A stretch of 64,000 bases of DNA from an uncultured Gammaproteobacteria bacterium. GTDB lineage: Bacteria > Cyanobacteriota > Vampirovibrionia > JBFMGH01. Position 1 is the stretch's first letter, and every line of letters begins with the position of its first letter. The stretch is from positions 40,064 through 104,063 of the forward strand of contig CAZFBA010000008.1 in the NCBI GenBank assembly GCA_964517135.1, in the 5' to 3' direction. The position numbers were made by a program, and so were the translations under genes. This document shows positions 1 through 64,000 of the stretch, piece after piece. The notes beneath the pieces are model-generated. The model was not told the origin of the DNA and did no database searches. It saw only the letters and a program-made list of their open reading frames with translations.

Positions 1-688
1 CTTTAAGAAGTGTGTCAATCTTGTTTATACACTGATTAACGGTTGCTTCTCTGTCTTTTCTGCTTTGAGAAACAAGTTGTGCAATTTCCAGATATTTATC
101 GGGGTATATATAGTTAAGTGATAGGTCATCAAGTTCTGCTTTAAGTTTTCCCATTCCCATTCTATTGGCCAGAGGAGAAAATATTTCCAATGTTTCTTTG
201 GAGATTTCTTTTTGTTTTTCTCTTGTCATGTGGTGTAGTGTTCTCATGTTATGGAGTCTATCAGCAAGCTTTAGGAGTATTACCCTTATATCATCAGCCA
301 TGGCAAGAAACATTTTTCTAAAATTCTCGGCCTGACGCTGTTCTCTTGAGCTGAAGCTGAATTTGCCCAGTTTTGTAACCCCTTCAACGAGACTTAAGAC
401 GCTTTCTCCAAATTGTTCTCTAATTTCATCAGGATTTACATCGGTGTCTTCCAGCATGTCATGGAGAAGAGCGGCAATTAATGTTTCTGTATCCGATTGC
501 AATTCAGCCAGAATGCAGGCAACCTCAACCGGATGTGCTATATAGGGGTCTTCACTGGCTCTATATTGACCAGCATGATACCTTTCCGCCATTAAGTAAG
601 CTTTTTTAATTGCTTCTATATCCTTTTCAGGGCGGCTCTGGCTGATTAGCAGTCCCTCTAACTTTTGAAATAACGTGCTATTGACCAT
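1..688 (-). CDS. RelA/SpoT-family (p)ppGpp synthetase/hydrolase, N-terminal HD domain; C-terminal part lies beyond the window
   Basis: Own translation of minus strand from ATG at 688: MVNSTLFQKLEGL...YIAHPVEVACILAELQSDTETLIAALLHDMLEDT, the HD-hydrolase motif of RelA/SpoT. In-frame stop lies just upstream of this Met. Not in the ORF track because the stop is outside the window. Confidence 0.8.
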   Translation of the reverse strand, partial: MVNSTLFQKLEGLLISQSRPEKDIEAIKKAYLMAERYHAGQYRASEDPYIAHPVEVACILAELQSDTETLIAALLHDMLEDTDVNPDEIREQFGESVLSLVEGVTKLGKFSFSSREQRQAENFRKMFLAMADDIRVILLKLADRLHNMRTLHHMTREKQKEISKETLEIFSPLANRMGMGKLKAELDDLSLNYIYPDKYLEIAQLVSQSRKDREATVNQCINKIDTLLK

Positions 689-800
689 AAAATTTTCTTG
701 TTCCGTGTATAATTAATATAATTATTTTTCAATTGTAACTTAAAAATAATTGTAATTTCTATAGGGTAAAGCGTTTAAATTTCCTGAAAGTGAGTAAAAG

Positions 801-1103
801 TTGTCGGTTAAAATTTCAAAAACAGCGATAGGTATTAAGTTTAGTGTAAGGGTAGTGCCAAAGTCTTCTAAAAATCAGTTGTTGTTGATGGATGAAGGTA
901 TTATAAAGGTTAAAATAACTGCTCCACCGGTTGAAGGTAAGGCTAATGAGTGTTGTATTGCATATCTTGCAAGTATACTGGGAGTGACAAAATCTCAGGT
1001 ATCAATATCATCTGGAGAAAAATCAAAGACAAAAGTTTTTGAGGTCACTGGTAACCCTGATACACTTTCTGCTAACCTTGTAAAGGCTATTAAAAAGGCT
1101 TAA
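801..1103 (+). CDS. DUF167/YggU-family small protein
   Basis: 100 aa; ITAPPVEGKANECCIAYLASILGV...VSISSGEKSKTKVFEV resembles the DUF167 core (TAPPVDGKAN...SG.TSR.K). Start is TTG; no early in-frame ATG. Confidence 0.6.
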   Translation: MSVKISKTAIGIKFSVRVVPKSSKNQLLLMDEGIIKVKITAPPVEGKANECCIAYLASILGVTKSQVSISSGEKSKTKVFEVTGNPDTLSANLVKAIKKA

Positions 1104-1108
1104 AAGGC

Positions 1109-1984
1109 TTAAGGCATTAGGGTATGTTTATCCATGACAGCACTTAGCAGGTTTTCAGCAAAGTTTATACTTGATCCTGTAAGGTTAGCTCCCCTGAAGT
1201 CAGTATATTCAACGTTTGCACGTTCGAGAACAGCATCAACGAGGTTTGCATTCCTAAAGTCAGCATTGCTTAAATTGGCTTCTGTAAGGTTGGCCTGTTC
1301 CATCTGGCAGTTTTTAAAGATTGTTTTTTCGAGGTTTGCCTTTTGCAGGCTGGCTTCTGTCAGGTTGCTTTCTGAAAGGTCGCACCAGAAGAGAGTTGAG
1401 TTGTCTAGTATGCATTCGATAAGTGTAGAATACCTCATGTCTGCTCTTTCGAGGTTAACCCCGGAAAGATTGGCTTTTGAGAGGTCGCTGTTACTGATAT
1501 CTGTCCAGTAGAGGTTTGAATCGCTGAGGTTTGCCCCTTCAAGTATAGCGTTTGTAACCAGTGCCTTGTTTAAAGTGCTATTTGTAAGCTCTACGTCAGA
1601 TAAATTGCAACCTTCCAGATTAGCTCTGGTTAATTTGACAGAATTGAGCTTGCTGCCTGTGAAGTCTGAATTTGTTGCTTCAGCCCAGTCAAGGTCGGCG
1701 CCGGTCAGGTCTGCAAATTGTATGCTGCAACTCTTCATAGTGGTATTTTTGAGGTCGGCATTTATCAGAATAGCATCGTTAAAGTTGATATTAGACAGGC
1801 TTGCTCCCATTAAATTGGCTTCTGTCAGGTTGGCATTACTAAAGTTAAGGCCTGTGAGGTGTGTCCCAGAGAGATCAGCATTGCTTAGATCTATTTCTAA
1901 ATCAGGGTTTTCTTGTCTGTATTTTGAAAATTCACTTGCGTCTTTTTTAAGTAGCTCTATAATATTCTCTTTTGTTAGTGCCAT
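1109..1984 (-). CDS. Pentapeptide-repeat protein
   Basis: 291 aa made almost entirely of A(D/N)LxG/ANLxx pentapeptide units (ADLSGTHLTGLNFSNANLTEANLMGASL...). Confidence 0.85.
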   Translation of the reverse strand: MALTKENIIELLKKDASEFSKYRQENPDLEIDLSNADLSGTHLTGLNFSNANLTEANLMGASLSNINFNDAILINADLKNTTMKSCSIQFADLTGADLDWAEATNSDFTGSKLNSVKLTRANLEGCNLSDVELTNSTLNKALVTNAILEGANLSDSNLYWTDISNSDLSKANLSGVNLERADMRYSTLIECILDNSTLFWCDLSESNLTEASLQKANLEKTIFKNCQMEQANLTEANLSNADFRNANLVDAVLERANVEYTDFRGANLTGSSINFAENLLSAVMDKHTLMP

Positions 1985-1995
1985 GGTTGGTTCTC

Positions 1996-2949
1996 CTATA
2001 CAGTAGAGGTGGTTTCTTCTTGTATTGCATCAAGATACTTGATTGCAGATGTTGCTGCAATGGCACCATCGGATGCAGAGACGACAATCTGTCTTAAAGG
2101 TGTGTTGCGTACGTCACCTGCACCGAATACCCCCGGTATGCTTGTTGACATATCTTCTTTGCAGAGCAGATAACCTCTATCATCGAGTTCTATCTGGTCT
2201 TTAAAGTGATCTGTATTGGGTGTGGTTCCTACATAAGGGAATACTCCTGATATGTTATAGTTAGATATATCATTTGTTTTGACGTTTTTAACAACGATAT
2301 TCTTTACTCCTTTTTCATCACCCTGTATTTCGAGTGGTATAGTGTCCCATAAAAAGTGTAGTTTTGGGTGTTGAAAAAGTTTTTGCTGATAAAGTCTGCT
2401 GGCACGGAGTTGATCTCTTCGATGTATAATTGTGACAGATCTGGCAAACCGGGTTAAATAAAGTCCTTCTTCGGCAGCAGAGTTGCCTCCGCCAATAACA
2501 CATATGTCTTTATCTTTAAAGAAAGCACCATCACAAACTGCACAATAGCTTACACCTCTTCCGGTATACTCTTTTTCACCTGTAATGTTGAGCTTTTTGG
2601 GGTTGGCTCCTGTGCTGATAATAATTGTTTTTGCTTTATATATCTGTTCGATGGTTGTAACTGTTTTAATTGTGTCTGTTAGATTTATGCTCTGGACTTC
2701 CTGAAACTGTTTGACAGGTATATTGTGCTTGTTGAGCTGTTCTTGAAACTTCTCAATCAGCTCAAATCCTTTAACTGTCAGGTATCCTGGATAATTCTCG
2801 ATGTCCTGTGTGAGGTTAAGCTGCCCGCCTGTGGTCATTTTTTCAAGAAGGAGGCATTCAATCATACCTCTTGCTGCATAAATGGCTGCTGATATTCCGG
2901 CGGGTCCTGCCCCCAGTATGATTAAATCGTATATTTTTGATTCTGTCAT
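1996..2949 (-). CDS. trxB: Thioredoxin-disulfide reductase
   Basis: 317 aa; FAD motif ILGAGPAGISAAIYAARG, redox-active CAVCDGAFF, NAD(P) motif VIGGGNSAAEE, C-terminal GVFGAGDV. Confidence 0.9.
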   Translation of the reverse strand: MTESKIYDLIILGAGPAGISAAIYAARGMIECLLLEKMTTGGQLNLTQDIENYPGYLTVKGFELIEKFQEQLNKHNIPVKQFQEVQSINLTDTIKTVTTIEQIYKAKTIIISTGANPKKLNITGEKEYTGRGVSYCAVCDGAFFKDKDICVIGGGNSAAEEGLYLTRFARSVTIIHRRDQLRASRLYQQKLFQHPKLHFLWDTIPLEIQGDEKGVKNIVVKNVKTNDISNYNISGVFPYVGTTPNTDHFKDQIELDDRGYLLCKEDMSTSIPGVFGAGDVRNTPLRQIVVSASDGAIAATSAIKYLDAIQEETTSTV

Positions 2950-3018
2950 GTTTAATTCCTTTATATTTTTCCCCTGTGAGTATACTATAACAGCGAGAAA
3001 AAATCATAAGACGATTTC

Positions 3019-3612
3019 TTATCTGTTTAATTCGAATACTGGCGGTTTAGAGCCTGATAGTTTTTGTCCGTGTAGCTTAAACAGGGCTTGTTCGATTCTT
3101 ATGAGTTTTCCTGCTTTAAAATATTTAAGTCGCATGTTGCTGTATCCGGCGAAGTTGTCTCCATTGACTTCGATGGTAACCTGTTCCATCTGGTCATATT
3201 TTCTATTTGGTTTTGTGCTACAGGTAAATGTTGCACGGTTATTGTCAACTTCGTTTACTGTAATGTATGTTTCAGAATAGTTATTAGGGTTTGCCAGTCG
3301 TATTTTGTTTTCTACTTGTTGAAGCAGCCAGATGTCAGCTGTCTTTTGTTTAAATGTATTGGGTGCATTAGTGCTTACCAGTGTTCCGTTGACCTGCCAT
3401 GTGCCGTAAAGTTCGTCAGGAAGAAACTGCTCTTCTGCTATTCTGCCGGTTAGAACTGGTCTGAGTGGTTTGAAATCTTTGTTGCTTGAAGGCATTTCTT
3501 CTTCAAGAGATGGTGAATACTCTATATCAGATACCTGAGCAAATGCTGTGTTGCCGTTAATCATAAAAATGACAACCAATATCAGGCTAACCACGTACTG
3601 TAAAGATATCAT
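3019..3612 (-). CDS. Hypothetical secreted protein
   Basis: Track ORF 3019-3723 overlaps acyP. Internal Met at 3612 begins a signal-peptide-like MISLQYVVSLILVVIFMINGNTAFAQ. No family recognised. Confidence 0.5.
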   Translation of the reverse strand: MISLQYVVSLILVVIFMINGNTAFAQVSDIEYSPSLEEEMPSSNKDFKPLRPVLTGRIAEEQFLPDELYGTWQVNGTLVSTNAPNTFKQKTADIWLLQQVENKIRLANPNNYSETYITVNEVDNNRATFTCSTKPNRKYDQMEQVTIEVNGDNFAGYSNMRLKYFKAGKLIRIEQALFKLHGQKLSGSKPPVFELNR

Positions 3613-3865
3613 ATTCTCCGGTATACTCTTTTTTAAATGCCTCAACATCTGTAACATAGGCCATAGGTGGGCCTTGGTAACACCATGATAACATTTGATC
3701 AACGAGTTCTTCTTCGCCTTCAAATAATGCTTCTACCCTGCCATCATAGAGGTTTCTTACCCAGCCTTTCAGGCCTAATTTTTGAGCCTGATGGACTGTG
3801 CTATACCTGTAATTAACGCCCTGAACCCTTCCGGATATATATACGTGCATACCGATTTTTGTCAC
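3587..3865 (-). CDS. acyP: Acylphosphatase
   Basis: 92 aa; VYISGRVQGVNYRYSTVHQAQKLGLKGWVRNLYDGRVEA matches the acylphosphatase signatures (V.G.VQGV.FR, GWV.N..DG.VE). Confidence 0.85.
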   Translation of the reverse strand: MTKIGMHVYISGRVQGVNYRYSTVHQAQKLGLKGWVRNLYDGRVEALFEGEEELVDQMLSWCYQGPPMAYVTDVEAFKKEYTGEYDIFTVRG

Positions 3866-3901
3866 TAATACCTCCTGGCGGTATTACTTTTACTAAGTGC
3901 T

Positions 3902-4501
3902 TTAATTGTCTTCTATATCACCATCAAAAATATCATCATCAAGGTCATCTTCATATTCTGGAGATGTATAACCTTCGGTGTCAAATTCTTCCGGGAGATA
4001 CTGGCTATCTGGCCATATTGTAAACTTGTCAAATCGTGATTGAGGAAGATTGTATGATCCGGAAAGGTCTGTATCTGTCAGGTCTGCTTCTCTCAGGTCG
4101 GCTCCATTCATGTTGGCTTCAGTGAAATCAGCTTCTATAATAGTTGCCCCAACCAGAATTGTGCCGCTAAGGTTTGAATTATTGAAGTTACAGTATTGCA
4201 AACTGGCGTTAGTAAAGTTAGCAGAAGATAAATTAGTGCTTGTAAGGTCAGAAGAATCGAGGTTGCTGTCGCTGAAGTCTGTTCCGGTTAAATCTGTTCC
4301 ATGTAAATTAATCCCATTGAGATTTAAACCCTTGAAATCTACTTCTGACAGGTCTAAGTCAGTTATTTCATTCTCTTCTATTAGTTTATTAAAACCGTCG
4401 ACGTTCTCGTTAAGAGCTAGTTGAATTAATTCGTCTTTAAAACTGGTCATACATTTCTCCTGGACGTAGCTATTAATCGAATAAATCTCTTTAAACTGCA
4501 A
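3902..4501 (-). CDS. Pentapeptide-repeat protein with acidic C-terminal tail
   Basis: 199 aa; tandem pentapeptides (LSEVDFKGLNLNGINLHGTDLTGTDFSDSNLDSSDL...) followed by a D/E-rich tail (EYEDDLDDDIFDGDIEDN). Confidence 0.85.
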   Translation of the reverse strand: MQFKEIYSINSYVQEKCMTSFKDELIQLALNENVDGFNKLIEENEITDLDLSEVDFKGLNLNGINLHGTDLTGTDFSDSNLDSSDLTSTNLSSANFTNASLQYCNFNNSNLSGTILVGATIIEADFTEANMNGADLREADLTDTDLSGSYNLPQSRFDKFTIWPDSQYLPEEFDTEGYTSPEYEDDLDDDIFDGDIEDN

Positions 4502-4799
4502 AAAACGGTTTTTGAAGATTATAAAGCGTTTTTGTTTCTACTTAAATTATCTGATATTAAGATATTTTACAGTTGAAAAAGGTTTAGTCTTACAGTATTG
4601 TGCATGAGAACCGTAATCATTTTATGGTTGAACCTTTTCCATGAATTATAATATCAGATAATTGCCTATTTTTATCGAAATTTTTTAAAAAATTTTAGGA
4701 ATTTCACGTAGTTTGATCCTTTACAATGGCTGCTATAATAAATGATGTGAAACTAGAAGTGGTTAATAAAATAAGTTCTTAAATTTTTCAGGAGCGATA

Positions 4800-5837
4800 A
4801 TGTTTGATTTAAAGACATTTTTACCTGTTGATATCTGTAAATGTAAGATTAGAAGAACTTTGTGGCTTCTAAAAAAAAATATGTTGCCTTTTGTTCTGCT
4901 TAAGCTGGTTATTATTCTGGTAGTTTTTTCTCATGATGCTTTTTCTATGAATAATCTAACAAATGCTGGTCTCGTTGCTTATATGCAGCAAGACTATAAG
5001 CGTGCACTGACCTTTCTTTCTCAGGCAGTAAAGGAAAATCCTTATGATGCTGATGCTCTATATTATTTTGCAAATACGCTTGTTAAACTTCATAGAGTTG
5101 AAACTGCTGAAAAATACTATAGAAAAGTTATAGAAATATCTCCTGATTCAGTATTTGCAGAGTATTCATTACAGGCCCTTTATGACATACACAATTATAA
5201 AACATCAATAAGACTTCCTTATGATAGCTTATTGCTTAAAGGCAGCAAGCTTTATACTTCTGAAAATTCGTATATTCATAATATTGTTGAAAATCCGCCT
5301 ATAATTCGATGGGATAAGCTTACTATGCCATTGAAAGTATATATTAATGAGCCTCACTTTAAAGAACATGAAAGCTACATCAGAGATGCGTTTGATCAAT
5401 GGTCTGATATGTCTGATGGTCTGGTAGATTATCAGGTTGTTACTTCTGTAAACAATGCTCATATAGTTGTCCACTGGCGAAAAAACCTCTTAAGTGACTT
5501 TAAAAATGATTTTTACGGTTATGTAGCTCCAGAAATAGAAGGTAATGAGCTTATTAAATATCATATTTATCTTCAGGAATATGGCAGAGATGGTAAGTTG
5601 CTTGATCCTGTTAGAGCCCGTGCAGCAGCAATGCATCAGGTCGGGCACAGCCTGGGGATAACCTATCACAGTGACAGTGAAAAAGACATCATGTATGTTG
5701 AGCCTCTTGAGCCACGTATAACAAGAAGGGATCTCTCTACATTGAATTTAATTTATGCGTTTGATCCTGACATCTCAAATTTTCAGGAAGCCCTTGAAAT
5801 AAAGACTAAAAAAGAAGCTGAAGAAGAAAATGATTAG
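4800..5837 (+). CDS. TPR-containing protein with C-terminal matrixin-like (metzincin) domain carrying HQxGH in place of HExGH
   Basis: 345 aa; ATG with GGAG 5 nt upstream. N-terminal hydrophobic segment and TPR-like helices (ALYYFANTLVKLHRVETAEKYYRKVIEISPDS). C-terminal AMHQVGHSLGITYHSDSEKDIMYV resembles the matrixin HEFGHSLGLSHS...Met-turn. Confidence 0.6.
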   Translation: MFDLKTFLPVDICKCKIRRTLWLLKKNMLPFVLLKLVIILVVFSHDAFSMNNLTNAGLVAYMQQDYKRALTFLSQAVKENPYDADALYYFANTLVKLHRVETAEKYYRKVIEISPDSVFAEYSLQALYDIHNYKTSIRLPYDSLLLKGSKLYTSENSYIHNIVENPPIIRWDKLTMPLKVYINEPHFKEHESYIRDAFDQWSDMSDGLVDYQVVTSVNNAHIVVHWRKNLLSDFKNDFYGYVAPEIEGNELIKYHIYLQEYGRDGKLLDPVRARAAAMHQVGHSLGITYHSDSEKDIMYVEPLEPRITRRDLSTLNLIYAFDPDISNFQEALEIKTKKEAEEEND

Positions 5838-5895
5838 TAAGTGCAAGAAATGCCTGAATCTGAATGTTAAAAACCAGGATAGTTAAGTGTAGAGC

Positions 5896-7842
5896 TTATC
5901 TGTTTTCTGGTAAAGGTTTAATATTGCTGAAGAATATTTTTGCTTCTTCCATTGACCTTATTATAGTCGTTTTGGGCAGGCTGTTGAGTATAATTTGTCC
6001 GTATGATTTACTGAGTAATCTTGGATCCAGCAGGCATACCATTCCACAGTCGGTTTTAGATCGTATCAATCTGCCGAATCCCTGTTTGATTTTTAAAGTT
6101 GCCTCCGGTAGCATGTATTCCATAAACCAGCTCTGGTTATTTGCTTTCATTCGATCGACAGTCGCACTTACAATAGGGTCATCAGGGACACTGAAAGGTA
6201 TTTTGTCAATGATGACACAGCTTAAATCCTCTCCTGGTATGTCGATACCTTCCCAGTAGGTTGCAGTGGCAAAAAGTATGCTGTTATCAGTTTCTTTAAA
6301 CCATTCTATGAGCTTTTTACGGGGCAGATCACCCTGTACTTTGCAGGGGTATATTGTCTGTTCTATGACAGCAGAACTGACATTCTTCATGGCATACTTA
6401 CTTGTAAAGAGGACGAGTGCCCTTCCTTCTGTTATGGTTGTTATTTCCTGTATGGCTCTGGCAATAGTTGCGTTATATTCAAAAGAGTTAGGAGCTGCTT
6501 TAATTTGAGGGAGCATTAGTCTTGACTGACTGGAATAATCAAACGGGCTATCCAGTATCAGGTCTTCGGCTTCAAGACCGAGCTGGTTTTTTGTATAGTC
6601 ACAGTTTTTGTTTATTGCCAGTGTTGCACTGGTTAATATTGCTGGAACATCACTCCATAGCTGTTCTTTAAGTGTTTTTGCTATGAAGATAGGTGCAGAG
6701 TTAATTTCAAAGCTCAGCTTGTCTTTATTTGTCTCTGCCCAGTTAACTCTAATGTCTTCTTCATCTTCAAAGTCAGTGTAAAGGAAGTATTCCCAGCGGC
6801 TGATCAGGTTAGAAGTTTGTGAGAGTAACCTGTCTTTGTGAGACATTTTTTTATGTTTGCTATCTTCACCGAATAACTCTAGCTGATCAAGTTCAAGCTC
6901 GTTTAGCCAGGTTCTTAGTTTTTTGAGCTCATCTATTTCATCATTGACCAGTTCAAAAAAGCTGCTATCAGGGAATATCCTGAATGAATCTTTCCCTTTA
7001 GAGAACAGCCACGATAATATTTCTGTTTCAATAGATGCTATACTTGATGTAATATTATCAGGTACTGGACCTACTCTCTTTTGAATTTTTTGTAAAAGCT
7101 TTGTTGATGCCCATTTCCCGATAGTGATTGTGAAAGCCTTCGTTGCAATATTTTTAATATGGTGTGCTTCATCGAAGATAACAAAGTCATGGCCGGGTAA
7201 AATGGTTCCGCCACCTGAAAGATCTGTGAAATAAAGGGCATGATTGGCAACAATGATATCTGAATCTGCCAGCTCAGAACGGGCTATTCTAAATGGACAA
7301 TCAGAAAAGTAGTCACAACGCTGGTTAAGACAATCATCTTTGTCAGAGTTTATTTCTGCCCAGAGCAAATCAGGTACTACGAAGTCAAGCTCTGCCAGAT
7401 CTCCATTCCATTTTTTATCTACAAGTTTCTCCAGCTTCTTTATAACTTTACCTTCTCTAGATTTTGGAGAGACACTGCGCTGTGTATCAAAGTATTTTAA
7501 TAGGCATAGATAGTTTCTTCTTCCCTTTGCAAGAGTATATTTAAGGTCGGGGTTACATTTTTCCACGACAAATGGGATATCTTTGTTTAGTAACTGTTCT
7601 TGCAGTGCAATGGTTCCAGTAGATATAACGATTTTTAATCCTGAAATAGCAGCAGGTATAAGGTATCCAAATGATTTACCAGCACCGGTTCCGGCTTCAA
7701 TGACCAGGCTGTTTCTCTTTTCGAGGTTTTTGTTGACTGCTTCAGCCATAGTAATTTGCTGTGGCCGGGCTTCATATGTGTTTAATTTAGTGACTGCTTC
7801 ATTGAAAATTTCTTTTATCTGTGATATTTCCTGTGTTGCCAT
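5896..7842 (-). CDS. dinG: DinG/Rad3-like ATP-dependent DNA helicase
   Basis: 648 aa; Walker A EAGTGAGKSFGYL, DEAH-type box VIFDEAHH, Cys cluster CLNQRCDYFSDCPF typical of Fe-S XPD/DinG helicases, C-terminal helicase motifs. Confidence 0.8.
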   Translation of the reverse strand: MATQEISQIKEIFNEAVTKLNTYEARPQQITMAEAVNKNLEKRNSLVIEAGTGAGKSFGYLIPAAISGLKIVISTGTIALQEQLLNKDIPFVVEKCNPDLKYTLAKGRRNYLCLLKYFDTQRSVSPKSREGKVIKKLEKLVDKKWNGDLAELDFVVPDLLWAEINSDKDDCLNQRCDYFSDCPFRIARSELADSDIIVANHALYFTDLSGGGTILPGHDFVIFDEAHHIKNIATKAFTITIGKWASTKLLQKIQKRVGPVPDNITSSIASIETEILSWLFSKGKDSFRIFPDSSFFELVNDEIDELKKLRTWLNELELDQLELFGEDSKHKKMSHKDRLLSQTSNLISRWEYFLYTDFEDEEDIRVNWAETNKDKLSFEINSAPIFIAKTLKEQLWSDVPAILTSATLAINKNCDYTKNQLGLEAEDLILDSPFDYSSQSRLMLPQIKAAPNSFEYNATIARAIQEITTITEGRALVLFTSKYAMKNVSSAVIEQTIYPCKVQGDLPRKKLIEWFKETDNSILFATATYWEGIDIPGEDLSCVIIDKIPFSVPDDPIVSATVDRMKANNQSWFMEYMLPEATLKIKQGFGRLIRSKTDCGMVCLLDPRLLSKSYGQIILNSLPKTTIIRSMEEAKIFFSNIKPLPENR

Positions 7843-7846
7843 TGGT

Positions 7847-8983
7847 TTATTTTTCCTTTATGTATGATTTAGGCTTCTTAATGTTAAATAAATTACTTGC
7901 TACAAAAGCTGTTATAGGTATGCAAAGGATTAATCCTATGCTACCTGCGAGTGCTGCGGTTATTTCACTTACAATAGAGTCTAAATTTATGAGTTTTGTA
8001 AATGAGACATTATTATAAGCAAGAAGCAGCAGAAATAAAGCACTGCCGGTATAAGCAAGAAGCAAGGTATTGGTCATTGTACCCATAATATCTTTGCCAA
8101 CATTCATGCCTGACTTGATTAGATAACTGGTTGTAGCTTCAGGATCAGCTTTTTTAACCTCAAAAATGCTACTTGCTATAGATATACCCACGTCCATAGA
8201 AGCACCCAGTGCCCCTATGATCATAGCTGATGCCAGTATACCTTTAAAATTGAGTGAACTGTCAGAGGCCCATAATGCAATAGCTTCTTCGCCAGGAGTT
8301 CCTGATAGGGGAGCATATTTGATGGTAAGTAAAGCAATGATTCCTGCTGCGCTGACACCTGATACAGTGCCTATTATAGCGCTTAAGCTTTTTAAATTAA
8401 GCCCTGATATTATAAATATAGTAAAACATGTAGCTATACTGCATATAATTATTGTTATAAGTAATGGTGAATACCCATTTAAGATTGATGGAATAAGGAA
8501 ATAAAATATCAGGAAATAGGTAAAGGCAAGGCCTATAAGTGATCTGAGTCCTTTGTTTCCTCCGATAACCAGAATTAAAAGTGTAAATATGCTAAAAAGT
8601 ATAGCAAGCACTGGAAATCTGTAGTAATTAGAAATATTTATTTCTTTTTTGTCTTCAGGTAAAGATTCTATGTGTAATAAAACCCTGTCACCTTCTTTTA
8701 AATTGATGTCAAAGGCCGGGTTGCCTGATAGTCTGTTCTCTGTTAAATGTTCCTGATCTTTTAATTTGCCTGTTAATACTTTTACTTTTATTTTTTGAAC
8801 TTTTTGTTCTGTTCCGAAAGCCTCTAAAGAGGTATCAATGCTCTCATCAAGAACCTTAATAACTTTTCCCAGCTCTTCTTCAGGTGGTGGAGGTACATAG
8901 AATTCATTACTTTGGGCATAAATGCTTGATGTAGTCATACATATAAATAATATTATAATAAAAAATAAAAATATATTTTTCAT
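7847..8983 (-). CDS. YibE/F-family integral membrane protein
   Basis: 378 aa; signal peptide, then multiple TM helices and the characteristic GMNVGKDIMGTMTNTLLLAYTGSAL segment. Start overlaps the ruvB stop (TAATG). Confidence 0.7.
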   Translation of the reverse strand: MKNIFLFFIIILFICMTTSSIYAQSNEFYVPPPPEEELGKVIKVLDESIDTSLEAFGTEQKVQKIKVKVLTGKLKDQEHLTENRLSGNPAFDINLKEGDRVLLHIESLPEDKKEINISNYYRFPVLAILFSIFTLLILVIGGNKGLRSLIGLAFTYFLIFYFLIPSILNGYSPLLITIIICSIATCFTIFIISGLNLKSLSAIIGTVSGVSAAGIIALLTIKYAPLSGTPGEEAIALWASDSSLNFKGILASAMIIGALGASMDVGISIASSIFEVKKADPEATTSYLIKSGMNVGKDIMGTMTNTLLLAYTGSALFLLLLAYNNVSFTKLINLDSIVSEITAALAGSIGLILCIPITAFVASNLFNIKKPKSYIKEK

Positions 8984-10068
8984 TAATCTCCCCGGGTGTC
9001 TGTAAAGAGTGATCCCTGAATGCCCTGATGTTTATATCCAAGATGCCTGTAAGCATAGGGAGAAGCAACTCTACCTCTGGGAGTACGGTTTATAAATCCG
9101 GCCTGAATCAAGAATGGTTCGTAAACATCCTCAATAGTTTTTGCATCTTCACCCAATGCAGCGGCAATTGTGTCGATGCCAACCGGGCCGCCGTTATATT
9201 TCTCTATTATAAGTTTTATTAGCTCTCTGTCGGTTGGTTCCAGTCCATTCTTATCTACTTTCAGAAGTTCAAGTGCTTCATTTGCAATATTATTGTTTAT
9301 AATGTCTTTCTTATGGACCTGTGCATAGTCACGTACACGTTTTAACAGCCTATTTGCTATTCTTGGTGTGCCTCTTGCCCGAAGGGCAATTGCAAGTGCA
9401 CCGTCATCAGAAATATTCGTATCAAGTATTTTTGCTGATCTCTTTATTATATTTGATAGGTCTTCAGGATTATAGAATTCAAGTCTTTGTATAAGGCCAA
9501 AACGGTCCCTCAGTGGTCCGGATAGTGATCCTGCTCTTGTTGTTGCACCGATTAGAGTAAATCTTGGAATAGGTATTCTGAGTGTTTTAGCGCTATTTCC
9601 CTTGCCAGTAGTTCTGTCTAGTTTATAGTCTTCCATAGCAGGGTATAAAATCTCTTCTGTGATTTTGTTTAGCCGGTGAATTTCATCAATAAACAGTATT
9701 TCTCCGTTTCTCATGCCCATTAAAATACCTACAATGTCCCGAGGCCGCTCAAGTGCTGGTGCTGAACTGATCCTGATATTGACATTCATTTCTTTTGCTA
9801 TAATAGTTGCCAGTGTTGTCTTACCCAGACCGGGTGGACCATACAGCAATAGATGATCAATCGCCTCATTTCTTTCTTTAGCAGCTTTAATTGATATTAA
9901 GAGCGTGTTTTTAAGTTGTGTTTGCCCTGTATAATCATCCAGGTTGTCTGGTCTTAATGATTTATCAAGTGATATATCTATCTCTGTCTCGTCGGCTTCT
10001 ATAGTACGGGCTTTAATTTTCTTTTTATGCTTGTCGATACTTGAGTTATTTGATGATATTATCGTCAA
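8983..10068 (-). CDS. ruvB: Holliday junction branch-migration helicase RuvB
   Basis: 361 aa; [15 protein letters not shown]alker A, FIDEIHRL Walker B, sensor and arginine-finger regions, winged-helix C-terminus. Confidence 0.9.
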
Positions 10069-10315
10069 TATTCTGCCCCTCTGGTTTTAAAATTACCGGC
10101 GGTAAAATTATAAACCAAAAATGTTCTTTATACACATTATGTTATCAACTATTTTTTTCTCTTAATGCTTTCATGGCAATTATTTAGCCTCACAGGGTTT
10201 CTGATGTTTACTTGGTTTGCTGTGTATTTAGGTAAACAAATGGAGATTTTTGCTTGTTATCTTGATATTATTCATGTTTTATTATTATTAAGATATAGTA
10301 ACATGGAAAATTCAA

Positions 10316-10789
10316 ATGAATAAATTCTCGAATATCTTTTGTCTTGTTATCATAACAGTTTTTTTTGTCTTTCAAAGTATTGTCTGTTCAGTTTGTTCGC
10401 AGGAAAAACAAAATGTACTGCCTGTAAAACCTATTGATGTTAAGGAATTGTCAGATGTCAATTGTTTTAAAGCATCTTTTGATGCTGATAGGCTTATAGT
10501 AGTTAACTTTTATTCCAGCTGGTGTAGAACATGCAGGCTGGTTGAACCTGTTTATGAAATTACTGCTGCTATATATTCTGATAAAATTAGCTTTTATGCT
10601 TTTGATGTCGATGAATACCCGGATTTAGGTAGCAATTTTGATATTGTTTATTTGCCAACTGTTTATGCTATAAATCCTACATGCAATGATATTAAAGAAA
10701 TACCGGTACGTTATATGCTTGATAGGCAGACATTGTCAAAGAAACTCGATGAGCTTATAGCTAAATTTGCTACTATATGCACTAAATAG
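10316..10789 (+). CDS. Secreted thioredoxin-fold protein (CRTC motif)
   Basis: 157 aa; N-terminal signal-like hydrophobic segment; VVNFYSSWCRTCRLVEP has the thioredoxin layout but W-C-R-T-C instead of WCGPC. Confidence 0.65.
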   Translation: MNKFSNIFCLVIITVFFVFQSIVCSVCSQEKQNVLPVKPIDVKELSDVNCFKASFDADRLIVVNFYSSWCRTCRLVEPVYEITAAIYSDKISFYAFDVDEYPDLGSNFDIVYLPTVYAINPTCNDIKEIPVRYMLDRQTLSKKLDELIAKFATICTK

Positions 10790-10878
10790 CTCTTAAATTA
10801 TTCTTTTCCGTTCTGTTGCTCAAGAATTGTGGTATGATTGATAGATATTCAGTTAGCTTATTTTTTGGGGAAACCATC

Positions 10879-11352
10879 ATGAAACCTATAAAAATCTTTA
10901 ATATAGTGTTGCTTCTGGCTTTTCTAGTGCTTTTAAATACGGCATGTTGTTGCTGTTCGGATAGTAGCTGGAAAAGTATTGACAGGCCCAGGCCATCGTC
11001 ATACAATACAGGGCCAACTTATGAGGATGCTATAAGTGCCAATAAGCCTGTTATAGTGTATTTCTATTCAGATTTTTGCGGTGCATGTACTACTACGGCT
11101 CCTATTTTTGCTGATATCAGGTCAGAATATCAGGATAAAGCCAGTTTTGTAATGCTTAACCCTGATACACACGGATACCTTTTTAGAGAATACAATGTTA
11201 ACAGCTATCCGACTGTTTATATAATTAATCCAGATTCTAAATACCGTGAAAAAATTCCTTATAGAGAAATTACAACGAATGACAGCTTTAAAGCTTATCT
11301 GGAAAAGAATCTTGAAGAATTCAGGCCACAAAAGAAAGTAATGTTATATTAG
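10879..11352 (+). CDS. Secreted/lipoprotein-like thioredoxin-fold protein (CGAC motif)
   Basis: Start placed at internal ATG (MKPIKIFNIVLLLAFLVLLNTACCCC...). VYFYSDFCGACTTTAPIF thioredoxin-like CxxC. Paralog of the preceding gene. Confidence 0.6.
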   Translation: MKPIKIFNIVLLLAFLVLLNTACCCCSDSSWKSIDRPRPSSYNTGPTYEDAISANKPVIVYFYSDFCGACTTTAPIFADIRSEYQDKASFVMLNPDTHGYLFREYNVNSYPTVYIINPDSKYREKIPYREITTNDSFKAYLEKNLEEFRPQKKVMLY

Positions 11353-12699
11353 TCTCCCTTTTAATGACCAGGGAGAAGCCTCTTCGACAAAGATTTTAAC
11401 AGTTTGACCTGTCAGTTCTTTCTCTCCTTTAAAGTGTGTGAGCTTATTGTTTCTTGTTCTTCCATTGAGAATAAAGCCATTTTCTTTTTTTGTATAACTT
11501 TCAACCAGTACTTCCTGTATTGTATTCTGGTATTTTAAGCTGGCTTTCAGTGCAGCTTCTTTAACATGGGAGTTTAATATGTTAATACGTTCTTTTTTAA
11601 TAGATACTGGTAACTGTTTATCTTTCCATGTAGCAGCAGGTGTTTGCTTTCTTGGGGAGTACATGGCTGTATTGCATTGGTCAAAGCCTAAATCGTTTAT
11701 TGCCTTTACTGTATCATAGAACTGTTCTTCGGTTTCACCAGGAAATGCTACTATAAAGTCTGATGTAATGGCAACATCGTTGATTTTGTTCTTGATCTTA
11801 TTGACCAGTGTATAGTATTCTTCAGAGGTATAGCCTCTTTTCATTTTTTTTAATATTTCTGTATTGCCGCTTTGCATTGGTATATGGAAGTATTCGCAGA
11901 CCTTATCAAGCTCTGCAACAGTATCTATAAGATCATCAGTTATATCTTTAGGGTGAGAGGTTACAAACCTGATACGATAGAGATTAGAGATCTTATTAAG
12001 CCTTTTTAGAAGTGCAGGAAGGTTGACATTGTTATCATTGATGTCGTTGCCATAAGAGTCTACTGTCTGTCCCAGTAGTGTAACCTCTTTATAACCTTGA
12101 TTTGCTAGTTTTTCAACTTCCTGAACGATTTCATCAAAAGGTCTGCTGCGTTGTCTGCCACGTACGTAGGGCACCACACAATAAGTACAGAAATAATCGC
12201 ATCCTTCGATGATGTTGACCCAGGCTGTTATGGTGTTATCTCTGACTGCTGTAAAATCTTTCCTGGTGCCCTGGTAAGGTGTTTTAAGTATTGAACACTG
12301 GCTCGTATGTTTGCTTTCTTGCTTCTTAATAAGTTCAGGTAGTTCATCTATGTTATGTGTACCAAAAATTATGTCTACATAAGGTGCTCTTTTAAGAATT
12401 TCTTCTTTTCTTTGCTGTGCAACACACCCACAAATGGCAATTTTGATATCAGGTTTAGTCTTTTTCATCTTTCCCCAGACTCCTAGATAGCTGAATGCTT
12501 TATCTTCTGCGCTGGCTCTTATTGTACAGGTGTTTATGATCAGTAAATCAGCTTCTTTGTGGTTAGATGTTTGATAATAATTTAGTGTTTCCAATATGCC
12601 AAGTATCTTTTCGCTGTCTGATTTGTTCATCTGGCAGCCCAGTGTTTCTATATAGACTTTTTTTCTGTTGTTTTTCATAGTTTTGCAGTGTTTAAACAT
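11344..12699 (-). CDS. miaB: tRNA methylthiotransferase MiaB (radical SAM)
   Basis: YIETLGCQMNKSDSE N-terminal MTTase domain, radical-SAM CDYFCTYCVVP, C-terminal TRAM-like region. True start probably the second Met at 12678 (MKNNRKKVYIETLGCQMN). Confidence 0.85.
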   Translation of the reverse strand: MFKHCKTMKNNRKKVYIETLGCQMNKSDSEKILGILETLNYYQTSNHKEADLLIINTCTIRASAEDKAFSYLGVWGKMKKTKPDIKIAICGCVAQQRKEEILKRAPYVDIIFGTHNIDELPELIKKQESKHTSQCSILKTPYQGTRKDFTAVRDNTITAWVNIIEGCDYFCTYCVVPYVRGRQRSRPFDEIVQEVEKLANQGYKEVTLLGQTVDSYGNDINDNNVNLPALLKRLNKISNLYRIRFVTSHPKDITDDLIDTVAELDKVCEYFHIPMQSGNTEILKKMKRGYTSEEYYTLVNKIKNKINDVAITSDFIVAFPGETEEQFYDTVKAINDLGFDQCNTAMYSPRKQTPAATWKDKQLPVSIKKERINILNSHVKEAALKASLKYQNTIQEVLVESYTKKENGFILNGRTRNNKLTHFKGEKELTGQTVKIFVEEASPWSLKGRLI

Positions 12700-12776
12700 C
12701 CGGAGTTCTAAAAGTATAGCATAATAGTGTCTGAATAATATTTGAATTGTTAAATTATATAAATAATCTGCTATTG

Positions 12777-13535
12777 TTAAAGTTTGAAATGATACTTTTT
12801 CATTATTTCTTTTGCTGTTGAAGATTTAAGGAAGTTATTAAAGTCTCTAACATACCAGTTTTTGTCTTTATATCTGGCTATTGCACTTGCATAGATGATA
12901 GGTGAATGAAGCCTGGTGTTTAAAATGTCTGTCACGTGTACAAAAGATCTTTTTGCAAAGCTACAATACATTATACCTCCGTCATTCAGGCTTGATCCTG
13001 CTTGTCTGGCTATTTCATCATTTGTATTGTAGTAAATAATTTTTTTGTTTAGCTTTGTCAGGAGGTTTAAATTTTTTAGTGCTTCTCTGGTATATTCTCC
13101 AAGTGCGGTTTCATAAGGGTTGCCAGCTATAATAGCTTTTGTGACAGTTGTTTCAGGGTATAGCATAAATGGTCTTATTATACTGCTTTTCTTTATCACA
13201 ACACACAGGCTGTCACTGCCCAGTTTTTTCAGGGTTCCTTTGATAAGTAATTCTTCTTCTGCCCATTCTTCAAGAATACTGCTGTTGTCGAGTATGACTA
13301 TATCTATATTGTGATGTTTTTCAGAAAGTCTTTCTTTTAAACCCTTCTGTTTAAAGTTTAGAATGTTTATATATATCTCTGGATGTTTTTTGTTGTAGGT
13401 ATCTTTAATTTCTGTAACAATTGGAATAAGGTCTTTTATTGTAGCAACACTAACTTCATTTGCTAATACGTTTGGTATTAGAGTAAAAAACAATACATAT
13501 GTAGTTAAGATGCTTATGGTTGTAAGTTTATGCAT
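12777..13535 (-). CDS. ModA-like periplasmic solute-binding protein (molybdate/tungstate-type fold), orphan
   Basis: 252 aa with signal peptide. Overall layout and C-terminal AKEIMKKYHFKL resemble ModA-type binding proteins (A.EIFKRYGF). No permease or ATPase adjacent. Confidence 0.4.
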   Translation of the reverse strand: MHKLTTISILTTYVLFFTLIPNVLANEVSVATIKDLIPIVTEIKDTYNKKHPEIYINILNFKQKGLKERLSEKHHNIDIVILDNSSILEEWAEEELLIKGTLKKLGSDSLCVVIKKSSIIRPFMLYPETTVTKAIIAGNPYETALGEYTREALKNLNLLTKLNKKIIYYNTNDEIARQAGSSLNDGGIMYCSFAKRSFVHVTDILNTRLHSPIIYASAIARYKDKNWYVRDFNNFLKSSTAKEIMKKYHFKL

Positions 13536-13595
13536 GAGTATATTCCGAACTGTGCCTTTAAAGAGGTTGATAAGGCCGTTCTTTTACAGTTATTT

Positions 13596-14729
13596 TTATT
13601 TGCTATCAACGTTTTGCCATAATGCTATCCCGAACCAGACCAAATTTTGACCGTAATAGTCTTTGGGGTTACCCCAGAATCCTTTTATATAGTCTGCAGC
13701 CAGTTTTTGATGATATATTTTTTTTGCAACCTGTGGATTTATAATTGCTATAGCAGGTAATACAGCTCCGTAGATTGCGTAAGATTCTTCTCCTTTTCTT
13801 ATTACTCCGTCAACGGTAACACTTGTGGGCAGAGATCCGTTTATTTCCCAGTAGTCAATGAAGAATTTGGTTGATTTTTTCAGGTAGTCATAGGCTCTGG
13901 GATCTTTGTTTAGTATGTAATCAAGGGCTATACGCCAGTGTGTTCTTATTGCATCATAAGAATAGTCGCTTTCTTTCTTGTTGATGGTTTTGTCTATGGT
14001 TATTTCACCTGTGTTTTTATTTATGTAGCACCAGTCAGGCGGCAGGTAAAAGACAGAGAAGGATGATGCTTCTTTAATAACTTCGTATGAAGAGTCAACG
14101 AGAGAATTCCAGTCGTGATCTTTATCTATGGTAGCAAAAATCCTGTATGCATAAGGTGCAAAATATGATGGATTAAGTTTAACATTGACATCATGAACTG
14201 CCCAGTCTCCTGCTGTAAGGTAATTTTTACCTTTTATGTTAATAACTTCTTTATCCCACATATCTTTGAGAATTGCTCTGGCCTGTGTTTTGTAGCAATC
14301 ATTATTCCACTTTTTGCTTGCAAGTATAAGGGCAAGAGCAATGTCTTCTTCTGCATCTGTAGCGCTTGCTTTATCTATTATTGACCATTCTCCATTATTG
14401 TTTTGGCCCCATTTCCAGCCAAACAGGTTGTCGCCTCTTATCTTCAGGTTATTATTAGCCCAGTTTAAGGCTTTATCAAATATTTCTTTATCATTATGCC
14501 ATAATGCACGCAACATAGCATATGATTGACCTTCGGATGTAGTAATGTTATTTCCATAGAAGTCTATTACCCTTCCATCATCCTGTATGAAAAAGCTTTT
14601 ATAGGTTTTCCATGATTGTTTGAGCTGCTCATTACTGCTTAGTTCTGAGCATATGCCGTTTCTCATTGATAAGAAGATTAATCCGGTTGTTATTATTCCT
14701 GCTAATAGGTATATATATAGCTTATTCAT
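13596..14729 (-). CDS. Glycoside hydrolase family 8 (endoglucanase-like)
   Basis: 377 aa with signal peptide. TSEGQSYAM and ASATDAEEDIALALILASKKW match the GH8 signature A-[ST]-D-[AG]-D-x2-[IM]-A-x-[SA]-[LIVM]-[LIVMG]-x-A-x3-[FW] except Glu in place of the second Asp. Confidence 0.8.
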   Translation of the reverse strand: MNKLYIYLLAGIITTGLIFLSMRNGICSELSSNEQLKQSWKTYKSFFIQDDGRVIDFYGNNITTSEGQSYAMLRALWHNDKEIFDKALNWANNNLKIRGDNLFGWKWGQNNNGEWSIIDKASATDAEEDIALALILASKKWNNDCYKTQARAILKDMWDKEVINIKGKNYLTAGDWAVHDVNVKLNPSYFAPYAYRIFATIDKDHDWNSLVDSSYEVIKEASSFSVFYLPPDWCYINKNTGEITIDKTINKKESDYSYDAIRTHWRIALDYILNKDPRAYDYLKKSTKFFIDYWEINGSLPTSVTVDGVIRKGEESYAIYGAVLPAIAIINPQVAKKIYHQKLAADYIKGFWGNPKDYYGQNLVWFGIALWQNVDSK

Positions 14730-14737
14730 GGTTACTC

Positions 14738-15421
14738 CTAAACTAAACCATCTTTTAGCGCTTTTATTGCTGCTTGTGTTCTGTCATCTACAGACAATTT
14801 TTGAAGTATACTGCAAACATGCGCTTTAGCGGTATGTATACTAACTACGAGGTGTTTGGCTATTTCAGCATTTGAGTTCCCGTCAACCAGTAATTTTAAG
14901 ACTTCTAGTTCTCTTTCAGTTAGCTGGGCTTTCTCATGTGGGCTATCTTGCTGGGATGGTAGAGCTGATTTCTTGATAGGCCTGCTGGAAATGTTTTTCA
15001 ATACAATGCTGGCTATGGCAGGGTCAAGCCATGCAGCACCATCATATATGGATTGTACTACGTGTATTAGTCTATCAGGTTCGATATCCTTTAGGCAATA
15101 AGCATTGGCGCCCGAGCTGAGAGATGCCCATACTTCTTCTTCGTTATTGTGTGATGTTAGTATAATTACTTTAGTGTTTTCATTAGCTGCTTTTATTTTT
15201 TGCGTTGCTTCAATACCATTTATGCCAGGCAGGCCAAGATCCATGAGAACTATATCAGGCATAAGCTCTTGTGCAAGGGTTACTCCTTCTTCACCTGTTT
15301 CTGCTTCTCCTATCACCTCGATGTTATCAGCTTCTCCAAAGGCTGTTTTTAACCCAAATCGGGTTAGTGTATGATCTTCAACCAGTATAATACTGATTTT
15401 TTTGCTTAAAGTTTTGCTCAT
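14738..15421 (-). CDS. Response regulator, NarL/LuxR family (REC + HTH)
   Basis: 227 aa; receiver domain (ILVEDHTLTRFG...DIVLMDLGLPGINGIE) and C-terminal LuxR HTH (LTERELEVLKLLVDGNSNAEIAKHLVVSIHTAKAHVCSILQKL). Start overlaps the kinase stop (TAATG). Confidence 0.85.
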   Translation of the reverse strand: MSKTLSKKISIILVEDHTLTRFGLKTAFGEADNIEVIGEAETGEEGVTLAQELMPDIVLMDLGLPGINGIEATQKIKAANENTKVIILTSHNNEEEVWASLSSGANAYCLKDIEPDRLIHVVQSIYDGAAWLDPAIASIVLKNISSRPIKKSALPSQQDSPHEKAQLTERELEVLKLLVDGNSNAEIAKHLVVSIHTAKAHVCSILQKLSVDDRTQAAIKALKDGLV

Positions 15422-17547
15422 TAGCTGCTTTCCTCGATGTTAATTGGTAATGAAACGAAAAAAGTGCTCCCTTTGCCTGGTGTGCTTTCTACCCATATTT
15501 TACCATTATGTGCCAGAATAATTTGTTTGGAAAGGTAGAGTCCAAGGCCCGTTCCTACTTTTCTGAATTTTTTAGAGCTGGTAAAGTACCTGTCAAAGAT
15601 GTTTTTGAGGTCATTTTCAGGTATTCCTTTTCCGTTGTCTATTACTTTAATGATTACATTTTCTTCGTTTTGTTCCGATTCAATTTGTATAGTGCCGTTT
15701 TCCTGTGTGTATGTAATAGCATTGCCGATCAGGTTTATAAAAACCCTTTTTATTTCATTGATATCGACCGTAACCGGTGCTAAAATCTCTTTTGTATTGT
15801 TTATAATGCTCTGGTAATGTTTGGCTGCCAGCGGGTATAGCTCATTTATGCATTCTTTCAGGAGATTGTTGAGGCTTGTTTTTTCTTTGTACAACTGCAA
15901 TGTGCCGGATTCATATTTGTATACATCCAGCAGTGTATTGACAAGCTTTATGAGATCCTGGTTTGATTTTAGCATAGTCTCTGCTGCCAGCTTCTGTGTT
16001 TCTGTAAGGTCTCCATATGTGCCTTTTAGCAGATATTTTAAAGCGTTATTTTCTGCTAATAGTGGGACTCTAAGATCATGGGTGAGGGTTGCAACAAAGT
16101 TTTCTTTTACCTTTTCGAGTTCTTTAAACTGGGTTATATCCATTAAAACTGTCACAAATGATTCTTTGGACTTTGTTAGTCCGTGGATGATAGAGCTGTT
16201 CAGGGCAACAAAAGTAGTCTTTCCTGATTGTTTATTGGTTATTGTCCCCTCCTTGGGCATTTCTTCGGGCCAATAGGCAGCAATAGGGCATACTGATGGG
16301 TCTGTACAGTCTATATCGCTCATCTTAATGTTACACCTGCATTTAACAAATTCGTTAAAGTGGTGTCCTACAATCTTTTCAGATGACGCACCCGCCCATT
16401 GTGTTATAGTGGGGTTAACATTAATGATTTTAAGATCGCTTGTAAGTGTTATTATGCCGTCTGTTGACGAATTGAATATAGCTTCAAGGTTATCTTTTTT
16501 AGATCTTAGTTCATCCTGATAAGCTATAATCTCATAGTCTCTCTTTTTAATTGCTTTAAACATATCGTTAAGGTTTTCTGCTATTGATGAGCATATTTTT
16601 TCTGGCGTATGGTCAATCTGGAAATCTAAATTGCCTTTTTTTGCTTCTTTTATGCCTTTGTTTATAGATTTAACACTATGTTGAAGATTCTTATGTGATA
16701 AGAATGCAAAGCCAAACATTATTAAAAAAGTTAATATCAACGTCAGGGTAATTATTTTGATACTTTCAGATTTGATGGGTGTGTATTTTGAAGGGCTTAT
16801 ACCTGCTATAATAGCACCAATTGTTTCATCATTAAAGTTTTTAAGTGCTTTCGCAGTGCCTGTAAATTCCTGTCCACTGATGTTTAAATATCCATAATAG
16901 CTTCTTTTTTCTGAGAGCTTTTTTTTAAGAAGACCGGTTTTAGTTTTAATTCTTCTTAGTTTATAACTATCAGGGATGCCTTTAATGCCTGTTGGTTCTG
17001 CATCGAGGCTTCCCTGTACCATACTGGTCCCTTCCAGGGGTATAATAGCAAGTAAAATAGATTGTTTATTCAGAGGAATAGCAATAACCCGTGATATGCG
17101 TTCATCATAAAGCTCACTGGAGCTTATTATATATCCTGTTGAACATTTTTCTAACAGCTTTTGAAAATGGTTAAAGTTTTTATTTCTAAAGTCTTTATGG
17201 TTGATAATATCCAGAAAATAAAATTGGTGTTCATTTTTCAGGTTGATTAGTTCTTTTTGAAGGCTGTCAATATCGTTTTTATAATATGTCATAAGCTTAA
17301 GTAGCCTGTTTTCAATCGTTTTTAAATATAAGCTTTTTTCTGTAAGTTCTGTAATTATTATATTATTTGAATAATCGATAGTTTCTTCATTGATTTTGCT
17401 TGTTAAAAGAAAATTTGAAAACATCAAAAGCAGGCTTAATGCTATCAGCACAAAGATAATGAAGCTTACAATAAAATCTTTCCCGACAGGAATATTCCGG
17501 TAGATTTCTGTTTTTGTTTTATTCTTATTATGATTAATGATTTTCAA
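15421..17547 (-). CDS. Sensor histidine kinase (periplasmic sensor + PAS + HisKA + HATPase)
   Basis: 708 aa; two TM segments flanking an extracytoplasmic domain, PAS-like region, H-box LTHDLRVPLL, ATPase motifs DNGKGIP and GTGLGLYLSK. Confidence 0.85.
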   Translation of the reverse strand: MKIINHNKNKTKTEIYRNIPVGKDFIVSFIIFVLIALSLLLMFSNFLLTSKINEETIDYSNNIIITELTEKSLYLKTIENRLLKLMTYYKNDIDSLQKELINLKNEHQFYFLDIINHKDFRNKNFNHFQKLLEKCSTGYIISSSELYDERISRVIAIPLNKQSILLAIIPLEGTSMVQGSLDAEPTGIKGIPDSYKLRRIKTKTGLLKKKLSEKRSYYGYLNISGQEFTGTAKALKNFNDETIGAIIAGISPSKYTPIKSESIKIITLTLILTFLIMFGFAFLSHKNLQHSVKSINKGIKEAKKGNLDFQIDHTPEKICSSIAENLNDMFKAIKKRDYEIIAYQDELRSKKDNLEAIFNSSTDGIITLTSDLKIINVNPTITQWAGASSEKIVGHHFNEFVKCRCNIKMSDIDCTDPSVCPIAAYWPEEMPKEGTITNKQSGKTTFVALNSSIIHGLTKSKESFVTVLMDITQFKELEKVKENFVATLTHDLRVPLLAENNALKYLLKGTYGDLTETQKLAAETMLKSNQDLIKLVNTLLDVYKYESGTLQLYKEKTSLNNLLKECINELYPLAAKHYQSIINNTKEILAPVTVDINEIKRVFINLIGNAITYTQENGTIQIESEQNEENVIIKVIDNGKGIPENDLKNIFDRYFTSSKKFRKVGTGLGLYLSKQIILAHNGKIWVESTPGKGSTFFVSLPINIEESS

Positions 17548-17633
17548 TTTTAGCAGGATAAAATAAACTTCTTAATCTGTTATATTGTTGATGTTACAGC
17601 AAATATTTCTTCTACACAAATGAACATAGCCCG

Positions 17634-18434
17634 ATGGATTTAGGATTTTACATATTTTTATTTATTGCTGGCGCTCTTACAGGGGTGTTTTCAGGCCTTT
17701 TAGGTATTGGTGGGGCACTGATTATTATTCCGGTATTGCTTTATGTGCCCGCTTTTTTAGGTTTGCATGTTATGTCACTCCACGTCATAACAGGTATAGC
17801 CGCAATGCAGACGACTTTTGGTACCCTTACATCAGCTATTTTTCATCGCCAAACAGGAAATGTTAAAGATAGTATTGTTTTTAAAGTAGGCTTTGGTGTT
17901 GCTGCTGGTGCTATAACGGGAGCTATATTATCTAAATTTCTTTCTGCTCTCGTTCTAATGTGGATTTATGCACTTTTTATGGCAGTTGCTGCTTCTTTAA
18001 TTCTGATAAGAAAAGAGCCTGGCCCTTCGCATGATCCTCCCAGTGAAGAATATGTACCTGCTTATAAGGGTATCATTGTTGGTGTCATTGCAGGGTTACC
18101 CTCAGGTGCACTGGGGTTTGCAGGTTCTGTTATAATAATTCCATTATTAAACACCATATTTCGTGTGCCTATGAAAATATGCATAAGCACAGGTACTCAT
18201 ATAGCTTTTTTGGCTGCATTAATGTCTCTTATAGGTAAGATGTCTACAGGTCAGATAGAGATAATTAGCGCTGTCATAATATCGGTTTCTGCTACACTGG
18301 GTGCTTATGGGGGTACTATGTTAAATAAAAAAGCTAACCCGGCGTTTTTAAGGTATTTGTTGTTGGTGCTAATACTTCTTACTCTTGGTAAGGTGCTCTA
18401 TGACATCGCTATAATGACTGTTAATCCTGGATAA
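17634..18434 (+). CDS. TauE/SafE-family sulfite/anion exporter
   Basis: 266 aa polytopic membrane protein with internal duplication and GxxGIGGAL-type motifs (LLGIGGALIIIPVLLYV). Confidence 0.7.
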   Translation: MDLGFYIFLFIAGALTGVFSGLLGIGGALIIIPVLLYVPAFLGLHVMSLHVITGIAAMQTTFGTLTSAIFHRQTGNVKDSIVFKVGFGVAAGAITGAILSKFLSALVLMWIYALFMAVAASLILIRKEPGPSHDPPSEEYVPAYKGIIVGVIAGLPSGALGFAGSVIIIPLLNTIFRVPMKICISTGTHIAFLAALMSLIGKMSTGQIEIISAVIISVSATLGAYGGTMLNKKANPAFLRYLLLVLILLTLGKVLYDIAIMTVNPG

Positions 18435-18642
18435 TGGACTCAATTATCTCAACGATTTTGTCTTGACTGTCAGAGATGTTGTCTATGGGGATTTCTTTTT
18501 CAACTTTGTTTACCAGCGTATCCAGGTTGATGTAGTCAATGTTTTGAAGCTTATTGTTGATTTCAGCTGCCTGATTTTTGTACATTGCCTTTATTACAGT
18601 TATAATGGAGACAATAATAGAGTGGGTCGTTTGCTGCTGCAT
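18421..18642 (-). CDS. Small acidic hypothetical protein (73 aa)
   Basis: ATG preceded by AGGGGG about 7 nt upstream on the minus strand; acidic C-terminus. No family recognised; could be spurious. Confidence 0.3.
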   Translation of the reverse strand: MQQQTTHSIIVSIITVIKAMYKNQAAEINNKLQNIDYINLDTLVNKVEKEIPIDNISDSQDKIVEIIESIIQD

Positions 18643-18788
18643 GAAATGCCCCCTTGAATATAAAAAAAATGCTGCTATTTTTATAATAGCCTAAATAAAA
18701 GGATTTTGCCATAAGTCTTTAGTTGAATTTTCGATCAGACTTATGGTTGAAAGTTTATAAGAGCTTTTTTTTAATGTATATATGCTTC

Positions 18789-19442
18789 TTAGTCTTCTAT
18801 TATAGTATAGTTTCGTTTTTGTTCGGCAGTAATCGCCTCTTTCATTGTGGGTACAGGTGCCTTCTTGTATGCGTAATATTTGCTGCGTTTATATGCTACA
18901 TAGTTTAAATATTTAGGAAGCTTTACCAGGTAATCTATAGGGTTAACATAACCCCCATTATAGTGAACTTCAAAGTGTAAATGAGGGCCAGTTGATCTTC
19001 CTGTTGACCCTACGAGGGCAATTATATCACCTCTTCTTACATACTGGCCTGCCCTGACAAGGTTTTTAGAATTATGTGCATACATTGTTTCTATGACAGG
19101 TAACTCGGGTATATCAGGGTATTCATGCCTCAGTATAACAACATTTCCGTAACCTCCTTTGCCCCCTACGTATACAACATAGCCTTCTTGCAGTGCATAA
19201 ATAGGAGTAGATTCTTTGGCTGCTATATCAAGACCTGCATGAAAGGCATGTTTGCCTGTGAAAGGGTCTTTACGCCAACCAAAGAGTGAGGAGATACTAC
19301 CTTTTGTCGGTCCAACAAAGGTTTTGCTCGTTGTTTGCTGTGCAAACGTTGCTGAACAAAGGTATATAAATGTTACAACGACCATAATCCCTGTAATAAA
19401 GAACGTTTGAACTTTATATCTGGAGTAGCTGCTAATTTCCAT
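18789..19442 (-). CDS. M23-family metallopeptidase
   Basis: HAGLDIA...GYGNVVILRHEY...GSTGRSTGPHLHFEVHYNG are the LytM/M23 zinc-binding motifs (HxxxD, HxH). Confidence 0.85.
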   Translation of the reverse strand: MEISSYSRYKVQTFFITGIMVVVTFIYLCSATFAQQTTSKTFVGPTKGSISSLFGWRKDPFTGKHAFHAGLDIAAKESTPIYALQEGYVVYVGGKGGYGNVVILRHEYPDIPELPVIETMYAHNSKNLVRAGQYVRRGDIIALVGSTGRSTGPHLHFEVHYNGGYVNPIDYLVKLPKYLNYVAYKRSKYYAYKKAPVPTMKEAITAEQKRNYTIIED

Positions 19443-19737
19443 GCACCTAATTTGTTATCCCTACTAATATAATAATCCCATATTAACAAATTTCTACATC
19501 CAGCAAATAATGTAAAAATTCTTTAAATGTTGATTATGTTACAATACGGTTTTGATCACATATTTACATCTTTGATGTATTGATGTAACCTGAATTAAGC
19601 TTGAATATCAAAACCTGTTGACCCTTAAACTTCTTACCTCTACGATATTTCAACAGTGTGATAAAATCTGCTTGAACCTAAAATACTAATATAATTGGTC
19701 GTTTTTGTAGTTGTATTGTTGACAGGCTGTAACTAAT

Positions 19738-20589
19738 TTGAACTTTGATGTAATTAAATTTAATTTTAAAGCCGCCAGTTTATACCTGCTTGGAAGAGAA
19801 ATAGGAACATCGGACTTTCAAAGAAGCTATAATCTCTTAGCATCTTCCTATGATGATGAGTGGTATAAGTATCTTGATGTAGTTACGACCGAAATACTGG
19901 CTGAAATAGATGATCAAAAGCTTGATTATATACTTGATGCAGGCTGTGGTAGTGGTACTACAACACTAAAGCTCAGAAAAAATTATCCTGATGCACATAT
20001 AGTAGGCCTTGATTTTTCTAAGAAAATGTTAATTCAGGCCAGACAAAAATTAGGTGATAATAAGGCGCTATTATTTAGGGATAGACTTGAGTCTGGTTTA
20101 AAAAAATTTAAAGATGGTCAATTTGACTTAATTGTTTGTGCATGGAGTCTTGGATATGCCAGAAATAAAGAGGTATATAAAGAACTGGCACGAATATTAA
20201 ACCAGAATGGAAAGTTATTGATAATGACAAATAAGCACGATACACTTAAAGCAGTTCAGCACAGCTTAAAATATACGATGTGCCGCCACTGGAATAAACT
20301 TCAAAAACTTCCATTGCATAAATTCCCTAAAGATAAAAAATCTTTACTCGCAAAACTGCAAAATGATTTTCAGGAAGTCAAATATGGTGAAGGAAGTTTT
20401 TCTATTGACCTTTCAGATAAACAAAATATAGTTGATTGGCTGCTTAATTCTGGCATACTTGCAGGGTATGAGTTTGTTTTAGACCTCAGAAGAGACAAAA
20501 TGACCAGAAAAACCTGTGAAGATTATATTAAATCTAACTATAAAGAGGTCATTCACAATTATATGTGGGTGCTGCTCCATAAAAAGTAA
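19738..20589 (+). CDS. Class I SAM-dependent methyltransferase
   Basis: 283 aa; motif I LDAGCGSGTTT, followed by acidic-loop and motif II-like segments. TTG start; no in-frame ATG near the N-terminus. Confidence 0.7.
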   Translation: MNFDVIKFNFKAASLYLLGREIGTSDFQRSYNLLASSYDDEWYKYLDVVTTEILAEIDDQKLDYILDAGCGSGTTTLKLRKNYPDAHIVGLDFSKKMLIQARQKLGDNKALLFRDRLESGLKKFKDGQFDLIVCAWSLGYARNKEVYKELARILNQNGKLLIMTNKHDTLKAVQHSLKYTMCRHWNKLQKLPLHKFPKDKKSLLAKLQNDFQEVKYGEGSFSIDLSDKQNIVDWLLNSGILAGYEFVLDLRRDKMTRKTCEDYIKSNYKEVIHNYMWVLLHKK

Positions 20590-20812
20590 TACATATGTAT
20601 TAGATACTTAAGAGGCTATATCGCCTGTAAAAATAATGTTGAGGCTGTTTTAATCTTCCCTCTCTTTATACAGTAAGGCTTTAAAGATATTTCTTTGACT
20701 AAAATCATTATTTCTGTTTAATGCCGGTTTACATCCCGTAGTCTTAACTTGATAAACTTGTCGATTGGCAATAAAATCTATTTGGTGTGTAGTTTTGTAT
20801 TAGAAGGTGAAA

Positions 20813-22087
20813 ATGGTTGATAAAGCTGTAAATATAGGATTATTAGGTCTCGGTACGGTAGGAATTGGCGTTTATAAAATCTTACAAAATTTTCCTGAGG
20901 TAAAAATCAAGAAAATAGCAGAAAAAAACCTGGATTTAAAGCGTGATATCAATGTAGATAAATCTATTATGACGACAGATATTATGGAAGTCGTTAATGA
21001 TCCGGAGATTCAAATAGTTGTAGAAGTTATTGGCGGTACAGATCCTGCTTATGATGCTATTGTACAATCTATAAATGCTGGTAAACACGTTGTAACAGCG
21101 AATAAAGAATTAATAGCTAAACGTGGGCCTGAAATATTTGATCTTGCTAATAAAAAAAATGTATCAGTTCTCTATGAAGCCTCTGTTGGCGGTGGTATAC
21201 CTCTTATTATGCCACTTAAACAGAGTCTTGTATCTAACAAAATTACCTGTATTGCAGGCATTTTAAATGGTACAACAAACTATATTCTCTCGAGAATGGA
21301 AGAAGAACGGGCAGAATTTAAAGATGTTCTTGCTGAAGCACAGAAAATGGGCTATGCGGAAGCTGATCCTACGTCTGATGTTGAAGGTTATGACGCAGCA
21401 TACAAGATTGCTATTCTTGCTTCTATCGCTTATGGCGTAAAAATTGATGTTAACAAAATTTATCGTGAAGGTATCAGTAAAATTACGCTGGTTGATATTG
21501 ACTATGCAGCTGAGCTGGGCTATAAAATCAAGTTAATTGCCATGGCAAAGCAAGAAGATAATGGCAAAATTGATGTGCGTGTTCATCCTATGCTTGTTCC
21601 AACAGGTCATCCACTGGCTCATATAAATGGTGTTACCAACGCTGTATCAGTTGTAGGTGATGCGGTCGGGGAAGTTAATTTTGTAGGCCCTGGTGCTGGC
21701 CAGATGGCAGCTGCAAGCGCAGTAGTAGCTGATCTTCTTTCGGTTGTTAATGAAATGGGCTTTACTGCAAATATTCTTCCGTCTATGCGCTGTAAACATA
21801 CCACGGATGGTGATATAATCCCAATTGAAGAGACGTATAATTCTTACTATGTCAGATTTCAATCATCGGATAAGCCTGGCGTTATCGGAAATATGGGGCA
21901 TTCATGTGGAAAATATGGCGTTAGCCTCCTTGGTGTAATACAAAAAGATATGCTTGAGGGTGGTGTTGCACGTATTATCCTTTTAACCCATGAGGTTACT
22001 GAGTCTGCTATTCAGGCAGCGCTTAGAGAAATAGAAAAACATGATACGACAAAACTTATAGCTAACGTTATAAGGGTTTTTAAATAA
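20813..22087 (+). CDS. hom: Homoserine dehydrogenase (with C-terminal ACT domain)
   Basis: [17 protein letters not shown]-binding motif, catalytic region, C-terminal ACT-like fold. ATG at 20813 preceded by GAAGGTG; track ORF begins at GTG 20807. Confidence 0.85.
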
Positions 22088-22098
22088 GGAAAATTCCC

Positions 22099-23166
22099 AT
22101 GAGCAAGTTTTTTACACCACTAATTGAATACTATAAAGAATACTTACCCGTAACAGACAAAACACCTGTTGTGACTATAAATGAGGGTTTTACGCCTCTT
22201 ATAAAGGCTGACAAAATAGCAGAAAAGACAGGCATAAAGGGGCTTAATCTTTATTTAAAGTATGATGGAGCAAACCCTACAGGCAGTTTTAAAGATCGTG
22301 GCATGACCATGGCAATAAGTAAAGCCCTGGAAGAAGGGTCAAAAGCTGTTATGTGTGCCAGTACAGGCAATACAAGTGCTTCTGCGGCTGCTTTTAGTGC
22401 AAAAGCAGGGCTTAAGTGTTATGTGCTTATACCTGATGGTTATATCGCTCTGGGTAAGCTTTCACAGGCAATGCTGTATGGTGCAGATATTATAGCTATA
22501 CAGGGTAATTTTGATGAAGCTCTCGAAATAGTACTTGAGCTGACAGATAATTATCCTGTTACGCTTGTAAATTCTTTGAATCCTTATCGTATAGATGGCC
22601 AACAAACTGCTGCACTTGAGGTTTGTGACTGTCTGGGGCATGCTCCAGACTACTTATGTATTCCTGTTGGCAATGCAGGTAATATTACAGCCTACTGGAA
22701 AGGCTTTAATACATACTTTAATGCTGGAAAAATACCTCAGAAACCAAGAATGTTTGGCTTTGAGGCTGAAGGTGCTGCTGCAATTGTCAAAGGAGAGAGA
22801 ATTTATAAGCCTGAAACCATTGCTACAGCTATTAGGATAGGTAATCCTGCAAGCTGGAAATCTGCAGTAGCAGCAGCTGAAGAATCTTGCGGGCAGATTG
22901 ATTATGTGACAGACCAGCAAATTATTAATGCTTATAGAGATCTTGCCAGACTTGAAGGGGTTTTCTGTGAACCTGCCAGTGCTGCAAGTGTTGCAGGACT
23001 TTATAAGGCAGCATGTGAAGGTAAAATACAGGAAGGGTCAACAATTGTATGTGTTCTGACGGGTAATGGCTTGAAAGATCCTGATTGTGCTATTAATAAC
23101 TCTAATTGTGAAGTCAAGAAAGCCTCTTCTAATATTTCTGACATCAAAAACCTTCTTAAACTCTAA
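22099..23166 (+). CDS. thrC: Threonine synthase
   Basis: 355 aa; PLP-lysine motif [13 protein letters not shown] and downstream PLP-fold motifs; immediately downstream of hom. Confidence 0.9.
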
Positions 23167-23410
23167 TTAGAGCTATTTTTGTTGTGAAAATACTCATCAT
23201 GTGTTGGTTGCCTTAAAGTAAATCTATGTATTTCTTTTTAATATTGTATCTTTCAATATGAGTCTTCTGTATAGTTTGTGGCCAGGTGCGTTTATTCCTT
23301 TGTAACGCTTTTATTAAAAATTTGCAGTTTTTACAACAACCATTAAAATTATATTGAAGGTTTAAAAACCTGTAGTTTGTTAGCTGGATGCAGTAAAAAC
23401 AGGTAATCAA

Positions 23411-23956
23411 TTGAGTAATAACTGGTTAGAGCTAAGAGAAGCGACGCAAGAGCTTGATATGGAGCTTGAGTATCTTTGTGAACTGGTAATTAACGGTCAG
23501 GTAAGAACAACAACAGATAAGGATAGGCTATTGATTGATTTGACCAGTGTGCCGATTGTTGATGAAAGAGATAATCTTCTTGATGCAGAGCAGTATGACT
23601 CACTTGAACAGGAAGTAGAATCTTTAAAACTTGAATGTGCTTGGCTTAAATCTGAAAATATGAGAAGTGACCGTATTATCAATGAATATTTTGATAAATT
23701 TACTGATTTAAAGAAGATTCAGGAAGAACTTGTTCAGATTATCAATCAGCAGTCAGAAATTATAAGAGAATTAAAGGGATATTCTAAGCCAAAAAAGCAA
23801 AACATTAAAAAAGTTAAACCGAAAAGGAATTCAGTTCTATCTTTGTGGATGTTTTTTCCTATTGCAGGTCTTTTTCTGACAGCGTTTATAGAAGTTGTTA
23901 GAACCTATCAGATCAGCAATGTCTCTGATTTCCTGAAATTAATCGGGGTTGTTTAG
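23411..23956 (+). CDS. Hypothetical coiled-coil protein with C-terminal transmembrane segment
   Basis: 181 aa; heptad-like central region (EQEVESLKLECAWLKSEN...), basic stretch, hydrophobic LSLWMFFPIAGLFLTAFIEVV. TTG start, or ATG at about 23459. Confidence 0.45.
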   Translation: MSNNWLELREATQELDMELEYLCELVINGQVRTTTDKDRLLIDLTSVPIVDERDNLLDAEQYDSLEQEVESLKLECAWLKSENMRSDRIINEYFDKFTDLKKIQEELVQIINQQSEIIRELKGYSKPKKQNIKKVKPKRNSVLSLWMFFPIAGLFLTAFIEVVRTYQISNVSDFLKLIGVV

Positions 23957-23963
23957 TCTTTAT

Positions 23964-24860
23964 CTACATCAAAACAGTTATTGGTTGTATTTTATCCTCT
24001 ATTTTCAGGTATTGACAGATAGCAACAGGCTGGTTAGTCTTTGTTAAAAGTAATAGTTTTTGATCTTCAGAGAAAAGCTCTTTTAATGGTTTAAAATGTT
24101 GTCCCTTTGTTATCCGTTCGACCTGGCCATAGCCGATAGTTAAAGAGGGTAAATTTATTAAATCTATAGGTGATGCAAGTATATCATTAACCTGATCGTT
24201 TATTGTCTTTTCTTCAAGTTCTTCAAGGGTAATGCTATCTTCAAGCCTGAGGCCAGATGAGAGGGTACGGATTAATTTACTGAGGTGAGCTCCGCAACCC
24301 AGCTCTTGACCGAGGTCATGGGCTATGCTTCGTATGTAGGTACCTTTGCTGCAATCAATGGTAAGTTTAAGTAAAGGATTTCCGTTTGCTGATTCTGACA
24401 ATTCTGTTAAGCCTATATTATAGATAGTAACTGACTTTGTAGGTAGTTCATCTACCTCTATTCCTTTTCGGGCATATTTATAGAGTTCTTTTCCCTTGTG
24501 TTTTGTCGCTGAATAAAGAGGTACCTGCTGTATGATTTCTCCCTGAAACTTTTTAAGTGCTGTTTTGACTTCGTCTATTGATACTTCCGGATTGGTTTTA
24601 GAAACAATAGAACCTTCTGCATCGTATGTATCGGTTGATATGCCTAAGGTTATTTCTGCTTTATACTGTTTATCAGTTGATAAATACTGTATTAGTCTTG
24701 TTGCTTTACCAGTACAAACAGGCAATACACCGGTTGCCATGGGGTCGAGGGTGCCTGCATGTCCGATTTTTTTCATTTTTAAGATTTTTCTTAGTTTATT
24801 AATGACATCATGAGATGTTAAACCGGCTGGTTTGTTAATGTTTAATATACCATTAAGCAA
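23964..24860 (-). CDS. truB: tRNA pseudouridine(55) synthase
   Basis: NKPAGLTSHDVINKLRKI...GHAGTLDPMATGVLPVC with catalytic Asp; C-terminal PUA-like region. Confidence 0.9.
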   Translation of the reverse strand: MLNGILNINKPAGLTSHDVINKLRKILKMKKIGHAGTLDPMATGVLPVCTGKATRLIQYLSTDKQYKAEITLGISTDTYDAEGSIVSKTNPEVSIDEVKTALKKFQGEIIQQVPLYSATKHKGKELYKYARKGIEVDELPTKSVTIYNIGLTELSESANGNPLLKLTIDCSKGTYIRSIAHDLGQELGCGAHLSKLIRTLSSGLRLEDSITLEELEEKTINDQVNDILASPIDLINLPSLTIGYGQVERITKGQHFKPLKELFSEDQKLLLLTKTNQPVAICQYLKIEDKIQPITVLM

Positions 24861-24863
24861 GTT

Positions 24864-25214
24864 TTAGAGTTCTCCCTGCGATATTTTATTAATCAATTCA
24901 GTAACTCTGGAGCCTCTTTCAAGTGAATCATCTTGTTTAAACTTGATTTCGGGTGTAAATCTCATAGGTATTCTCTTGCCAACTTCGCTTCTTATAAAGC
25001 CAGTTGATGATTCAAGTGCTTCCATTGTGCTTGAGCGTTCTTCTTCGCTGCCATAAACGCTTACAAAGATTTTAGCATGTCTGCAATCGCTGGAAACTTC
25101 TACATCAGAGACAGAAACAATACCAGCTATTCTGGGATCTTTTATTTGTCTTTGAAGCAAGTCACTTATCTCACGTATAAGAGCTTTTCGTACTTTATCT
25201 GATCTGCTAACCAT
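24864..25214 (-). CDS. rbfA: Ribosome-binding factor A
   Basis: 116 aa; RVRKALIREISDLLQRQIKDPRIAGIVSVSDVEVSSDCRHAKIFVSV is the typical RbfA KH-like core. Position between infB and truB. Confidence 0.9.
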   Translation of the reverse strand: MVSRSDKVRKALIREISDLLQRQIKDPRIAGIVSVSDVEVSSDCRHAKIFVSVYGSEEERSSTMEALESSTGFIRSEVGKRIPMRFTPEIKFKQDDSLERGSRVTELINKISQGEL

Positions 25215-25247
25215 TCTTTCTTCCTCACTATGGTTGTTAATTGAGAA

Positions 25248-28073
25248 TTAGTTAAGGCTTTCTCTTTCTATTTCTACTAACTGGCTGACTTTGATTAAGT
25301 CTCCTTCTCTGAGGTCATTGAATTTGTTAAATGATATGCCGCATTCAAATCCTGATTGAACTTCTTTGGCATCGTCTTTGAATCGTTTCAGGTTATCCAG
25401 ATTGCCTCTAAAAATTTCTTTGTTTTCTCTTAGTACGGTTGCAATACGATTCCGGACAATTTTTCCTTCAAGAACATAGCAGCCTGCGATAACAAAGTTT
25501 TTACCAACGGTAAATAGGTTTCTGACTTCTGCTGTGCCCAGTTCAATTTCTTTTAACTCGGGTTTAAGTAGGCCAAGCATGGTTTTTTCTATATCTTCTG
25601 AAATCTGATAAATGATATCGTATGTTCTTATAGTAACCTGTCCTTCAGAGTTTATTTTTGCAACATTAGGGTCTTCTTTGGATCTAAAACCTATGATCAT
25701 AGCATTACTTGTTGATGCCAGCATTACATCGGCTTCTGTTATGTCTCCAACGCCTGTGTGTATTGTTTTTACAGATACTTCCCGGGATTTTAATTCCTGT
25801 AAGACGGCTTCAACAGCTTTTACTGAACCGTCAGAATCTGCTTTAATTATAATATTGAGTTCTTTGATTCTTTCTTCTTCATCTTTTTTGAGTTTGGCTT
25901 TGAATATAGAGTCTTTTTGCAGTTTTGTAGAAGCTGAAGAAGAGAATTTACGTTCTTTTTCTTCTCCTTTACGTTTGTTAATTATTTGTTTGAGATCTTT
26001 GTCATCATTAACAATTTCGAAAATGTCTCCTGCTTCTGGCACTTCATTGAGTCCGAGTATTTCTACTGGTGTGCTGGGGCCTGCTTCATTAACTCTTTCA
26101 CCCATATCATTTATGAGTGCTCTAACTTTGCCACCGACGCTTCCTACTACAATGTAGTCACCGATTTTCAGTGTGCCATTTTGAACTATAACTGTTGCCA
26201 GTGGGCCTTTTCCTTTATCGAGTTCTGATTCAATGACTGCTCCTGTTGCTTTTGCTGTGGGATCAGCTTTAAGCTCCTGCACTTCTGCGACCAGTGCAAG
26301 CATTTCGAGAAGATCATTAATACCATCTCCTTTGAGGGCACTAATTGGAACAGTTATTGTTTCTCCTCCCCATTCTTCTGGAAGCAGTTCATGTTCAGTT
26401 AATTGCTGTAATATTCTATCTTTTTCAGCACCTGCTTTGTCCATCTTGTTTATTGCTATTACTATAGGTACTTTTGCAGCTTTTGCGTGGTTTATAGCTT
26501 CTATTGTTTGTGGCATAATGCCATCATCTGCTGCGACGATAAGGACAGCGATGTCAGTAACCTTAGCTCCACGTGCTCTCATAGCTGTAAAAGCGTGGTG
26601 GCCGGGAGTATCTATAAAGGTTACTTTCTTTCCGTCTTCTAGTTGAGCAGTGTAGGCGCCGATAGTTTGTGTAATACCTCCTACTTCAGCGTCTACAAGT
26701 TTTTGTTTTGATTTTCTTATAGAGTCAAGGAGGGTAGTTTTTCCGTGGTCGACATGGCCCAATATTGTTACAATAGGGGCACGTGGCACGAGTTTGCTTT
26801 CATCTATATCAAGCCTTTTGGCTGGTTCTTTAGTGCTTTCTGTTGATGCTTCAGTTTTTTGGCCTTCACTGGTTGCTTGTTTGATTGTATATCCAAGTTT
26901 TTCAGTGACTTCTATAGCTGAATCCTGCGTAATTGTTTCGTTTAATGTTGCAAATATTCCCATTTTCATTAACTCTTTAATTATTTCTGTGGGGCTTAAA
27001 ACAAGTATTTCTCCGAGTTCAGCGATTGTAAGTGCGCCTAGGATGGCTACTTCTGTTGGCTTTTCAGGCTCTTCAACTTTTTTTTCTTGTTTTTTCTTTT
27101 TAAATACCTCGGTGATAGGTTTTAAATCTTGAAATTTGTTTTTATCTTTTTGAAAATAGTCTTTTTTCTTTTGAGATTCCTTTTTGTGGGCAGGTTTACC
27201 AGGGCGTTGTGTTTGTGTATCAGGTGTTTCAGCAACTGGTTTCGTTTTAGCCGGGCTAAATTTTGGTTTTTCTTTCGGTCTAACTTCAGGTTTATGAGGT
27301 TTAAATTCTTTTTTGATTTTGGTTTGTGGTTCCTCGGGCTTTTGCCGTGTTTCAGCTGATTGTTCAGATGGTTTGCTGACAGGTTTTTGATGTTGTCCTG
27401 GGTGTAGAGGAGCCGGTTTAGCTACTTTTTGTGTATGATTGGTTTGAGTTGTGCTGGCTTCTCTTTGTGGTGTTTGAAATCTTCTGCCACTGTATTTGCT
27501 AACTTTGCCTTCAGTTCTTGTTTTTCCTTCGGGTTTATGTCTGTATTTATCTCCAGATACGTGATAGAGTCTTTCGGCAGTTCTTTTTTTGTCAGTTTCT
27601 TTTGTTGCTGTAGGTGATTTATGAGTTTTTTGTTGATGCTGTTGTGTTTGGGGTTGTCTTTCTGTCCTGTAAAAGGGTTTATTTTCTAGTTGTGGAGTAG
27701 GTCTTTTATAGTCAGTCTGTTCTGGCTTCTGGTAGGATGGTTTTCTTTCTCTGGGCTGGCTTACGGTATCTTTTTGAGGAGTTTGTTTCGGGGGCTCTTG
27801 TTTTTGCTGTGGCTCTTCTCTGGGTGGGTAATCAGGTTTTTTTTCTGGTATAACCTTTTCAGGTTCTGGTTTAGGTGCTTCTTTAACAGTTGCATCAGAA
27901 CTTTTTTCAGCGTTAAGAATCTTTTTCAGCTGATCTGCCTCTTCAATACTTATTGTGCTGGAGTGGCTTTTGACTGTTATCTTTAGTTTATCTTTTAAAA
28001 TAGTTATCAGAACCTTGTTAGGGGTGCCCAGTTCCCTTGCAAGGTCATATATTCTTACCTTATCCGTAGCCAT
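25248..28073 (-). CDS. infB: Translation initiation factor IF-2
   Basis: 941 aa; IF2_N domain (MATDKVRIYDLARELG), long P/E/K/Q-rich linker, G domain (GHVDHGKTTLLD, DTPGH, NKMD), C-terminal beta-barrel domains. Confidence 0.95.
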   Translation of the reverse strand: MATDKVRIYDLARELGTPNKVLITILKDKLKITVKSHSSTISIEEADQLKKILNAEKSSDATVKEAPKPEPEKVIPEKKPDYPPREEPQQKQEPPKQTPQKDTVSQPRERKPSYQKPEQTDYKRPTPQLENKPFYRTERQPQTQQHQQKTHKSPTATKETDKKRTAERLYHVSGDKYRHKPEGKTRTEGKVSKYSGRRFQTPQREASTTQTNHTQKVAKPAPLHPGQHQKPVSKPSEQSAETRQKPEEPQTKIKKEFKPHKPEVRPKEKPKFSPAKTKPVAETPDTQTQRPGKPAHKKESQKKKDYFQKDKNKFQDLKPITEVFKKKKQEKKVEEPEKPTEVAILGALTIAELGEILVLSPTEIIKELMKMGIFATLNETITQDSAIEVTEKLGYTIKQATSEGQKTEASTESTKEPAKRLDIDESKLVPRAPIVTILGHVDHGKTTLLDSIRKSKQKLVDAEVGGITQTIGAYTAQLEDGKKVTFIDTPGHHAFTAMRARGAKVTDIAVLIVAADDGIMPQTIEAINHAKAAKVPIVIAINKMDKAGAEKDRILQQLTEHELLPEEWGGETITVPISALKGDGINDLLEMLALVAEVQELKADPTAKATGAVIESELDKGKGPLATVIVQNGTLKIGDYIVVGSVGGKVRALINDMGERVNEAGPSTPVEILGLNEVPEAGDIFEIVNDDKDLKQIINKRKGEEKERKFSSSASTKLQKDSIFKAKLKKDEEERIKELNIIIKADSDGSVKAVEAVLQELKSREVSVKTIHTGVGDITEADVMLASTSNAMIIGFRSKEDPNVAKINSEGQVTIRTYDIIYQISEDIEKTMLGLLKPELKEIELGTAEVRNLFTVGKNFVIAGCYVLEGKIVRNRIATVLRENKEIFRGNLDNLKRFKDDAKEVQSGFECGISFNKFNDLREGDLIKVSQLVEIERESLN

Positions 28074-28137
28074 ATCTTAAAATTCTACTCCTCTAATTAC
28101 CTATCAATTGTATCATATCATTTTAAAAGAATAATTA

Positions 28138-28389
28138 CTATTTGACCATTCTCTGTAACATTTCAGTGATCTGATTGTTAAGTTTTGTATGTAACGCTTT
28201 TTGCAATTTTCCTTTTTTCAGAGCGGTTTCAATACATGATTTATTGTAACAAATGTATGCACTTCGGCCCTGAATCCTTGAACATGGCTGTATGTACAGT
28301 TTTTGGGCCTTATGCTCTTTTAGTATTCTTATGAGTTCAGTACGTGGAAAGTATTTTCTGCAGCATACGCATTGTCTTTGCGGTATCAA
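28138..28389 (-). CDS. ylxR: YlxR/DUF448-family RNA-binding protein
   Basis: 83 aa; RQCVCCRKYFPRTELIRI matches the DUF448 Cys-rich N-terminus. Canonical position between nusA and infB; 4-nt overlap with nusA. Confidence 0.8.
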   Translation of the reverse strand: MIPQRQCVCCRKYFPRTELIRILKEHKAQKLYIQPCSRIQGRSAYICYNKSCIETALKKGKLQKALHTKLNNQITEMLQRMVK

Positions 28390-29495
28390 TACTCCTCTTC
28401 CTCGTAGTATTCTTCTTCTACCAGGAATGATTCATCATTTTCAATCTGGCTAAGGCTCTTAATATCTAATTTCCAGCTGGTAAGCTTAACAGCAAGTCTT
28501 ACGTTTTGGCCTTCTTTTCCTATAGCAAGGCTGAGCTGATCATCAGGTACTACAACGAGAGCTTGTTGACTTGACGGATCATCATTTAATATTTCGACAG
28601 AGATGATTTTAGCTGGTGAAAGTGCATTCATAATGAATTCTACCGGGTCAGGTGAATGTCTTATGATATCAATTTTTTCACTTTTTAATTCATTAACAAT
28701 AGCTTGAATCCTGCTGCCTCTTGGGCCTATACATGCTCCAACAGGATCTACTTCAGGGTCTGAGCTGGCAACAGCAATTTTTGTCCTATAACCTGCTTCT
28801 CTTGCAATAGATTTAATTTCGACGATGCCGTCTTCTATTTCTGGTACTTCAAGTTCAAAGAGTTCTTGAACGATCATAGCGTGTACCTGTGAGACGATGA
28901 CTCGTGGCAATCTGGATGTTTCAGTTACGTCAAGGACATAGACTCTCAGTCTGTTTCCTGGTCTGTAATATTCACCCTGTATCTGTTCTCTTGGTGGCAA
29001 TATTGCTTCTGTTCTGCCGATGCTGATGACAACGTTTCGGCCTTCCAGACGTTGTATTATGCCTGTTGTCATGGTTCCTTTTTTATCCATGAATTCTTCA
29101 AGAATCAGGCGACGTTCAGCTTCTCTGATTCTTTGTGTTATGACCTGTTTTGCAGCCTGTGCAGCTATGCGTCCGAAGTCTTCGGGTGTTACTTCTTCTG
29201 TTATTATGCTTCCTATAGTTACTGTTTCGTCTCTTTCTCTGGCTTCTTCAATTGTTATTTCAGTCTGCTCGTTGGTTATATTTTCAACGACAATTTTTTC
29301 AGAGTAAATACCTATTTCTCCTGATTTCTCGTCTATCTTTGCATATATACCGGTAGTATCTGGTTTTTTGCTATATTTTCGGTATGCAGCCATCATGGCG
29401 TCGCAGAGAGAGTCCAGTACTACAGCTTTAGGTATTCCTCTTTCCCGTTCTAGCTGGTCGGTAGCTTCCATTAAGGCTGAACCAATTTTAATCAC
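28386..29495 (-). CDS. nusA: Transcription termination/antitermination factor NusA
   Basis: 369 aa; N-terminal domain, S1 domain, two KH domains (GACIGPRGSRIQAI), acidic C-terminal tail. Confidence 0.9.
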   Translation of the reverse strand: MIKIGSALMEATDQLERERGIPKAVVLDSLCDAMMAAYRKYSKKPDTTGIYAKIDEKSGEIGIYSEKIVVENITNEQTEITIEEARERDETVTIGSIITEEVTPEDFGRIAAQAAKQVITQRIREAERRLILEEFMDKKGTMTTGIIQRLEGRNVVISIGRTEAILPPREQIQGEYYRPGNRLRVYVLDVTETSRLPRVIVSQVHAMIVQELFELEVPEIEDGIVEIKSIAREAGYRTKIAVASSDPEVDPVGACIGPRGSRIQAIVNELKSEKIDIIRHSPDPVEFIMNALSPAKIISVEILNDDPSSQQALVVVPDDQLSLAIGKEGQNVRLAVKLTSWKLDIKSLSQIENDESFLVEEEYYEEEEY

Positions 29496-29516
29496 AGTTT
29501 ATTCTCCTTATGTTAA

Positions 29517-30032
29517 TTAGCCTTCTAGTTGAATAGTTTTGATTCCTTTAAGTTTATATCTTTTTTGTTGGTTATCTTTTTCAATGATTGCTTCTTCCAT
29601 GTTGTCAGAGAGTCCAATTAGTTTTCCAGTAATGGTGGATGTGGTTTCTTTTTCAGCGAGTTCTTTTTTCAGGGTTATTTTTACTTCTCTATCTTTGAAA
29701 ACAGTATATTCTACAGGGTTTTTAAGTTTTCTATTAATCCCGGGGCTGCTAACTTCAAGAGAATAAGAAACAGGTATCAGGTTTGATTCATCCAGTTTTG
29801 CATTCAGTGTTCTTGTCATATTAACACAATCTTCATGATCTACAGGTTTTTCAGGGTTATAAATAAAGATCCTTAAGAAATACTGTCCTTTTTCTTTGTT
29901 GAATGTTGTTTCCAAAACAATTAAATTAAGATCTCCGGCGGTTTCTTCTACCACTGGTATCAGGTTTTCAATTATCTGCTGTCGGTTAACAGATATTTCA
30001 GGGTCAGCTTTTTTTTTAGAACTTTTAGACAT
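29517..30032 (-). CDS. rimP: Ribosome maturation factor RimP
   Basis: Internal Met at 30032 gives MSKSSKKK...; RimP-like core (LNLIVLETTFNKEKGQYFLRIFI...) and canonical position upstream of nusA. Confidence 0.8.
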   Translation of the reverse strand: MSKSSKKKADPEISVNRQQIIENLIPVVEETAGDLNLIVLETTFNKEKGQYFLRIFIYNPEKPVDHEDCVNMTRTLNAKLDESNLIPVSYSLEVSSPGINRKLKNPVEYTVFKDREVKITLKKELAEKETTSTITGKLIGLSDNMEEAIIEKDNQQKRYKLKGIKTIQLEG

Positions 30033-30336
30033 AAGTATTCTTAAACAAAAAAGTGGGTAGAACACCCACTCCCTGTAACGAGAAGCAATTAGTATATTAG
30101 CACGTAGTCAATGAAATGACAATATTCTATTTTGATTTCATTAGTGCATTGCAATTAAAAAAAGAGTTTGTTAAAAATTAAAGAACATCAGTTTAAATCT
30201 GTTAAGCTTTTGTAACCTTATTTTGGCTGTATTATTAAATATTACAATCCGTAATGACATGCGTTACCATGAAACAAATCAATTTTTTGTAGTATTTATA
30301 AAATTAATTGCTGCGTTAAACTGAACTAGAGATCTT

Positions 30337-32625
30337 TTGAGAGGAATAAATAATTTGACGATCACTGATAGTGAAAATAAAAATAAATCAGGGCTAGCGA
30401 AATACTTTAAATATCTACTAACTCTTGAAGGAAAAAGACTTGTTATACTTGTCGTTACTCTATTATTGATTACACTGGTGCTTTCGAGTCGCTATTTTTC
30501 TTTTTATTCAGTCATTTCAAATGGTGTAAGCAACCAGACAATTGTAGCCCATAAGACGATAGAAGTCGTGGATGAAGAAGAAACTCTGAATAGAAAGCGT
30601 GAAGAAGCAGCAAAAGTTAAACCAGTTTTGAAACCTGTTGAAGAAAATGTTGATGAAATACTCCAGGATAACCTTAGAGAGATTGAAGAGAAAATAATAG
30701 AGCTCAGACAACATTCAAAAGATGAGCCAATAAAGGATCTAGTTAAGAATACAAGGCTTGAATCCATAGATACAAAGATACTTAACTATCTGGTTAGAGA
30801 TGCCAGTGATTATAACTGGGAAAATATTATAAGAAAAGAGGCCAGTGCAGTATTAACATCTATACTGGATAGGAAATTTACTGCAAGCGATCTGCGTGAA
30901 AGTAAATCGGGGCTCATTAGGCCATATCTTAAGAGAGCTACAACAGAAACAAATTCTGACGCTATTGTAGCTATTGTTAGCGCTGCACTTGATAGACCTA
31001 ATTATATTATTGATGAGGAAGCAACTAACATTGAACGAAAAAATAAGATGGAAACAGTTGATCCTGTTATTGTGCAATTTGAAAAAGGTCATGTAGTAGT
31101 ATCAAAAGATGATAAAGTAAGCCCCAAACATTATGAAGCCCTGAAAAAGCTGGGTTATACTGTTAAGCATATTGATTGGTCCGTTATATTTGGTATTGTA
31201 TGTCTTGTTATTATTGCAATATATATTGTATGGTATTACCTGTCACGCCATGAGCCTGAATATGCTAATTCTACAAGGTATCTGGCTCTTATTGCAACAA
31301 TGGTTTTAATCACTCTTATTCTTATCAGAATGATACCTTATCTTTCAAGGCTGTTTCATTTTGATATACCAGTATATGTAATACCTGTTCCGGCTATGAC
31401 ACTTATATTGTCGTTCTTTATTAATGCTCGTGTTGCTCTTTTATCTACTGCAATGTTATTGTTGATGGTTGGAGTGGTGTTTCATTTTTCTATTGAAGGT
31501 ATTTCGGTTCTTCTAGTTGGCGTTATTGCAGCTGTGTTTGAATCCAGTAAAATGCGCTATTACAGAGATTTCTCACTAATAGAATGCGGGGTTAATGTAG
31601 GTCTGGCACAGTTATTGGTTGTGTTGTGTAATTATTTTATTACCAACAACGTTTTTTACAGCGTTGAACTTCAGGAACTATTTATAAAATGCTGTATTGC
31701 TCTTGTAAGTGGCTTCTTAACTGGTGCTCTGACAATTGTTGCTATGCCCTATCTGGAGGCTATTTTTAAAATTATTACTGCTCACGGCCTTATGGAGCTT
31801 GCAGACCATAACCAACCGCTTTTAAGACAGTTACAGTTTGAAGCACCAGGTACCTATCACCATAGTTTGATGGTGTCAACACTTGCAGAAGCTGCTGCAG
31901 AGGCTATAGGTGCTTCAACAGTTCTTGTAAGGGTAGGTGCATTTTATCATGACATAGGTAAACTAAAGAGACCGGCTTATTTTATTGAAAATCAGGCTTA
32001 TCTTGGTATTGAAAACCCTCATGATAAGCTTAATCCCAAGTTAAGTAAAATGGTTCTTATGGCTCATGTCAAAGATGGCATGGATCTTGCCCGCCAATAT
32101 AAGCTACCTAAAGCACTTAAAGACTTGATTAATGAGCACCACGGTGATGGAGTAATGCTTTATTTTTATCGAACTGCGCTTGAAACAGAAGGAGAAGATA
32201 AAATACACAAAGAGCAATTTAGATATTCAGGCCCTAAGCCATGTTCAAAAGAAAGTGCTATAATAATGCTTGCAGATGCAACAGAATCGGCTGTTAGATC
32301 CCTTAAAAATCCTAGTATAACTGCAATAGAAGAAAAAGTCATGACTATTATTAATGAACGTCTTGATGATGAGCAACTTTCAGACTCTCCGCTTACATTG
32401 CGTGATATTAAAGTGATTTCTCAAACCTTCATAAGGATTCTCAAAGGAATGCAGCACCACAGAATAGACTACCACGAAACAATACTGAAAGAACTTGGTG
32501 ATAAGCACTTTGAACAGGCTAAAAATAAAATTGAAAAGATAGAAAAGCTACAAGATAAAACAAATAAAACTGATAGTGACAATAAAAATATAGACGAAGA
32601 AACAAAAGATGAAATGCCCGGTTAG
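30337..32625 (+). CDS. 7TM-HD membrane phosphohydrolase (PgpH/YqfF-like)
   Basis: 762 aa; N-terminal extracytoplasmic domain, 7 TM helices, HD domain (HHSLMVSTLAEAAAEAIGA...AFYHDIGKLKRP). TTG start; lysine/acidic C-terminal tail. ybeY immediately downstream. Confidence 0.85.
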   Translation: MRGINNLTITDSENKNKSGLAKYFKYLLTLEGKRLVILVVTLLLITLVLSSRYFSFYSVISNGVSNQTIVAHKTIEVVDEEETLNRKREEAAKVKPVLKPVEENVDEILQDNLREIEEKIIELRQHSKDEPIKDLVKNTRLESIDTKILNYLVRDASDYNWENIIRKEASAVLTSILDRKFTASDLRESKSGLIRPYLKRATTETNSDAIVAIVSAALDRPNYIIDEEATNIERKNKMETVDPVIVQFEKGHVVVSKDDKVSPKHYEALKKLGYTVKHIDWSVIFGIVCLVIIAIYIVWYYLSRHEPEYANSTRYLALIATMVLITLILIRMIPYLSRLFHFDIPVYVIPVPAMTLILSFFINARVALLSTAMLLLMVGVVFHFSIEGISVLLVGVIAAVFESSKMRYYRDFSLIECGVNVGLAQLLVVLCNYFITNNVFYSVELQELFIKCCIALVSGFLTGALTIVAMPYLEAIFKIITAHGLMELADHNQPLLRQLQFEAPGTYHHSLMVSTLAEAAAEAIGASTVLVRVGAFYHDIGKLKRPAYFIENQAYLGIENPHDKLNPKLSKMVLMAHVKDGMDLARQYKLPKALKDLINEHHGDGVMLYFYRTALETEGEDKIHKEQFRYSGPKPCSKESAIIMLADATESAVRSLKNPSITAIEEKVMTIINERLDDEQLSDSPLTLRDIKVISQTFIRILKGMQHHRIDYHETILKELGDKHFEQAKNKIEKIEKLQDKTNKTDSDNKNIDEETKDEMPG

Positions 32626-32637
32626 TATTAGCTAGAA

Positions 32638-33165
32638 ATGGTATGCATTATGAGTGTAACAATTTCATTTAGTTCAAGTGTAAAAATCGAAGAGCGGATA
32701 AATTTATCTGAAGACTATGTGGAAAGGATATTGCAGTCGCTGGCAGAGCTTATATTTTCTGACTCTCAGATTATAGCTATGTCTGATTTTAGTGATTCTC
32801 TGGAGGATGAGGATTTAGAAGCAGAAATTGGTTTTTATTTCTGTGATGACGAAGAAATGCAGGAGTTAAACTTAAAATATCGTGATTTAGATGCTCCAAC
32901 AGATGTTCTGTCATTTTCAATGCAGGATGAAGATACCTCTGTTGATCTGCCGGTTTTTTCTCTTGGTGAAGTTATTATTTCTACGGATAAACTGGCAGAG
33001 CAGGCACGGCAAAATGAACATTCAAACCTCAATGAGCTTATTATTCTTGCCAGCCACGGTGTCCTTCACCTGCTTGGTATACACCATGAAACGAGTAAAG
33101 AGCTCCACGATATTCTGGATATACAACAAAGGCTTCTTGAAGCCATTCTGGATTATTATGAATAG
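32638..33165 (+). CDS. ybeY: rRNA maturation endoribonuclease YbeY
   Basis: 175 aa; zinc-binding SHGVLHLLGIHHE motif (H..LHL.G.DH) near the C-terminus; acidic N-terminal segment; start uncertain. Confidence 0.8.
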   Translation: MVCIMSVTISFSSSVKIEERINLSEDYVERILQSLAELIFSDSQIIAMSDFSDSLEDEDLEAEIGFYFCDDEEMQELNLKYRDLDAPTDVLSFSMQDEDTSVDLPVFSLGEVIISTDKLAEQARQNEHSNLNELIILASHGVLHLLGIHHETSKELHDILDIQQRLLEAILDYYE

Positions 33166-33166
33166 C

Positions 33167-34891
33167 CTATTTCAATGACTCTGCCCATGCCAGCATAAAC
33201 ACCAGCGGGGCATTATAGTCAATAGCATATTCATTGGTGGCATAAGATTTTTTGTTATCAATATAGCTTTTTATTTTCAGTCCAGGTATTGCGACATTAT
33301 CATTTGCTGTATCGTTAGGGCCTCCAACCATAAAGCCAGGTAGTGTTTCTCCTGTTGCCATCATATAGCGATGATGTATATTTTGAGGTGGGTTGTCACC
33401 CAGGCCTGTTACAAAAGACTTATTAAGCGGGTTGCACCCAAATACATAGTTGATTGTTTTTAAACCATAATCTTTGTAAATGACTTTGCCTGTTAGTTTA
33501 TAGGCATATGCTAGTGTGATACCTTCGCTTAAAATCGTAGCGTTTGAAGCCCACCTGAATTTATCCATGGGTATAAAATAAGGGTTAGAGCTCATTTGGG
33601 CAACAATATTGCTGGCATTTTTTATTATTAGTTGTTTCATTGATTCTTTAAGCTGTAAATCTTTACAGTCGCTGGTTGCTATTTCAATAATGCCCATAAT
33701 AGCCGTGTTTTTCCAGGAAAAATGATCATAATCGACCCGGTCAACATTATTTTTAAAGTAATTGAGATAGGCAGGATCTTTTGTGGCCAGATATAATTCG
33801 GCTGAAGCCCAGACAAGTTCGTCCTGATCGCTGTAGGCAAAGCGTTCAGTGTCATAGTTAGGATCAGGATATCCACCGGAACCGCTGTTATCAGAAGACT
33901 GATAATCAGTATTGTTTGGGAATGTTATCATGTGATTCCAGGCTTTTATGGCTGCATTTAGATATTTGTCAGAGCTTTCAGTATTGTAGTTTCTGAATAT
34001 TCTTGATGCTTTTGCCATGGTGGCAGCGAATTTACCTGTTTCCTGGCTAGATATGCCATATATATACCGTTTTTGAGTGTCATCCTGTGCGAGTGTGGTA
34101 TCAGAAGGCCAGTTTTCTCCTGAACATTTTCTGTATACTGCGCCGTCTTCCCTTTGCAATTTTAGCATCCAGTCAAGTGCATAGCGGGTTTCTTCCAGTA
34201 TATCAGGCAAGTCAGAGTCATTATCCTTATAATACATATGTATTTGTTTTGTCTCAGTATTTATTTCGCTGGTTGCCATTAGCAGTGCAGCTGCTATTGT
34301 AGTAGAAGCTATATATTTCCCGTAGTCACCAGCATCATGCCAGCCACCCGTAGCATCTATCTTTGTTTCAGCTGTATTATAGCTGTCTGTTCTTTTTATG
34401 TAACCGTCATTTCTGTGGCATGGTGGATGTAGTAAAGTGTTATTTTTGTATTTGACTTCTCTTCCACAATTCTGAAGGTAAAAAGTTGATGTAGTAAGCT
34501 TTAGTGCTGTATTATAGATCCTGTATTCTATTCTGAAATCAAAGGATCTGTTGTTTTTATACTTTATAAAATAGTCACCAGGTGTCTTAAGGCTATCAAA
34601 TGTAATTTTACTTACTTTATTACCTGTGAATTTGTCAATTATTGGTTGATGAATTTCAGCATTCATAATGACTTTATTGGTTTTAGATTCTATTATCTCT
34701 GCAATGCCGGCATTACCAGGATTCTCAATCAGAGCATATTTTTCAGTTGAAGGATAATACCCGATCTGGTTTACGTATATCTCCTGTGCTATTGTGTTAT
34801 TTAATACGCATGAAACCCATAAGCCGGCTGTTAAGAAGGCAGTTATGAATATTATGAAGTTCTTTGAGCGTTTCTGTAACATATTGGTCAA
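33167..34891 (-). CDS. Glycoside hydrolase family 9 endoglucanase with N-terminal Ig-like domain
   Basis: 574 aa with signal peptide. IDATGGWHDAGDYGKY GH9 signature, N-terminal Ig-like domain (YVNQIGYYPSTEKYALI), C-terminal catalytic-region motifs. Confidence 0.85.
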   Translation of the reverse strand: MTNMLQKRSKNFIIFITAFLTAGLWVSCVLNNTIAQEIYVNQIGYYPSTEKYALIENPGNAGIAEIIESKTNKVIMNAEIHQPIIDKFTGNKVSKITFDSLKTPGDYFIKYKNNRSFDFRIEYRIYNTALKLTTSTFYLQNCGREVKYKNNTLLHPPCHRNDGYIKRTDSYNTAETKIDATGGWHDAGDYGKYIASTTIAAALLMATSEINTETKQIHMYYKDNDSDLPDILEETRYALDWMLKLQREDGAVYRKCSGENWPSDTTLAQDDTQKRYIYGISSQETGKFAATMAKASRIFRNYNTESSDKYLNAAIKAWNHMITFPNNTDYQSSDNSGSGGYPDPNYDTERFAYSDQDELVWASAELYLATKDPAYLNYFKNNVDRVDYDHFSWKNTAIMGIIEIATSDCKDLQLKESMKQLIIKNASNIVAQMSSNPYFIPMDKFRWASNATILSEGITLAYAYKLTGKVIYKDYGLKTINYVFGCNPLNKSFVTGLGDNPPQNIHHRYMMATGETLPGFMVGGPNDTANDNVAIPGLKIKSYIDNKKSYATNEYAIDYNAPLVFMLAWAESLK

Positions 34892-34961
34892 CTCCCTGGT
34901 TCTGGTATTAAAATGTTTTCAGGAAAAGTTTGGTAACGATGATATCGATTTTAATTCAATT

Positions 34962-35342
34962 ATGACGGCAAATAAAGCAAAAAATGTTTTTGAAAGTTTT
35001 AATTATGCCCTTAATGGTATTGAATATGCTTTGAAAACACAGCGCAACCTCAGAATACACTCTGTTATAGCAGTGCTGGTAATCATATTGTCTGGTTTGT
35101 TGTCTTTAAGTAATTATGAATGGGCAATAGTTGTTTTGTGTATTTCTCTGGTATTCTTTGCAGAGCTTTCTAACACGGCTCTGGAGGTTTTAATGGATTC
35201 TTATTATGGAGATAAGCTTTCTGAGCTGGCTAAAAATGCTAAGGATATTGCAGCTGGTGCAGTTTTCTGTTCTGCTATGGGTTCTTCAATAGTGGGTATA
35301 TTAATTTTTGTTCCTAAAATTCTTGGTTTGATAGTACTTTAG
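34962..35342 (+). CDS. dgkA: Diacylglycerol/undecaprenol kinase DgkA family
   Basis: Start placed at internal ATG 34962 (MTANKAKNVFESFNYALNGIEYALKTQRNLRIH...). LNTALEVLMD and AKDIAAGAVF match DgkA. The upstream Met at 34794 would overlap the GH9 gene. Confidence 0.75.
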   Translation: MTANKAKNVFESFNYALNGIEYALKTQRNLRIHSVIAVLVIILSGLLSLSNYEWAIVVLCISLVFFAELSNTALEVLMDSYYGDKLSELAKNAKDIAAGAVFCSAMGSSIVGILIFVPKILGLIVL

Positions 35343-35356
35343 ATGGTTTAGATTTT

Positions 35357-36484
35357 ATGAGTTTAGTTATTGGTTTACTGGGTAATAAAAATAATTCTGA
35401 TACTTCTCTGAAATGGCAGGGTATAGAAGATGGATTGGCTGTTCTGGGCCATAAGTGTTATTATCTCGATGCATTTGAAACGACAGAAGAGATCAATAAT
35501 GCACGTATAAACATGCTTTTTACTATTAATAAACAGGGTATGGATAAGTGGAAACACCTTTTAGAATTACCTATCCCTTTTGTTATGTGGTCAACAGGGT
35601 TTTCAGTTGACTGTATTGAGCTTATTCAGTCTTATAGAAGCAGGATAAATTTTGTTGTTCTCTCAGATTCAGGTGATTTTCTGAATTATATTCGTTATCG
35701 GTTTCCTGAAATTAAGCAAAGTGTCTTTTATGATGTTTTTGAAACCTTTTATAGTAAGGATAAAGAAGAGAATAAAGTTTATGACGTTTCTTACATAGGA
35801 GATATATCTGATATACGATCCATAAAAAATGAATTGAAACAAAATCTCAGCAATGAAGCATATCAAATTATGCATGATATAGTTACATTGATGCTGAGAA
35901 ATTCTGAAATGACTTTATGGGAAGCTTATCGTTATTATTCTTTAATCTATGGTTATGATAATAGAGATCATGAGCTCTTTATAGATTTATATACCAAGCT
36001 GTCAGGCTATATTACAGATATGAAAAAGATTAACATCCTCTCTAAACTAAAAGGGCAGAGGGTTCATATCTGGGGTGATCCTCTCTGGAAGAAGTATCTG
36101 CCATCCGAGCTGAAATATATGGGTGATATTTCTTCTGATCAGAAAGATGAGATTATTAGAAAGTCTAAAATAGTTCTAAACATCGATGATAGTGAATATG
36201 TACATTCTTTAAATCCTTATGTTTTAAAGATTATGTCTAATAAGACTCTACCTCTTACGACTTATAACATACACATGCAGAGAGAATTTCCTCAAAAAGA
36301 TTATGATATTTACTATAGCCTGATGAATAATGATCATTTAAAGTTAAAAATGAATGATTATCTTGATAATCCGGAAAAAATTCTAACTATGACTGAAGAA
36401 ATCTATGATCATGTTAGCCTGAAGTTTACCTGGCAGGAGAGAATGAAAAAGTTTGAGACAATGTTTGTTGCGGGGTCTAAATGA
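35357..36484 (+). CDS. CgeB-like (Glyco_trans_1_2-type) putative glycosyltransferase, paralog 1
   Basis: 375 aa; C-terminal region (RKSKIVLNIDD...HVSLKFTWQERMKKF) resembles CgeB-family GT C-terminal domains. Clear paralogy with the next gene (GDPLWKKY vs GSPLWKEH; RKSKIVLN vs RKSKIVLH). ATGA overlap with next gene. Confidence 0.5.
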   Translation: MSLVIGLLGNKNNSDTSLKWQGIEDGLAVLGHKCYYLDAFETTEEINNARINMLFTINKQGMDKWKHLLELPIPFVMWSTGFSVDCIELIQSYRSRINFVVLSDSGDFLNYIRYRFPEIKQSVFYDVFETFYSKDKEENKVYDVSYIGDISDIRSIKNELKQNLSNEAYQIMHDIVTLMLRNSEMTLWEAYRYYSLIYGYDNRDHELFIDLYTKLSGYITDMKKINILSKLKGQRVHIWGDPLWKKYLPSELKYMGDISSDQKDEIIRKSKIVLNIDDSEYVHSLNPYVLKIMSNKTLPLTTYNIHMQREFPQKDYDIYYSLMNNDHLKLKMNDYLDNPEKILTMTEEIYDHVSLKFTWQERMKKFETMFVAGSK

Positions 36485-37602
36485 AAGAATTATCAATAGG
36501 TGTATATGGCTCAGACAGCTATCAGGGTGGCGTATACAATATGCTGGCAAGCTTTGGTGTAGGCTTTTATAATGCTTTGAAGAAGACTGATATTACTGTC
36601 AAATATATGAAAGACTATTTTGAATCAGGAGAAATGCCTAATCTAACAGTGGCGTTCAATGTTTCAGGAGTTGAAAGCTGGCACAATACCCTGGATAAAG
36701 GTGTCCCACATATGATGTGGTCTGTTGATTCTCCTTTCTGGCATATGCCTACTATACAGAAGTTTTACAACTACAAACACTTTATTTTTACCGGTGTGTC
36801 TCCGGTTGATAAAGAGCCAGCAGAGTTTTTCTTTCCGGGGCTTGAATATTTGTATATACCTCATGCTTCTGACCCTGAGCAGTGGTATCCTGATGAAACT
36901 GAAAAAGAGTATGACCTTGTTTTTATGTCATCTTTACGTGATTTTAAAGAAGACATAGATGAATTAAAAACCTCTTTGCCTCCTTCTATGTTTGATATGT
37001 TTATGGATATGTATTATTACGCCATGAGAAACCCTGAATCTTCTTTCTGGGAAATATATAGTTTATATTCTGATCTCTATGGCTATAATTTGCACGAGTT
37101 ATCACTTTTCTATGTTTTCTTTATGAAGATTTGTTATGCTGTTACCTATCAAAGACGTATTGATATGGTTAAAAAGCTTAATAATTACAACCTTAAAATA
37201 TGGGGATCTCCTTTATGGAAGGAGCATATAGAAGGAAAAGTTGAGTATATGGGTACTGCTGACTTCTTTGATGCAAATGATATAGTTCGTAAGTCCAAAA
37301 TCGTTCTTCATATACAGCCAATGCAAATTCTTTATGGACTACATGAAAGAGTTCTAAATGCAATGAATTCTGAAGCGTATGTTATATCTGATAACAATGC
37401 ACAAATGGAAGTTACTTTCCCTGATATGATTAGTTATTTTAATAGTTATAGTTTTGAAAATCTTGAAGAGTCTATTGAATACTGTTTAAAAAATGAAGAA
37501 GTGCGTCAGGCAAAGGCAGAAACCGCACGGCAGGCAATCCTGGCCCAGCATACCTGGGATGCCAGAGCTAGCAGTTTTCTAACCCTTCTCAAAGGGAACT
37601 AA
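36481..37602 (+). CDS. CgeB-like (Glyco_trans_1_2-type) putative glycosyltransferase, paralog 2
   Basis: 373 aa; C-terminal RKSKIVLHIQP...AILAQHTWDARASSFLTLL resembles the CgeB-like domain ending (HTW..R). Paralog of the preceding gene. Confidence 0.5.
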   Translation: MKELSIGVYGSDSYQGGVYNMLASFGVGFYNALKKTDITVKYMKDYFESGEMPNLTVAFNVSGVESWHNTLDKGVPHMMWSVDSPFWHMPTIQKFYNYKHFIFTGVSPVDKEPAEFFFPGLEYLYIPHASDPEQWYPDETEKEYDLVFMSSLRDFKEDIDELKTSLPPSMFDMFMDMYYYAMRNPESSFWEIYSLYSDLYGYNLHELSLFYVFFMKICYAVTYQRRIDMVKKLNNYNLKIWGSPLWKEHIEGKVEYMGTADFFDANDIVRKSKIVLHIQPMQILYGLHERVLNAMNSEAYVISDNNAQMEVTFPDMISYFNSYSFENLEESIEYCLKNEEVRQAKAETARQAILAQHTWDARASSFLTLLKGN

Positions 37603-37740
37603 ACCCTTTTAATCCTGTCATAAGTTTTCAAACGATTTTCTGGTATATTTACCGTTGGATTCTCTCTCATTAATGAATACAATAATATCAGGGCACTAGC
37701 TCGCTTGTTTTTGGTTTTTCTCAATGTAGGATCATTTAAT

Positions 37741-38757
37741 ATGAAATTCAAATGGTTCTTTGCAGTATTAATAGTTTCGTTTTTAGTGCTAAATGTTCCT
37801 GTTATAGCACAGTATCAAAAGAATGCCCTAGGCAAGGTTTCTGTAAGTCAGGATGAGCACGAAAATGTTAATGTCTATAAGCTCGCAAGTCCTGCAGTGG
37901 TTACTATAAAGTCTATATATGGTTCTGGTGCTGGTTGTATTATTGATCCATCTGGTATTGTTATAACAAATAAGCATGTTATAGGCTCATCAAGCGTAGT
38001 TCAAATTATGATGGCTGATGGTAACACTTATAATGCTAATCTTATTGACGTGGATAACGATGATCTGGCGTTGATTAAGATAAATGCAAACAGGCAATTT
38101 CCTTATATCAGGATGGGAGATTCTTCAAAGGTTCAAGTAGGTCAGAGGGTGCTTGCAATAGGCAACCCATTTGGGCTTGAAAGAACTCTTACAACAGGTA
38201 TTATCAGTCGTATTGATTATACTCACAACAGGATTCAGACTGATGCTGCAATAAATCCCGGTAATTCAGGAGGCCCGCTTTTGAATGCCAGAGGAGAGTT
38301 AATAGGTATTAATCAGGCTATTCTAAATCCTTCAGGGCGTTCCAGCGCAGGTATTGGTTTTGCTATACCTTCAAATACAGTTAAAAGGTTATTGGTACTT
38401 TCTAAAAACGCCAGAGTGGTTCAGTCCAGAGCTAATCCGCAGATGCCTGGCAGGCAGGCACCTTCAAAGAATTTTCCTTCTATTGTTTATCAAAGTGCGG
38501 TTTTTCTGGGTATTGCTGGTAAGGATATGCCAGACGGCAGGGTTTTAGTTTCAGGTGTAGCCCCGGGTTCGCCTGCTGATAAGGCAGGACTTAGATTTAA
38601 GGATATTGTACTTGCTGTTGATACTATAAAAGTGACTTCATTTAATGATATTGGCTTTGCTCTCAAAGATAAAAAGCCGGGTGATAGAATTAATCTGCTT
38701 TATATGCGTGATGGGATGGTAAATACTGCAACAACAACCTTGGTACCAAGGAATTAG
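37741..38757 (+). CDS. HtrA/DegP-family trypsin-like serine protease with PDZ domain
   Basis: Signal peptide MKFKWFFAVLIVSFLVLNVPVIAQ; catalytic His (ITNKHVIG), Asp (DDLALIKI), Ser (GNSGGPL); C-terminal PDZ (GVAPGSPADKAGLRFKDIVLAVD). Track ORF starts at TTG 37705. Confidence 0.85.
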   Translation: MKFKWFFAVLIVSFLVLNVPVIAQYQKNALGKVSVSQDEHENVNVYKLASPAVVTIKSIYGSGAGCIIDPSGIVITNKHVIGSSSVVQIMMADGNTYNANLIDVDNDDLALIKINANRQFPYIRMGDSSKVQVGQRVLAIGNPFGLERTLTTGIISRIDYTHNRIQTDAAINPGNSGGPLLNARGELIGINQAILNPSGRSSAGIGFAIPSNTVKRLLVLSKNARVVQSRANPQMPGRQAPSKNFPSIVYQSAVFLGIAGKDMPDGRVLVSGVAPGSPADKAGLRFKDIVLAVDTIKVTSFNDIGFALKDKKPGDRINLLYMRDGMVNTATTTLVPRN

Positions 38758-38763
38758 TATAAC

Positions 38764-39708
38764 TCAAAAGCTTGATAGCTTTATTATATAGTTTTTTGCG
38801 TCTGTATTGCTGAGCAATATTTCTTTTAAGTTAAGTTTTTCAAGTATTCCCATTGCTATAACGATTCCAGCGAGGATGACTTCTGCCCTGCTTTCTGTTA
38901 ATCCTGCGTCTTTTCTGAATATTTCATCAGGGTATTTTTCTTTAAACCAGTTAAATCGTTCTTCAATGCTGTATGAGGCAAGTTTAATAGCTGTATATTC
39001 AAGTTCTTCAAATTTTATAGGGCTCATATCATCTTTAGATCGTGTCATCAGGTGCATTATTTTTAATGTGCCGCCTGCACCTGCAAGGTATTCAGGGGTA
39101 GTTTCCGGGCTGAAGTCTTCCAGATCAAACTTTGCAAAGTATTGTATAGCCCTGTTTAGCTTATATTCACTAATTTTACGGTTTAGGCCAAATTCTTCGC
39201 TGACCCTGTTGCATCCTGTCTGAAAGGATTTACCATCTACAAAGTGGTTTTTTTTCCCGGCTGAAAGTTGAAAGCTTCCTCCTCCAATATCAAGTACATA
39301 GTAATAGTTGTTGTTATCATTAGTAATACCTTCTAAGGTTCCTAAAAATGTGTATTCTGATTCTTCTCTTCCGCTTAGAATTTTTGTATGAGGCAGTTTA
39401 TACTTTTCTTTTAGCTGGTTGATAAAATCTTTGCCGTCTGTAGCGTTCCGGCAGGCGGCAGTTGCTGTTACCATTATATTTTGATGGTCAATATTATAAC
39501 TTTCACAGGTTTTTAGATATTCTTCAATATGCTGAATGGCCAGTTCTTTTGATTCAGGGTCAAGATAGCCTGTTTTATGAATACCTTTGCCCAGTCTTGA
39601 CATTCTGCGTTTGATTTCAAGCGGTTCTATTTCCTGATTTTCTTTTATTTCTGCTATAAAAAGTTTAACCGTATTGCTTCCAATGTCGATGACTGATCTT
39701 TTAACCAT
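38764..39708 (-). CDS. ppx: Ppx/GppA-family phosphatase (exopolyphosphatase / guanosine pentaphosphate phosphohydrolase)
   Basis: 314 aa; ASKHA-fold motifs VIDIGSNTVKLFIAE, ATAACRNATDG, VLDIGGGSFQL. Confidence 0.8.
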   Translation of the reverse strand: MVKRSVIDIGSNTVKLFIAEIKENQEIEPLEIKRRMSRLGKGIHKTGYLDPESKELAIQHIEEYLKTCESYNIDHQNIMVTATAACRNATDGKDFINQLKEKYKLPHTKILSGREESEYTFLGTLEGITNDNNNYYYVLDIGGGSFQLSAGKKNHFVDGKSFQTGCNRVSEEFGLNRKISEYKLNRAIQYFAKFDLEDFSPETTPEYLAGAGGTLKIMHLMTRSKDDMSPIKFEELEYTAIKLASYSIEERFNWFKEKYPDEIFRKDAGLTESRAEVILAGIVIAMGILEKLNLKEILLSNTDAKNYIIKLSSF

Positions 39709-39725
39709 TCTTAATCCTTTAATAT

Positions 39726-42536
39726 TTATGTTTCCTGTTTGACAGGGATTACTATTGTGAAAGTGCTTCCTTTGCCGGGTTTGCTATCAACAAGTATCTG
39801 GCCTTTGTGCTTTTCAATGATTTGATAGCAAATTGATAGGCCCAGGCCCGTTCCAACTCCTACGCCTTTGGTAGTAAAACCTGGGTCAAATAGCTTTTTC
39901 ATGTGTTCTTCGCTGATTCCTGATCCTGTATCACTTATTGCAACAGAGACACTGTTGTTTATACAGCTGGTAGATATACTTATTGTACCTTTGTCAGTAA
40001 TACTCTGGTAGGCGTTGATTATTATGTTCATAAATACCTGATTTAGCAGGTTGGGATAGCATTCTATGGGTGGGAGATCGCCATACCGGGTATTGATATT
40101 TATTTTATCCTTTAGCTCATGCCGGATAAGCTGAAGAGTACTTTCTATTCCTTCGTGGATATTGACTGTTTTCAGATCTGACTCATCAAGCCTTGCAAAG
40201 TTTTTAAGGCTCTTAACAATCTCTTTTATTCTGTCAGTGGCCAGTATATTAATTTTATTTGTCTCATCTATTAGTGATACCAGCTGTTTTATTTTGTTGA
40301 TATCTGCTATTTCTTCTGAAAGTGCTTTCTGTATTTTATCTGTGCATTTCTTAAAAATACTGTTGTTAGAGGCAATTGAACCGACCGGTGTATTTATTTC
40401 ATGGGCTACACCAGCAACAAGCTGACCCAGTGATGCCATTTTTTCTGATTGTATGAGTTGAGCTTGTGTTTCTTTTAGCTTCTTTAAGGTTATTTCTAGT
40501 TCAGTTTTTTGTTTTTGTGTCTGTTCAAAAAGTATAGCCTGACTTACTGTTACTGTTATCTGGTCAGTTAGTATTTTAAGAAGATTTAAATCATCTGTAT
40601 GCCAGTCACGCTGTGCTGAAGCATCAGCAATAATTATGATACCTACTTCTCTATCCTGGTGTGTGATGGGGTCTTTTATATTTACAGGTGTCAGCAGGAT
40701 CGTATTAACAAGATTATCTTCCATAAAGCTTTTTATGTCTTCAGAAAGAAGCTTATCTGTTTGTTTCCATATAGTGATATCTCTGTTTTTAAGTGTATCA
40801 GTATTAAGTTTATCTTCAAGAAAACTCTCAAAATTGCTGTTAATGGAACTTTTATCATTGTTACTATATTCATAGATTGAATATTCTCTATTAGCTTCGC
40901 TGTAGTACCTGAAAAGGCAGTGTTTTACATTAAGTGTTTGGCCTAATTCTTTAACCGTAGTGTTTAAGACATCTTCAATTTTTAGAGACTTTCTGATAGA
41001 GCTGACAATTTGATTTATAAGTGTTTCTTTAAGAGCCTGAGTTTGTGTTTTCCAGTATAATTTAGCATTTTCTACTGCTATGGCAATCTGACCGGCTATT
41101 TGAGACATTATTTCGATGTCTGAGTCTGAATAACGGTTTTCTATCTGGCTGCCAACATAAAATATACCTGTAACTACCCCTTTGTTGATCATGGGTATTA
41201 TTATAGCTGACTTGATACCGCTTTTTTTTAATAGTGTTGTATCAGTAAACTGCTCATCATTGCTGATATCTAACATGACAGGCTTGAGATTATCGATGGC
41301 CCAGCTAATGGCGCTTCCGCTTATGATCAGAGGGCCAGTTCTTAATATATCTACCTGGCCGGTGTTTTTGATACGGGCAAAGAGTTTTATCTGTTGTGAT
41401 TTTTCATCAAGAGTGGCAATGCTGGCCCTGTCAAACTCTATAAGTCTTCTTATTTCTCTTCCGATGGTTTTCAGGACATCATCGATTATGAGCGTAGAGT
41501 TTACAGATTTTAAAATTTCATTTAGTACTGATATCTTGATGTTTTTAGATGTAGTATCTTCAAAAAGCCTGGCGTTTTTAATTGATATTGATATCTGATC
41601 TGCAATAGATTGAACCAGATTTATTTCTTCCGGGTGCCAGTCTTTATTTTTTCTGATTAGTAAGAGTATTGCAAAAAGTTCTTCATGGTGTATTACAGGT
41701 ACTATGAGCTTGTATTTTGTTGCCTGTATTTGATTTCCGGGATCTGTATGGATTCCAGTTGCAGGTCTATGAGTATCGAGCACTTCTTGCATATAGAAAT
41801 CGTTGTTGATATTAATTGTCTGGTTTAGATGTTCTGTTTTCCCTGATACTGTATATTCCTGTGTTATTGGCAATTCTGTTTCTCCTGGTATATTCTTGAT
41901 GAGTAGGGTGCTATCGGTGCCCAGGGTTTTACCAAGTTCTTTAACAGAGGCCTGAAGTATTGTATCTATTTCCAGTGAAGTTCTTATGGATGTTGCAATC
42001 TTGTTTACCAGTGATTCTCTTATTGCCTGTGATTGTGCCTGTGACTTTAGCTGTTCATTCTCTTTGATTTTTTCTTTTAATTTCCTGTTAGTTTCTTCCA
42101 GATCTTTATAGGCAATGTTGTAGTCTTTTAGAATCTTTTCTGAGAATGTTATGAGATAACCTGTATTCTCTATATAGTATGATTTAATTGTATAAAGTAA
42201 CTTGATGTCAGGTGAATATTCATATTCTGCTTCAATTGTACAGTTAATAGGGCTTTCAAGTATTACTGTAAAAGGAGAATAGTTTGCAATATCTATGGAA
42301 TCATCTAATATACAGCTCTCAAAGTTGAATAGAAAACCTGAATCTCTTAGATTGTGAGATCCTTCCTGTAATATATTTTTTGCAGCATTGTTAGCATAAA
42401 GAATATCACCATCTGGGCTTGAAATTATTACTATATCTTTTAATCCATCGATAAAATTATTCAGCCAGTTTTCTTTTGTCACTGGTTTTGCAGCTATTTT
42501 ATCCAAGAGGTTTTTCAGTATACTTTCTGTGTTCAC
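39726..42536 (-). CDS. Cytoplasmic multi-sensor histidine kinase (PAS/GAF repeats + HisKA + HATPase)
   Basis: 936 aa without obvious TM segments; N-terminal PAS-like region, at least two GAF-like modules separated by coiled-coil linkers, H-box region VAHEINTPVGSIA, ATPase motifs DTGSGIS and GTGLGLSICY. Confidence 0.85.
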   Translation of the reverse strand: MNTESILKNLLDKIAAKPVTKENWLNNFIDGLKDIVIISSPDGDILYANNAAKNILQEGSHNLRDSGFLFNFESCILDDSIDIANYSPFTVILESPINCTIEAEYEYSPDIKLLYTIKSYYIENTGYLITFSEKILKDYNIAYKDLEETNRKLKEKIKENEQLKSQAQSQAIRESLVNKIATSIRTSLEIDTILQASVKELGKTLGTDSTLLIKNIPGETELPITQEYTVSGKTEHLNQTININNDFYMQEVLDTHRPATGIHTDPGNQIQATKYKLIVPVIHHEELFAILLLIRKNKDWHPEEINLVQSIADQISISIKNARLFEDTTSKNIKISVLNEILKSVNSTLIIDDVLKTIGREIRRLIEFDRASIATLDEKSQQIKLFARIKNTGQVDILRTGPLIISGSAISWAIDNLKPVMLDISNDEQFTDTTLLKKSGIKSAIIIPMINKGVVTGIFYVGSQIENRYSDSDIEIMSQIAGQIAIAVENAKLYWKTQTQALKETLINQIVSSIRKSLKIEDVLNTTVKELGQTLNVKHCLFRYYSEANREYSIYEYSNNDKSSINSNFESFLEDKLNTDTLKNRDITIWKQTDKLLSEDIKSFMEDNLVNTILLTPVNIKDPITHQDREVGIIIIADASAQRDWHTDDLNLLKILTDQITVTVSQAILFEQTQKQKTELEITLKKLKETQAQLIQSEKMASLGQLVAGVAHEINTPVGSIASNNSIFKKCTDKIQKALSEEIADINKIKQLVSLIDETNKINILATDRIKEIVKSLKNFARLDESDLKTVNIHEGIESTLQLIRHELKDKININTRYGDLPPIECYPNLLNQVFMNIIINAYQSITDKGTISISTSCINNSVSVAISDTGSGISEEHMKKLFDPGFTTKGVGVGTGLGLSICYQIIEKHKGQILVDSKPGKGSTFTIVIPVKQET

Positions 42537-42756
42537 CCGAACTCCCTGCTTTGCCTGCTTTGAGGCTTATGACTGTTTAATTTTAGTTTCTTCTTTATTT
42601 TATCTTCAAGTAAGCAAGAAAAAAAGTTGAGCTTCAAATGGAGTATTTGACATGATTTTTCCATGTTATACATGTATAAACTTTTTAAATATGCTTTTAA
42701 TAAAGGATTCGTTTGTTGTGTTTTAAATAAACAAAGTTAAAGGGGTACCGGGTAGG

Positions 42757-42772
42757 CCTGAATGCATTCAGG
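42757..42772. repeat. Perfect 16-bp palindrome CCTGAATGCATTCAGG in a GC-rich island of the divergent intergenic region
   Basis: Read directly from the sequence; KpnI-like GGTACC lies just upstream. Possible operator; not statistically compelling alone. Confidence 0.3.
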
Positions 42773-42999
42773 TGTGCTGATACATGGATTATTGTAACGC
42801 TTTTTGTCTTTGTATTACTCTTATATTCGCTCTTTTAGTTTTTTATTTCTGGTTATGAATAGCTATTTTTGATGAATTTTGGTTTAAACTTATAAAAAGA
42901 AAGAGCATAAGTGGTTTTTGACTGAAATCCTTTATAAGAATGCATTTTGATGCTTTTGATATAATAAACCAAGTATTATTAACCATAGAGGGGAATTAT

Positions 43000-43668
43000 A
43001 TGTCAACACAATTATCCGAAAAACTAGAGGCTGAATTTGTATCACTTGTGAAGCAAAGCTGGAAGACCCACCAGATCTATTTTTGGAATAACAGCGTAGA
43101 TGAAATTCTTATTGGTGCAGTTATTAACGCCAGTCTTGAAAAAGGCTATCTCCTGATAGATATTGCTTCAGAACGCCCATATCCTTATTCTGCTGCTACA
43201 ACATCCACAACAGGAGCATCTACTACAGGGGCGCCACCAACAGGCCCGATCTCTGCTATCCCTATTAATGCTCACTTTTTAAGATTTGAAAGTCCAAAAG
43301 ATAACAGTAGATTAATTTATCAGCTTGAAAGGATTACTACTGACCTTGCTGAAACGAAAGTTCTTGGTCAGCTTGCCAGAGTTACAATTGGATACGGAGA
43401 AAAGGCCAGTAACTTTAGTCAAACACTTGATATACTAAAGCAAGAGCTAAAATCAACTTTCGTAGATACAAGTGAACCCGGCATTATTACTTTCGATGCC
43501 AACATGAGTTCAGGCTATGTATATGCTCAGGTAACAATTATTATTAATATCGCCGACTATAACCTTGAGGATAAGATTAGCCATATCGACTACGATAAGC
43601 TGAATTACCACATTGAAGCGGTCGTTCACTCTCTAAAAAAATATCTAAAAGGCAGAAACATAATATAA
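43000..43668 (+). CDS. Hypothetical protein (two domains joined by a Thr/Gly/Pro-rich linker)
   Basis: ATG at 43000 preceded by AGAGGGG about 7 nt upstream (track ORF begins 42940). MSTQLSEKLEAEF...; linker SAATTSTTGASTTGAPPTGP; no family recognised. Confidence 0.55.
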   Translation: MSTQLSEKLEAEFVSLVKQSWKTHQIYFWNNSVDEILIGAVINASLEKGYLLIDIASERPYPYSAATTSTTGASTTGAPPTGPISAIPINAHFLRFESPKDNSRLIYQLERITTDLAETKVLGQLARVTIGYGEKASNFSQTLDILKQELKSTFVDTSEPGIITFDANMSSGYVYAQVTIIINIADYNLEDKISHIDYDKLNYHIEAVVHSLKKYLKGRNII

Positions 43669-43680
43669 AGGAGATTATAA

Positions 43681-44223
43681 ATGGGATTTTTTCAACTGGT
43701 ACAGGAATTTGCACACAAAAGGGAAATGCGTGAAAGCAAAGATGAAATACTCTTTGGTGAACTTATTAGATTAATGGTCAGAAATTACGGTCCACTTGTG
43801 GAACTCGAAACTTCTTCATACAGTGATCACAAACAGGCACGTTTTAGACTTCTTAATCATCCCCTGTTACATTCTGTTACCATTAAAGTAAATCGCTGGA
43901 CTGGCACAGGGGCTGTTTCAGAGGCGTTATTTGGAAGCATAGGCTCAGTCACCATAGTAGGAGAAGTTAAAAACTATGTTGCAGATCCTGATGATGTCTT
44001 AAATATGTGGAAAACAGACTTTAGTAATATTGGCAAAATACCTCTTCTAGGAGGCATAAAGGTTAATCACCAGATGAACTCTATTCTTGCAACCAAAGCA
44101 CGCAAGATAACTATCGGTGACTTCGTTAATAGCCAGCAAGAAGAACGCCAGAAACTCCAGGAAGAAATTAAAAGCGATATTAACGAGCTCTGTGAACAGC
44201 TTAAAAAGTTTAAAAAAGCCTAA
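43681..44223 (+). CDS. Hypothetical protein
   Basis: 180 aa; ATG preceded by AAAGGAG 7 nt upstream, directly after the stop of the preceding gene (operon). Coiled-coil-like C-terminus (QEERQKLQEEIKSDINELCEQLKKFKK). No family recognised. Confidence 0.55.
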   Translation: MGFFQLVQEFAHKREMRESKDEILFGELIRLMVRNYGPLVELETSSYSDHKQARFRLLNHPLLHSVTIKVNRWTGTGAVSEALFGSIGSVTIVGEVKNYVADPDDVLNMWKTDFSNIGKIPLLGGIKVNHQMNSILATKARKITIGDFVNSQQEERQKLQEEIKSDINELCEQLKKFKKA

Positions 44224-44252
44224 AATTGCTAATTATTAGTAATGATTATTGT

Positions 44253-44289
44253 ATGGCGTGGCTTTGCTACGCCATACTTGCTTTTGTAT
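44253..44289 (+). terminator. Putative intrinsic terminator
   Basis: Inverted repeat ATGGCGT-ggctttgct-ACGCCAT (7-bp stem) followed by the moderately T-rich acttgcttttgtat, 30 nt after the stop at 44223. Confidence 0.45.
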
Positions 44290-44752
44290 AATAGTATCAT
44301 TCCTTGCTGCCAATTGTATTGTAAACCAGAGATTACAATATAATTGATAATCAATAATAAGTGTAGTATTGAGATTGGCTGAATCCTGATATGTACTATA
44401 GGTGTAAAAAGTAAACCTAATTGTAACATTTACATTAATATTTATACAACTGTTTTGACTCATACCGGCCCGAATATATTAAAACAATCAGCTATATTCG
44501 CTTAAACATTTTGTTATAAACACTCGCAGAAAATGTTCCATTGTGATATGATGATAGCCACTTTTTTAGTGTTTATACAACAATTAATTTAATAAACCTG
44601 TTGGCTGAATTTATTATCCTGAAAGGTTTTTAGTGATTTTTATCCATATGAAACCAATACATAAATCTTGAAGTATTGTTAAGTTTCCTTTCTTTGCATG
44701 TCAACTTTTTCATAAAATGTGTTTTTAAACATATAGAATAATTAAGTTTTAG

Positions 44753-44784
44753 TTGACACAAAAAGGAGGGTGCATATGACATAA
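44753..44784 (+). promoter_or_regulatory. Leader element: TTGACA hexamer, strong SD (AAGGAGGG) and 2-codon mini-ORF ATG-ACA-TAA upstream of the HEAT-repeat gene
   Basis: Read directly: ttgacacaaaaaggagggtgcatATGacaTAAaagtaaagggcattAAGGAGGacctaaATG. A second SD then serves the real start at 44812. Confidence 0.35.
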
Positions 44785-44811
44785 AAGTAAAGGGCATTAA
44801 GGAGGACCTAA

Positions 44812-45663
44812 ATGGGCATTAATACAAATAAAAAGCAAAAACAAGTAGAAAAAACCTTCGACGAGTTAATATACGAGCTTCAAAACAGTCCATCCGAAAA
44901 AGTTAGATACAATGCAGCCAGAATGTTAGGCGAGTTAGGTGATTCAAGAGCAGTAGAGCCACTCATAGGTGTTTTACAGGAAGATAAAAACGGTTCTGTT
45001 CGTCTTTATGCCGCCAGAGCTTTAGGTGAATTAGGTGATATACAGGCCACTGAACCGCTGATTAACTCTTTAAAAGAAGATAGAAACGTTGATGTTCGTG
45101 TTAGAGCCGCCAGAGCGCTTGGTAAATTAGGTGGCAAAACGGTTGTAGCACCGTTAGTAGAAGCTTTAAGTGACAATAATAGTCAGGTTTGTTTAACAGC
45201 TACTGATGCATTAATAGAAATTGGCGAAATAGCTGTGGAAGCTCTTGTTGAATCTCTCTATCATGAAAAAGTTAATGTTCGCTGTGATGCAACCAGAGCA
45301 CTGGGTGAATTAGGTAACATAAAAGCTGTTGAGCCTATTATAGGAATGCTGGAAGATGAATGGGTTAATGTTAGAATCTATGCTGTTAACTCTCTTGGCA
45401 AACTGGGCGATACAAAAGCTGTTCCGGCTTTAGTAAAAGTTTTACAGGATGAATCTGAAAATGAACTCGTTAGAGCTGGCGCCGCTGCTGCACTTGGTGC
45501 ACTCAGAGATGTTAGAGCATTACTCCCTCTGAGAGAACTTATCATGGCTGCTGAAGAGCTTGGAGAACTTGAAGATACAGCTCTGAAAGCTTTCAAACAG
45601 ATTATGGCTGCCAACTGGAAAAATGTTCCTGGCGCTACAAATAAAAAAGCCATAAATAAATAG
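44812..45663 (+). CDS. HEAT-repeat protein (PBS-lyase HEAT-like repeats)
   Basis: 283 aa; tandem ~31-aa repeats of the form VR..AARALGELGD..AVEPLI..L.D (at least six), typical of PBS-lyase-type HEAT repeats. Confidence 0.85.
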   Translation: MGINTNKKQKQVEKTFDELIYELQNSPSEKVRYNAARMLGELGDSRAVEPLIGVLQEDKNGSVRLYAARALGELGDIQATEPLINSLKEDRNVDVRVRAARALGKLGGKTVVAPLVEALSDNNSQVCLTATDALIEIGEIAVEALVESLYHEKVNVRCDATRALGELGNIKAVEPIIGMLEDEWVNVRIYAVNSLGKLGDTKAVPALVKVLQDESENELVRAGAAAALGALRDVRALLPLRELIMAAEELGELEDTALKAFKQIMAANWKNVPGATNKKAINK

Positions 45664-45686
45664 ATTTAAAAAGGTTTTACAATTAT

Positions 45687-45718
45687 CAAAAAATACGTCT
45701 GATGGCGTATTTTTTGTG
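45687..45718 (+). terminator. Putative intrinsic terminator
   Basis: AAAAAATACG-tctgatgg-CGTATTTTTT hairpin (10-bp, A/U-rich stem) with U tract, about 25 nt after the HEAT gene stop. Confidence 0.45.
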
Positions 45719-45762
45719 TTATTGTGGTTTCTGGCTTTTAACTTACAGACAGAGGTAGATAA

Positions 45763-46809
45763 ATGTTAATTGTAATGAACCACAACGCAACCGAACAGCA
45801 AATAGAAAGAGTTCTTACACTTGTAAATCAGTTTGGTTTTGATATACACAGGTCTTCAGGTAAGACTAATACGGTTATTGGCGTTGTTGGTGAGAATACA
45901 CATAAGGTTGATCATCGTGTCTTCGAGCTCCTTGATGGAGTCAGGGAGGTTATAAAAATATCGTCACCCTATAAACTGGCCTCAAGAGCATTTAAAGAAG
46001 AAGACACAATTGTAAAAGTAAGTCAGAACACATCTATTGGTTCTTCAGAAATAATAATTATGGCTGGTCCCTGTGCTGTTGAGTCGAAAGAATGCCTTCA
46101 ATCCACAGCAGACTGTGTTAAGGTGGCTGGTGCAAAGGTACTAAGAGGCGGGGCCTTTAAACCACGTACTTCACCCTATGCCTTTCAGGGCCTGGGAGAA
46201 GAAGGTCTTCAATATCTCAGAGAAACTGCTGATAAACTGGGTATGGCTGTTGTGTCTGAGGTTATGGAAATCAGTCAGATTGAATTGTTCCTTAAATATG
46301 TTGATATTATTCAAGTCGGAGCAAGAAATATGCAGAACTTTAACCTCTTAAAAGAACTGGGACAGGTTAAAAAGCCGGTTATGCTCAAAAGAGGTCTCTC
46401 TGCGACCATAAAAGAGCTTTTGATGTCTGCGGAATACATCCTGTCGGGCGGCAATAATGATGTTATACTCTGTGAGAGAGGTATCAGAACCTTTGAAAAT
46501 TCAACACGAAATACGCTTGATATATCAGCAATACCGGTCATTAAATCCTGGAGTCACCTGCCTATAGTAGTAGATCCCAGCCATGCTACAGGTCTGAGAG
46601 ATAAAGTAGCACCGATGGCCAGAGCTGCTATTGCAGCGGGTGCTGATGGGCTAATTATAGAAGTGCACTGTGATCCTGATATGGCACGCTGTGACGGCGC
46701 TCAGTCACTTTATCCACAGCAGTTTAAACAGCTGATGAGAGAACTTAGTATCATTTCGCCTGCGGTTGGCCGGGAAATTAACACAAATGTAGTCGAAAAG
46801 GCTTTTTGA
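45763..46809 (+). CDS. aroF: 3-deoxy-7-phosphoheptulonate (DAHP) synthase, AroF/KDOPS-like class with N-terminal regulatory domain
   Basis: 348 aa; N-terminal ACT/ferredoxin-like domain, then TIM-barrel catalytic core (IMAGPCAVES..., KVLRGGAFKPRTSPY, DIIQVGARNMQNF, KRG). ATG with AGAGG upstream. Confidence 0.85.
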   Translation: MLIVMNHNATEQQIERVLTLVNQFGFDIHRSSGKTNTVIGVVGENTHKVDHRVFELLDGVREVIKISSPYKLASRAFKEEDTIVKVSQNTSIGSSEIIIMAGPCAVESKECLQSTADCVKVAGAKVLRGGAFKPRTSPYAFQGLGEEGLQYLRETADKLGMAVVSEVMEISQIELFLKYVDIIQVGARNMQNFNLLKELGQVKKPVMLKRGLSATIKELLMSAEYILSGGNNDVILCERGIRTFENSTRNTLDISAIPVIKSWSHLPIVVDPSHATGLRDKVAPMARAAIAAGADGLIIEVHCDPDMARCDGAQSLYPQQFKQLMRELSIISPAVGREINTNVVEKAF

Positions 46810-46977
46810 TTTAAGATAAGGCTTTGAACAACGCTTCCTGGGGTATTATTTCTCCGGAAGAGTGTTATCTAATTTGAAAAATGAAAATAAAAAACTTGAT
46901 ATCAGCTTTAAGCACTAACTTCTACTAGAACATGACTGTTGATAGCAACTGGTATGATAGTTATTTATCCGTTTTGA

Positions 46978-49230
46978 TTAATAGAAATTGACGACTTTTT
47001 TAGCTTCTTCAGCGCCTTCTGTGCTGCCTGTGCTGAACAGGTTCAGGTATTGATCTAAGCTGCCGCTTTCTTTCCAGCTGAAGTTTTCCTGCATAGCGTT
47101 GTAAGCAATTTTATTGAAGCTTTCAGGCTTATTATAGAACATTCTGATGGCATCTTTAAGTGATTGATTATAGCTTCTGGCTGATTTTTGGAGGTTTTGT
47201 TTGGATGCGGCTTTGTCTCCAGGCACTTCAGGAACGTATTCTTTTGACAGGAAGCCTGTTTTACCATCAACAATAGTATTTGATAACCCTCCAGTTGGTG
47301 TTGCGACAGGTATGTTACCTTTTGCCATGGCCTGTAGTTGCCCCAGACCGCAGGGTTCAAATTTACTGGGCATAATGAACATATCGCCAGCAGCCTGAAT
47401 CATATGCATTAGGTCTACGCTGAAGGCGTTCATAAATACGACACGCTTTGATAATTCGGGCGGTAATTGTTTTTTAAGGGCATTTAATTTGTTTTCATCT
47501 CCACCATTACCGAGAATAACAACTACTGGTAGTGGTTTAGTTTTGTCTACTGGCCTTGTTAAGACATTTCTAATAGCAGCAGCTGTCAGGTCAATGCCTT
47601 TTTGGCCTTCAAGACGGCTAACCATGGTTAATAAAGGTGTCTTTTCAATTTCACTTTCTTTTAAAAATTCAAGTTTGCTGCCGTCTGTAGATTTAACACC
47701 CAGGTATTTTTCATCTTCAAAGGCTCCCTGTTGAAGCAGTTTGATGAAAGCCTTTTTGTTGTGTGTTTTTGCTTCAATAAAGTCTTCTAAAGATGTTTGC
47801 CTGCTGTATAATTTAAATTCAGGAAGGTCTGTTTTGCCGCTCTGCTCTTTGTATGCGGCTAGCTTGCCATAAACTTTCTTTGCCAGTCCTCCGTCAGGGG
47901 CGATACCGCCCTGTCCGATACCATTGACAATACCAGTGAGGTTGCCTGCTTTGTGTCTGCTATCAAGCACACTGACAAAGTCATAGCCGAAGAATTTGTC
48001 TGTGGCTATTTCTCTGGCATAGTTTGGAGAAACAGCTATTACTGCATCAGCAAGTGCCAGGCCGTGAATAGCAGCATTGTAAGTGTCTCTTACCATAACA
48101 GATTTTGGTGAAGGGTATTTCTGGAGGTTCTTTTTGCCGCCTTCTACGATTGATTCAGTCATATTGGGCATATAGGAGTTTGTGAATACACTGTCTGCAT
48201 AGTCTTCATATAGCATATTGAGTATCTTTGAAGTGTTTTTATTATCCCAGCCCTGATATTCAAGGTTATGAACAGTGTAAACAATGGGCAATTCTTTCAG
48301 TTCATTAGCAATATTCTGGCTTATACCGTCTTTATTGGCAGCTTTAGCGGGCATTAAGACTTTTAATTGAGCTGCCAGCGGACCGGCATGCCAGTCATTT
48401 GCATCGATGACATTTGGTGCATCTTCAGGATTCGTTTCTTTAAGTTCTTTAATATAATATGCAGTGGCTTTTGAGAGGAATGCAAATCGTTCAGACTCTT
48501 CTACGCCTGATTTATTTTTTATGTATGGTGTTACTTTTTTCCCATCATTGGGAAGCCCACCGAAAAATTCTTCATTTTGCAGGAACCTGTACTCTGTTCC
48601 GTTTAGTTCACCCTTTAAGACTCTAACTGTTGTAGATTTACCATCACCTATCGGGACGTTTACTGCAACACCTGTATCAACCAGGTTGATTGATCCACCC
48701 ATAGGCTTGCTGGTATAAGTATATGTACCATTTTTGTTGTCAGTTAATTTAACAAGATCGCCGCTTTCATAAAGTGGCTGTACGATGGTCATTTTAGCAC
48801 CCTGACTGTTAAATTCTTTGTTGAAGGCTTCAGGTAGGTCTACAGCAACGTCACCAAGGCCGCCAGTTTTCATGAATGTTTTTGTTTCAGAAGTTACCAT
48901 CCATACGTTAGGCGTTGAAACATTCCAGGAGGGCTTTGATGTTATTTGTGATGATGCAATACCCCTTACTTCAGGCACCATTTCCTGTGGGATTCTCTTT
49001 GATGAGTTGAGTTCTAATTTATAATTCGGATAAGTCTTTACTTTGCCGTCGTTTTGGGGTTTTGCGCCAAAAGAAATAAAGTTCAAGTATCCTAAAAAGT
49101 TTAAATCACCGGCTGATTTCTGCTGAATGGTTTCTTGTACTGGTTTATGGGCATTTTGAAATGGGTTTGCTTTGAAGGCTGGGCCTGTGGTGACCTTCTT
49201 TGCCGGGAAGATAGTGTTATTGATATCCAT
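46978..49230 (-). CDS. glgA: Glycogen/starch synthase-like GT5 glycosyltransferase, unusually long (750 aa)
   Basis: KTGGLGDV motif (FMKTGGLGDVAVDLPEAF) and C-terminal MPSKFEPCGLGQLQAMAKGNIPVATPTGGL (cf. SRFEPCGL..Q..A...G..PV...TGGL). About 110-aa N-terminal extension, internal insertions and a long C-terminal tail. Confidence 0.7.
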   Translation of the reverse strand: MDINNTIFPAKKVTTGPAFKANPFQNAHKPVQETIQQKSAGDLNFLGYLNFISFGAKPQNDGKVKTYPNYKLELNSSKRIPQEMVPEVRGIASSQITSKPSWNVSTPNVWMVTSETKTFMKTGGLGDVAVDLPEAFNKEFNSQGAKMTIVQPLYESGDLVKLTDNKNGTYTYTSKPMGGSINLVDTGVAVNVPIGDGKSTTVRVLKGELNGTEYRFLQNEEFFGGLPNDGKKVTPYIKNKSGVEESERFAFLSKATAYYIKELKETNPEDAPNVIDANDWHAGPLAAQLKVLMPAKAANKDGISQNIANELKELPIVYTVHNLEYQGWDNKNTSKILNMLYEDYADSVFTNSYMPNMTESIVEGGKKNLQKYPSPKSVMVRDTYNAAIHGLALADAVIAVSPNYAREIATDKFFGYDFVSVLDSRHKAGNLTGIVNGIGQGGIAPDGGLAKKVYGKLAAYKEQSGKTDLPEFKLYSRQTSLEDFIEAKTHNKKAFIKLLQQGAFEDEKYLGVKSTDGSKLEFLKESEIEKTPLLTMVSRLEGQKGIDLTAAAIRNVLTRPVDKTKPLPVVVILGNGGDENKLNALKKQLPPELSKRVVFMNAFSVDLMHMIQAAGDMFIMPSKFEPCGLGQLQAMAKGNIPVATPTGGLSNTIVDGKTGFLSKEYVPEVPGDKAASKQNLQKSARSYNQSLKDAIRMFYNKPESFNKIAYNAMQENFSWKESGSLDQYLNLFSTGSTEGAEEAKKVVNFY

Positions 49231-49537
49231 TGCCTTACTCCGTATTGTGAAGATAATTTGTTTTTTTGACCTCTAATGGGGGATACTTTTTTAAGGGTTG
49301 TAAATATGTCATTGTGCTAAATTCCCTCCAATGAGTTACATTTTGTTACACCCTGGAGCAGTTCTTTTTGAAGGCTTTTGTGAAGTAATACATACGTATT
49401 GATAACCATTTGCCTTAATACCACAAAATTATCATTTGATAGAACTTTTATATGTTAATATTTTTGCCTTATTGCCAAAACTGAGATAGAGTTTTAATGA
49501 TCCTGTAAAGAGTTTGAGGGGTGAAAACAGTCTGATT

Positions 49538-51646
49538 ATGAGTGAATTGACCATAGAACAATTACTTGATGAGTATTTAAATAACCGGCTTGATAATGTT
49601 ACTGTTGAAGAGGTCTCGAAACATCTTGATGACCCGGATCCTTTGAAAAGAAGAGTTGCCCTGGAGTTGTTGTATAATCTGACCGGTGATGCCAATTACT
49701 TAATGAAGATTATGCCATTGTTACAGAATGATGTTGCGGCCTTGTGGGATTTCTTGAATGATTATTGCTCATCACTCAATGATAGATTTGTTGTTTCAGT
49801 GCTTATTATGGAGGCCTTAAAGTATATTGACCCGGTTAAAGAGCATGAAAAAGCAGGAAGCATACTTTTTAACTGGCGTCAATTAAACCCGCCTTCTTTA
49901 TTTTTGCCGGATGATGTTGAAGATGCGTCGAAAATTAAAGACCTTGAAGTTGTTTCTCTGCCTGTTATAGCGAATGTTCTTGCTAACTGGATAGCTCTGG
50001 GTGTCAAGCAGTTACCATTTTCAGAATTTCATTATTTCCCGTACTTTTTGGCCAATCATTCAGGTATCAAACTAACGATACCAGAACAGTATTTGAATGC
50101 AATCAGCGAACTGCCGGATAAATTCAGGTCTCATTATGACCTGGGTGTTATGGCAGTCATTCATTCAGACCTCAAAACTGCTAATAAGCATTTTATTGAA
50201 GCAGCCAGAGAAATCCTCTCACGGGATGACCCGGCAAATGCCTTCAATATAGTGGCTAAGTGGCATACCTTTGCCGGACCGTTTCTTAATAAACACCCTG
50301 ATCTACTGGCAGACCTTGAAGATATACTCTGGAAAGTTATTCATGAAGTCTATATAAGAGAATCTGAATCACTTCAGGTCTTTGTAATGTCTATCTTTCT
50401 CTATTGTGATATAGCCTCAAAGCTTATAGGATACAGCCTGTTTAACTATCAACACATACTGGAACTCTCTGAACTCTTTGAAAAGAAAATTTTATTCTTT
50501 AAAATGATCAAGCATATTGAATTTAAACATGAAATTAAACCTAAAGACAACCTTAATATCGGTTTTATTGCATTTAGTCTAAATGAAGGCCCTGCAGGAT
50601 CTATTGTTAACAACTTTATAAGACATCATGATAAATATAAATTCAAGATATTTTTCTATGATTGTGGCTTTGCTCCTCAGATAACAGCTCTTAACCTGAA
50701 TGAAATGCAAAAACATGCTACTGTCAGGCTGCTTGAATATCAAAACCATGATGAAAAGATACTGGATGCAGTAAATTTTGCTTCTCAAATTCACGAAGAT
50801 CAAATAGATATACTGATTTATCTGGACTGGCTGGTGAACCCTGTAGGTCATGCAATTTGTTGCCTGAAACCAGCTCCACTGAATGTCAAGATAGATCTTG
50901 TGGGAATAACTTCTGGCCTATCAAAAATACCTTATATGATTGATTATCTGGGGATTGCAAAAGATAGTAACCTGCCCTTTACTGAAGAATTAATAGAAAT
51001 GCCCCTTACTTTTCCTATGCCAGAAGAAATAGAGAGCTTTGATGGTATAAGTTCTGCTATACTGGGCAATAAAACACTTATGTATTCCTTTGTGGCCCCT
51101 GAGAACCTTGAAACTGAAGACTTTAAAGAAGCTATTGTTAAGATACTTGCCAGAAATCAAGATGCTCACTTTAGTTTTTCATCCAGATGTGATGTCAGGC
51201 CAGTATTATCATATTTTGATGTTGCCGGAGTTGCTGATAGAGTGACCTATCTGGGTACTGATAGTTCGAGGAAGACTGTCTGTGAAAATATCAGGTTATG
51301 TGACATTTACCTAAATCCTTATCCTCTGTCAGGGCGTTCAGATGTATATTATGCAATGACCAGGGGTAAGCCTGTTGTTGCGCTGTCTGGTACTAAAGAT
51401 GATTTACTGGCAAAAAGAATTGGGGCTAAAATTTTAAATGAGCCTGATATTATTGCTCAAAATTATGATGAATATGTTGAAAAAGCTTCCAGATTGATTC
51501 AGTCGCCTGATCTTCGATCTGAAACAGGTAACAGGCTTGCTGAAAGGGCCAGTAACGAATTTAATTCTGATAATGTTGTTAAAAAGCATGAAGAGCTATA
51601 CAGAGAGCTTTATAACCGGCTTGTTTCTGAAAAATCTTCAGTATAA
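49538..51646 (+). CDS. Putative glycosyltransferase with OGT/SPINDLY-like (GT41-like) C-terminal domain and helical N-terminal domain
   Basis: ATG at 49538 (track ORF starts at TTG 49514, overlapping a GAGGGG SD). C-terminal half (NIGFIAFSLNEGPAGS...KFKIFFYD...LKPAPLNVKIDLVGITSG...DIYLNPYPLSGRSDVYYAMTRGKPVVAL) resembles GT41 O-GlcNAc-transferase catalytic domains. By-eye alignment only. Confidence 0.45.
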   Translation: MSELTIEQLLDEYLNNRLDNVTVEEVSKHLDDPDPLKRRVALELLYNLTGDANYLMKIMPLLQNDVAALWDFLNDYCSSLNDRFVVSVLIMEALKYIDPVKEHEKAGSILFNWRQLNPPSLFLPDDVEDASKIKDLEVVSLPVIANVLANWIALGVKQLPFSEFHYFPYFLANHSGIKLTIPEQYLNAISELPDKFRSHYDLGVMAVIHSDLKTANKHFIEAAREILSRDDPANAFNIVAKWHTFAGPFLNKHPDLLADLEDILWKVIHEVYIRESESLQVFVMSIFLYCDIASKLIGYSLFNYQHILELSELFEKKILFFKMIKHIEFKHEIKPKDNLNIGFIAFSLNEGPAGSIVNNFIRHHDKYKFKIFFYDCGFAPQITALNLNEMQKHATVRLLEYQNHDEKILDAVNFASQIHEDQIDILIYLDWLVNPVGHAICCLKPAPLNVKIDLVGITSGLSKIPYMIDYLGIAKDSNLPFTEELIEMPLTFPMPEEIESFDGISSAILGNKTLMYSFVAPENLETEDFKEAIVKILARNQDAHFSFSSRCDVRPVLSYFDVAGVADRVTYLGTDSSRKTVCENIRLCDIYLNPYPLSGRSDVYYAMTRGKPVVALSGTKDDLLAKRIGAKILNEPDIIAQNYDEYVEKASRLIQSPDLRSETGNRLAERASNEFNSDNVVKKHEELYRELYNRLVSEKSSV

Positions 51647-51652
51647 GATGAA

Positions 51653-53872
51653 TTAGACTCTTTTAACGGATATAGCCTTTTCTGTGGGTTCTATTTCCTG
51701 TAGAACCTGTGCTTTTGCTATTGCTACTACGAAATGTATCTCTTCATTTTTATTAACATTTAGTTCTTTAAAGGGTATTGCAAGTTCTATTACGGAGCTT
51801 GCTGCTACTTTTGTGTTTGTTTGGGGATGTATTTTCCAAAGATTGTTTTCAGTTGCTTCTGACAGGGTTGTTTCTATGTGGTTATCCTTTGGGGATATGT
51901 ATATTTCGTAGGCATATTTATATTTAAGTGTTTCAACAAAATTCTCAGACAGCGTCCTGATTCTTACAGGGCTGTTATCTCTTGCTTTGCCCGGGTTGTA
52001 TGCATATATATAGGTGTCATATTCTTTATTTGAGATAGAGTGGGTAGTATCAATTCTTATGTTAAGATGATCTCTATCGAAGCCAAACCATATTCGTCTT
52101 AGCAGGCGGTCACTTTGATACATTGCTCCTGACTTGAACTCTATTACACCGGCTTCTCTCCATTCGTCCTGAGTGTCTGCTTCTCCGTTGATGCTGGGTG
52201 TAAACCATGCAGAAGGGTATTTAAGTGATCTACCAAGGTATACCTCTACCGGTACAAATAATTTTGTTGGTATAGGTTCATTTAAGACACGATAGACATT
52301 CTGAAGGTGTAGCCTGAACTGTTCGTCAAAGAGGTCATCCTGCGCAGAGAAGTTAGGGTCACCGTACCACCAGAACCAGTCAGAGCCTTCAGCTATATAG
52401 AGCTCTTCCCAGGCTTTTTCAATGGTTTCAGTGTCGTAATCATTTTCTTCTATCAGCCTGATAAGGTCATCCCGGGTGTTTTTCAGGTATTGCCAGCCAG
52501 TGTTTTTAGCGGGATCACCTATCCAGATGTGAAAATCTCTATTTATCCAGGAGCCAGAATGGATGTTTTGAAGGGTTCTGGCTGGCGGATTTTTTTCAAG
52601 GTATTCACTGACAGTACAGACATCAATAGATGTATCTTCACTAAGTCGAGTATAGAGGTTTTTCAGGAATGGTATACCGTCAAGATCATAGTATTCCCAG
52701 CAGTTTTCACCATCCAGCGCAATGGTAACAAGGTGGTTGTCGGTTGAGTGAGAGAGTTTATCCTGTACATCTTTTATGCGGTCATAGAGTTCCCAGGCGG
52801 CTTGTTTGGGATCCATTTTGCCCAGTTGAAAGCCGATTAGGTCTGAGTAGACCACGTTTCTAAAAATCATGTCTACGGTTTTACCGTCGATGTTGATTTT
52901 ATAGGGCTGGCATAGCTCTTTAGGTTTTTCAAGATTGCCATAGAAGTTTCTATGAAAGTCTTTTCCCAGTGATGCAGATAGAACTCCTTCATCGGAGATA
53001 GCCCACTGTATTCCTTCATCAGCCATTAACTTAATGGTTTCAGGGCTGACAGACTGTTCGGATGGCCACATGCCTTTTGGATGTCTGCCGAATAGTTCTT
53101 TATACTTTTTAACAGCTCTTTTTACATGTATTTTTGCATCTTCAGGGTGTTGAAAAGGTTTTTCTGGTAGCTGCATTTCGGGCCGGGCAATTTGTGCTGC
53201 ATTTGTATCAATCAACAACGGCAGTATCGGGTGATAGTAAGGACTAATGGTGACTTCTATCTGTCCTTTTTCTTGATAAGCTTTATAGGCTGGTATTATT
53301 TCGCTGATGATTTTTCGTTGAATTTGTAAAAGTTGTTTTCTTTGCTCTAGTGAAAAGTTTTTTTCTTGCTTTACAAAGCTTTTTAGTTCTGGTATCTCGC
53401 TAATCCAGCGTGGGTCAAACCAGACAAGATTAAACCACATTATAATATCTGCATATTCCTGGCTGGAAAAGTTATCTATATTTGATCCGGCGCTGAGTGT
53501 CTTGTTTCGCTGGTAAAGGCTGTGGTAATATGCATTTTTGGCAATCATGTTTTGATAATTAGCATCGAAAAAACGTTCCAGAATGAAGATTTTATCATCG
53601 TTGGTGAACTCTTCTTCTGGTTTAATCATTAGTATTGAATGTTGATCATGGGCTTCGTTATAAGCATAGTCGTTAAGTTGATCTACTAAAGAAGGTACTA
53701 TATTAAACGTTTGCCTTATTTCAGGGTAATCTTCAAGAATTAATACCATATCAAGGTAGTCTTTGATGGCATGCAGACGTACCCATGGCATGAAATACTT
53801 TCCTGTTAGGTGATCTTTATAGAGTGGTTGATGCATATGCCATACAAAAGCGACGGATAACTTTTTGGCCAT
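51653..53872 (-). CDS. Glycoside hydrolase family 57 (alpha-glucan-active; branching enzyme / glucanotransferase-like)
   Basis: 739 aa; N-terminal FVWHMHQPLYKD signature of GH57 (HQHQP-type), catalytic-region acidic residues, long C-terminal helical/beta extension. Confidence 0.75.
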   Translation of the reverse strand: MAKKLSVAFVWHMHQPLYKDHLTGKYFMPWVRLHAIKDYLDMVLILEDYPEIRQTFNIVPSLVDQLNDYAYNEAHDQHSILMIKPEEEFTNDDKIFILERFFDANYQNMIAKNAYYHSLYQRNKTLSAGSNIDNFSSQEYADIIMWFNLVWFDPRWISEIPELKSFVKQEKNFSLEQRKQLLQIQRKIISEIIPAYKAYQEKGQIEVTISPYYHPILPLLIDTNAAQIARPEMQLPEKPFQHPEDAKIHVKRAVKKYKELFGRHPKGMWPSEQSVSPETIKLMADEGIQWAISDEGVLSASLGKDFHRNFYGNLEKPKELCQPYKINIDGKTVDMIFRNVVYSDLIGFQLGKMDPKQAAWELYDRIKDVQDKLSHSTDNHLVTIALDGENCWEYYDLDGIPFLKNLYTRLSEDTSIDVCTVSEYLEKNPPARTLQNIHSGSWINRDFHIWIGDPAKNTGWQYLKNTRDDLIRLIEENDYDTETIEKAWEELYIAEGSDWFWWYGDPNFSAQDDLFDEQFRLHLQNVYRVLNEPIPTKLFVPVEVYLGRSLKYPSAWFTPSINGEADTQDEWREAGVIEFKSGAMYQSDRLLRRIWFGFDRDHLNIRIDTTHSISNKEYDTYIYAYNPGKARDNSPVRIRTLSENFVETLKYKYAYEIYISPKDNHIETTLSEATENNLWKIHPQTNTKVAASSVIELAIPFKELNVNKNEEIHFVVAIAKAQVLQEIEPTEKAISVKRV

Positions 53873-54215
53873 TGCTGATTCCTTTTATAGTGGTGAAATA
53901 TCTGATAGTTGAAGAAATAAATTCTACATCCTAATAGTGATTATAAATTAATTTTAAGTTTATTTAAAACAGTTCATATTTCACTGGTGTGATGGGTTAA
54001 TGTGCTCAAGCCTAAAAAGGCGTTATAGCAGGTGTTTTACGGTTATTCTGTATATACAGAAAAATGGCCAAAAAAAATACCCTTTACCCAGGGTAGGAGA
54101 AGCATTAACATCATCTAACAGGCGTATTTGAAACATTAAGTGGGTTTAGGTTGGCAAGCAAAGCTCAACCTGTTTTATCTTAGGTTTGATTATTGTTAAA
54201 TTTAATCAGTTAAGA

Positions 54216-54545
54216 TTAAGCGAAGGTTTTGAATGACATATCGATGTTCTTATCGATAACTTTCTGGACAGCTTGAATTTCAGTTTGTACAGCTTGTTGT
54301 TGTGTGTCAACTCTTCTTAACTGCATTTCGAGTCTTTTGTCGATTTGTTGAATCGCTTCAACACGTTTTTGTTCTTGTTGCATTTTGGGGTCATCCGGTG
54401 TCATGTTGGCTTGACCTTCCATCATTTTGCTCATCTGGTTGGCCAGTGCCATCCTTGCCTGGTTAATGGATTGACCCTGCATTTCAAGATCGCTCTTCCG
54501 AGCTGTTAACATTAAGAATCGTGCTTGACTTGCTGCTAAACCCAT
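54216..54545 (-). CDS. Small coiled-coil hypothetical protein (109 aa), strong SD
   Basis: GGAGGAAA SD 8 nt upstream of ATG on the minus strand; Q/M-rich heptad-like sequence (MGLAASQARFLMLTARKSDLEMQGQSINQARMALANQ...). Isolated by 340-bp and 800-bp non-coding spacers. Confidence 0.55.
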   Translation of the reverse strand: MGLAASQARFLMLTARKSDLEMQGQSINQARMALANQMSKMMEGQANMTPDDPKMQQEQKRVEAIQQIDKRLEMQLRRVDTQQQAVQTEIQAVQKVIDKNIDMSFKTFA

Positions 54546-55343
54546 TTAAAATTTCCTCCGTAAAACTCTCTTTCTTTACCTTTTTAAAAGTCCTCTCTCT
54601 TTGATAATGAATAAATTTCCTTCCAACATTTTTGCTTGAAATTAAAATCACCTTGCGGTGTAATATTTATTCTTTTATCACCTCACTTTTCCTCAAAATA
54701 AATTCCGCAAAGAACATAATAATTCCTATAGTTATAAAAACAAATCTTGATTTCGAATTGCCCGAACCCTTGCAGCAGAGCTATTTTCATGATTTCATCA
54801 GTGTATATTTCGTATTTATAAGGTATTGACTTAATATTTATTATATATATATTAAGATGGTTTTCGGGGATGGTTTTTGTTACATTCTTCATACTTAATA
54901 TTTTGTTACTTTATATAAACAAACAATACTTCTTTCCTGCTAGAACCTTTTAATGCAAGGATTTAGACGATTGCCTTTTCTCTGATATCTATTCAAAAAA
55001 AATCTGGTTATATTTAAAAATCAATGTTGGAGCTATTTTATGCCTGATTTGAGGTTTATCAGGCTTTCAATAAAGTTTATATAATATAAAGAAATGTATC
55101 GCCAGTTAAAGATGACAGGTTTTTGGTTTTGCTGCCCTGGCTTTAAGTGAGTGTTATAAACTACTATGACGAAAGAATACCTGCCAGTATGCTTCATTAA
55201 ACAGTTTTTATTAATTGTAATTGTTTTACTTCGTTCAATATCCATGAATTATTCAGTATTGCTTTTGATTTATATTATGTTTGAGATATCCTCTCAGGAA
55301 GAAGTCAAAAAGTCTTATAAAGAAAACAATACAGATATACCGG

Positions 55344-56702
55344 ATGCAAAAACATGTCTTGATAATTGGTGGTGGTCTTGCTGGTTCTGAAGCAGCTCTT
55401 TTTCTTGCACAAAAAGGTATTAAAGTTACACTTTATGAGATGCGGCCAGCTTTTCAGACCGCTGTTCATAAAACAGGCTGGATGGCAGAACTTGTGTGCA
55501 GCAATAGTCTTGGGTCATATGCTCTTGACAATGCTTCGGGAGTAATGAAAGAAGAGATTATCAGGCTGGGGTCTTCTCTTATACCTGCTGCTTATCATTG
55601 CAAGATACCGGCAGGTGGTGCCCTCGCTGTTGACAGGGATCAATTTGCTCTCTATGTTACTGAAAAAATTGAATCTCATCCGATGATTGAAGTTAAATAT
55701 GAACCTGTACATGATATACATGTATATGTTGATTTATTTGATGCAATATTAATTGCAACTGGCCCTCTAACTTCTGATGAGTTTGCTCTTAATCTTGCAA
55801 AAATGACTGGTGAAAGCTATTTACACTTCTATGATGCGGTGGCTCCTATAGTAGAGTTTGATTCTATAGATATGTCAATTGCTTACAAAATGGATCGTTA
55901 CAATAAAACAGGTGAGGCCTCTTATATAAACTGCCCGATGACAGAAGAAGAGCATAGCAGGTTTTATGATTATCTCATTAATGCACCCGTAATAGAACTT
56001 AAAGACTTTGAAAAAGACTGTAAATACTTTGAAAGCTGTATGCCAGTAGAAGTGATTGCCAGCAGGGGAATAGACACCCTTAGATTTGGCCCTATGAAGC
56101 CTGTGGGACTTCCTTATCCAGGAACTGATAAAATCCCTTATGCTGTAGTGCAACTTCGTCAGGATAATGCTATTGCCAGTCTGTATAATCTGGTTGGTTT
56201 TCAGACAAATTTAAAGTGGTCTGCCCAGAAGGAACTTATTAAACTGATCCCGGGACTTCAGAATGCCAGTATAGTTCGCTATGGCGTTATGCATCGCAAT
56301 ACATATATTAATAGTCCTGTGCTTTTAAATTCGTCGTTGAACTTTAAAGCATCTCCATCAGTTTTTATTGCCGGTCAGCTAACAGGGGTAGAAGGCTATA
56401 CAGAGTCAATAGCAACAGGTCTTCTTGCTGCAATCAATATATTATGCTATTTATATAAAGAACCTTTGTTAGAACTATCTTCTGATACTGTTCTGGGATC
56501 TCTCTGTAATTATATAACTTCTGCTGATCCCGGGCATTTTCAGCCTATGAACGCAAACTGGGGTATTGTTAACCCGCCGGATGCTTATGAAAAGCTTAAA
56601 AACAAAAAAATGCGCAGGCAATTCTACTCTCAAAGGGCTTTGAGATGTATAGATAATTGGGCTAAAATCTTAAGTCAAAGGTTAACAGAAGTTATGCGCT
56701 AA
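55344..56702 (+). CDS. trmFO: Methylenetetrahydrofolate--tRNA-(uracil54-C5)-methyltransferase TrmFO
   Basis: Start at ATG 55344 (MQKHVLIIGGGLAGSEAALFLAQKG FAD-binding motif); AELVCSNSLGS conserved TrmFO/Gid motif. Track ORF begins at TTG 55281. Confidence 0.85.
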   Translation: MQKHVLIIGGGLAGSEAALFLAQKGIKVTLYEMRPAFQTAVHKTGWMAELVCSNSLGSYALDNASGVMKEEIIRLGSSLIPAAYHCKIPAGGALAVDRDQFALYVTEKIESHPMIEVKYEPVHDIHVYVDLFDAILIATGPLTSDEFALNLAKMTGESYLHFYDAVAPIVEFDSIDMSIAYKMDRYNKTGEASYINCPMTEEEHSRFYDYLINAPVIELKDFEKDCKYFESCMPVEVIASRGIDTLRFGPMKPVGLPYPGTDKIPYAVVQLRQDNAIASLYNLVGFQTNLKWSAQKELIKLIPGLQNASIVRYGVMHRNTYINSPVLLNSSLNFKASPSVFIAGQLTGVEGYTESIATGLLAAINILCYLYKEPLLELSSDTVLGSLCNYITSADPGHFQPMNANWGIVNPPDAYEKLKNKKMRRQFYSQRALRCIDNWAKILSQRLTEVMR

Positions 56703-57183
56703 AAATAAACCCGTTTTTAGCGTCATTTTGAGAAATTTTGTTAAGAAATTCACCTGGCCTGAATAGTCCCAGTACATTAAAAGATTCTTCAACCCTCTTT
56801 TTAGCTTTGACAGGTCTGGCCTGGGGGTTTGTCTGGTCTGAAAAGATGTTTTCCATAAGACTTTTACTATCATCATTTTCAGAACCATTCCTGTTGTCAG
56901 CCAGTTGTTGTTTCTGTCTTATTTCGTTGTTTGACTGTAAACTGCCGACAAGACTCTCATATGAGCTTAATAGCCCATTATGAGATTTAGCATTAGGGTT
57001 TGTTGAATGCTTTAGTCTGGTGCTATTTTGATCAGGCCTGATGTCCTTAGAATAAGGCTGTTTTTGACTCGCAAGCCCAAACAATGCTAAGTTTTTAGCC
57101 ACGTCGTTACAAATGTTGTCCACCGCGATCCTCTCTCTTACCCAAGTTTCCCTTAACTTAGTTAGATCAGGATTTAAACACAA
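56692..57183 (-). CDS. Hypothetical low-complexity protein (doubtful)
   Basis: 163 aa from a TTG start, Ser/Asn/Gln-rich, overlaps the trmFO 3' end by 11 nt; no RBS or family recognised. Confidence 0.25.
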   Translation of the reverse strand: MCLNPDLTKLRETWVRERIAVDNICNDVAKNLALFGLASQKQPYSKDIRPDQNSTRLKHSTNPNAKSHNGLLSSYESLVGSLQSNNEIRQKQQLADNRNGSENDDSKSLMENIFSDQTNPQARPVKAKKRVEESFNVLGLFRPGEFLNKISQNDAKNGFIFSA

Positions 57184-57548
57184 AGTAATGATAGACCCAC
57201 TATTGTGAGATTATAGCGTTGTGAAGCTAAACTGCCGTTAAGAAAAATTAGCTACCTGAAATCTAAAACCCGGTTGATCCGTAAATAAGTTCTATTTTTA
57301 TAATAACATTTGTTTGGTTTTTGAAAACCATGAAATGCTTGATATTTTAAATTATTAATAATAAATTTCCAGTTTTTCTCCTTTTATTTATATTCTTTGT
57401 ATACACCGGGTATATATGATAGATCTATTGATTTGCCTGTAATTTTTACAATTGTTTGCTTTTACAATTCTTTATATAAAGATTATTGAAAAGTAATGAG
57501 TAAGGTTGTTATGATAGAGCTTGACTATTTTATAGGTTTTTTTAAAAT

Positions 57549-58835
57549 ATGTATTACTTATATAATCTTATTCTTACCTTTTTGCTGGTACTCTTATTGC
57601 CTGTATGGCTTATTATATTGCTTTCAGGCAGGAAATATAGAGCAGGATTTAAGCAAAAAACAGGTTTTTTGCCAGTTGCATTGAAAGAAAAAATAAAGTC
57701 TTTTGCCAGAAAACCAGTGTGGTTTCATGCTGTATCTGTTGGTGAAACTATTGCTGTCTCTGATCTTGTTAAAGAATTTAAATATAAATACCCTGAGTAT
57801 CCGGTTGTCTTTACTACGGTTACTTTTACTGGCCAGGAAATAGCTAAAAAGAGGCTGGGAGAAATAGCAACAATCTTTTATTTCCCTTATGATATTGGTT
57901 TTATTACTCGAAAAGTCATAGAAATAATAGATCCATGCCTTGTCGTTATAGTTGAAACTGAAATATGGCCGAATTTTGCAGCAAATCTTTATAAGAAAAA
58001 TATACCTTTACTTCTGATTAATGGTCGCTTATCACCAAAGTCTTACAGAAATTATAAGTTCTTTAAACCTCTGGTATCAATCGTTCTAAAATATTTTTCT
58101 CGCTTCCTCATGCAAACTGATCTTGATGCGAAACGTATTATAGATATAGGGGCTGATAAAGATAAAGTTGATATTACTGGCAACCTTAAATATGATATTA
58201 AAAAGGCTTTTACTTTTGACCAGGTTGAAGATCTCAAAAATGAACTGTGTTTAACAGATGCAGATAAGGTTATTATTGCGGGTAGCACACATAGTGGTGA
58301 AGAAAGTATTATTCTAGATGTCTTTCTAAAGCTTTGCAGAGATATTCATGACCTTAAGCTTATAATAGTACCCAGGCACCCGGAACGCTATGACGAAGTA
58401 ATTAATATTTTAGACTCTTCTAAGGTTAGTTTTTGTCGTAGAAGCCTTAAAAATAGCTTTAAAGAAGCTCCGGTGTTTCTTCTTGATACTATGGGAGAAC
58501 TTTCTGGTTTTTATTCAATAGCTGATGTCGCTTTTATAGGCGGTTCAATCATTGAGAAAGGTGGACATAACCCTCTGGAGCCTGCTGTTTACTCAAAACC
58601 TGTTGTTATTGGGCCACATACATTTAACTTTCATGAAATTACTAAATATATGGTAGAAGCTGGTGCCGCTATACAGTTCAATGATCAGGAGCAGCTCTAT
58701 TCTGTTTTGTCTGCTCTGCTGACAGATAATAGCTATTATGAGAAAGCACAGGTATCATGTAAAAAGGTTTTTGAAGCTAATAGAGGTGCTACCGAAAGAA
58801 CATTGCATGTCATTGCAACTTATTTAAATGAATAA
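57549..58835 (+). CDS. waaA: 3-deoxy-D-manno-octulosonic acid (Kdo) transferase
   Basis: 428 aa; N-terminal membrane anchor, PVWFHAVSVGETIAV motif typical of KdtA/WaaA, C-terminal GT-B domain (GGSIIEKGGHNPLEPA). Confidence 0.85.
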   Translation: MYYLYNLILTFLLVLLLPVWLIILLSGRKYRAGFKQKTGFLPVALKEKIKSFARKPVWFHAVSVGETIAVSDLVKEFKYKYPEYPVVFTTVTFTGQEIAKKRLGEIATIFYFPYDIGFITRKVIEIIDPCLVVIVETEIWPNFAANLYKKNIPLLLINGRLSPKSYRNYKFFKPLVSIVLKYFSRFLMQTDLDAKRIIDIGADKDKVDITGNLKYDIKKAFTFDQVEDLKNELCLTDADKVIIAGSTHSGEESIILDVFLKLCRDIHDLKLIIVPRHPERYDEVINILDSSKVSFCRRSLKNSFKEAPVFLLDTMGELSGFYSIADVAFIGGSIIEKGGHNPLEPAVYSKPVVIGPHTFNFHEITKYMVEAGAAIQFNDQEQLYSVLSALLTDNSYYEKAQVSCKKVFEANRGATERTLHVIATYLNE

Positions 58836-58848
58836 GCTTAAAATATCC

Positions 58849-59730
58849 TTATTTGCTTTTAACTATAATAGGTATGTCTTCTGTGGTTATGTTTTTTCCG
58901 GATGCTGAAATTTCTAAAACCTTTATATATTCAGGTTTTAGTTGAAGTATTTGTGTTCTTTCTTTGCTGGTATTTTCTTCATCGCCCTTACTCATATAGA
59001 TTTTCCACAGCAAATAATGTACATCGGGGTTATTAGTATCTATTTCCAGTGCAATTTTAGCTGTTCTTAAGGCATCTTCAAGCCTGTTATCTGCTATATA
59101 TGACTCTGTAAGATAAATGTGGGCATCTAAATCTCCTGGTATGATGGTAATTGCATTCTCAAGCATGTCTACAGCCTTTTTAAACTCACTTTTTTTATAG
59201 TGAGCCTTACCCAGATAGATGTATGCTTCAGACCATTCCGGGTCTATAGAGACGGTTTTTCTCAAGTAATCAATAGCAAAGTCATACATTTCTTTCTTTA
59301 AATAAGTTAAACCAAGGTAGTAGTGGGCTTCTAGAAAATCAGTTTTAATGGTTATCGCTTTTTTTAGCATTTTTTCAGCCTTGTTAATTTCATTCATCTC
59401 ATAATTTAGTCTGCCAACCCAGTAGCAGGCCCGTTGATTATCAGGATCAGAAAAATAGGCACGTTTAAAGCTTTCTATAGCCCCTTCTCTGTTAAGTTTA
59501 TGATAGTGTATGATACCCATGTTGATCAGTGCTTCAGATAAATCAGGGTTGAGAGCCAGGGCTTTAGTGTATTCTTCTTCGGCCTGGTCTAACTGTTTGC
59601 TTTCCATGTACTTATTGCCGAGGTTAAAGTGTGCCTGAGCTTCGGCTTTTTCTTTCTTGCTTAATTTTTTACCGCTAAAACCTTTAAAAGTGCTTTTAAT
59701 AAATAGTTTTAAGTTTTCTATTATTCCCAT
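58849..59730 (-). CDS. TPR-repeat protein
   Basis: 293 aa; consecutive 34-aa TPR units (AHFNLGNKYMESKQLDQAEEEYTKALALNPD; AYIYLGKAHYKKSEFKKAVDMLENAITIIPGD...). Confidence 0.8.
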   Translation of the reverse strand: MGIIENLKLFIKSTFKGFSGKKLSKKEKAEAQAHFNLGNKYMESKQLDQAEEEYTKALALNPDLSEALINMGIIHYHKLNREGAIESFKRAYFSDPDNQRACYWVGRLNYEMNEINKAEKMLKKAITIKTDFLEAHYYLGLTYLKKEMYDFAIDYLRKTVSIDPEWSEAYIYLGKAHYKKSEFKKAVDMLENAITIIPGDLDAHIYLTESYIADNRLEDALRTAKIALEIDTNNPDVHYLLWKIYMSKGDEENTSKERTQILQLKPEYIKVLEISASGKNITTEDIPIIVKSK

Positions 59731-59741
59731 TTTAGACTCTT

Positions 59742-60629
59742 TTAAACCTTACCTGCTTTTGCTTTGAGCAAACTTGCTGCTGTTTCACCGATAATAGCCG
59801 GGCTGTTACAGACAGTAATTCCTGCTGCAACGAGTGCGGCCATTTTATCTTTTGCTGTACCTTTGCCGCCTGAAATTATTGCGCCAGCGTGCCCCATTCT
59901 TCTTCCCGGAGGAGCAGTTTGTCCTGCAATGAAGCAAACAACAGGCTTTTTAACATTTGCTTTTATATATTCTGCTGCTTCTTCTTCTGCGGTTCCACCT
60001 ATTTCGCCGATCATGCAGATGATTTCAGTTTGAGGATCTGCTTCAAATGCTTTTATACAGTCAATAAAGTTTGTTCCTATTATAGAATCTCCTCCTATAC
60101 CAACGCAGGAAGATTGTCCGATACCCAGTTTGGTCAGCTGATAAACGACTTCGTAGGTTAATGTTCCGCTTCTGGATACTACACCAGCGATACCTTCTTT
60201 ATGTATATGTGCTGGCATTATTCCCATTTTGGCTTTGCCCGGTGAAATGATGCCGGGGCAGTTGGGCCCGATGAGTCTTGACGTACTCTGGTTTAATAGA
60301 TGTTTTACTTTCAGCATATCAAGGGCAGGGATCCCTTCTGAAATGCACACAATAAGTTCTATTTCAGAATATATTGATTCAATAATTGCGTCAGCAGCGA
60401 ATGCTGGTGGAACAAATATAAGGGAAGCACTAGCCTGTGTTGCTTCTTTTGCTTCCTTAACCGTATTAAATACTGGTAAGTCAAGGTGTGACATGCCACT
60501 TTTTCCGGGTACAACTCCTCCAGCAATCTTTGTGCCATAGTCAATACATTGTGTGCTGTGAAATGTACCTTCTTTACCGGTAAAACCCTGTACAATGACT
60601 CTTGTATCTTTATTTAAAAATATGCTCAT
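59742..60629 (-). CDS. sucD: Succinate--CoA ligase subunit alpha
   Basis: 295 aa; CoA-binding N-terminus ([13 protein letters not shown]), phosphohistidine loop region ([14 protein letters not shown]...GE), canonical sucC-sucD order. Confidence 0.9.
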
Positions 60630-60644
60630 AGTGTTTCCCCTTAA

Positions 60645-61802
60645 CTAGCTGACTGCCTGTGTTACCATTGTGGCTGCTTCTGCCATGGTATCTGCAACAG
60701 AAAATTTTAAATTTGAATTTTTTAGTATATTTTTGCCTTCTTCAACGTTTGTACCTTCCAGTCTAATTATGACAGGCAGGTTTACCTGTGATTTTTCTGC
60801 TGCTTCGACTACCCCTTTTGCGAGATTATCACACCGGAGTATGCCACCGAAGATGTTGATTAGAACAGCCCTGACATTTTTGTCTTTTAGCAGTATATTA
60901 AAGGCATTTTCAATACCTTCTACAGTTGCACCGCCCCCTACATCAAGGAAATTAGCAGGCGAGCTTCCAGCCAGTTTTATTATGTCCATTGTTGCCATGG
61001 CAAGCCCTGCACCATTGACCATACAGCCTACGTTACCATCTAGTTTGATGTAGTTCAGGCTATATTTAGAAGCTTCTACTTCTAGCGGATCTTCTTCATC
61101 AGTGTCTCTGAGTGCTTGAATATCTTTGTGTCTGTGTAAAGCTGAGTCGTCAAAATTTAATTTGGCATCCAGGGCTAAAATATGGTTGTCTTTAGTAAGA
61201 ACCAGCGGATTTATTTCAGCAAGACTACAGTCTTTTGAGATGAAAAGGTTATATAAATTAGCTATAAAACTCATGGCTTCTTTGTGTACTTCTTTTGGAA
61301 GATTAAGTTTGGTGACGATATTCCGTGCCTGAAAGGGTTTAAAGCCAATCATGGGGTTAATGTATTCTTTGATAATGAGTTCGGGTGTTTTAGCTGCTAC
61401 TTCTTCGATCTCCATTCCGCCGGCTGAACTGGCCATTATAACCGGGCATGCGCTTGATCTGTCAATGACAATGCCGAGATAGAGTTCTTTTTCAATTTCT
61501 TTGATTTCTTCAATTAGAATCTTTTTAACGATTTTTCCTTCGGTGCCGGTTTGTTTAGAGACAAGTTTCATTCCTATTAGTTCATTAGCAAACTTCTTAA
61601 CGTCTTCTTTTGTTTTAGCAAGTTTAATTCCACCTGCTTTGCCTCTCCCACCTGCGTGAACTTGTGCTTTTAAGACGCAAACATTACCCAGATTGTCTCC
61701 GATTTCAATGCTTTTTTCGGTTGTTTCTGCTACTTCTCCTGCTGGTACCGGTATACCAAATTCTTTGAGCAGGTTTTTTGCCTGATATTCGTGTACTTTC
61801 AT
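60645..61802 (-). CDS. sucC: Succinate--CoA ligase subunit beta
   Basis: Start at internal Met 61802 (MKVHEYQAKNLLKEFGIPVP, canonical SucC N-terminus) with GAGGA SD upstream; ATP-grasp and CoA-ligase domains. Confidence 0.9.
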   Translation of the reverse strand: MKVHEYQAKNLLKEFGIPVPAGEVAETTEKSIEIGDNLGNVCVLKAQVHAGGRGKAGGIKLAKTKEDVKKFANELIGMKLVSKQTGTEGKIVKKILIEEIKEIEKELYLGIVIDRSSACPVIMASSAGGMEIEEVAAKTPELIIKEYINPMIGFKPFQARNIVTKLNLPKEVHKEAMSFIANLYNLFISKDCSLAEINPLVLTKDNHILALDAKLNFDDSALHRHKDIQALRDTDEEDPLEVEASKYSLNYIKLDGNVGCMVNGAGLAMATMDIIKLAGSSPANFLDVGGGATVEGIENAFNILLKDKNVRAVLINIFGGILRCDNLAKGVVEAAEKSQVNLPVIIRLEGTNVEEGKNILKNSNLKFSVADTMAEAATMVTQAVS

Positions 61803-61920
61803 TGCTTTTTTCCTCTGAATCTCTTCCAATATTTTTTGATTATAACTTTAAAATGTTTGATTTTATACAATTTTTTAAATAAATTTTCGCAATTATTGAA
61901 GGATGTAAAGTCTTTGAGAG

Positions 61921-62892
61921 TTATTTATACGGATAAATTAGGGCAAATGTGCGGGGGAAGTTAGATGTTTTAAAAAATTTGGTCTGAAATGATAGTGTGT
62001 TAAATTCATCCGGACTTCCTGTGTCGATTTTGATTCTTGTTAGCCTGATTAAGCTATCCATAAGTTCTAATTTTGATATTGATGGTGGAATATCGTTATA
62101 CAGAAAAAGGTTATTTACTGGTTTTAATAATGGATAGGTGTTGAGATCGGGTTTAATGCTGCATAGAAAGCTTTTGTTGTTTATTGAACTGCTTTTAATT
62201 AGTATGCTTTTGCGTTTGGACATTTTTGAGGAGAATACGCCCCATATGCTTTTATTTTTGTATATTAATGCTATGTGATAAAGGTATATGTCTGATGAAA
62301 AGATATCCATGATGCCTAAATCACCTTCTATTAGTGCTGGTATAAAGAATGATTTAGAAAAAACTTCTTCCTGTGTTTTAGAGGAAATGATGCTATATGT
62401 TACAGGTGTATCAGGTAGAGGGAGTGAGTTTTCAGAATTAATACAGGTAAATTCTTTAATGGCAGGGATCATATCGTATATCCAGAGTCGTTTTTGCGTA
62501 TCTAGAAACAAAAAACCTGTATAAGAATCTTTAATAAATTCGTCTTTGTTGAAATTTTCTTGCCAGAGATTTAATATTTGCTTCTGTGCTGGGCTATCTT
62601 TAGCAAATAAGTCAATATCTTCTTCATCGACAGAGGTTATCTCTGCTATTCTGGGCTTTATTGTATTAATAAGAGCGATAACATCTCTCACTTTTGATTT
62701 AATGTCAAAAGTGATAATCTTATTCTGTTTGATGTTCAGGTTAAATTCTATCAGTAATTCTTTTTCATAATCTTCAAATTGTCTAAAGAGTTGAAAATAT
62801 TCATCTTTATCTTTATTGGTTAGACTTAAAGCAACTCCTGAAAGGCTGATAGAACTTTTATTAGAAAAAGCGAAACCGTTAACTTTAGTCAT
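61921..62892 (-). CDS. Hypothetical protein (323 aa)
   Basis: Long ORF 9 nt downstream of the zinc-ribbon ORF on the same strand (operon). No recognisable motifs. Confidence 0.5.
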   Translation of the reverse strand: MTKVNGFAFSNKSSISLSGVALSLTNKDKDEYFQLFRQFEDYEKELLIEFNLNIKQNKIITFDIKSKVRDVIALINTIKPRIAEITSVDEEDIDLFAKDSPAQKQILNLWQENFNKDEFIKDSYTGFLFLDTQKRLWIYDMIPAIKEFTCINSENSLPLPDTPVTYSIISSKTQEEVFSKSFFIPALIEGDLGIMDIFSSDIYLYHIALIYKNKSIWGVFSSKMSKRKSILIKSSSINNKSFLCSIKPDLNTYPLLKPVNNLFLYNDIPPSISKLELMDSLIRLTRIKIDTGSPDEFNTLSFQTKFFKTSNFPRTFALIYPYK

Positions 62893-62901
62893 AAAAATAG
62901 T

Positions 62902-63963
62902 CTATGGTTGTGTTTGAGTCTCTGGAAACTTAATATAGTTTGTTAATAGTATTTCTACGTTAAAACATACTGGTGCAACATTAGCACTGGGTACCATTTC
63001 TTCCAGTTTGTTTCTCCACCAGGTACCTATTTCAGATCTATTACTGACAATATATGCGTTATTGATTATAGCATTTGAGCATGCTTCTAAAAGTAATCTT
63101 GAAATTGCCATTCTTTCTGTAACATTGGGTGGTGTAATCAGCAACCAGTTTTCAGAGCTTGTTAAAGCTTGATATGCAAGGTACCATGTTTTAGGGTTTG
63201 TTTGTGGATTATTTATATCGACTGGATATAAATCCGGATAGGCAGCTGAGGAGCACTTTTTGCATATGCCTGCAACGGTGTTAGAATAGTTTTTCTGGAA
63301 GGTTTTAGTGCCGCATGCCGGGCAATAGAATATAGATGTTATTCCTCCAAGAGGGTAAATCTTCCAGTATTTGTCTGATGTAGCTTTTTTAATATCATTT
63401 ATACTGAAATCTGCTTCGCTTATGGATAGTAATTTTATGATTTCGCTATCATATCCTGAAACTATAATAACACCTGACTTTGGATATTTTGCCAGTAAGG
63501 TTTCCAGGCCGCTGAGTTCCTGAGAATTTTTATCAAGAGATTTTAAAAGTTTTGCTATAGTGTTTAGAAAGTCTGTATCGGGCTTTGTGTTAGGGTTTAT
63601 AGAAAGATTGTTTAGTGTGTTTCGCAGTTCCACAACAGCTTTTGTTTGTTCTGGAGTATTGATACTGTCAATAAATATGACAAAAGGGATATCAGGAGAC
63701 TTAACTTTCCCTATAGGAGCCATTTTGTGTGAGGTATATGCTGGAGAATCCTTTTTAGGTGATTCTGTTATGCCAGATTGTAGTGGCTGAGTGCTTGCTG
63801 GAGAAAGAACACTGTCAATTATATTTGTCATTTTGTTTATCAGATCTTCAGGTACATTTTCTTTTTTTGCGGTATCCATTACTTTATACCACTCTTGGAT
63901 TTCTGAAATAGTGGTTCCTGAGTTTATCAGTTCTATTGTCCTTGATAAACCATATTCAAACAT
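62902..63963 (-). CDS. Hypothetical protein with Cys4 zinc-ribbon (CPACG...CKKC); may extend beyond window
   Basis: 353 aa from Met at 63963; the frame stays open upstream to the window edge (64000), so the true start may be outside. Zinc-ribbon-like FYCPACGTKTF...GICKKCSS. Confidence 0.5.
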   Translation of the reverse strand: MFEYGLSRTIELINSGTTISEIQEWYKVMDTAKKENVPEDLINKMTNIIDSVLSPASTQPLQSGITESPKKDSPAYTSHKMAPIGKVKSPDIPFVIFIDSINTPEQTKAVVELRNTLNNLSINPNTKPDTDFLNTIAKLLKSLDKNSQELSGLETLLAKYPKSGVIIVSGYDSEIIKLLSISEADFSINDIKKATSDKYWKIYPLGGITSIFYCPACGTKTFQKNYSNTVAGICKKCSSAAYPDLYPVDINNPQTNPKTWYLAYQALTSSENWLLITPPNVTERMAISRLLLEACSNAIINNAYIVSNRSEIGTWWRNKLEEMVPSANVAPVCFNVEILLTNYIKFPETQTQP

Positions 63964-64000
63964 TTGCCAGTCTTTTCTTTTTAGAGCAACCTTTAGCCTT

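Follow-up and report, generated by a model that had tools for sequence, protein, structure and literature searches.

The gene at positions 4800..5837 (+ strand) of the window, by which we mean the whole 64-kb stretch of DNA analysed here, encodes a protein in which a putative export signal and N-terminal TPR repeats are joined to a C-terminal metzincin domain that has retained the histidines and the Met-turn of its zinc site, but has lost the glutamate on which peptide hydrolysis by metzincins depends. This glutamate is missing from all seven members of the clade to which the protein belongs, and we consider it probable that this exported combination of TPR repeats and metzincin-like domain works as a zinc-binding, non-catalytic module for the binding of peptides or proteins, whether its role is that of adaptor, decoy or substrate trap.

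Domain architecture and metzincin identity

The reading frame is complete (345 codons and a stop codon in the ORF list, for a protein of 345 residues), and a Shine-Dalgarno-like AGGAG can be read off the sequence at 4790..4794 (+), 5 nt 5' of the ATG. Residues 1–49 (4800..4946, +) have the layout of a signal peptide or N-terminal anchor, with a basic n-region, a hydrophobic core that forms a 17-residue helix in the structural model (residues 28–44) and a small-residue c-region with a probable cleavage site after HDAFS (HDAFS↓MNN). All orthologs present the same n-, h- and c-region organization with a textbook AxA signal-peptidase site at the aligned position, including P0002, where an in-frame upstream ATG adds a comparable signal peptide, and the window protein is hence predicted to be exported via Sec, to the periplasm or to the exterior. 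The signal segment is followed by a TPR module (residues 50–136; 4947..5207, +) of approximately 2.5 repeats, which matches the Pfam TPR_2 model over residues ~55–125 (41.5 bits; cutoff, 27) and is modelled as six helices (residues 46–136 in the AF2 model), combining repeat profile matches with the helical-hairpin superhelix that characterizes TPR proteins. Both the signal or anchor segment and the TPR repeats had been proposed in a preliminary description of the sequence, and both are borne out by these results. A linker (residues 137–157; 5208..5270, +) with the clade-conserved motif LYxS(E/V)NSY then runs into Y158, the first residue of the matrixin (M10)-like domain (residues 158–322; 5271..5765, +). 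The protein ends in an acidic C-terminal tail (residues 323–345; 5766..5834, +) that is of low complexity and varies in length in the ortholog alignment, with a helix at residues 328–344 in the model. As read from the sequence, the mature protein (residues 50–345) contains no cysteine.

The peptide at residues 277–300, AMHQVGHSLGITYHSDSEKDIMYV, had been described as a matrixin-like zinc motif with its Met-turn in which Gln replaces the catalytic Glu and one additional residue precedes the third His, and a search with the Peptidase_M10 model had been put forward as a means of verifying this assignment. The window protein matches that model (PF00413) over residues 173–300 with 30.4 bits, above the curated cutoff of 24 (E 4.3e-7), and its orthologs score 24.3, 30.1 and 35.9 bits. 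TPR proteins aside, the top sequence match among solved structures is karilysin from Tannerella forsythia, which is matched with an E-value of 4e-6 by the single sequence and of 2.4e-9 by a profile of four orthologs. In the HMMER alignment, HQVGHSLGITYHS lies opposite karilysin HEIGHLLGIE-HS, so that H279, H283 and H290 pair with the zinc ligands of karilysin and Q280 with its Glu, and the MY that follows is aligned with the MY of the karilysin Met-turn. This alignment establishes that Glu has indeed given way to Gln and that the extra residue ahead of the third His is real. The zinc-site motif H279-Q280-V-G-H283-S-L-G286-I-T-Y-H290 occupies 5634..5669 (+), with the H279 codon at 5634–5636 and Q280, in place of the general-base Glu, encoded by CAG at 5637–5639; the Met-turn M298, within D296-I-M-Y, is found at 5691..5693 (+).

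Structure prediction, which had likewise been suggested as a check, is in keeping with this identification. The AF2 model, for which 150 family sequences were aligned, has a mean pLDDT of 88.9, exceeding 90 across most of both domains, and a pTM of 0.65, which leaves the inter-domain arrangement uncertain; pLDDT is lower (60–89) in the linker, where the model places short β-strands. The predicted domain has the five-stranded sheet (b1 178–182, b2 211–214, b3 222–227, b4 240–247, b5 250–259) and the three helices (aA 188–204, aB 270–284, aC 309–320) of a metzincin, with the acidic C-terminal helix as an extra element. The active-site helix aB carries H279, Q280 and H283, and is followed by H290, the Met-turn M298 and aC. 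Foldseek searches with the model retrieve karilysin (E 5e-7, TM 0.70), and the fold matches are metzincin proteases only, so that a non-protease fold, such as that of YbeY, is ruled out for the domain. Its similarity to matrixins far exceeds what chance would give, and the domain is a genuine metzincin with its three-His and Met-turn zinc site intact, from which we infer that the site is occupied by zinc.

The glutamate-less clade and its family

The clade of the window protein comprises seven proteins: P0001 (the window protein), P0002, P0004, P0005, P0153, P0154 and P0155. A single-sequence search with the C-terminal 210 residues returned three proteins, and the clade emerged with an exhaustive profile search and a four-ortholog profile. 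Its members share an AxA-type signal peptide, approximately 2.5 TPRs bearing a YYFANTLV signature, the LYxS(E/V)NSY linker, the M10-like domain, with 36–53% identity among them, and an acidic tail. Within the linker, all seven proteins have L151, S154, N156 and S157, and Y152 is invariant in the first four and replaced by Phe in P0153. Position 155 is Glu in the window protein and Val in P0154 and P0155; E155 can hence not be an obligatory metal ligand, and a role for it as substitute base or ligand was ruled out. In the domain, 33 of 165 columns are invariant, among them H279, H283, G286, H290 and M298. Across the seven proteins, position 280 reads Q, H, Q, Q, Q, Q and Q. The preliminary description had asked whether orthologs conserve the Gln, and the answer is twofold: Glu is absent from all seven proteins, but Gln itself is not strictly kept (six of seven), and the His of the remaining ortholog indicates that the conserved feature is the presence of a neutral polar residue of similar size that is not Glu.

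In the five orthologs for which DNA is at hand, the codons at position 280 are CAG, CAT, CAG, CAG and CAA, and both Gln codons lie a single substitution away from a Glu codon. Synonymous sites between the clade genes are saturated (pS 0.6–0.8) and dN is ~0.5, well below the saturated dS, so that dN/dS is to be read as semi-quantitative; these values indicate that the gene is under purifying selection. The absence of Glu from all seven proteins despite saturated synonymous sites, together with the invariance of the metal ligands, shows that the replacement is old, has been maintained and is limited to neutral polar residues of about the size of Glu. The window protein recurs in identical form on 23 contigs of independent metagenomic origin. 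Compared with P0002, it shows ~48% identity, versus 68–90% for the products of flanking genes, revealing a faster evolution than that of its neighbours.

An exhaustive profile search over 1.84 billion cluster representatives places the clade within a large family of TPR-matrixin proteins, with 4,032 representatives at E ≤ 1e-3, of which 1,580 pass E ≤ 1e-10. Among the best 150 of the 4,032 relatives, HExxH is present in 137 of ~147 motifs (~93%), the remaining ~10 having Q, H, D, N or S at the Glu position, and Gly and the third His are separated by three residues in 129 motifs and by the canonical two in 18. The additional residue before the third His, which had been remarked upon in the window protein, is therefore genuine and no defect of it, but constitutes the family norm, described by the motif HExxHxxGxxGHS(P/D)xxxDIM(Y/F); the window protein reads HxxxHxxGxxxH and departs from the canonical HExxHxxGxxH spacing together with its family. 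An N-terminal TPR resembling that of the window protein was counted by phmmer in at least 59 of 152 family proteins, and an N-terminal hydrophobic segment is found in 116 of the 152. Conservation in the family is 100% for the three zinc His, at least 98% for G286, 98% for the Met of the Met-turn and 92% for Y158. The window protein shares with the family its spacing, its signal peptide and its N-terminal TPR, as well as the near-invariant residues Y158, W171, P177, W201, S291, D296, M298, D311, T314 and Y319.

Scored against 198 family domains bearing HExxH, the first four clade members keep nearly all of the positions that are strongly conserved, namely Y158, W171, P177, W201, G240, H279, G282, H283 and G286, and also H290, S291, D296, M298, R310, D311, T314 and Y319. 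Their notable departures are few. Position 280, Glu in 100% of the 198 domains, is Q or H in the clade; G289, immediately before the third His, becomes Y, A or S; I254 (I/V in the family) on strand b5 becomes Y or F; and there are conservative shifts at positions 307/308. Changes of this kind speak for a targeted reshaping of the active centre rather than for degeneration of the gene. Several further family lineages have lost Glu independently: a second Glu-less clade (P0059, P0128, P0100, P0098 and P0080) has N, S, H, D and D at this position, and Q is found in P0115, D in P0044 and HQMGH in a Caenarcanum protein at locus L058.

As for its distribution over species-representative genomes, the family occurs mainly in Vampirovibrionales, Gastranaerophilales, Obscuribacterales and Caenarcanum (Vampirovibrionia/Melainabacteria), with some members in photosynthetic Cyanobacteria, Gemmatimonadales and other groups, and genomes often encode two or three paralogs. 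The closest match to the window protein in these genomes has ~35% identity. Family members are publicly annotated as “TPR repeat protein” or “hypothetical protein,” NCBIfam holds no model for the TPR-matrixin family, and no member appears to have been studied.

Genomic context

The gene is monocistronic, lies between oppositely oriented housekeeping genes and occupies the same genomic slot in the five clade members that were checked (P0001, P0002, P0004, P0005 and P0153), with the short contigs of P0005 and P0153 showing the immediate neighbours only. On the larger contigs, it is preceded by RelA/SpoT, a thioredoxin-reductase-like gene, an acylphosphatase and a pentapeptide-repeat protein, and followed by a convergent DinG-like helicase, YibE_F and RuvB. 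This context suggests no candidate partner for the protein. The orthologs adjoin a gene for a LuxR-type response regulator that is absent from the 64-kb window, where only a response regulator with 30% identity to it is encoded (14738–15421), and no active HExxH paralog was found within the window. The window also encodes YbeY, a hydrolase with the Glu-less motif HGVLHLLGIHH.

Upstream of the gene, a conserved block (TTATAATATCAGATAATTGCCTATTTTTATCGAAA...) at 4645..4690 (+) contains a (T)GATATCA-type palindrome and is a candidate operator or promoter element. Over this block, the orthologous locus L006 shows ~85% identity to the window, and TGATATCA or ATATCAGAT recurs 5' of the gene at four of five orthologous loci. 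A scan around the gene for σ70 consensus promoters and terminators yielded no more sites than expected by chance, and Rfam and tRNA scans of the window returned nothing.

Function of the glutamate-less zinc site

In metzincins, the catalytic Glu polarizes the zinc-bound water and passes a proton to the leaving amine. According to this textbook mechanism, on which the catalytic impairment proposed in the preliminary description also rests, the absence of Glu would abolish peptide hydrolysis or reduce it by orders of magnitude. The E-to-Q change is the usual route to inactive MMPs for crystallography, and mutants of the active site are indeed found among the structural matches of the window domain (proMMP-2 E404Q and the MMP-9 “active site mutant” entries). 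Work by Cha and Auld in 1997 is said to have found that the same change in matrilysin lowers kcat/Km hundreds of fold while not abolishing activity, and slow proteolysis is for this reason conceivable. In the non-cutting model that we favour, the N-terminal TPR would dock a partner protein, and the C-terminal karilysin-like domain, keeping its three-His zinc site and Met-turn without the Glu that polarizes water and shuttles the proton, would bind zinc and hold a peptide segment in its cleft without cutting it, or cutting it very slowly. The protein would thus serve as a binding, adaptor or decoy module, or as a natural substrate trap, and not as a protease. With inactive zincin homologues (pseudopeptidases), the window protein shares the retention of the family fold, the lack of an essential catalytic residue and the conservation of this substitution in orthologs under purifying selection.

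The domain has its fold in common with karilysin (PDB 2xs3, 4in9 and 4r3v) and the catalytic domains of vertebrate MMPs (MEROPS M10A, PF00413), and shares with them a layout consisting of an RW-x4-(M)PL(K)VYI strand, aA, a W-rich sheet, the H-x-x-x-H-x-x-G...H-S...M-Y motif and an aC helix with a conserved Asp. Karilysin and, by prediction, the window protein are both exported. The window domain differs from karilysin and the MMPs in having Gln for the catalytic Glu and one residue more before the third His, and in the secondary metal sites. Of the four residues that bind structural zinc in karilysin and the MMPs, two have no counterpart (karilysin H68 and H83 correspond to L231 and Y239) and a third, H99, corresponds to H255, which is not conserved among orthologs. 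The MMP-type set of structural-zinc (His, Asp, His and His in the S-loop) and calcium sites is hence not preserved. It carries an N-terminal TPR where MMPs have a propeptide/prodomain or a hemopexin domain, and the cysteine-switch prodomain of MMPs (PRCGxPD) is absent, because the mature protein is devoid of cysteine. To our knowledge, bacterial MMP-like proteins have barely been studied, and karilysin is nearly their sole structural reference.

In the periplasm of Gram-negative bacteria, proteases with TPRs, TPR adaptors and adaptors derived from dead hydrolases are represented by BepA (M48 and TPR), by NlpI and LbcA (TPR adaptors) and by EnvC and NlpD (degenerate LytM factors). Any likeness to these would be one of functional analogy. 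The peptidase-like domain of the window protein is M10 and not homologous to M48 or M23; the TPR of BepA is C-terminal whereas that of the window protein is N-terminal, and no M48 or BepA model matches the latter. Parallels for the substitution itself come from eukaryotic proteins of other families (M2, M12 and CLCA) and with other partner domains. ACE3, an HQXXH zincin (PMC1925091), the non-proteolytic ADAMs (HQxxH and LQxxL) and substituted members of CLCA and other zincin families display the same kind of change, with their His ligands kept and the substitution conserved in orthologs; ACE3 and several ADAMs are the classic cases. In zincin families, substituted HExxH motifs are widespread, Glu being replaced most often by Gln, and the roles of such proteins are mostly unknown (PMC3650047). 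Decoy, adaptor or binding functions have been proposed for Glu-less zincins (PMC1925091; PMC3650047; PMC11266112). A term search of the last of these, a 2024 review of metallopeptidase pseudoenzymes, yielded no bacterial M10 example. The Glu-to-Gln change in zincins is hence already known and common, and what is new here is the bacterial TPR-matrixin setting, with its own spacing and a clade in which the loss of Glu is ancient and maintained.

The strict retention of the zinc site and the presence of Gln in six of the seven clade members could equally mean that the site still does chemistry. A protein that remained an enzyme, in which the conserved Gln/His and the intact zinc site sustained slow or specialized hydrolysis, be it a processing step of high specificity or action on a non-peptide substrate after the fashion of YbeY, would explain why the metal ligands have been kept in full along with the Met-turn, S291, D296 and D311, and why position 280 is confined to Q/H, unlike in the second Glu-less clade. 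The YbeY encoded in the same window illustrates that Glu-less H-x3-H-x5-H sites can be catalytic, and MMP-7 E198Q reportedly keeps measurable activity. We nonetheless regard this reading as unlikely. Gln cannot serve as a general base, Q and H are chemically so unlike that no single alternative mechanism would apply to all orthologs, no invariant acidic residue near the site could compensate for the loss (E155 being Val in two members), and the fold matches are to proteases and not to YbeY. A further proposal, in which the His3-Gln site has been repurposed as a centre for ligand recognition or slow chemistry, either as a periplasmic receptor or decoy for the substrates of the HExxH paralogs, of which related genomes have two or three copies, or as a Glu-independent hydrolase of non-protein substrates, strikes us as doubtful.

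The conservation of the linker raises the question of a zymogen-like protein locked in latency, whose own TPR-linker segment (LYxSxNSY) would fill the cleft and keep external ligands out of it, leaving the TPR as the only working part. Prokarilysin is said, from work on the karilysin zymogen, to have a short aspartate-switch propeptide with a ...DNN↓Y junction, which the linker resembles; within the clade, the motif shows strong conservation, Y158 is widely conserved across the family, and the short β-strands of the model fall in this segment. The linker nevertheless has no conserved metal-binding residue, given that E155 is not invariant, the mature protein offers no Cys and the confidence of the model is lower here, all of which makes a latent form improbable in our view. 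The faster evolution of the gene relative to its neighbours is, for its part, what might be expected of a decaying gene, but an error in sequencing, a pseudogene and an HxxxH arisen by chance in an unrelated fold are all hardly credible, and were excluded on the grounds that the identical protein recurs on 23 independent contigs, that seven divergent clade members have intact ORFs and all lack Glu, that HMM, profile and fold searches give significant matches, and that dN lies well below the saturated dS.

Because Glu-to-Gln replacements are common in zincins, identifying the window protein as a probable non-cutting pseudoprotease is more useful than surprising. It brings to light a large and unannotated family of TPR-matrixin proteins, mostly exported, whose zinc motif has a spacing of its own and which is centred on the Vampirovibrionia/Melainabacteria. 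For this family, the current annotation as TPR repeat or hypothetical proteins could be improved. The concept of pseudoenzymes acting as decoys or adaptors is established for the ADAMs, the iRhoms and the LytM factors, and a functional pseudoprotease in this clade would extend it to bacterial metzincins, while also providing a natural substrate trap from which the targets of the active paralogs could be learned. If the protein indeed acts as a decoy or receptor, it would be the first MMP-like pseudoprotease from a bacterium to have a regulatory function, and if the site has been repurposed, the recurrent and independent loss of Glu would represent a regulatory strategy that has evolved repeatedly within the family.

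Upstream region of the TPR-M10 gene and its orthologs

Three orthologous loci have a divergently transcribed gene for a 210-aa LuxR/GerE-type response regulator in the interval that separates the TPR-M10 gene from its pentapeptide-repeat neighbour (L006, the locus of the P0002 ortholog, whose product is about 48% identical to the window protein, 5055-5687; L079, 5220-5852; L080, 182-814). The matching position in the window (4502-4799) holds only a 298-nt spacer, with no response regulator, and the sole response-regulator match within the window is a gene at 14738-15421 that is 30% identical. Within this spacer, 5' of the TPR-M10 gene, a block of approximately 40 nt (window 4645-4690) shares about 85% identity with its counterpart in L006 (5725-5770), and corresponding segments are located at ~5885-5905 in L079 and ~884-895 in L080. 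The block contains a palindrome, (T)GATATCA(G/A)AT, that is found again 5' of the gene in four of the five orthologous loci, and the conserved block with its palindrome may constitute an operator for the adjoining response regulator. Downstream of this block in L006, an in-frame ATG lies 60 nt 5' of the called P0002 start (5941-6000); initiation at this codon adds MLRNCNRKLKKLLLYLLCLL to the protein and thereby completes a typical signal peptide (ending in ...PYTLA, followed by KD), so the P0002 gene start has probably been called too far downstream.

Glu-less members and architecture variants of the family

Loss of the catalytic Glu is also seen in a separate second clade of the family, comprising five proteins of 470-510 aa (P0059, P0080, P0098, P0100, and P0128) with the motif QH[N/D/D/H/S]xGH. 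All five retain the His triad and the Met, but the residue at the catalytic position varies among them, which suggests relaxed constraint at that position, in contrast to the Q-dominated clade of the window protein. A signal peptide, TPR, and M10-like protein with HQMGH is encoded by a Ca. Caenarcanum MAG (L058, 107-1528); its M10-like domain is interrupted by an insert of about 60 residues (…IVQIGSIAAMVLGSLVGVPVIGMLGSVGGSVASPIL…) in which Gly, Val, and Ile are abundant and which resembles a membrane-inserting segment.

Domain architecture also varies within the family. Some members of 580-765 aa (P0006, P0016, P0019, and P0021) bear two M10-like domains per polypeptide, and in P0006 both domains present HExxH. 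A subfamily of about 260-270 aa (P0003 and P0007; loci L021, L023, L024, L030, L043, L044, L047, L050, and L053), most of whose members come from Gastranaerophilales and gut MAGs, starts at the conserved Tyr, lacks both signal peptide and TPR, and combines the canonical HExxHxxGxxH spacing with a long C-terminal extension; it may represent a cytoplasmic version of the family.

Other genes of the window

The motif scan of the window also recovered a natural Glu-less H-x3-H-x5-H zinc site (HGVLHLLGIHH) in the YbeY endoribonuclease gene of the window (32638-33165, plus strand; PF02130, 106 bits). Two pentapeptide-repeat paralogs on the minus strand (1109-1984 and 3902-4501), approximately 30-36% identical to one another by tblastn, flank thioredoxin-reductase-like and acylphosphatase genes, and public gene calls record no Pfam match for either paralog. 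The window further encodes a CelD_N-containing GH9 cellulase (33167-34891, minus strand), a 750-aa starch/glycogen-synthase-like GT5 protein (46978-49230, minus strand), a GT41 (OGT-like) protein (49514-51646, plus strand), and a GH57 enzyme (51653-53872, minus strand). These carbohydrate-related genes would fit a free-living, non-photosynthetic, polysaccharide-using organism.

What the first reader, a model, noticed from the sequence alone, without database searches (positions are those of the whole stretch)
35357..37602. Tandem, translationally coupled CgeB-like paralogs downstream of GH9 and dgkA
The two ~375-aa proteins share blocks (RKSKIVLN/RKSKIVLH, GDPLWKKY/GSPLWKEH, LW/FWEAY..YS.LYGY) and overlap by ATGA, indicating a duplicated and co-translated pair. 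The C-termini resemble CgeB-type glycosyltransferase domains. Neighbours are a GH9 endoglucanase, DgkA and an HtrA protease, suggesting an envelope-glycan module of unknown product.
Basis: partly seen in the sequence, partly recalled or inferred. Interest (0 to 1): 0.45.

Follow-up and report, generated by a model that had tools for sequence, protein, structure and literature searches.

The report
Glycosyltransferase gene plus degenerate paralog
Two adjacent, overlapping genes in an uncultured non-photosynthetic cyanobacterial relative encode sugar-transferase-fold proteins; the downstream one looks like a working enzyme, the upstream one has lost the family's conserved pocket residues, and the pair is not demonstrably part of a cell-envelope glycan module.

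Summary

The pair is asymmetric.
- B keeps a signature (Y19, D83, H128, H288-E289-R290) that 81 of 115 family representatives keep at 5 or more of its 6 positions.
- All six A orthologs lack it, and their replacements are not conserved.
- A evolves faster than B (36% versus 51% mean identity).
- A is nevertheless kept intact, directly upstream of B, in at least six lineages. A distant A-type relative sits upstream of a distant B in a seventh (L022).

Many B orthologs are singletons in unrelated contexts. In relatives, the GH9 gene can be absent with the pair present. dgkA belongs to the pgpH-ybeY-dgkA block. The "envelope-glycan module" reading is therefore not supported.

Best reading: B is a cytoplasmic sugar-nucleotide glycosyltransferase of unknown acceptor. 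A is a retained, probably non-catalytic partner, functionally like GtfB with GtfA. This is inferred, not shown.

It is a new member of a known kind, of modest interest.

The parts
34883..34961 (.). 79-nt divergent intergenic region between the GH9 start (minus strand) and the dgkA start. It is the presumed promoter region for dgkA-A-B.
   Evidence: Gene calls on the identical contig L001, mapped to the window. A sigma-70-like match lies at 34885-34914 on the plus strand; this is a consensus match only.
34962..35342 (+). dgkA (prokaryotic diacylglycerol/undecaprenol kinase family), first gene of the apparent dgkA-A-B unit. It ends 14 nt upstream of A.
   Evidence: PF01219 at 110.9 bits. Called as a 126-aa gene on L001. 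dgkA sits directly upstream of A-B, or of B alone, in L004, L006, L019, L020 and L021.
35357..36484 (+). Gene A: a 375-aa GT-B-fold paralog that lacks the family signature residues. It is the presumed non-catalytic or re-purposed partner.
36481..36484 (+). ATGA: the start codon of B overlaps the stop codon of A. This is a translational-coupling arrangement.
   Evidence: Read directly from the sequence. Relatives show TAAATG (0-nt spacer) and spacers of 3, 7 and 13 nt.
36481..37602 (+). Gene B: a 373-aa GT-B glycosyltransferase of the CgeB-like (PF13524) kind that retains the full family signature. It is the presumed catalytic enzyme.

Best explanation
dgkA, A and B form one transcription unit. 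The ATGA overlap couples translation of B to termination of A, so the two proteins are made together.

B is a cytoplasmic, sugar-nucleotide-dependent (Leloir-type) GT-B glycosyltransferase of the CgeB-like PF13524 kind. Its acceptor is unknown and is probably soluble or proteinaceous. The donor would sit in the C-domain at W246, K273 and H288-E289-R290. N-domain loop residues Y19, D83 and H128 line the inter-domain cleft.

A is an old paralog that keeps the same two-domain fold but has lost these cleft residues without gaining a new conserved set at those positions. It most likely no longer transfers sugar. It would instead act as an accessory subunit of B, for stability, acceptor recruitment or regulation, in the way GtfB serves GtfA.

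Shown here: paralogy, fold, coupling, residue loss, faster evolution, and conserved order. Inferred: catalysis by B, inactivity of A, physical A-B contact, and the donor type.
For: Paralogy and coupling:
- Paralogy and the ATGA overlap are established.
- Both models are confident GT-B folds.

Signature residues:
- 81 of 115 family representatives keep at least 5 of 6 core positions (Y19, D83, H128, H288, E/D289, R290).
- Both copies of the Chlamydia-type tandem pairs examined (L014, L016) keep them.
- All A orthologs score 0-2 of 6, and their replacements vary between orthologs.
- In the model of B these residues sit right after strand N-beta4 (D83), after N-beta6 (H128), at the start of N-alpha1 (Y19) and at the start of the helix after C-beta3 (HER). 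That is where GT-B active sites and the GT4 EX7E motif lie (plus textbook GT-B topology).
- In an AF3 model of CgeB, W196 stacks on uridine, R155 and R238 bind the diphosphate, and E83 is the proposed catalytic residue (PMC13577073). By motif spacing, W246, R290 and D83 of B match W196, R238 and E83.

Evolution of A:
- Mean pairwise identity is 36% among A orthologs and 51% among B orthologs from the same genomes. The N-domain is the most diverged part.
- A is the least conserved gene of the block.
- A is still maintained. Lengths are 373-377 aa, 41 columns are invariant, and its tree is largely congruent with that of B.
- The order 'degenerate gene upstream, canonical gene downstream' recurs in L022. 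The upstream protein there (P0031) scores 163 bits on an A profile against 102 on B profiles.

Cooperation of tandem modules:
- A fused protein with two complete modules (P0046) shows that tandem modules of this family can work in one polypeptide.
Against: - No interaction test could be run; no multimer prediction was available.
- The catalytic role of the signature residues rests on conservation, topology and a published AF3 model, not on experiment.
- Retaining GT-B enzymes need few strictly catalytic side chains, so A could still be active.
- A has some family-specific invariant residues near the cleft (N275-I276 and an Asp at B-position 279). These could mark a new site.
- B works without A in many lineages, including L020, which has DgkA-B-HtrA. 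A is therefore not essential for B.
- Other degenerate family members stand alone, for example P0047 in L024/L025. Degeneracy does not by itself imply a partner.
Confidence: 0.45

Rival explanations
1. Both A and B are active glycosyltransferases that add two successive sugars to the same acceptor. A has been re-tooled for a different donor or acceptor rather than inactivated.
For: - Tandem pairs in which both copies keep the full signature are common in the related Chlamydia-type family (L014, L015, L016, L027, L029).
- A fused protein with two complete modules exists.
- A keeps G242, W246, K273 and the T-W-x-x-R motif, and has its own invariant residues such as N275-I276 and I318-Y319-Y320.
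- The fold is intact.
Against: - The signature positions in A are replaced by different residues in each ortholog (H288 becomes N/S/T/P; E289 becomes P/D/S/V; R290 becomes Y/L/K/S). This looks like relaxed constraint, not a new conserved catalytic set.
- The N-terminal Gly-rich loop and Y19 are deleted.
- A evolves much faster than B.
Confidence: 0.3
2. GH9, DgkA, A, B and HtrA form one envelope-glycan module that makes or remodels an extracellular or periplasmic beta-glucan-like polymer.
For: - GH9, dgkA, A, B and htrA are adjacent here and in L004, L006 and L019.
- GH9 carries an N-terminal hydrophobic leader, suggesting export.
- One singleton B (L012) lies divergent to a Bac_transf and Wza-like gene pair.
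Against: - GH9 is on the opposite strand. It is absent from L021, where the pair is present, and from L020.
- dgkA follows pgpH-ybeY as in the housekeeping block.
- htrA is separated from B by a spacer of more than 100 nt.
- B orthologs elsewhere have unrelated neighbours.
- A and B have no signal peptide or transmembrane segment and are acidic, with pI 4.9-6.4.
- No flippase, polymerase or exporter lies nearby.
Confidence: 0.1
3. A is a decaying, functionless duplicate, or the pair is an assembly artefact.
For: A is the fastest-evolving gene of the block and has lost conserved residues.
Against: - A is an intact ORF of 373-377 aa in six lineages whose B proteins are only 44-57% identical.
- 41 columns are invariant and the fold prediction is confident.
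- A distant A-type relative is still paired in L022.
- A and B share no DNA repeat.
- B's exact sequence was read on 23 contigs, and the places shown carry the pair.
Confidence: 0.03

Closest known systems
CgeB of Bacillus subtilis (spore-crust glycosyltransferase; Pfam PF13524 Glyco_trans_1_2)
   Same: - Both A and B carry the PF13524 C-terminal domain above the curated cut-off.
- The fold is GT-B with an inter-domain pocket.
- By spacing, W246, R290 and D83 of B match W196, R238 and E83, the residues proposed for UDP-sugar binding and catalysis in CgeB (PMC13577073).
   Different: - No DUF3880 N-terminal domain is detected.
- The proteins are about 375 aa against 317 aa for CgeB.
- There is no cgeA partner and no sporulation context.
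- The host is a melainabacteria-like Cyanobacteriota MAG lineage.
- The JGI label 'spore maturation protein CgeB' on relatives is a family-level transfer, not orthology.
GtfA/GtfB two-protein O-GlcNAc transferase of serine-rich-repeat adhesin loci
   Different: - No DUF1975 insertion domain and no accessory-Sec locus are present.
- No serine-rich substrate gene is nearby.
- A-B interaction is untested.
- B also occurs alone in many lineages, whereas the GtfA/GtfB genes are conserved together in every accessory-Sec locus identified to date (PMC6973325).
GT4-type retaining glycosyltransferases acting on soluble acceptors (sucrose-phosphate synthase, BshA, GlgM, MshA, PimA)
   Different: - Sequence identity is only 9-16%.
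- PF00534 is not hit at E<=0.1, and no PDB sequence is hit even with a family profile.
- The EX7E positions are Y/L and N in B; the conserved motif is G-x-H-E-R instead.
- An extra helical segment of about 78 residues (155-232) precedes the C-domain.
Tandem and fused PF13524 pairs in Chlamydiota-type MAGs (L014, L015, L016, L027, L029; fused P0046)
   Same: Two adjacent paralogs of the same fold and family, each 380-410 aa, are closely spaced on the same strand.
   Different: - Both copies, and both halves of the fusion, keep the full G-x-H-E-R, D and Y signature.
- They share only 22-26% identity with B.
- They arose by separate duplications.

Membership tests
GT-B fold glycosyltransferase superfamily | Two Rossmann-like alpha/beta domains with an inter-domain cleft | tested here: met
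Pfam PF13524 Glyco_trans_1_2 (CgeB-like) | A domain score above the gathering cut-off of 25 bits | tested here: met
   A scores 49.9 bits and B 67.4 bits, both at residues 228-367.
   Neither A nor B hits PF12996 at E<=0.1. Only 4 of 47 distant family members have it.
CgeB proper (B. subtilis spore maturation protein) | A cgeAB-type operon with a CgeA substrate and a sporulation context | tested here: not met
   The neighbours are dgkA and htrA, and no cgeA-like gene is present. The lineage is labelled Cyanobacteriota or Gastranaerophilales in related MAGs.
CAZy GT4-like enzymes | A PF00534 match and the EX7E motif in the C-domain | tested here: not met
   Neither window protein hits PF00534 at E<=0.1. 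By inspection, the motif positions hold Y/L and N in B, and variable residues plus K in A.
PF13524 subfamily signature (defined here) | Y19, D83, H128, H288, E/D289 and R290 in B numbering | tested here: met
   B has 6 of 6 positions, and 81 of 115 representatives keep at least 5 of 6. This row concerns B.
PF13524 subfamily signature (defined here) | The same six positions, examined in protein A | tested here: not met
   Window A has 0 of 6. The A orthologs have 0-2 of 6, with non-conserved replacements.
GtfA/GtfB-type two-protein glycosyltransferase | A DUF1975 insertion domain that mediates partner and substrate contact | tested here: not met
   The only Pfam hit at E<=0.1 is PF13524.
GtfA/GtfB-type two-protein glycosyltransferase | A physical complex of an active GT with an inactive GT-fold partner | not testable with these tools
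   No multimer prediction or experiment was available. The only support is indirect: residue loss in A, coupling, and conserved order.
Translationally coupled gene pair | The stop codon of the upstream gene overlaps or abuts the start codon of the downstream gene, and this is conserved | tested here: met
   ATGA here. TAAATG in L004 and L006. Spacers of 3-13 nt in L021, L019 and L022.

The most novel reading that the evidence does not exclude
A and B form an obligate heteromeric glycosyltransferase in which a catalytically dead GT-B paralog (A) recruits the acceptor or gates the active subunit (B). This would be an old, repeatedly lost two-subunit design in non-photosynthetic Cyanobacteriota, and an independent, convergent counterpart of GtfA/GtfB. 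Its placement after dgkA could tie it to a so far unknown cytoplasmic glycoconjugate.
Probability: 0.3. Interest if true: 0.5.

Novelty: new member of a known kind. Interest (0 to 1): 0.3.

Why it matters
If A is a dead-enzyme partner of B, it would be a second, independently evolved case of the GtfA/GtfB design: an active GT-B enzyme paired with a fold-preserving inactive paralog. It would come from a poorly studied, uncultured lineage (melainabacteria-like Cyanobacteriota), and from a Pfam family (PF13524) for which preliminary biochemistry was found here only for CgeB.

Practically, the result warns against annotating both genes as 'glycosyltransferase' or 'CgeB'. It also warns against reading GH9-dgkA-GT-htrA adjacency as a glycan pathway.

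As things stand, this is an ordinary uncharacterised glycosyltransferase locus with an interesting asymmetric duplicate.

Tried and rejected
- **PDB by sequence.** Searches with A, with B and with the B-family profile found nothing usable. Only fold comparison worked.
- **NCBIfam.** No family passed its cut-off.
- **AFDB50 fold search.** The library was not available.
- **Word-indexed search with A.** It found only A itself. The exhaustive representative search was needed to find the four other A clusters.
- **Recent tandem duplication inside the paired clade.** I rejected this. A scores equally on profiles of paired and singleton B proteins. P0031 of the distant L022 pair is A-type.
- **NJ tree.** It places A outside B, probably by long-branch effects. 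I did not take it as evidence of foreign origin.
- **Diacylglycerol-glycolipid synthase linked to DgkA.** I judged this unlikely. Both proteins are acidic, and B is not next to dgkA in more distant lineages.
- **Collection scans.** The genome and metagenome scans returned few close loci, 8 and 10.
- **Literature.** Searches for PF13524, DUF3880 and COG4641 gave only locus catalogues. 'Pseudoglycosyltransferase' in the literature means something else (VldE/ValL).
- **Rfam.** The window had no hits.

Full report
**1. Observation**

The window holds two same-strand ORFs. A is 35357..36484 (375 aa) and B is 36481..37602 (373 aa). The junction reads TCTAAATGAAAG, so B's ATG overlaps A's TGA as ATGA.

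BLASTP of A against B gives 26% identity over 335 residues, E=1e-37.

Pfam reports only PF13524 (Glyco_trans_1_2) for both proteins, at residues 228-367. A scores 49.9 bits and B 67.4 bits against a cut-off of 25.

- PgpH-like 7TM-HD protein and YbeY, on the plus strand.
- GH9 with a CelD_N domain, on the minus strand (33167..34882 as called on the identical contig).
- DgkA (34962..35342).
- A and B.
- An HtrA-type protease.
- Ppx/GppA and a GAF histidine kinase, on the minus strand.

There is no DNA repeat between A and B. B's exact sequence was read on 23 contigs, and the places shown carry the pair. An assembly artefact is excluded.

**2. Fold**

AlphaFold2 gives confident models for B (pLDDT 94.7) and A (pLDDT 92.3).

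- A matches GlgM (20.2) and PimA (20.1).
- Foldseek agrees.

Sequence methods find no solved relative, even with a family profile. NCBIfam has no passing family.

The glycosyltransferase-fold criterion is therefore met. Membership of CgeB proper, or of canonical GT4, is not.

**3. Family and lineage**

B has 24 homologs at 36-58% identity. The source names that exist are 'glycosyltransferase [Cyanobacteriota bacterium]', '[Candidatus Gastranaerophilales bacterium]' and the JGI label 'spore maturation protein CgeB'. By inference, the window comes from a melainabacteria-like, non-photosynthetic member of Cyanobacteriota.

A found only itself in the word-indexed search. An exhaustive HMMER search of 1.84 billion representatives found just four other A-type clusters at 33-38% identity. 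After those, identity drops to about 25%, which is B-like proteins.

**4. Conservation of the arrangement**

| Locus | Arrangement |
|---|---|
| L004, L006/L007, L019 | Identical synteny: NusA-RimP, PgpH-YbeY, GH9 (minus strand), DgkA-A-B, HtrA |
| L021 | PgpH-YbeY-DgkA-A-B-HtrA, without GH9 |
| L020 | DgkA-B-HtrA, without A or GH9 |
| More distant B orthologs | Singletons beside panB/panC, GH38 with a HAD phosphatase, MazG, an amidase and metallophosphatase, or divergent to Bac_transf/Wza |

The A-B junction is always tight: ATGA here, TAAATG in L004 and L006, and 3-13 nt elsewhere.

GH9 is therefore a variable neighbour, not a fixed partner of the pair. dgkA adjacency holds only within one clade. 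No glycan-pathway context travels with B.

**5. Asymmetry**

I aligned 115 family representatives. Six positions are strongly conserved: Y19, D83, H128, H288, E/D289 and R290 (B numbering). Of the 115, 81 keep at least five of the six. Both copies of the Chlamydia-type tandem pairs examined (L014, L016) keep them too.

B has all six. Every A ortholog has 0-2, and the replacements differ between orthologs (H288 becomes N/S/T/P; E289 becomes P/D/S/V; R290 becomes Y/L/K/S). The Gly-rich loop before Y19 is deleted in A.

A does keep G242, W246, K273 and the T-W-x-x-R motif.

In the model of B, the signature residues lie at strand ends and helix starts that face the inter-domain cleft in GT-B enzymes:
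- D83 follows strand N-beta4.
- H128 follows strand N-beta6.
- Y19 sits at the start of helix N-alpha1.
- H-E-R sits at the start of the helix after strand C-beta3, the site of the GT4 EX7E motif (plus established GT-B topology).

A published AF3 model of CgeB assigns W196 to uridine stacking, R155 and R238 to the diphosphate, and E83 to catalysis (PMC13577073). By motif spacing these correspond to W246, R290 and D83 of B. This mapping is my inference, not a tested alignment.

**6. Rates and history**

In the same six genomes, mean pairwise identity is 36% for A and 51% for B. The N-domain diverges most, at 31% against 49%.

Against L004 the block is conserved as follows: DgkA 79%, PgpH 73%, HtrA 69%, GH9 59%, B 58%, YbeY 51% and A 38%.

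A remains an intact ORF of 373-377 aa with 41 invariant columns. Its NJ topology largely matches that of B.

In L022, a degenerate 366-aa protein (P0031) lies 13 nt upstream of a canonical 376-aa protein that is only 36-39% identical to the B clade. P0031 scores 163 bits on an A profile and 102 bits on B profiles.

The A/B duplication is therefore older than the window's clade. The order 'A upstream of B' has been kept in distant lineages, and A has been lost in many others.

Other degenerate members (P0033, P0034, P0040, P0047, P0048) are B-derived. At least one of them, P0047, stands alone.

**7. Mechanism**

Shown:
- The two proteins are paralogs with the same fold.
- They are translationally coupled.
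- They are asymmetric in conserved residues and in evolutionary rate.
- Their gene order is conserved.
- Both are acidic (pI 4.9-6.4) and lack leader peptides.

Inferred:
- B is the working, sugar-nucleotide-dependent enzyme.
- A is a retained, non-catalytic accessory subunit. The closest functional analogue is GtfB with GtfA (PMC6973325). The defining DUF1975 domain and the accessory-Sec context of that system are absent here.

Tandem pairs in which both copies keep the signature, and the fused two-module protein P0046, show that modules of this family cooperate. They also keep alive the rival reading that both A and B are active.

I put about 0.45 on the partner model and 0.3 on two active enzymes.

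**8. Verdict**

The locus is a new member of a known kind, a PF13524 GT-B glycosyltransferase. It carries an asymmetric, anciently duplicated and probably inactive partner. The substrate is unknown, and no literature on this pair was found. Interest is modest.

Noticed in passing
window 33167-34882 (minus strand): A GH9 glycoside hydrolase with a CelD_N Ig-like domain and a hydrophobic N-terminal leader sits on the opposite strand between ybeY and dgkA. It splits the otherwise contiguous pgpH-ybeY-dgkA block. L021 and L020 lack it, so its presence varies between related lineages.
   Followed up: partly
L022:126-2370: A second 'degenerate gene upstream, canonical gene downstream' PF13524 pair occurs in a distant lineage, with a 13-nt spacer and a GH77 gene about 950 nt downstream. 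The upstream protein P0031 is A-type by profile score.
   Followed up: partly
L014:4707-7155; L016:4739-7110; L015, L027, L029: Chlamydiota-type MAGs often carry tandem pairs of 380-410-aa PF13524 proteins. In L014 and L016 they lie near a gene whose product carries GreA/GreB domains at its C-terminus. The two copies share about 35% identity, and both keep the full signature. P0046 (817 aa) is a fusion of two such complete modules.
   Followed up: partly
L024:8001-9086; L025:8001-9086: P0047 is an abundant family member (93 cluster members, contigs up to 351 kb) that has lost the signature. It stands alone after genes for RsgA, a polyprenyl synthase, DUF212 and a histidine kinase. Degenerate copies therefore also persist without an adjacent canonical partner.
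   Followed up: partly
window 36481-37602, B residues 155-232 (A residues about 153-229): A four-helix segment of about 78 residues lies between the N- and C-domains. It carries a motif shared by A and B (RNPE-x-S-[FL]-W-[ED]-x-[YF]). In A it is relatively well conserved and could be an interface or an acceptor site.
   Followed up: no
L011 (CAZLCO010000004.1): This record is titled 'uncultured Gammaproteobacteria bacterium', yet it carries a B ortholog at 46% identity, like the Gastranaerophilales MAGs. The bin label may be wrong.
   Followed up: no
window 42940-45663 versus L004, L006 and L019 at about 14400 onwards: Downstream of the GAF histidine kinase, the window has three small genes (an MJ1278-family gene, a 180-aa gene and a 283-aa gene). 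Syntenic relatives instead have a single giant ORF of 1584-1757 aa at that place. This is a variable region.
   Followed up: no
window 1-64000: No Rfam family reached its gathering score anywhere in the 64-kb window.
   Followed up: no

What the first reader, a model, noticed from the sequence alone, without database searches (positions are those of the whole stretch)
44753..44814. Two-codon mini-ORF (ATG-ACA-TAA) with its own strong Shine-Dalgarno directly upstream of the HEAT-repeat gene
The leader reads TTGACA..AAGGAGGG-5nt-ATG ACA TAA-14nt-AAGGAGG-6nt-ATG(HEAT). Minimal start-stop or few-codon upstream ORFs can act as ribosome-loading or regulatory elements. The duplicated SD-ATG arrangement is striking and read directly from the sequence.
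Basis: seen in the sequence. Interest (0 to 1): 0.45.

Follow-up and report, generated by a model that had tools for sequence, protein, structure and literature searches.

The report
Conserved minimal upstream ORF before HEAT gene
The two-codon mini-ORF with its own ribosome-binding site is real and is kept, as ATG-TAA or ATG-NNN-TAA, in front of the same HEAT-repeat gene in most related uncultured Vampirovibrionales bacteria, so it is almost certainly a working translational control element and not a chance motif.

Summary

In one window the motif is only weakly improbable: 0.14 are expected per 64 kb. Comparison with relatives settles it. The window comes from a Vampirovibrionales (Melainabacteria) genome.

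- **Conservation:** of 36 orthologous leaders, 24 carry SD + ATG TAA (a start-stop) and 6 carry SD + ATG NNN TAA (NNN = ACA, AAA or TCG). Six lack it.
- **Geometry:** the element sits 34-41 nt before the main ATG. The stop is always TAA. The frame relative to the main ORF is not kept.
- **Divergence:** neighbouring columns changed 5-14 times on the gene tree. This count excludes the six losses.
- **SD strength:** the two SDs are the strongest in the window.

The mini-ORF is best read as a translated, peptide-irrelevant minimal uORF. It places a ribosome directly behind the main ribosome-binding site and acts in cis. I lean towards a positive effect (ribosome hand-over or mRNA protection), but a negative gate is not excluded. 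No experiment exists for these uncultured organisms.

The closest known elements are the axe-txe two-codon minigene and the E. coli start-stops. This is a new member of a known kind, and its order-wide conservation is unusual.

The parts
44763..44770 (+). SD1 (AAGGAGGG), the Shine-Dalgarno sequence of the mini-ORF, 5 nt before its ATG
   Evidence: Read. Duplex energy with the canonical anti-SD is -12.3 kcal/mol, the strongest of 49 ORF starts in the window. A GGAGG, GGGGG or GGAAGG core lies 4-8 nt before the upstream ATG in 29 of the 30 leaders that have the element; the exception is L047, with GAAGG at 11 nt.
44776..44784 (+). Mini-ORF ATG ACA TAA (fMet-Thr-stop)
   Evidence: Orthologs carry ATG ACA TAA (L008, L048), ATG AAA TAA (L011, L045), ATG TCG TAA (L043), or ATG TAA in 24 loci. 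There are no parsimony changes in the ATG or TAA columns, against 5-14 per flanking column. The stop is TAA in 30 of 30, although long ORFs in these genomes use TAA only 43-56% of the time.
44785..44798 (+). 14-nt spacer between the mini-ORF stop and SD2
   Evidence: The distance from the stop to the GGAGG of SD2 is 13-19 nt (mode 14) in 26 non-redundant leaders, 16 in the window. The sequence itself is not conserved.
44799..44805 (+). SD2 (AAGGAGG), the Shine-Dalgarno sequence of the HEAT gene, 6 nt before its ATG
   Evidence: Energy is -11.1 kcal/mol, second strongest in the window. GGAGG is conserved in all orthologs.
44812..45663 (+). HEAT-repeat protein gene (283 aa), the gene served by the leader
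   Evidence: HEAT_2 at 1e-51 and HEAT_PBS at 9e-40. It resembles alphaRep and PBS-lyase-type HEAT repeats but falls below every NCBIfam cutoff. The orthologous family is at least 65% identical within Vampirovibrionales/Melainabacteria and then drops to about 45% for generic HEAT proteins.
45687..45716 (+). Terminator-like hairpin after the HEAT gene, which makes the gene look monocistronic
   Evidence: A matching terminator-like hairpin at 44251-77 closes the upstream operon.
44589..44617 (+). Best-conserved promoter-like candidate (TTAATA-17-TATTAT), putting the transcription start near 44624 and the mini-ORF about 150 nt into the leader
   Evidence: Its -10 box aligns with TGcTAGAAT in L007 and TGgTATTAT in L009. 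Extended -10-like boxes lie 125-188 nt upstream of the upstream ATG in most clades. This is inference only; there are no transcription-start data.
44678..44739 (+). Conserved leader or promoter blocks of unknown role (GTTAAG; CATGTCAACTTTTTC...TGTGTTTTTAAACATATAGAA)
   Evidence: Nearly identical in the window, L008 and L048, and partly invariant across all clades.
44753..44758 (+).
   Evidence: Not conserved. No acceptable -10 box at 16-18 nt.

Best explanation
The leader of the HEAT-repeat mRNA carries a second, complete ribosome-binding site whose reading frame has been reduced to the minimum. It is AUG-ACA-UAA here and AUG-UAA in most relatives.

Proposed sequence of events: a ribosome is captured by SD1, the strongest SD in the window. 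It forms an initiation complex on the upstream AUG, makes at most one peptide bond, and terminates at UAA. The terminating ribosome's leading edge then lies a few nucleotides 5' of SD2, 34-41 nt (start to start) behind the real start codon.

The product (fMet, or fMet-Thr/Lys/Ser) is irrelevant. The effector is the ribosome itself, acting in cis on the adjacent ribosome-binding site.

My preferred reading, at about 55:45 over the negative one, is that the effect is positive. Either the post-termination ribosome or 30S subunit is handed to SD2/AUG, or the parked ribosome keeps the AU-rich region around the ribosome-binding site covered against endonucleases. Either route raises HEAT-protein output.

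What is shown: the anatomy, its conservation, the variability of the middle codon, the TAA-only stop and the spacing. What is inferred: that the mini-ORF lies in the transcript, that it is translated, and the direction of the effect.
For: (1) Conservation. 30 of 36 orthologous leaders keep SD + ATG + (0 or 1 codon) + TAA at 34-41 nt from the main ATG, across genomes of 30-59% GC and with different neighbouring genes. The rest of the leader is 42% identical per column.

(2) ORF signature. ATG and TAA are invariant, while the codon between them is ACA, AAA, TCG or absent. On the gene tree a start-stop leader (L047) sits inside the two-codon clade, so the length changed by exactly 3 nt at least twice. 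The frame relative to the main ORF is not kept (start-to-start distances of 34, 36, 37, 38, 39, 40 and 41 nt), so it is not an N-terminal extension.

(3) SD1 is kept at a working spacing of 4-8 nt although the spacer sequence varies freely.

(4) The stop is TAA in 30 of 30, against 43-56% TAA in long ORFs.

(5) Geometry. The stop-to-SD2 distance is 13-19 nt (mode 14). The start-to-start distance lies outside the 3-25 nt range for which ribosome-binding-site occlusion was shown in S. meliloti (PMC13285730). It is close to the 41 nt that Drechsel & Bock designed as sufficient for simultaneous occupancy (PMC3045613).

(6) Precedent. The axe-txe two-codon minigene ATG ACT TAA, which has its own SD and lies 15 nt before txe, raises txe translation in cis; mutating both its start and stop lowered reporter activity by 83%. 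Its effect depends on distance (PMC8708949).

(7) In 9 of 20 leaders, forcing open the stretch a ribosome on the upstream ATG would cover lowers the predicted opening energy of the main ribosome-binding site by 2-11 kcal/mol.
Against: - There are no transcription-start, ribosome-profiling or reporter data for these uncultured organisms, so transcription and translation of the mini-ORF are inferred.
- The element was lost in 6 of 36 leaders (L019, L029, L039, L041, L042, L046) with no obvious compensation, so it is dispensable.
- The sign is uncertain. The E. coli yecJ start-stop lowers host-gene expression by about 16% (10.1101/520783). Synthetic start-stops or one-codon mini-ORFs between closely spaced SDs lowered translation in E. 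coli, and the one-codon version nearly abolished it in plastids (PMC3045613).
- The structural-unfolding contribution is absent in the window itself (ddG -1.8 kcal/mol; leader z-score -0.55).
- The long-range helix between the upstream-AUG and main-AUG regions has no covariation support: 79% of cells paired against 77% in shuffles.
- The parsimony contrast is anchored on the element. It excludes the six leaders that lost it, and flank misalignment may inflate the flank counts.
Confidence: 0.6

Rival explanations
1. Negative gate or decoy. The mini-ORF is translated, but its ribosome hinders the main site. SD1 is stronger and better spaced than SD2, so it captures 30S subunits first. A ribosome dwelling on AUG-(NNN)-UAA abuts SD2 and delays or blocks binding there. 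HEAT synthesis would then be throttled, perhaps conditionally, for example when release or recycling factors are limiting.
For: - SD1 is stronger than SD2 (-12.3 against -11.1 kcal/mol).
- In start-stop leaders SD1 lies 4-8 nt from its AUG, whereas SD2 lies 10-13 nt from the main AUG.
- The leading edge of the terminating ribosome would fall within a few nucleotides of SD2, given the stop-to-SD2 mode of 14 nt (footprint size is from general knowledge).
- The yecJ start-stop is mildly repressive.
- Synthetic start-stop and mini-ORF constructs lower translation in E. coli, and a single elongation cycle is strongly repressive in plastids, which descend from relatives of this lineage.
- Ribosome occupancy of an upstream ribosome-binding site down-regulates the main ORF in S. 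meliloti.
Against: - The start-to-start distance of 34-41 nt is longer than the 3-25 nt range tested for occlusion, and longer than the 24 nt I counted from the printed sequences of the repressive synthetic constructs.
- Simple down-tuning could be reached by weakening SD2, yet SD2 stays strong everywhere.
- The natural two-codon minigene in axe-txe is an enhancer.
Confidence: 0.28
2. The conserved ATGTAAC is a nucleic-acid recognition motif and not an ORF. It could be half of a DNA operator (ATGTAAC-N-GTTACAT), or an RNA segment that pairs with GUUACAU copies upstream and downstream. On this reading the ATG/TAA interpretation is coincidental.
For: In the GC-richer clade the start-stop sits in a perfect or near-perfect 7-1-7 palindrome, ATGTAAC-G-GTTACAT. 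A further GTTACAT, the exact reverse complement of ATGTAAC, is conserved 95-183 nt upstream in many leaders.
Against: - The right half-site is missing in L007, L009, L015, L025, L030, L032, L037 and L047, while ATGTAA is kept. Right-half columns are only 45-80% conserved.
- The motif is split by exactly one variable codon in six leaders, including the window, which have no palindrome and no complementary upstream block; the window has GTTAAG.
- The idea does not explain a strong SD held at 4-8 nt upstream, or the TAA-only stop.
- A 1-nt loop cannot form as an RNA hairpin.
Confidence: 0.07
3. Non-functional in this genome. Either the mini-ORF lies outside the mRNA, because transcription starts after it from the TTGACA at 44753, or it is a neutral relic.
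For: - TTGACA at 44753 is a perfect -35 hexamer, and related hexamers occur in L008 and L048.
- The single-window chance expectation for the mini-ORF pattern is not negligible (0.14).
- Six lineages lost the element.
Against: - No acceptable -10 box follows the TTGACA.
- The hexamer is absent in most relatives, yet SD1-ATG-TAA is kept.
- Conservation is far beyond the background rate: about 6 independent pattern hits in 330 kb outside the HEAT leaders, against 31 at the HEAT leader.
Confidence: 0.05

Closest known systems
[quoted passage not shown]
   Same: Both are ATG + a Thr codon + TAA with their own SD, lying a short distance upstream of the SD and ATG of the next gene. The peptide is irrelevant. 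mg2 acts in cis and depends on distance.
   Different: mg2 lies 15 nt (stop to start) before txe, inside a plasmid toxin-antitoxin operon, and its enhancing effect was measured. Here the gap is 27 nt, the gene is a chromosomal HEAT-repeat gene, nothing has been measured, and the element alternates with a pure start-stop across an order of bacteria.
Bacterial start-stops found by initiation-site profiling (E. coli yecJ and hslR, Meydan et al. 2019, 10.1101/520783; C. jejuni, PMC11955535)
   Same: An SD-like sequence plus a start codon directly followed by a stop. Ribosomes bind there and no useful product is made. This is the form carried by 24 of the orthologous leaders.
   Different: The E. 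coli and C. jejuni cases listed in those papers are internal to genes and out of frame. The one effect measured there (yecJ) is small, and I saw no evolutionary-conservation analysis of them in the passages I read. Here the element is in a 5' leader, has a very strong SD, and is conserved. The window's own copy has one sense codon, so it is not strictly a start-stop.
   Same: A two-codon ORF with an SD and a UAA stop.
   Different: bar acts in trans, by peptidyl-tRNA drop-off and tRNA starvation in Pth-deficient hosts. Nothing here suggests a trans or toxic role, and the middle codon is not conserved.
Synthetic tandem-SD, start-stop and one-codon mini-ORF leaders tested in E. coli and tobacco plastids (Drechsel & Bock 2011, PMC3045613)
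   Same: The architecture is the same: SD-ATG-(codon)-TAA-SD-ATG. This work is the only experimental comparison I found of the start-stop and one-codon versions.
   Different: The synthetic versions are more tightly packed, about 24 nt start to start by my count of the printed sequences, and were neutral to repressive. The natural element keeps 34-41 nt.
Ribosome-mediated occlusion of the main ribosome-binding site by upstream ones in Sinorhizobium meliloti (Dietz et al. 2026, PMC13285730)
   Same: An upstream SD and start codon that is ribosome-occupied but gives no useful product, and that acts through the ribosome's bulk.
   Different: That mechanism was defined for start-codon distances of 3-25 nt and for longer overlapping uORFs. 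Here the distance is 34-41 nt and the ORF ends before SD2.
Eukaryotic start-stop elements (Arabidopsis NIP5;1 AUG-UAA; human 5' UTR start-stops, PMC13338717)
   Same: A minimal uORF without elongation that works through ribosome dwell time.
   Different: These depend on scanning and have no SD. They are generally repressive and belong to a different translation system.

Membership tests
Two-codon minigene / mini-ORF (axe-txe mg2, lambda bar type) | ATG, one sense codon, then a stop | tested here: met
   ATG ACA TAA at 44776-84. Five further orthologs carry ATG NNN TAA.
Two-codon minigene / mini-ORF (axe-txe mg2, lambda bar type) | Own Shine-Dalgarno sequence at a working distance | tested here: met
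   AAGGAGGG lies 5 nt upstream, at -12.3 kcal/mol.
Two-codon minigene / mini-ORF (axe-txe mg2, lambda bar type) | Translation of the mini-ORF changes expression of the downstream gene in cis | not testable with these tools
   This needs reporter fusions. Only purifying selection is shown here.
Two-codon minigene / mini-ORF (axe-txe mg2, lambda bar type) | Peptidyl-tRNA drop-off or toxicity in Pth-deficient cells (bar type only) | not testable with these tools
   No experiment is possible. The variable middle codon (ACA, AAA, TCG) argues against dependence on one tRNA.
Bacterial start-stop (Meydan et al. 2019) | [quoted passage not shown] | tested here: not met
   The window copy has one sense codon between them. 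The feature is met in 24 orthologous leaders with ATG TAA, so the window copy is a one-codon derivative of a start-stop family.
Bacterial start-stop (Meydan et al. 2019) | Ribosome occupancy at the start codon shown by profiling or toeprinting | not testable with these tools
   These are uncultured organisms known from metagenome-assembled genomes, and no data are available.
Upstream ribosome-binding-site occlusion (Dietz et al. 2026) | Upstream and main start codons 3-25 nt apart, so that two ribosomes cannot bind together | tested here: not met
   The distance is 36 nt in the window and 34-41 nt in all 26 non-redundant leaders.
Leader-peptide attenuation / arrest-peptide uORFs (erm, trp type) | A leader peptide of several codons whose sequence or codon content senses a signal | tested here: not met
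   The ORF has 1-2 codons and its only sense codon is not conserved.
Known cis-regulatory RNA families (Rfam 15) | Match to a covariance model at or near the gathering score | tested here: not met
   There are no gathering-level hits in the whole window. In an E-value-threshold search of 43000-46500 (E up to 10), nothing scored above 27 bits, and the only hit inside the leader reached 19.8 bits against a gathering score of 45.
5' mRNA stabiliser of the STAB-SD / aprE-leader type (from my own knowledge) | An SD-like sequence or ribosome-binding site close to the 5' end, often with a 5' stem-loop, that prolongs mRNA half-life | tested here: inconclusive
   A stem-loop directly 5' of SD1 exists in 9 relatives (z-scores -2.1 to -4.7, with the stem sequence differing between relatives while pairing is kept). 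It is absent in the window clade. The transcription start is unknown, and the best promoter candidate puts SD1 about 140 nt from the 5' end. Half-life cannot be tested.

The most novel reading that the evidence does not exclude
The AUG-(NNN)-UAA site may be a gauge of translation status conserved across a bacterial order. The dwell time of a ribosome on a start-stop depends on release and recycling factors and on free-ribosome supply. Its leading edge abuts SD2, so the dwell time would set access to the main start. This would couple synthesis of a highly conserved HEAT-repeat protein with basic tails, itself perhaps associated with the ribosome or with RNA, to the state of the translation apparatus. 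It would be the first bacterial start-stop with a defined physiological sensing role.
Probability: 0.1. Interest if true: 0.8.

Novelty: new member of a known kind. Interest (0 to 1): 0.55.

Why it matters
Start-stops and one-codon mini-ORFs have been seen in bacteria mainly as ribosome-profiling peaks or single plasmid cases. Whether they are selected features or noise remains open.

Here a minimal uORF is held for a long evolutionary time in front of one gene. Its signature is that only SD, ATG, TAA and spacing matter, and its length is never more than two codons. That is direct evolutionary evidence that such elements can be functional in bacterial 5' leaders.

It also offers a compact leader of about 60 nt that can be moved into a model host. 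There one could test how a non-elongating ribosome affects the neighbouring start site. The natural start-stop and one-codon versions can be compared directly, and in plastids these two behaved very differently.

Tried and rejected
1. **Rfam.** No family matches the leader or anything else in the window.

2. **Long-range helix between the upstream-AUG region and the main-AUG region.** RNAfold predicts it in many leaders. Pair counting gives 79% of cells paired against 77% in shuffles. It is not supported as a family feature and is weak in the window.

3. **Unfolding coupling.** Holding the upstream ribosome-binding site open helps the main one in 9 of 20 leaders but not in the window, where ddG is -1.8 kcal/mol. 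The window leader is unstructured, with z = -0.55.

4. **5' stem-loop before SD1.** It is real in one subclade (9 loci) and absent in the window clade and several others. A MAFFT/RNAalifold consensus failed.

5. **Upstream anti-SD-like tract sequestering SD1 or SD2.** It is strong only in L007 (CACCUCCU). Mean z-scores are -0.5 and -0.1, so it is not general.

6. **Minus-strand ORFs.** The 55-aa ORF at 44630-44797 and the 66- and 75-aa ORFs at 44229-44463 were checked as alternative explanations. The 55-aa ORF has stops in all frames in L008 and L048, and the 66- and 75-aa ORFs show only short, weak tblastn matches in relatives. They are not genes.

7. **TTGACA at 44753 as a -35 box.** It is not conserved and has no -10 partner.

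8. **N-terminal extension or stop-codon readthrough.** The frame is not conserved, and the window has further in-frame TAA codons at 44788 and 44809.

9. **Other mini-ORFs in the window.** The SD plus 4-codon hit at 19130-59 on the minus strand lies inside a 217-aa ORF and encodes ...GKGGYGNVVIL.... The remaining hits have weak SDs.

10. **Function of the HEAT protein.** PDB, NCBIfam and gene neighbourhood were checked. Only generic HEAT/alphaRep similarity appears, there is no conserved synteny, and no functional link to translation could be drawn.
Full report

- TTGACA is at 44753-58.
- AAGGAGGG is at 44763-70, followed by 5 nt.
- ATG ACA TAA is at 44776-84, followed by 14 nt.
- AAGGAGG is at 44799-805, followed by 6 nt.
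- The ATG at 44812 starts a 283-aa ORF (44812-45663).

The ORF matches HEAT_2 at 1e-51 and HEAT_PBS at 9e-40. The gene lies between two terminator-like hairpins, at 44251-77 and 45687-716, so it looks monocistronic. The mini-ORF is in frame with the HEAT ORF in this window. Two more in-frame TAA codons (44788, 44809) separate them, so it cannot be an N-terminal extension.

**Chance.** Within this window alone the mini-ORF pattern is not very surprising. GGAGG-N4-9-ATG-NNN-TAA occurs once against 0.14 expected, and 13 of 100 shuffles have at least one. The tandem pair of AAGGAGG heptamers was never produced by 100 shuffles.

The genome is not SD-rich. There are 39 GGAGG in both strands of 64 kb, and 8 are followed by ATG within 4-10 nt. 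Only 19 of 49 crude long-ORF starts have a 4-mer SD core. Against the canonical anti-SD, SD1 scores -12.3 and SD2 -11.1 kcal/mol, against a median of -4.0 for the 49 starts. No other start reaches either value. The two strongest ribosome-binding signals of the window therefore sit 36 nt apart in one leader.

**Origin.** The exact HEAT protein occurs on metagenome contigs whose 350-nt leaders are identical to the window, so they represent the same population. The nearest genome-collection relatives are metagenome-assembled genomes labelled Vampirovibrionales or Cyanobacteriota. These belong to Candidatus Melainabacteria, the non-photosynthetic sister group of cyanobacteria. The window has about 36% GC. 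The protein family is sharply bounded: orthologs are at least 65% identical, and the next hits are generic HEAT proteins at about 45%.

**Comparative test.** I collected orthologous loci from three sources: the genome collection (L007-L009), a metagenome scan (L011-L035), and look-ups of more distant or closer homologs (L037-L048). I then read the DNA in front of each HEAT start.

| Leader type | Loci | Count |
|---|---|---|
| SD + ATG TAA (start-stop) | L007, L009, L012-L018, L020-L028, L030-L033, L037, L047 | 24 |
| SD + ATG ACA TAA | window, L008, L048 | 3 |
| SD + ATG AAA TAA | L011, L045 | 2 |
| SD + ATG TCG TAA | L043 | 1 |
| Element absent | L019, L029, L039, L041, L042, L046 | 6 |

Twenty-six of the thirty positive leaders are non-redundant. 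The genomes range from 30 to 59% GC and the flanking genes differ, so the element travels with the HEAT gene.

Other properties of the element (unless stated):

- The upstream ATG lies 34-41 nt before the main ATG.
- The stop lies 13-19 nt (mode 14) before the GGAGG of SD2.
- The SD1 core ends 4-8 nt before the upstream ATG. The exception is L047, with a weak GAAGG at 11 nt.
- The frame relative to the main ORF varies.
- The stop is TAA in all 30, although long ORFs in these sequences end in TAA only 43-56% of the time.
- The leaders have 42% mean column identity.

On a neighbour-joining tree of the HEAT proteins, the ATG and TAA columns show no parsimony change, while flanking non-SD columns show 5-14 changes each. 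That count is anchored on the element. It ignores the six losses, and flank misalignment may inflate the flank counts.

A relaxed SD + ATG + (0-1 codon) + stop pattern gives 39 hits in 330 kb of scanned strand. Thirty-one are at the HEAT leader, and about 6 independent ones lie elsewhere.

The tree places the start-stop leader L047 beside L043, inside the two-codon clade. The length therefore changed by exactly three nucleotides at least twice.

Taken together, the pattern is: invariant ATG, free or absent middle codon, invariant TAA, a strong SD at a working distance, and constrained spacing to the next ribosome-binding site. This is what selection on the act of initiation and termination would leave. 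It is not what selection on a peptide or a simple sequence motif would leave.

**What it is not.**

- No Rfam family matches.
- The minus-strand ORFs overlapping the leader are not conserved.
If it were a promoter, the mini-ORF would not be transcribed, which is hard to reconcile with the conservation.
- Better promoter candidates all lie upstream. TTAATA-17-TATTAT at 44589-617 has a -10 box that aligns with extended -10 boxes in L007 and L009. Similar boxes lie 125-188 nt before the upstream ATG in most clades. The transcription start remains unknown.

**RNA structure.** Several structural ideas were tested.

- RNAfold often pairs the upstream-AUG region (gCCAUGuaacgguu) with the main-AUG region (aauuguu..aCAUGGC), leaving SD2 in a loop. 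Consensus folding is weak or empty. Pair counts equal the shuffled expectation, 79 against 77%.
- Forcing open the footprint of a ribosome on the upstream AUG lowers the opening cost of the main site by 2-11 kcal/mol in 9 of 20 leaders. It does not do so in the window (-1.8).
- The window's leader is unstructured, with z = -0.55.
- A stem-loop directly 5' of SD1 is present in 9 GC-richer relatives (z-scores -2.1 to -4.7), with the stem sequence differing between relatives while pairing is kept. It is absent in the window clade.
- No general anti-SD-like sequestering tract exists.

Structure may therefore add to the mechanism in some clades, but it is not the universal core. The core is the pair of ribosome-binding sites and their geometry.

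**A competing motif reading.** In the GC-richer clade the start-stop lies in a 7-1-7 palindrome, ATGTAAC-G-GTTACAT. A further GTTACAT is conserved 95-183 nt upstream. This could be an operator or an RNA pairing partner in that clade.

The right half is missing in many leaders that keep ATGTAA. The motif is split by a variable codon in the window clade, which has no palindrome. The idea also explains neither SD1 nor the TAA-only stop. I treat it as a possible clade-specific add-on, not as the explanation.

**Mechanism.** The best-supported reading is a translated minimal uORF. SD1 captures a ribosome, which initiates on the upstream AUG, makes at most one peptide bond and terminates at UAA.

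Taking a ribosome to cover about 12-13 nt of mRNA 3' of the first base of the A-site codon (general knowledge), its leading edge then lies a few nucleotides 5' of SD2.

Two-codon leaders mostly have a short SD2-to-ATG spacing of 6-7 nt. Start-stop leaders have 10-13 nt. This keeps both the stop-to-SD2 distance and the start-to-start distance roughly constant, and it suggests that the register of two neighbouring ribosomes is what is conserved.

The start-to-start distance of 34-41 nt is beyond the 3-25 nt range in which occlusion of the main ribosome-binding site was shown in S. meliloti (PMC13285730). It is close to the 41 nt that Drechsel & Bock designed as sufficient for simultaneous occupancy (PMC3045613).

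The nearest natural precedent is the axe-txe minigene ATG ACT TAA. It enhances translation of the next gene in cis and depends on distance; mutating both its start and stop lowered reporter activity by 83% (PMC8708949).

On these grounds I lean towards a positive role. Either the post-termination ribosome is handed to SD2/AUG, or the AU-rich start region is protected from endonucleases.

The opposite sign is a serious rival.

- The yecJ start-stop represses mildly.
- Synthetic start-stop and one-codon mini-ORFs between tightly packed SDs lower translation in E. coli. A single elongation cycle nearly abolishes it in plastids.
- SD1 is both stronger and better spaced than SD2.

Six independent-looking losses show the element modulates expression and is not essential.

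**Comparison with known systems and novelty.** The window copy meets the sequence definition of a two-codon minigene with its own SD. It fails the strict definition of a start-stop by one codon, but it belongs to a family whose majority form is a start-stop. It does not meet the distance criterion of ribosome-binding-site occlusion, nor the peptide criterion of leader-peptide attenuators.

It is a new member of the known class of minimal bacterial uORFs. Four things are new:

- its location in a 5' leader;
- its conservation across an order of uncultured bacteria;
- the 1-to-2-codon toggling with a free middle codon;
- the strict use of UAA.

I found no report of an evolutionarily conserved bacterial leader start-stop in the literature searches. 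The library searched is incomplete.

**Verdict.**

| Question | Verdict |
|---|---|
| Observation | Confirmed |
| Function | Inferred, not measured |
| Sign of the effect | Uncertain |
| Interest | Moderate to fairly high for specialists in bacterial translation |

Noticed in passing
window 44678-44739; L007, L009 and L012-L028 at 95-183 nt upstream of the upstream ATG: Leader or promoter blocks are conserved across all clades. One is a GTTAC(A)/GTTAAG block; another is a TTTTWAWGCAnnT block (window: CATGTCAACTTTTTC...TGTGTTTTTAAACATATAGAA, nearly identical in L008 and L048). On the minus strand the TGTCAA/TATCAA block reads as a -35-like TTGACA/TTGATA. Their role is unknown: promoter, operator or RNA element.
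   Followed up: partly
L014, L016, L018, L021, L028 and similar loci, at the start-stop: In the GC-richer relatives the start-stop is embedded in a perfect 7-1-7 palindrome, ATGTAAC-G-GTTACAT. Another GTTACAT, the reverse complement of ATGTAAC, lies about 135 nt upstream. This could be an operator or alternative RNA pairing. It is not present in the window clade.
   Followed up: partly
L012, L013, L014, L016, L017, L018, L021, L026, L030, directly 5' of SD1: A stem-loop of 8-12 bp, whose stem sequence differs between relatives while pairing is kept, ends 1-3 nt before SD1 (z-scores -2.1 to -4.7). It is absent in the window, L008, L011, L007, L009, L015, L025 and L032.
   Followed up: yes
start-stop leaders, between SD2 and the main ATG (for example L012 330-350): The main ribosome-binding site of most start-stop leaders has an unusually long spacing of 10-13 nt from GGAGG to ATG. 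Most two-codon leaders, including the window, have 6-7 nt. The start-to-start distance therefore stays at 34-41 nt.
   Followed up: partly
window 44224-44811: The intergenic region before the HEAT gene is unusually long, at 588 nt. A strong promoter-like TTGCTA-17-TATAAT (44264-92) overlaps the terminator hairpin of the upstream operon (44251-77). The AT-rich minus-strand ORFs there show only weak, partial conservation.
   Followed up: partly
window 42940-44223: The upstream gene pair encodes proteins of 242 aa and 180 aa. Neither matched Pfam or NCBIfam in my scans. A precomputed annotation lists PF27355 (MJ1278) for the 242-aa protein. The pair is syntenic only in the closest relatives.
   Followed up: no
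whole window: SD usage is low. The median SD/anti-SD energy at long-ORF starts is -4.0 kcal/mol, and only 8 GGAGG + ATG pairs occur in 64 kb. The HEAT leader's two SDs are therefore extreme outliers.
   Followed up: yes
L046 about 370-425, compared with L043 540-600: In L046, a close relative of L043, the mini-ORF is gone and a perfect TATAAT box sits where it would be. The downstream GTGAAGGGAAC(C)GTTGGAGGAA stretch is kept. This is an apparent replacement of the uORF by a promoter.
   Followed up: no
L042 (CP091731, a complete Melainabacteria genome) 561-1410: The HEAT ortholog there is called as two ORFs, of 82 aa and 169 aa. This suggests a frameshifted or split gene, and its leader lacks the mini-ORF.
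   Followed up: no

Follow-up and report, generated by a model that had tools for sequence, protein, structure and literature searches.

A probable lineage-specific pair of alpha-glucan genes, GH57 and GT5, with an orphan GT41-fold gene for a probably non-catalytic protein between them in a Vampirovibrionia-type bacterium

We describe a locus at positions 46,978 to 53,872 of a 64,000-nucleotide stretch of DNA (the window) from a Vampirovibrionia (Melainabacteria)-type bacterium, a non-photosynthetic relative of Cyanobacteria. With moderate confidence, we regard it as a GH57–GT5 pair of alpha-glucan genes, specific to this lineage, with an orphan GT41-fold gene placed between the two, the product of which is probably non-catalytic. 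The GH57 and GT5 genes stand adjacent and co-directional in some relatives, and the lineage of the window carries the orphan gene between them on the opposite strand. The GT41-like protein has lost the residues that hold the diphosphate and the sugar of a nucleotide sugar, and its helical domain and N-lobe evolve more slowly than its donor lobe. These two features argue that it is most likely a binding or scaffold protein rather than a glycosyltransferase acting on a protein or a glucan primer. The analysis shows how the genes are built, which fold the protein has, that its motifs are lost and that gene content at the locus varies; we infer from this that the protein acts without catalysis and has no obligatory role in glucan synthesis.

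Gene order in the window and in related genomes

A preliminary description of the window had named three long open reading frames, all of which were found at their positions. The first, a long GT5 glycogen/starch-synthase-like gene (46,978–49,230, minus strand), encodes 750 aa. The second, the GT41-like gene on the plus strand, spans 49,514–51,646 when read from a TTG codon (710 aa). All homologues and one gene caller point to the ATG at 49,538 (49,538–51,646, 702 aa), which is most likely where the gene begins. The third is the GH57 enzyme gene (51,653–53,872, minus strand, 739 aa). The earlier account of their orientation holds: the GT5 and middle genes diverge from an intergenic region at 49,231–49,537, and the middle and GH57 genes converge, with 6 bp between their stop codons (51,647–51,652). 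Since the strands alternate (minus, plus, minus), the three genes cannot be co-transcribed as an operon and are separate transcription units. The region 49,231–49,537 presumably holds the promoters of the GT5 and GT41-like genes. Promoter-like matches within it, like promoter and terminator matches across 46,700–54,700, did not exceed the counts in shuffled controls, and we therefore drew no regulatory conclusion from these scans. No tRNA gene, Rfam match, transposase or repeat marking an insertion was found within the window, and none of glgB, glgC, glgP and malQ was present among the window ORFs scanned. The neighbouring genes are functionally mixed, encoding a DAHP synthase, a HEAT-repeat protein, TrmFO and KdtA.

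Four related genomes of Vampirovibrionia type carry all three genes, GT5, GT41-like and GH57. In two relatives the GH57 and GT5 genes are adjacent and co-directional with nothing between them, separated by 205 bp (L049) or 158 bp (L057), so the word "inserted", used earlier for the GT41-like gene, is apt. The gene is dispensable at the locus in these two genomes. No remnant of it turned up when L049, L057, L047, L045 and L050 were searched by tblastn. In two further cases the GT41-like gene is present with no GT5 gene beside it: L055, and L004, where the GT5 gene of the same MAG lies on another contig (L045). In MAG292 the GT5 gene has moved and stands beside Mu-transposase and TniB genes.

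The GT41-like gene was tail-to-tail with the GH57 gene in all six genomes in which its downstream side is visible, often 3–19 bp apart (gaps of 3–94 bp in L001, L003, L004, L046 and L056). So far it is known only from one narrow clade, which has the long GT5 as well. Members of this clade share synteny from an MJ1278-like gene to TrmFO, and on to KdtA/SucCD where contigs reach. The three-gene order recurs in four genomes, but since all the genomes compared belong to a single clade with conserved flanks, this co-conservation is not distinguishable from synteny of the neighbourhood as a whole. A neighbour-joining tree of the GH57 proteins, which is star-like and carries no support values, suggests at most that genomes with and without the GT41-like gene are interleaved. 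A 759-aa gene without a Pfam match, convergent with the long GT5 gene in L047, was considered as a distant relative of the GT41-like gene and proved unrelated (hhalign probability 0.5%).

The GT5 synthase and the GH57 enzyme

The GT5 protein is a genuine member of its family, as previously claimed, with a Pfam GT5 match at aa 108–415, a Glycos_transf_1 match at aa 524–668 and intact catalytic motifs. KTGGLGDV (121–128), HNLEYQG (321–327), RLEGQKG (539–545), FEPCGL (624–629) and TGGL (646–649) are all kept; these include the KxGGL, RLxxQKG and E377-type FEPCG motifs of glycogen/starch synthases. Its AF2 model (pLDDT 83) has the GS fold, and Foldseek aligned it to GBSS, E. coli GS and SS4 with TMt of 0.75–0.81. 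With these motifs it most likely elongates alpha-1,4-glucan from nucleotide-glucose. The protein scored far under the cutoff of every GlgA equivalog model (246 bits against 328 for NCBIfam glgA TIGR02095), and by sequence it is a divergent subfamily, confined to 13 sequences. Compared with bacterial GlgA and plant or cyanobacterial starch synthases (E. coli GS 2qzs, CLg1 GBSS 6gnf), it shares KTGGL, HNLxYQG, RLxxQKG, FEPCGL, TGGL and the fold, but is about 270 aa longer and only 22–27% identical in pairwise local alignments.

The preliminary description rightly called 750 aa long for a GlgA, but it misplaced part of the surplus. The N-terminal extension of about 110 aa is real: aa 1–107 (48,910–49,230), before the KTGGL motif at aa 121–125, are not present in canonical GlgA (alignment A3). 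The long C-terminal tail is absent, as GlgA models align up to aa 732–738 of 750, and the remaining extra length comes from several internal insertions. The extension has no hydrophobic stretch resembling a signal peptide. Its aa 1–60 are predicted to be disordered (pLDDT below 50) and aa 61–105 are ordered, and it bears a semi-conserved LNxLG..SFG and KPxW signature common to the long-GT5 family. It is equally found where the locus is without the GT41-like gene (L049, L057, L047).

The GH57 assignment was likewise borne out (Pfam GH57, 219 bits). The best PDB match was the Aquifex aeolicus amylopullulanase AaApu, with 260 bits over aa 3–524. The five conserved regions defined for GH57 (PMC12106739) are all kept: HMHQP (12–16), GQIEV (203–207), WPSEQS (269–274), DGENCW (387–392) and AEGSDW (494–499). 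So is the catalytic dyad, Glu272 in WPSEQS and Asp387 in DGENCW. These features are shared with AaApu (8zyi/9jlq; PMC12106739). The window's enzyme differs from it by insertions and by some 215 additional residues at the C-terminus, which follow the amylopullulanase-like catalytic domain (aa 1–524). It belongs to a very large family of about 740-aa proteins, common in Vampirovibrionia and other bacteria, with at least 7,999 homologues at E<1e-50.

The GT5–GH57 pairing had been taken to stand for glucan synthesis and branching. This does not follow, because the GH57 protein resembles AaApu and fell far short of the branching-enzyme models (NF041133: 40 bits, cutoff 1000; NF041566: 20.5 bits, cutoff 920). 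It has been noted, however, that branching activity may lie concealed in some GH57 "amylases" (PMC11046441), and sequence does not tell a GH57 hydrolase from a transferase. As an AaApu-like enzyme it would act on alpha-glucan. Both proteins are recognisable members of known families, and no new pathway is required of the kind that had been suggested.

The GT41-like protein and its donor site

The GT41-like domain claimed for the middle protein is present. The Pfam GT41 match scored 30.5 bits (cutoff 25) and covered aa 335–511 against profile positions 68–239 of 543 only; in the homologues, precomputed Pfam GT41 matches are "faint" or absent. The architecture is a helical repeat domain followed by a GT-B domain, and the closest structural neighbours lie in GT41. 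In the predicted model the helical domain is packed on the GT-B domain, as in bacterial OGT. The N-terminal domain (aa 1–325; 49,538–50,512) is all-alpha and TPR/AAD-like, containing only helices by DSSP; it gave no Pfam match, and no Pfam TPR repeats were detected in it. The GT-B domain (aa 338–701; 50,549–51,640), whose donor site is degenerate, retains the structural motifs IDIL, LKPAP and DIYLN.

About eight full-length members of the family are known. The gene is intact and constrained across 35–52% identity, and the protein is most likely kept by purifying selection. Invariant in the family are FYDC (373–376), DWLxN (430–434), C441, and Y604 and M607 of YYAM; they fall in the cleft region of GT41 enzymes and could form a different active site. 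Mean pairwise identity was 42–43% in the helical domain, 42–44% in the N-lobe and 33–35% in the C-lobe, which is the donor lobe. The pattern is inverted relative to canonical GT41 proteins (33%, 56% and 64%, respectively). Two parts of the protein stand out as best conserved in the family, and the helical domain is one of them.

Donor-site residues were compared in common alignments between the eight GT41-like members and 6–15 canonical cyanobacterial SPINDLY-type proteins. Residues were mapped to hOGT with the help of alignments of about 20% identity and of the predicted model; numbering by the 5hgv chain index plus 312 served as a check. The canonical proteins in those alignments keep the donor residues, and the motifs are lost in all eight GT41-like members. 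The equivalent of H558 is G or S in 8 of 8, so that the His/Thr loop (H558, T560) is lost. The K842 column reads N/T/E/S/K/N/D/K, with Lys in two of the eight, and the Q839 equivalent is variable, leaving no conserved Lys/Gln pair for diphosphate binding. Among the nucleotide and phosphate contacts of the C-lobe (K898, H901, H920, T921, T922, D925), which are not maintained in the family, the H901 equivalent and the N-G-x-T-T phosphate loop (H920/T921/T922) are variable and D925 is replaced by Tyr in six of the eight members. The K898 column holds Arg in four of the five members of alignment A1, read by eye for these five only. R568 is the sole basic position conserved in the C-lobe, and canonical GT41 proteins have it too. 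In hOGT, K842M and Q839A nearly abolished activity, D925A and K898A left none detectable, and T560A reduced it (PMC2556091).

The protein therefore differs from bacterial OGT homologues and plant SPINDLY (XcOGT 2jlb, TtOGT 5djs, SPY 8dtf) in lacking H558/T560, Q839/K842, H901, the NGxTT loop and D925, in having no detectable Pfam TPR repeats, in its small family, and in the conservation of its donor lobe, which falls behind that of the helical domain and N-lobe, whereas theirs is the most conserved part. It is 12% identical to an HMW1C-like N-glycosyltransferase (AaNGT 8p0o), whose donor-binding Lys is not conserved in it, and, unlike in HMW1C-like systems, no adhesin or two-partner-secretion genes lie near its gene. 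Giant proteins of 1,000–3,800 aa topped an exhaustive HMMER list, but they are unlikely to be closer relatives, their scores summing 2–10 matched stretches each. In P0155, the only one read in detail, two canonical modules of SPINDLY type follow each other in tandem, and their motifs are intact.

Possible roles of the GT41-like gene

The preliminary description had suggested that the middle gene encodes an active OGT-like glycosyltransferase working on a protein or glucan primer in a non-canonical alpha-glucan pathway. The GT41 fold, the Pfam match above threshold, the constraint on the protein and its place between two glucan genes in four genomes would fit such a role. We nevertheless consider it very unlikely, because every canonical donor-binding or catalytic residue is lost or variable, including the Lys whose mutation kills hOGT. 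The donor lobe is also relaxed, the gene lies on the opposite strand outside any operon, and two relatives have no such gene between GH57 and GT5. Bacterial GT5 synthases, moreover, are generally held to require no protein primer.

Two other readings compete with ours. The protein could be a dead-enzyme scaffold or regulator that binds GH57 or the long GT5 and tunes glucan synthesis or turnover, for example by holding the disordered N-extension of GT5 in its TPR-like domain. Precedents are the non-catalytic GT-B partner GtfB and the inactive plant starch-synthase-like SS5. Consistent with this are the degenerate donor site beside a conserved helical domain and N-lobe, the tail-to-tail position with GH57 in six of six genomes, the restriction to the clade with the long GT5, and the short conserved motif in the GT5 extension. 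But the adjacency to GH57 is part of wholesale synteny in one clade and is therefore not independent evidence, and the extension is just as present where the GT41-like gene is missing. Drawn from sequence and gene context, this reading remains tentative and on the whole improbable. Doubtful to a greater degree is an unrelated passenger, outside glucan metabolism, gained or lost by chance in an intergenic slot. The variable presence among close relatives, the rearrangement at the locus seen in MAG292, the mixed neighbours and the interleaved GH57 tree would suit it. Against it, the gene always adjoins GH57 where present, and the window bears no mark of insertion. Our preferred reading, an interrupted gene pair with a probably non-catalytic orphan, must itself accommodate a gene that is constrained with invariants of its own, always adjoins GH57 and is restricted to the clade with the long GT5.

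If this reading holds, the GT41-like proteins would form a small branch of the GT41 fold, not described before, which gave up nucleotide-sugar binding and is still under selection, and the window's protein would be a candidate bacterial pseudo-glycosyltransferase. A more specific idea, speculative and quite unlikely in our estimate, is a "pseudo-OGT", a catalytically dead GT41-fold adaptor for the adjoining alpha-glucan enzymes that might capture the GT5 N-extension or regulate GH57. If true, it would parallel in bacteria those scaffold and starch-synthase-like proteins, themselves without catalysis, through which plants control the initiation of glucans. The locus also warns against reading protein O-glycosylation into a Pfam "GT41" label beside glucan genes. 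The long GT5, rich in insertions and with 13 known sequences, and its pairing with the amylopullulanase-like GH57 point to how one Vampirovibrionia lineage may organise its glycogen metabolism.

Gene order at the locus and in relatives

The centre of the locus holds a GT5 gene (46978..49230, − strand; 750 aa, with Pfam GT5 at aa 108-415 and Glycos_transf_1 at aa 524-668), a GT41-like gene (49514..51646, + strand; 710 aa from a TTG codon) and a GH57 gene (51653..53872, − strand; 739 aa, Pfam GH57 at 219 bits). The GT41-like gene is divergent from GT5 and convergent with GH57, their stop codons lying 6 bp apart. Its product matched Pfam GT41 at 30.5 bits (cutoff 25), with aa 335-511 aligned to positions 68-239 only of the 543-position profile. 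Because all homologues and one public gene call begin at the ninth codon, the true start is probably the ATG at 49538, yielding a protein of 702 aa.

The window is ordinary chromosome overall, carrying rimP-nusA-infB-truB, ruvB, sucCD, kdtA, trmFO, a DAHP synthase gene, histidine kinase genes and GH8/GH9 genes. It contained no tRNA genes or Rfam matches, and no glgB, glgC or glgP was found among its scanned ORFs. The nearest homologues come from sources named "Cyanobacteriota bacterium", "Vampirovibrionia bacterium" and "Candidatus Melainabacteria", and the host is therefore a non-photosynthetic cyanobacterial relative. Two pentapeptide-repeat proteins (1109-1984 and 3902-4501, both −), typical of cyanobacterial lineages, are also encoded. 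Elsewhere, tandem paralogous Glyco_trans_1_2 (PF13524) genes at 35357-36484 (+) and 36481-37602 (+) overlap by 4 bp; together with a GH9 cellulase-like gene about 0.5 kb away (33167-34891, −) and a GH8 gene about 20 kb upstream (13596-14729, −), they may form a beta-glucan or cellulose-related set.

Across the clade the flanking genes are syntenic: DAHP synthase lies with an MJ1278-like gene and a HEAT-repeat gene to one side of the centre, and to its other side are a 109-aa ORF, TrmFO and, in contigs that extend far enough, KdtA and SucCD. The centre itself occurs in three versions. The order GT5(−) GT41-like(+) GH57(−) occurs in the window and in the homologous loci L001/L002, L003 and L046. 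In L004 and L055, DAHP synthase is followed directly by the GT41-like gene, without GT5. In L049 and L057, GH57 and GT5 are adjacent and co-directional in that order (gaps of 205 and 158 bp), without the GT41-like gene, and tblastn detected no remnant of it at either locus. In addition, L056 has a GT41-like gene convergent with a GH57 gene (53% identical over the C-terminus), and L047 has a more distant long GT5 in an unrelated context. A rough neighbour-joining tree of GH57, star-like and unsupported, interleaved the genomes lacking the GT41-like gene with the others, which suggests loss or relocation over a single gain.

The genome containing L004 (MAG292, GCA_040752795.1) carries its GT41-like/GH57 pair on one contig and its long GT5 at the end of another, L045. 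On the latter (233-2757 and 10001-12133), Mu-transposase and TniB-like genes lie about 7 kb upstream of the long GT5, with toxin-antitoxin genes in between. The layout of MAG292 points to rearrangement at the locus.

The 109-aa ORF upstream of GH57 (54216-54545, −) has no family match, and its place is taken in L001, L002 and L046 by an ORF of equal length. Between the 109-aa ORF of the window and GH57 there are a terminator-like hairpin (54095-54078) and a promoter-like site (53968-53940). Just upstream of the MJ1278-like gene, relatives carry an ORF of 1,580-1,760 aa with faint Pfam matches only (L001:1-3576, L003:1-2957, L004:657-5648, L046:16239-21512), adjoining a GAF histidine kinase gene where visible (L004, L046); the window has a mere 400-bp gap at this place (42537-42939).

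The two alpha-glucan enzymes

The best solved relative of the GH57 protein was the Aquifex aeolicus amylopullulanase AaApu (260 bits, aa 3-524), for which five conserved regions and a catalytic dyad, Glu256/Asp352, have been defined (PMC12106739). All five regions are present: HMHQP (12-16), GQIEV (203-207), WPSEQS (with Glu272), DGENCW (with Asp387) and AEGSDW (494-499). The preliminary description had taken GT5 and GH57 as a pair for synthesis and branching. This pairing does not follow from comparison with the NCBIfam GH57 branching-enzyme equivalogs, against which the protein scored 40 and 20 bits (cutoffs 1000 and 920). Since these scores are far below the cutoffs, the protein is, judged by sequence, not a GlgB of the Thermus/Thermococcus type, which is reported to be the putative branching enzyme of melainabacteria (bioRxiv 10.1101/2021.06.18.448987). 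Its architecture of about 740 aa is very common, being shared by at least 7,999 proteins at E<1e-50, and we regard it as a new member of a known family. Hydrolysis and transfer cannot be told apart from sequence alone, and branching activity might hide among some GH57 "amylases" (PMC11046441).

The GT5 protein retains the diagnostic motifs KTGGLGDV (121-128), HNLEYQG (321-327), RLEGQKG (539-545), FEPCGL (624-629) and TGGL (646-649). Its AF2 model (pLDDT 83) gave target TM-scores of 0.75-0.81 against CLg1 GBSS, E. coli GS and Arabidopsis SS4. The sequence is divergent, being about 27% identical to canonical GlgA and scoring 246 bits on TIGR02095 (cutoff 328). The long-GT5 family comprises only 13 sequences, which span 705-776 aa except for one member of 1046 aa; the protein is a new member of a known family, in a divergent, insertion-rich subfamily. 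Its extra length comes from several internal insertions and from an N-terminal extension of about 107 aa, close to the 110 aa noted in the preliminary description, whereas the long C-terminal tail described there is absent: GlgA models reach within 12-18 residues of the C-terminus. The extension is predicted to be disordered at aa 1-60 and ordered at aa 61-105, and bears a semi-conserved signature, LNxLG..SFG / KPxW. The 1046-aa homologue as called (P0033, L050:8001-11141; 50% identity) has an N-terminal NAD-dependent epimerase/SDR domain from aa 17 to about 330, a putative fusion, and its gene adjoins two radical-SAM genes.

The donor site of the GT41-like family

A word-indexed search recovered four relatives of the GT41-like protein (38-51% identity). 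An exhaustive HMMER search through 1.84 billion cluster representatives yielded four more sequences, two of them full-length members and two fragments, and one further member is encoded in L046. The family is tiny. We aligned it with canonical cyanobacterial SPINDLY-type proteins and numbered residues after human OGT (hOGT) by adding 312 to the 5hgv chain index, which reproduced K842, Q839, H558, T560 and H920-T922; the mapping relies on alignments of about 20% identity and a predicted model.

The family keeps the structural motifs IDIL, LKPAP, DIYL(N/D) and P(V/I)V, but its functional residues are gone. At the position of H558, all eight members have Gly or Ser. Q839 is not conserved among them, K842 is represented by N/T/E/S/K/N/D/K and H901 by V/L/N/V/R/L/F/N, and Tyr replaces D925 in six of the eight. 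The N-G-x-T-T loop (H920, T921, T922) reads SGRSD, SSQAE, SGGIN, SSVAE, PTPED, SNISE, SHAQG and SIGSE. In human OGT, K842M and Q839A nearly abolished activity, D925A and K898A left none detectable, and T560A reduced it (PMC2556091). The sole conserved basic position in the C-lobe of the family, R568, is also common to canonical GT41s, so K842 has no obvious substitute.

The conservation profile of the family is inverted relative to the canonical proteins: 42-43% versus 33% in the helical domain, 42-44% versus 56% in the GT-B N-lobe, 33-35% versus 64% in the donor-side C-lobe and 29-30% versus 55% in the C-terminal helices. The family also has invariants of its own (FYDC, DWLxN, C441, and Y604/M607 of YYAM), which could make up a novel site. 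No genome examined carries a broken copy, so the protein is a functional one; it is probably not a nucleotide-sugar transferase.

Three proteins, P0184, P0207 and P0215, are 540-600 aa long and combine a helical N-domain with a GT-B domain. They scored 125-143 bits against the GT41-like profile, far more than the 38-66 bits of canonical OGT-type proteins with the single-sequence query. The His of 'GHSPT' is kept in P0184 and P0207 and a GGG loop in all three, and the C-lobes of P0184 and P0207, both scanned, bear a GT4-type Pfam label. These proteins may bridge GT41 and GT4.

Role of the GT41-like protein

The conserved core is the alpha-glucan pair GH57-GT5, and the GT41-like gene is an insert on the opposite strand with its own transcription unit. 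Two relatives show the gene to be dispensable at the locus, and in others it has no linkage to GT5; its product combines an OGT architecture with a decayed donor site. For these reasons we favour, as the reading with the better chance of being right, a protein that binds or serves as a scaffold but does not catalyse, its link to glucan metabolism being unproven.

A dedicated non-catalytic partner of GH57 or GT5 seems unlikely. The GT41-like gene is tail-to-tail with GH57 in all six genomes with a visible downstream side (gaps of 3-94 bp), but since these genomes have the whole neighbourhood in common, being neighbours does not count independently towards a functional link. We are decidedly sceptical that the gene is an unrelated passenger. 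A dead-OGT adaptor serving the glucan enzymes is very doubtful. The preliminary description had suggested an active glycosyltransferase serving a pathway that glycosylates a primer or a protein, which we now consider highly improbable. The protein resembles bacterial OGT/NGT in structure but lacks those catalytic features defining GT41 that were tested. Neither a GT41 pseudo-enzyme nor a tie between a GT41 gene and glycogen loci was described in the literature searched, whose incomplete coverage makes this weak evidence. We class the protein as a GT41-fold variant, not an OGT.
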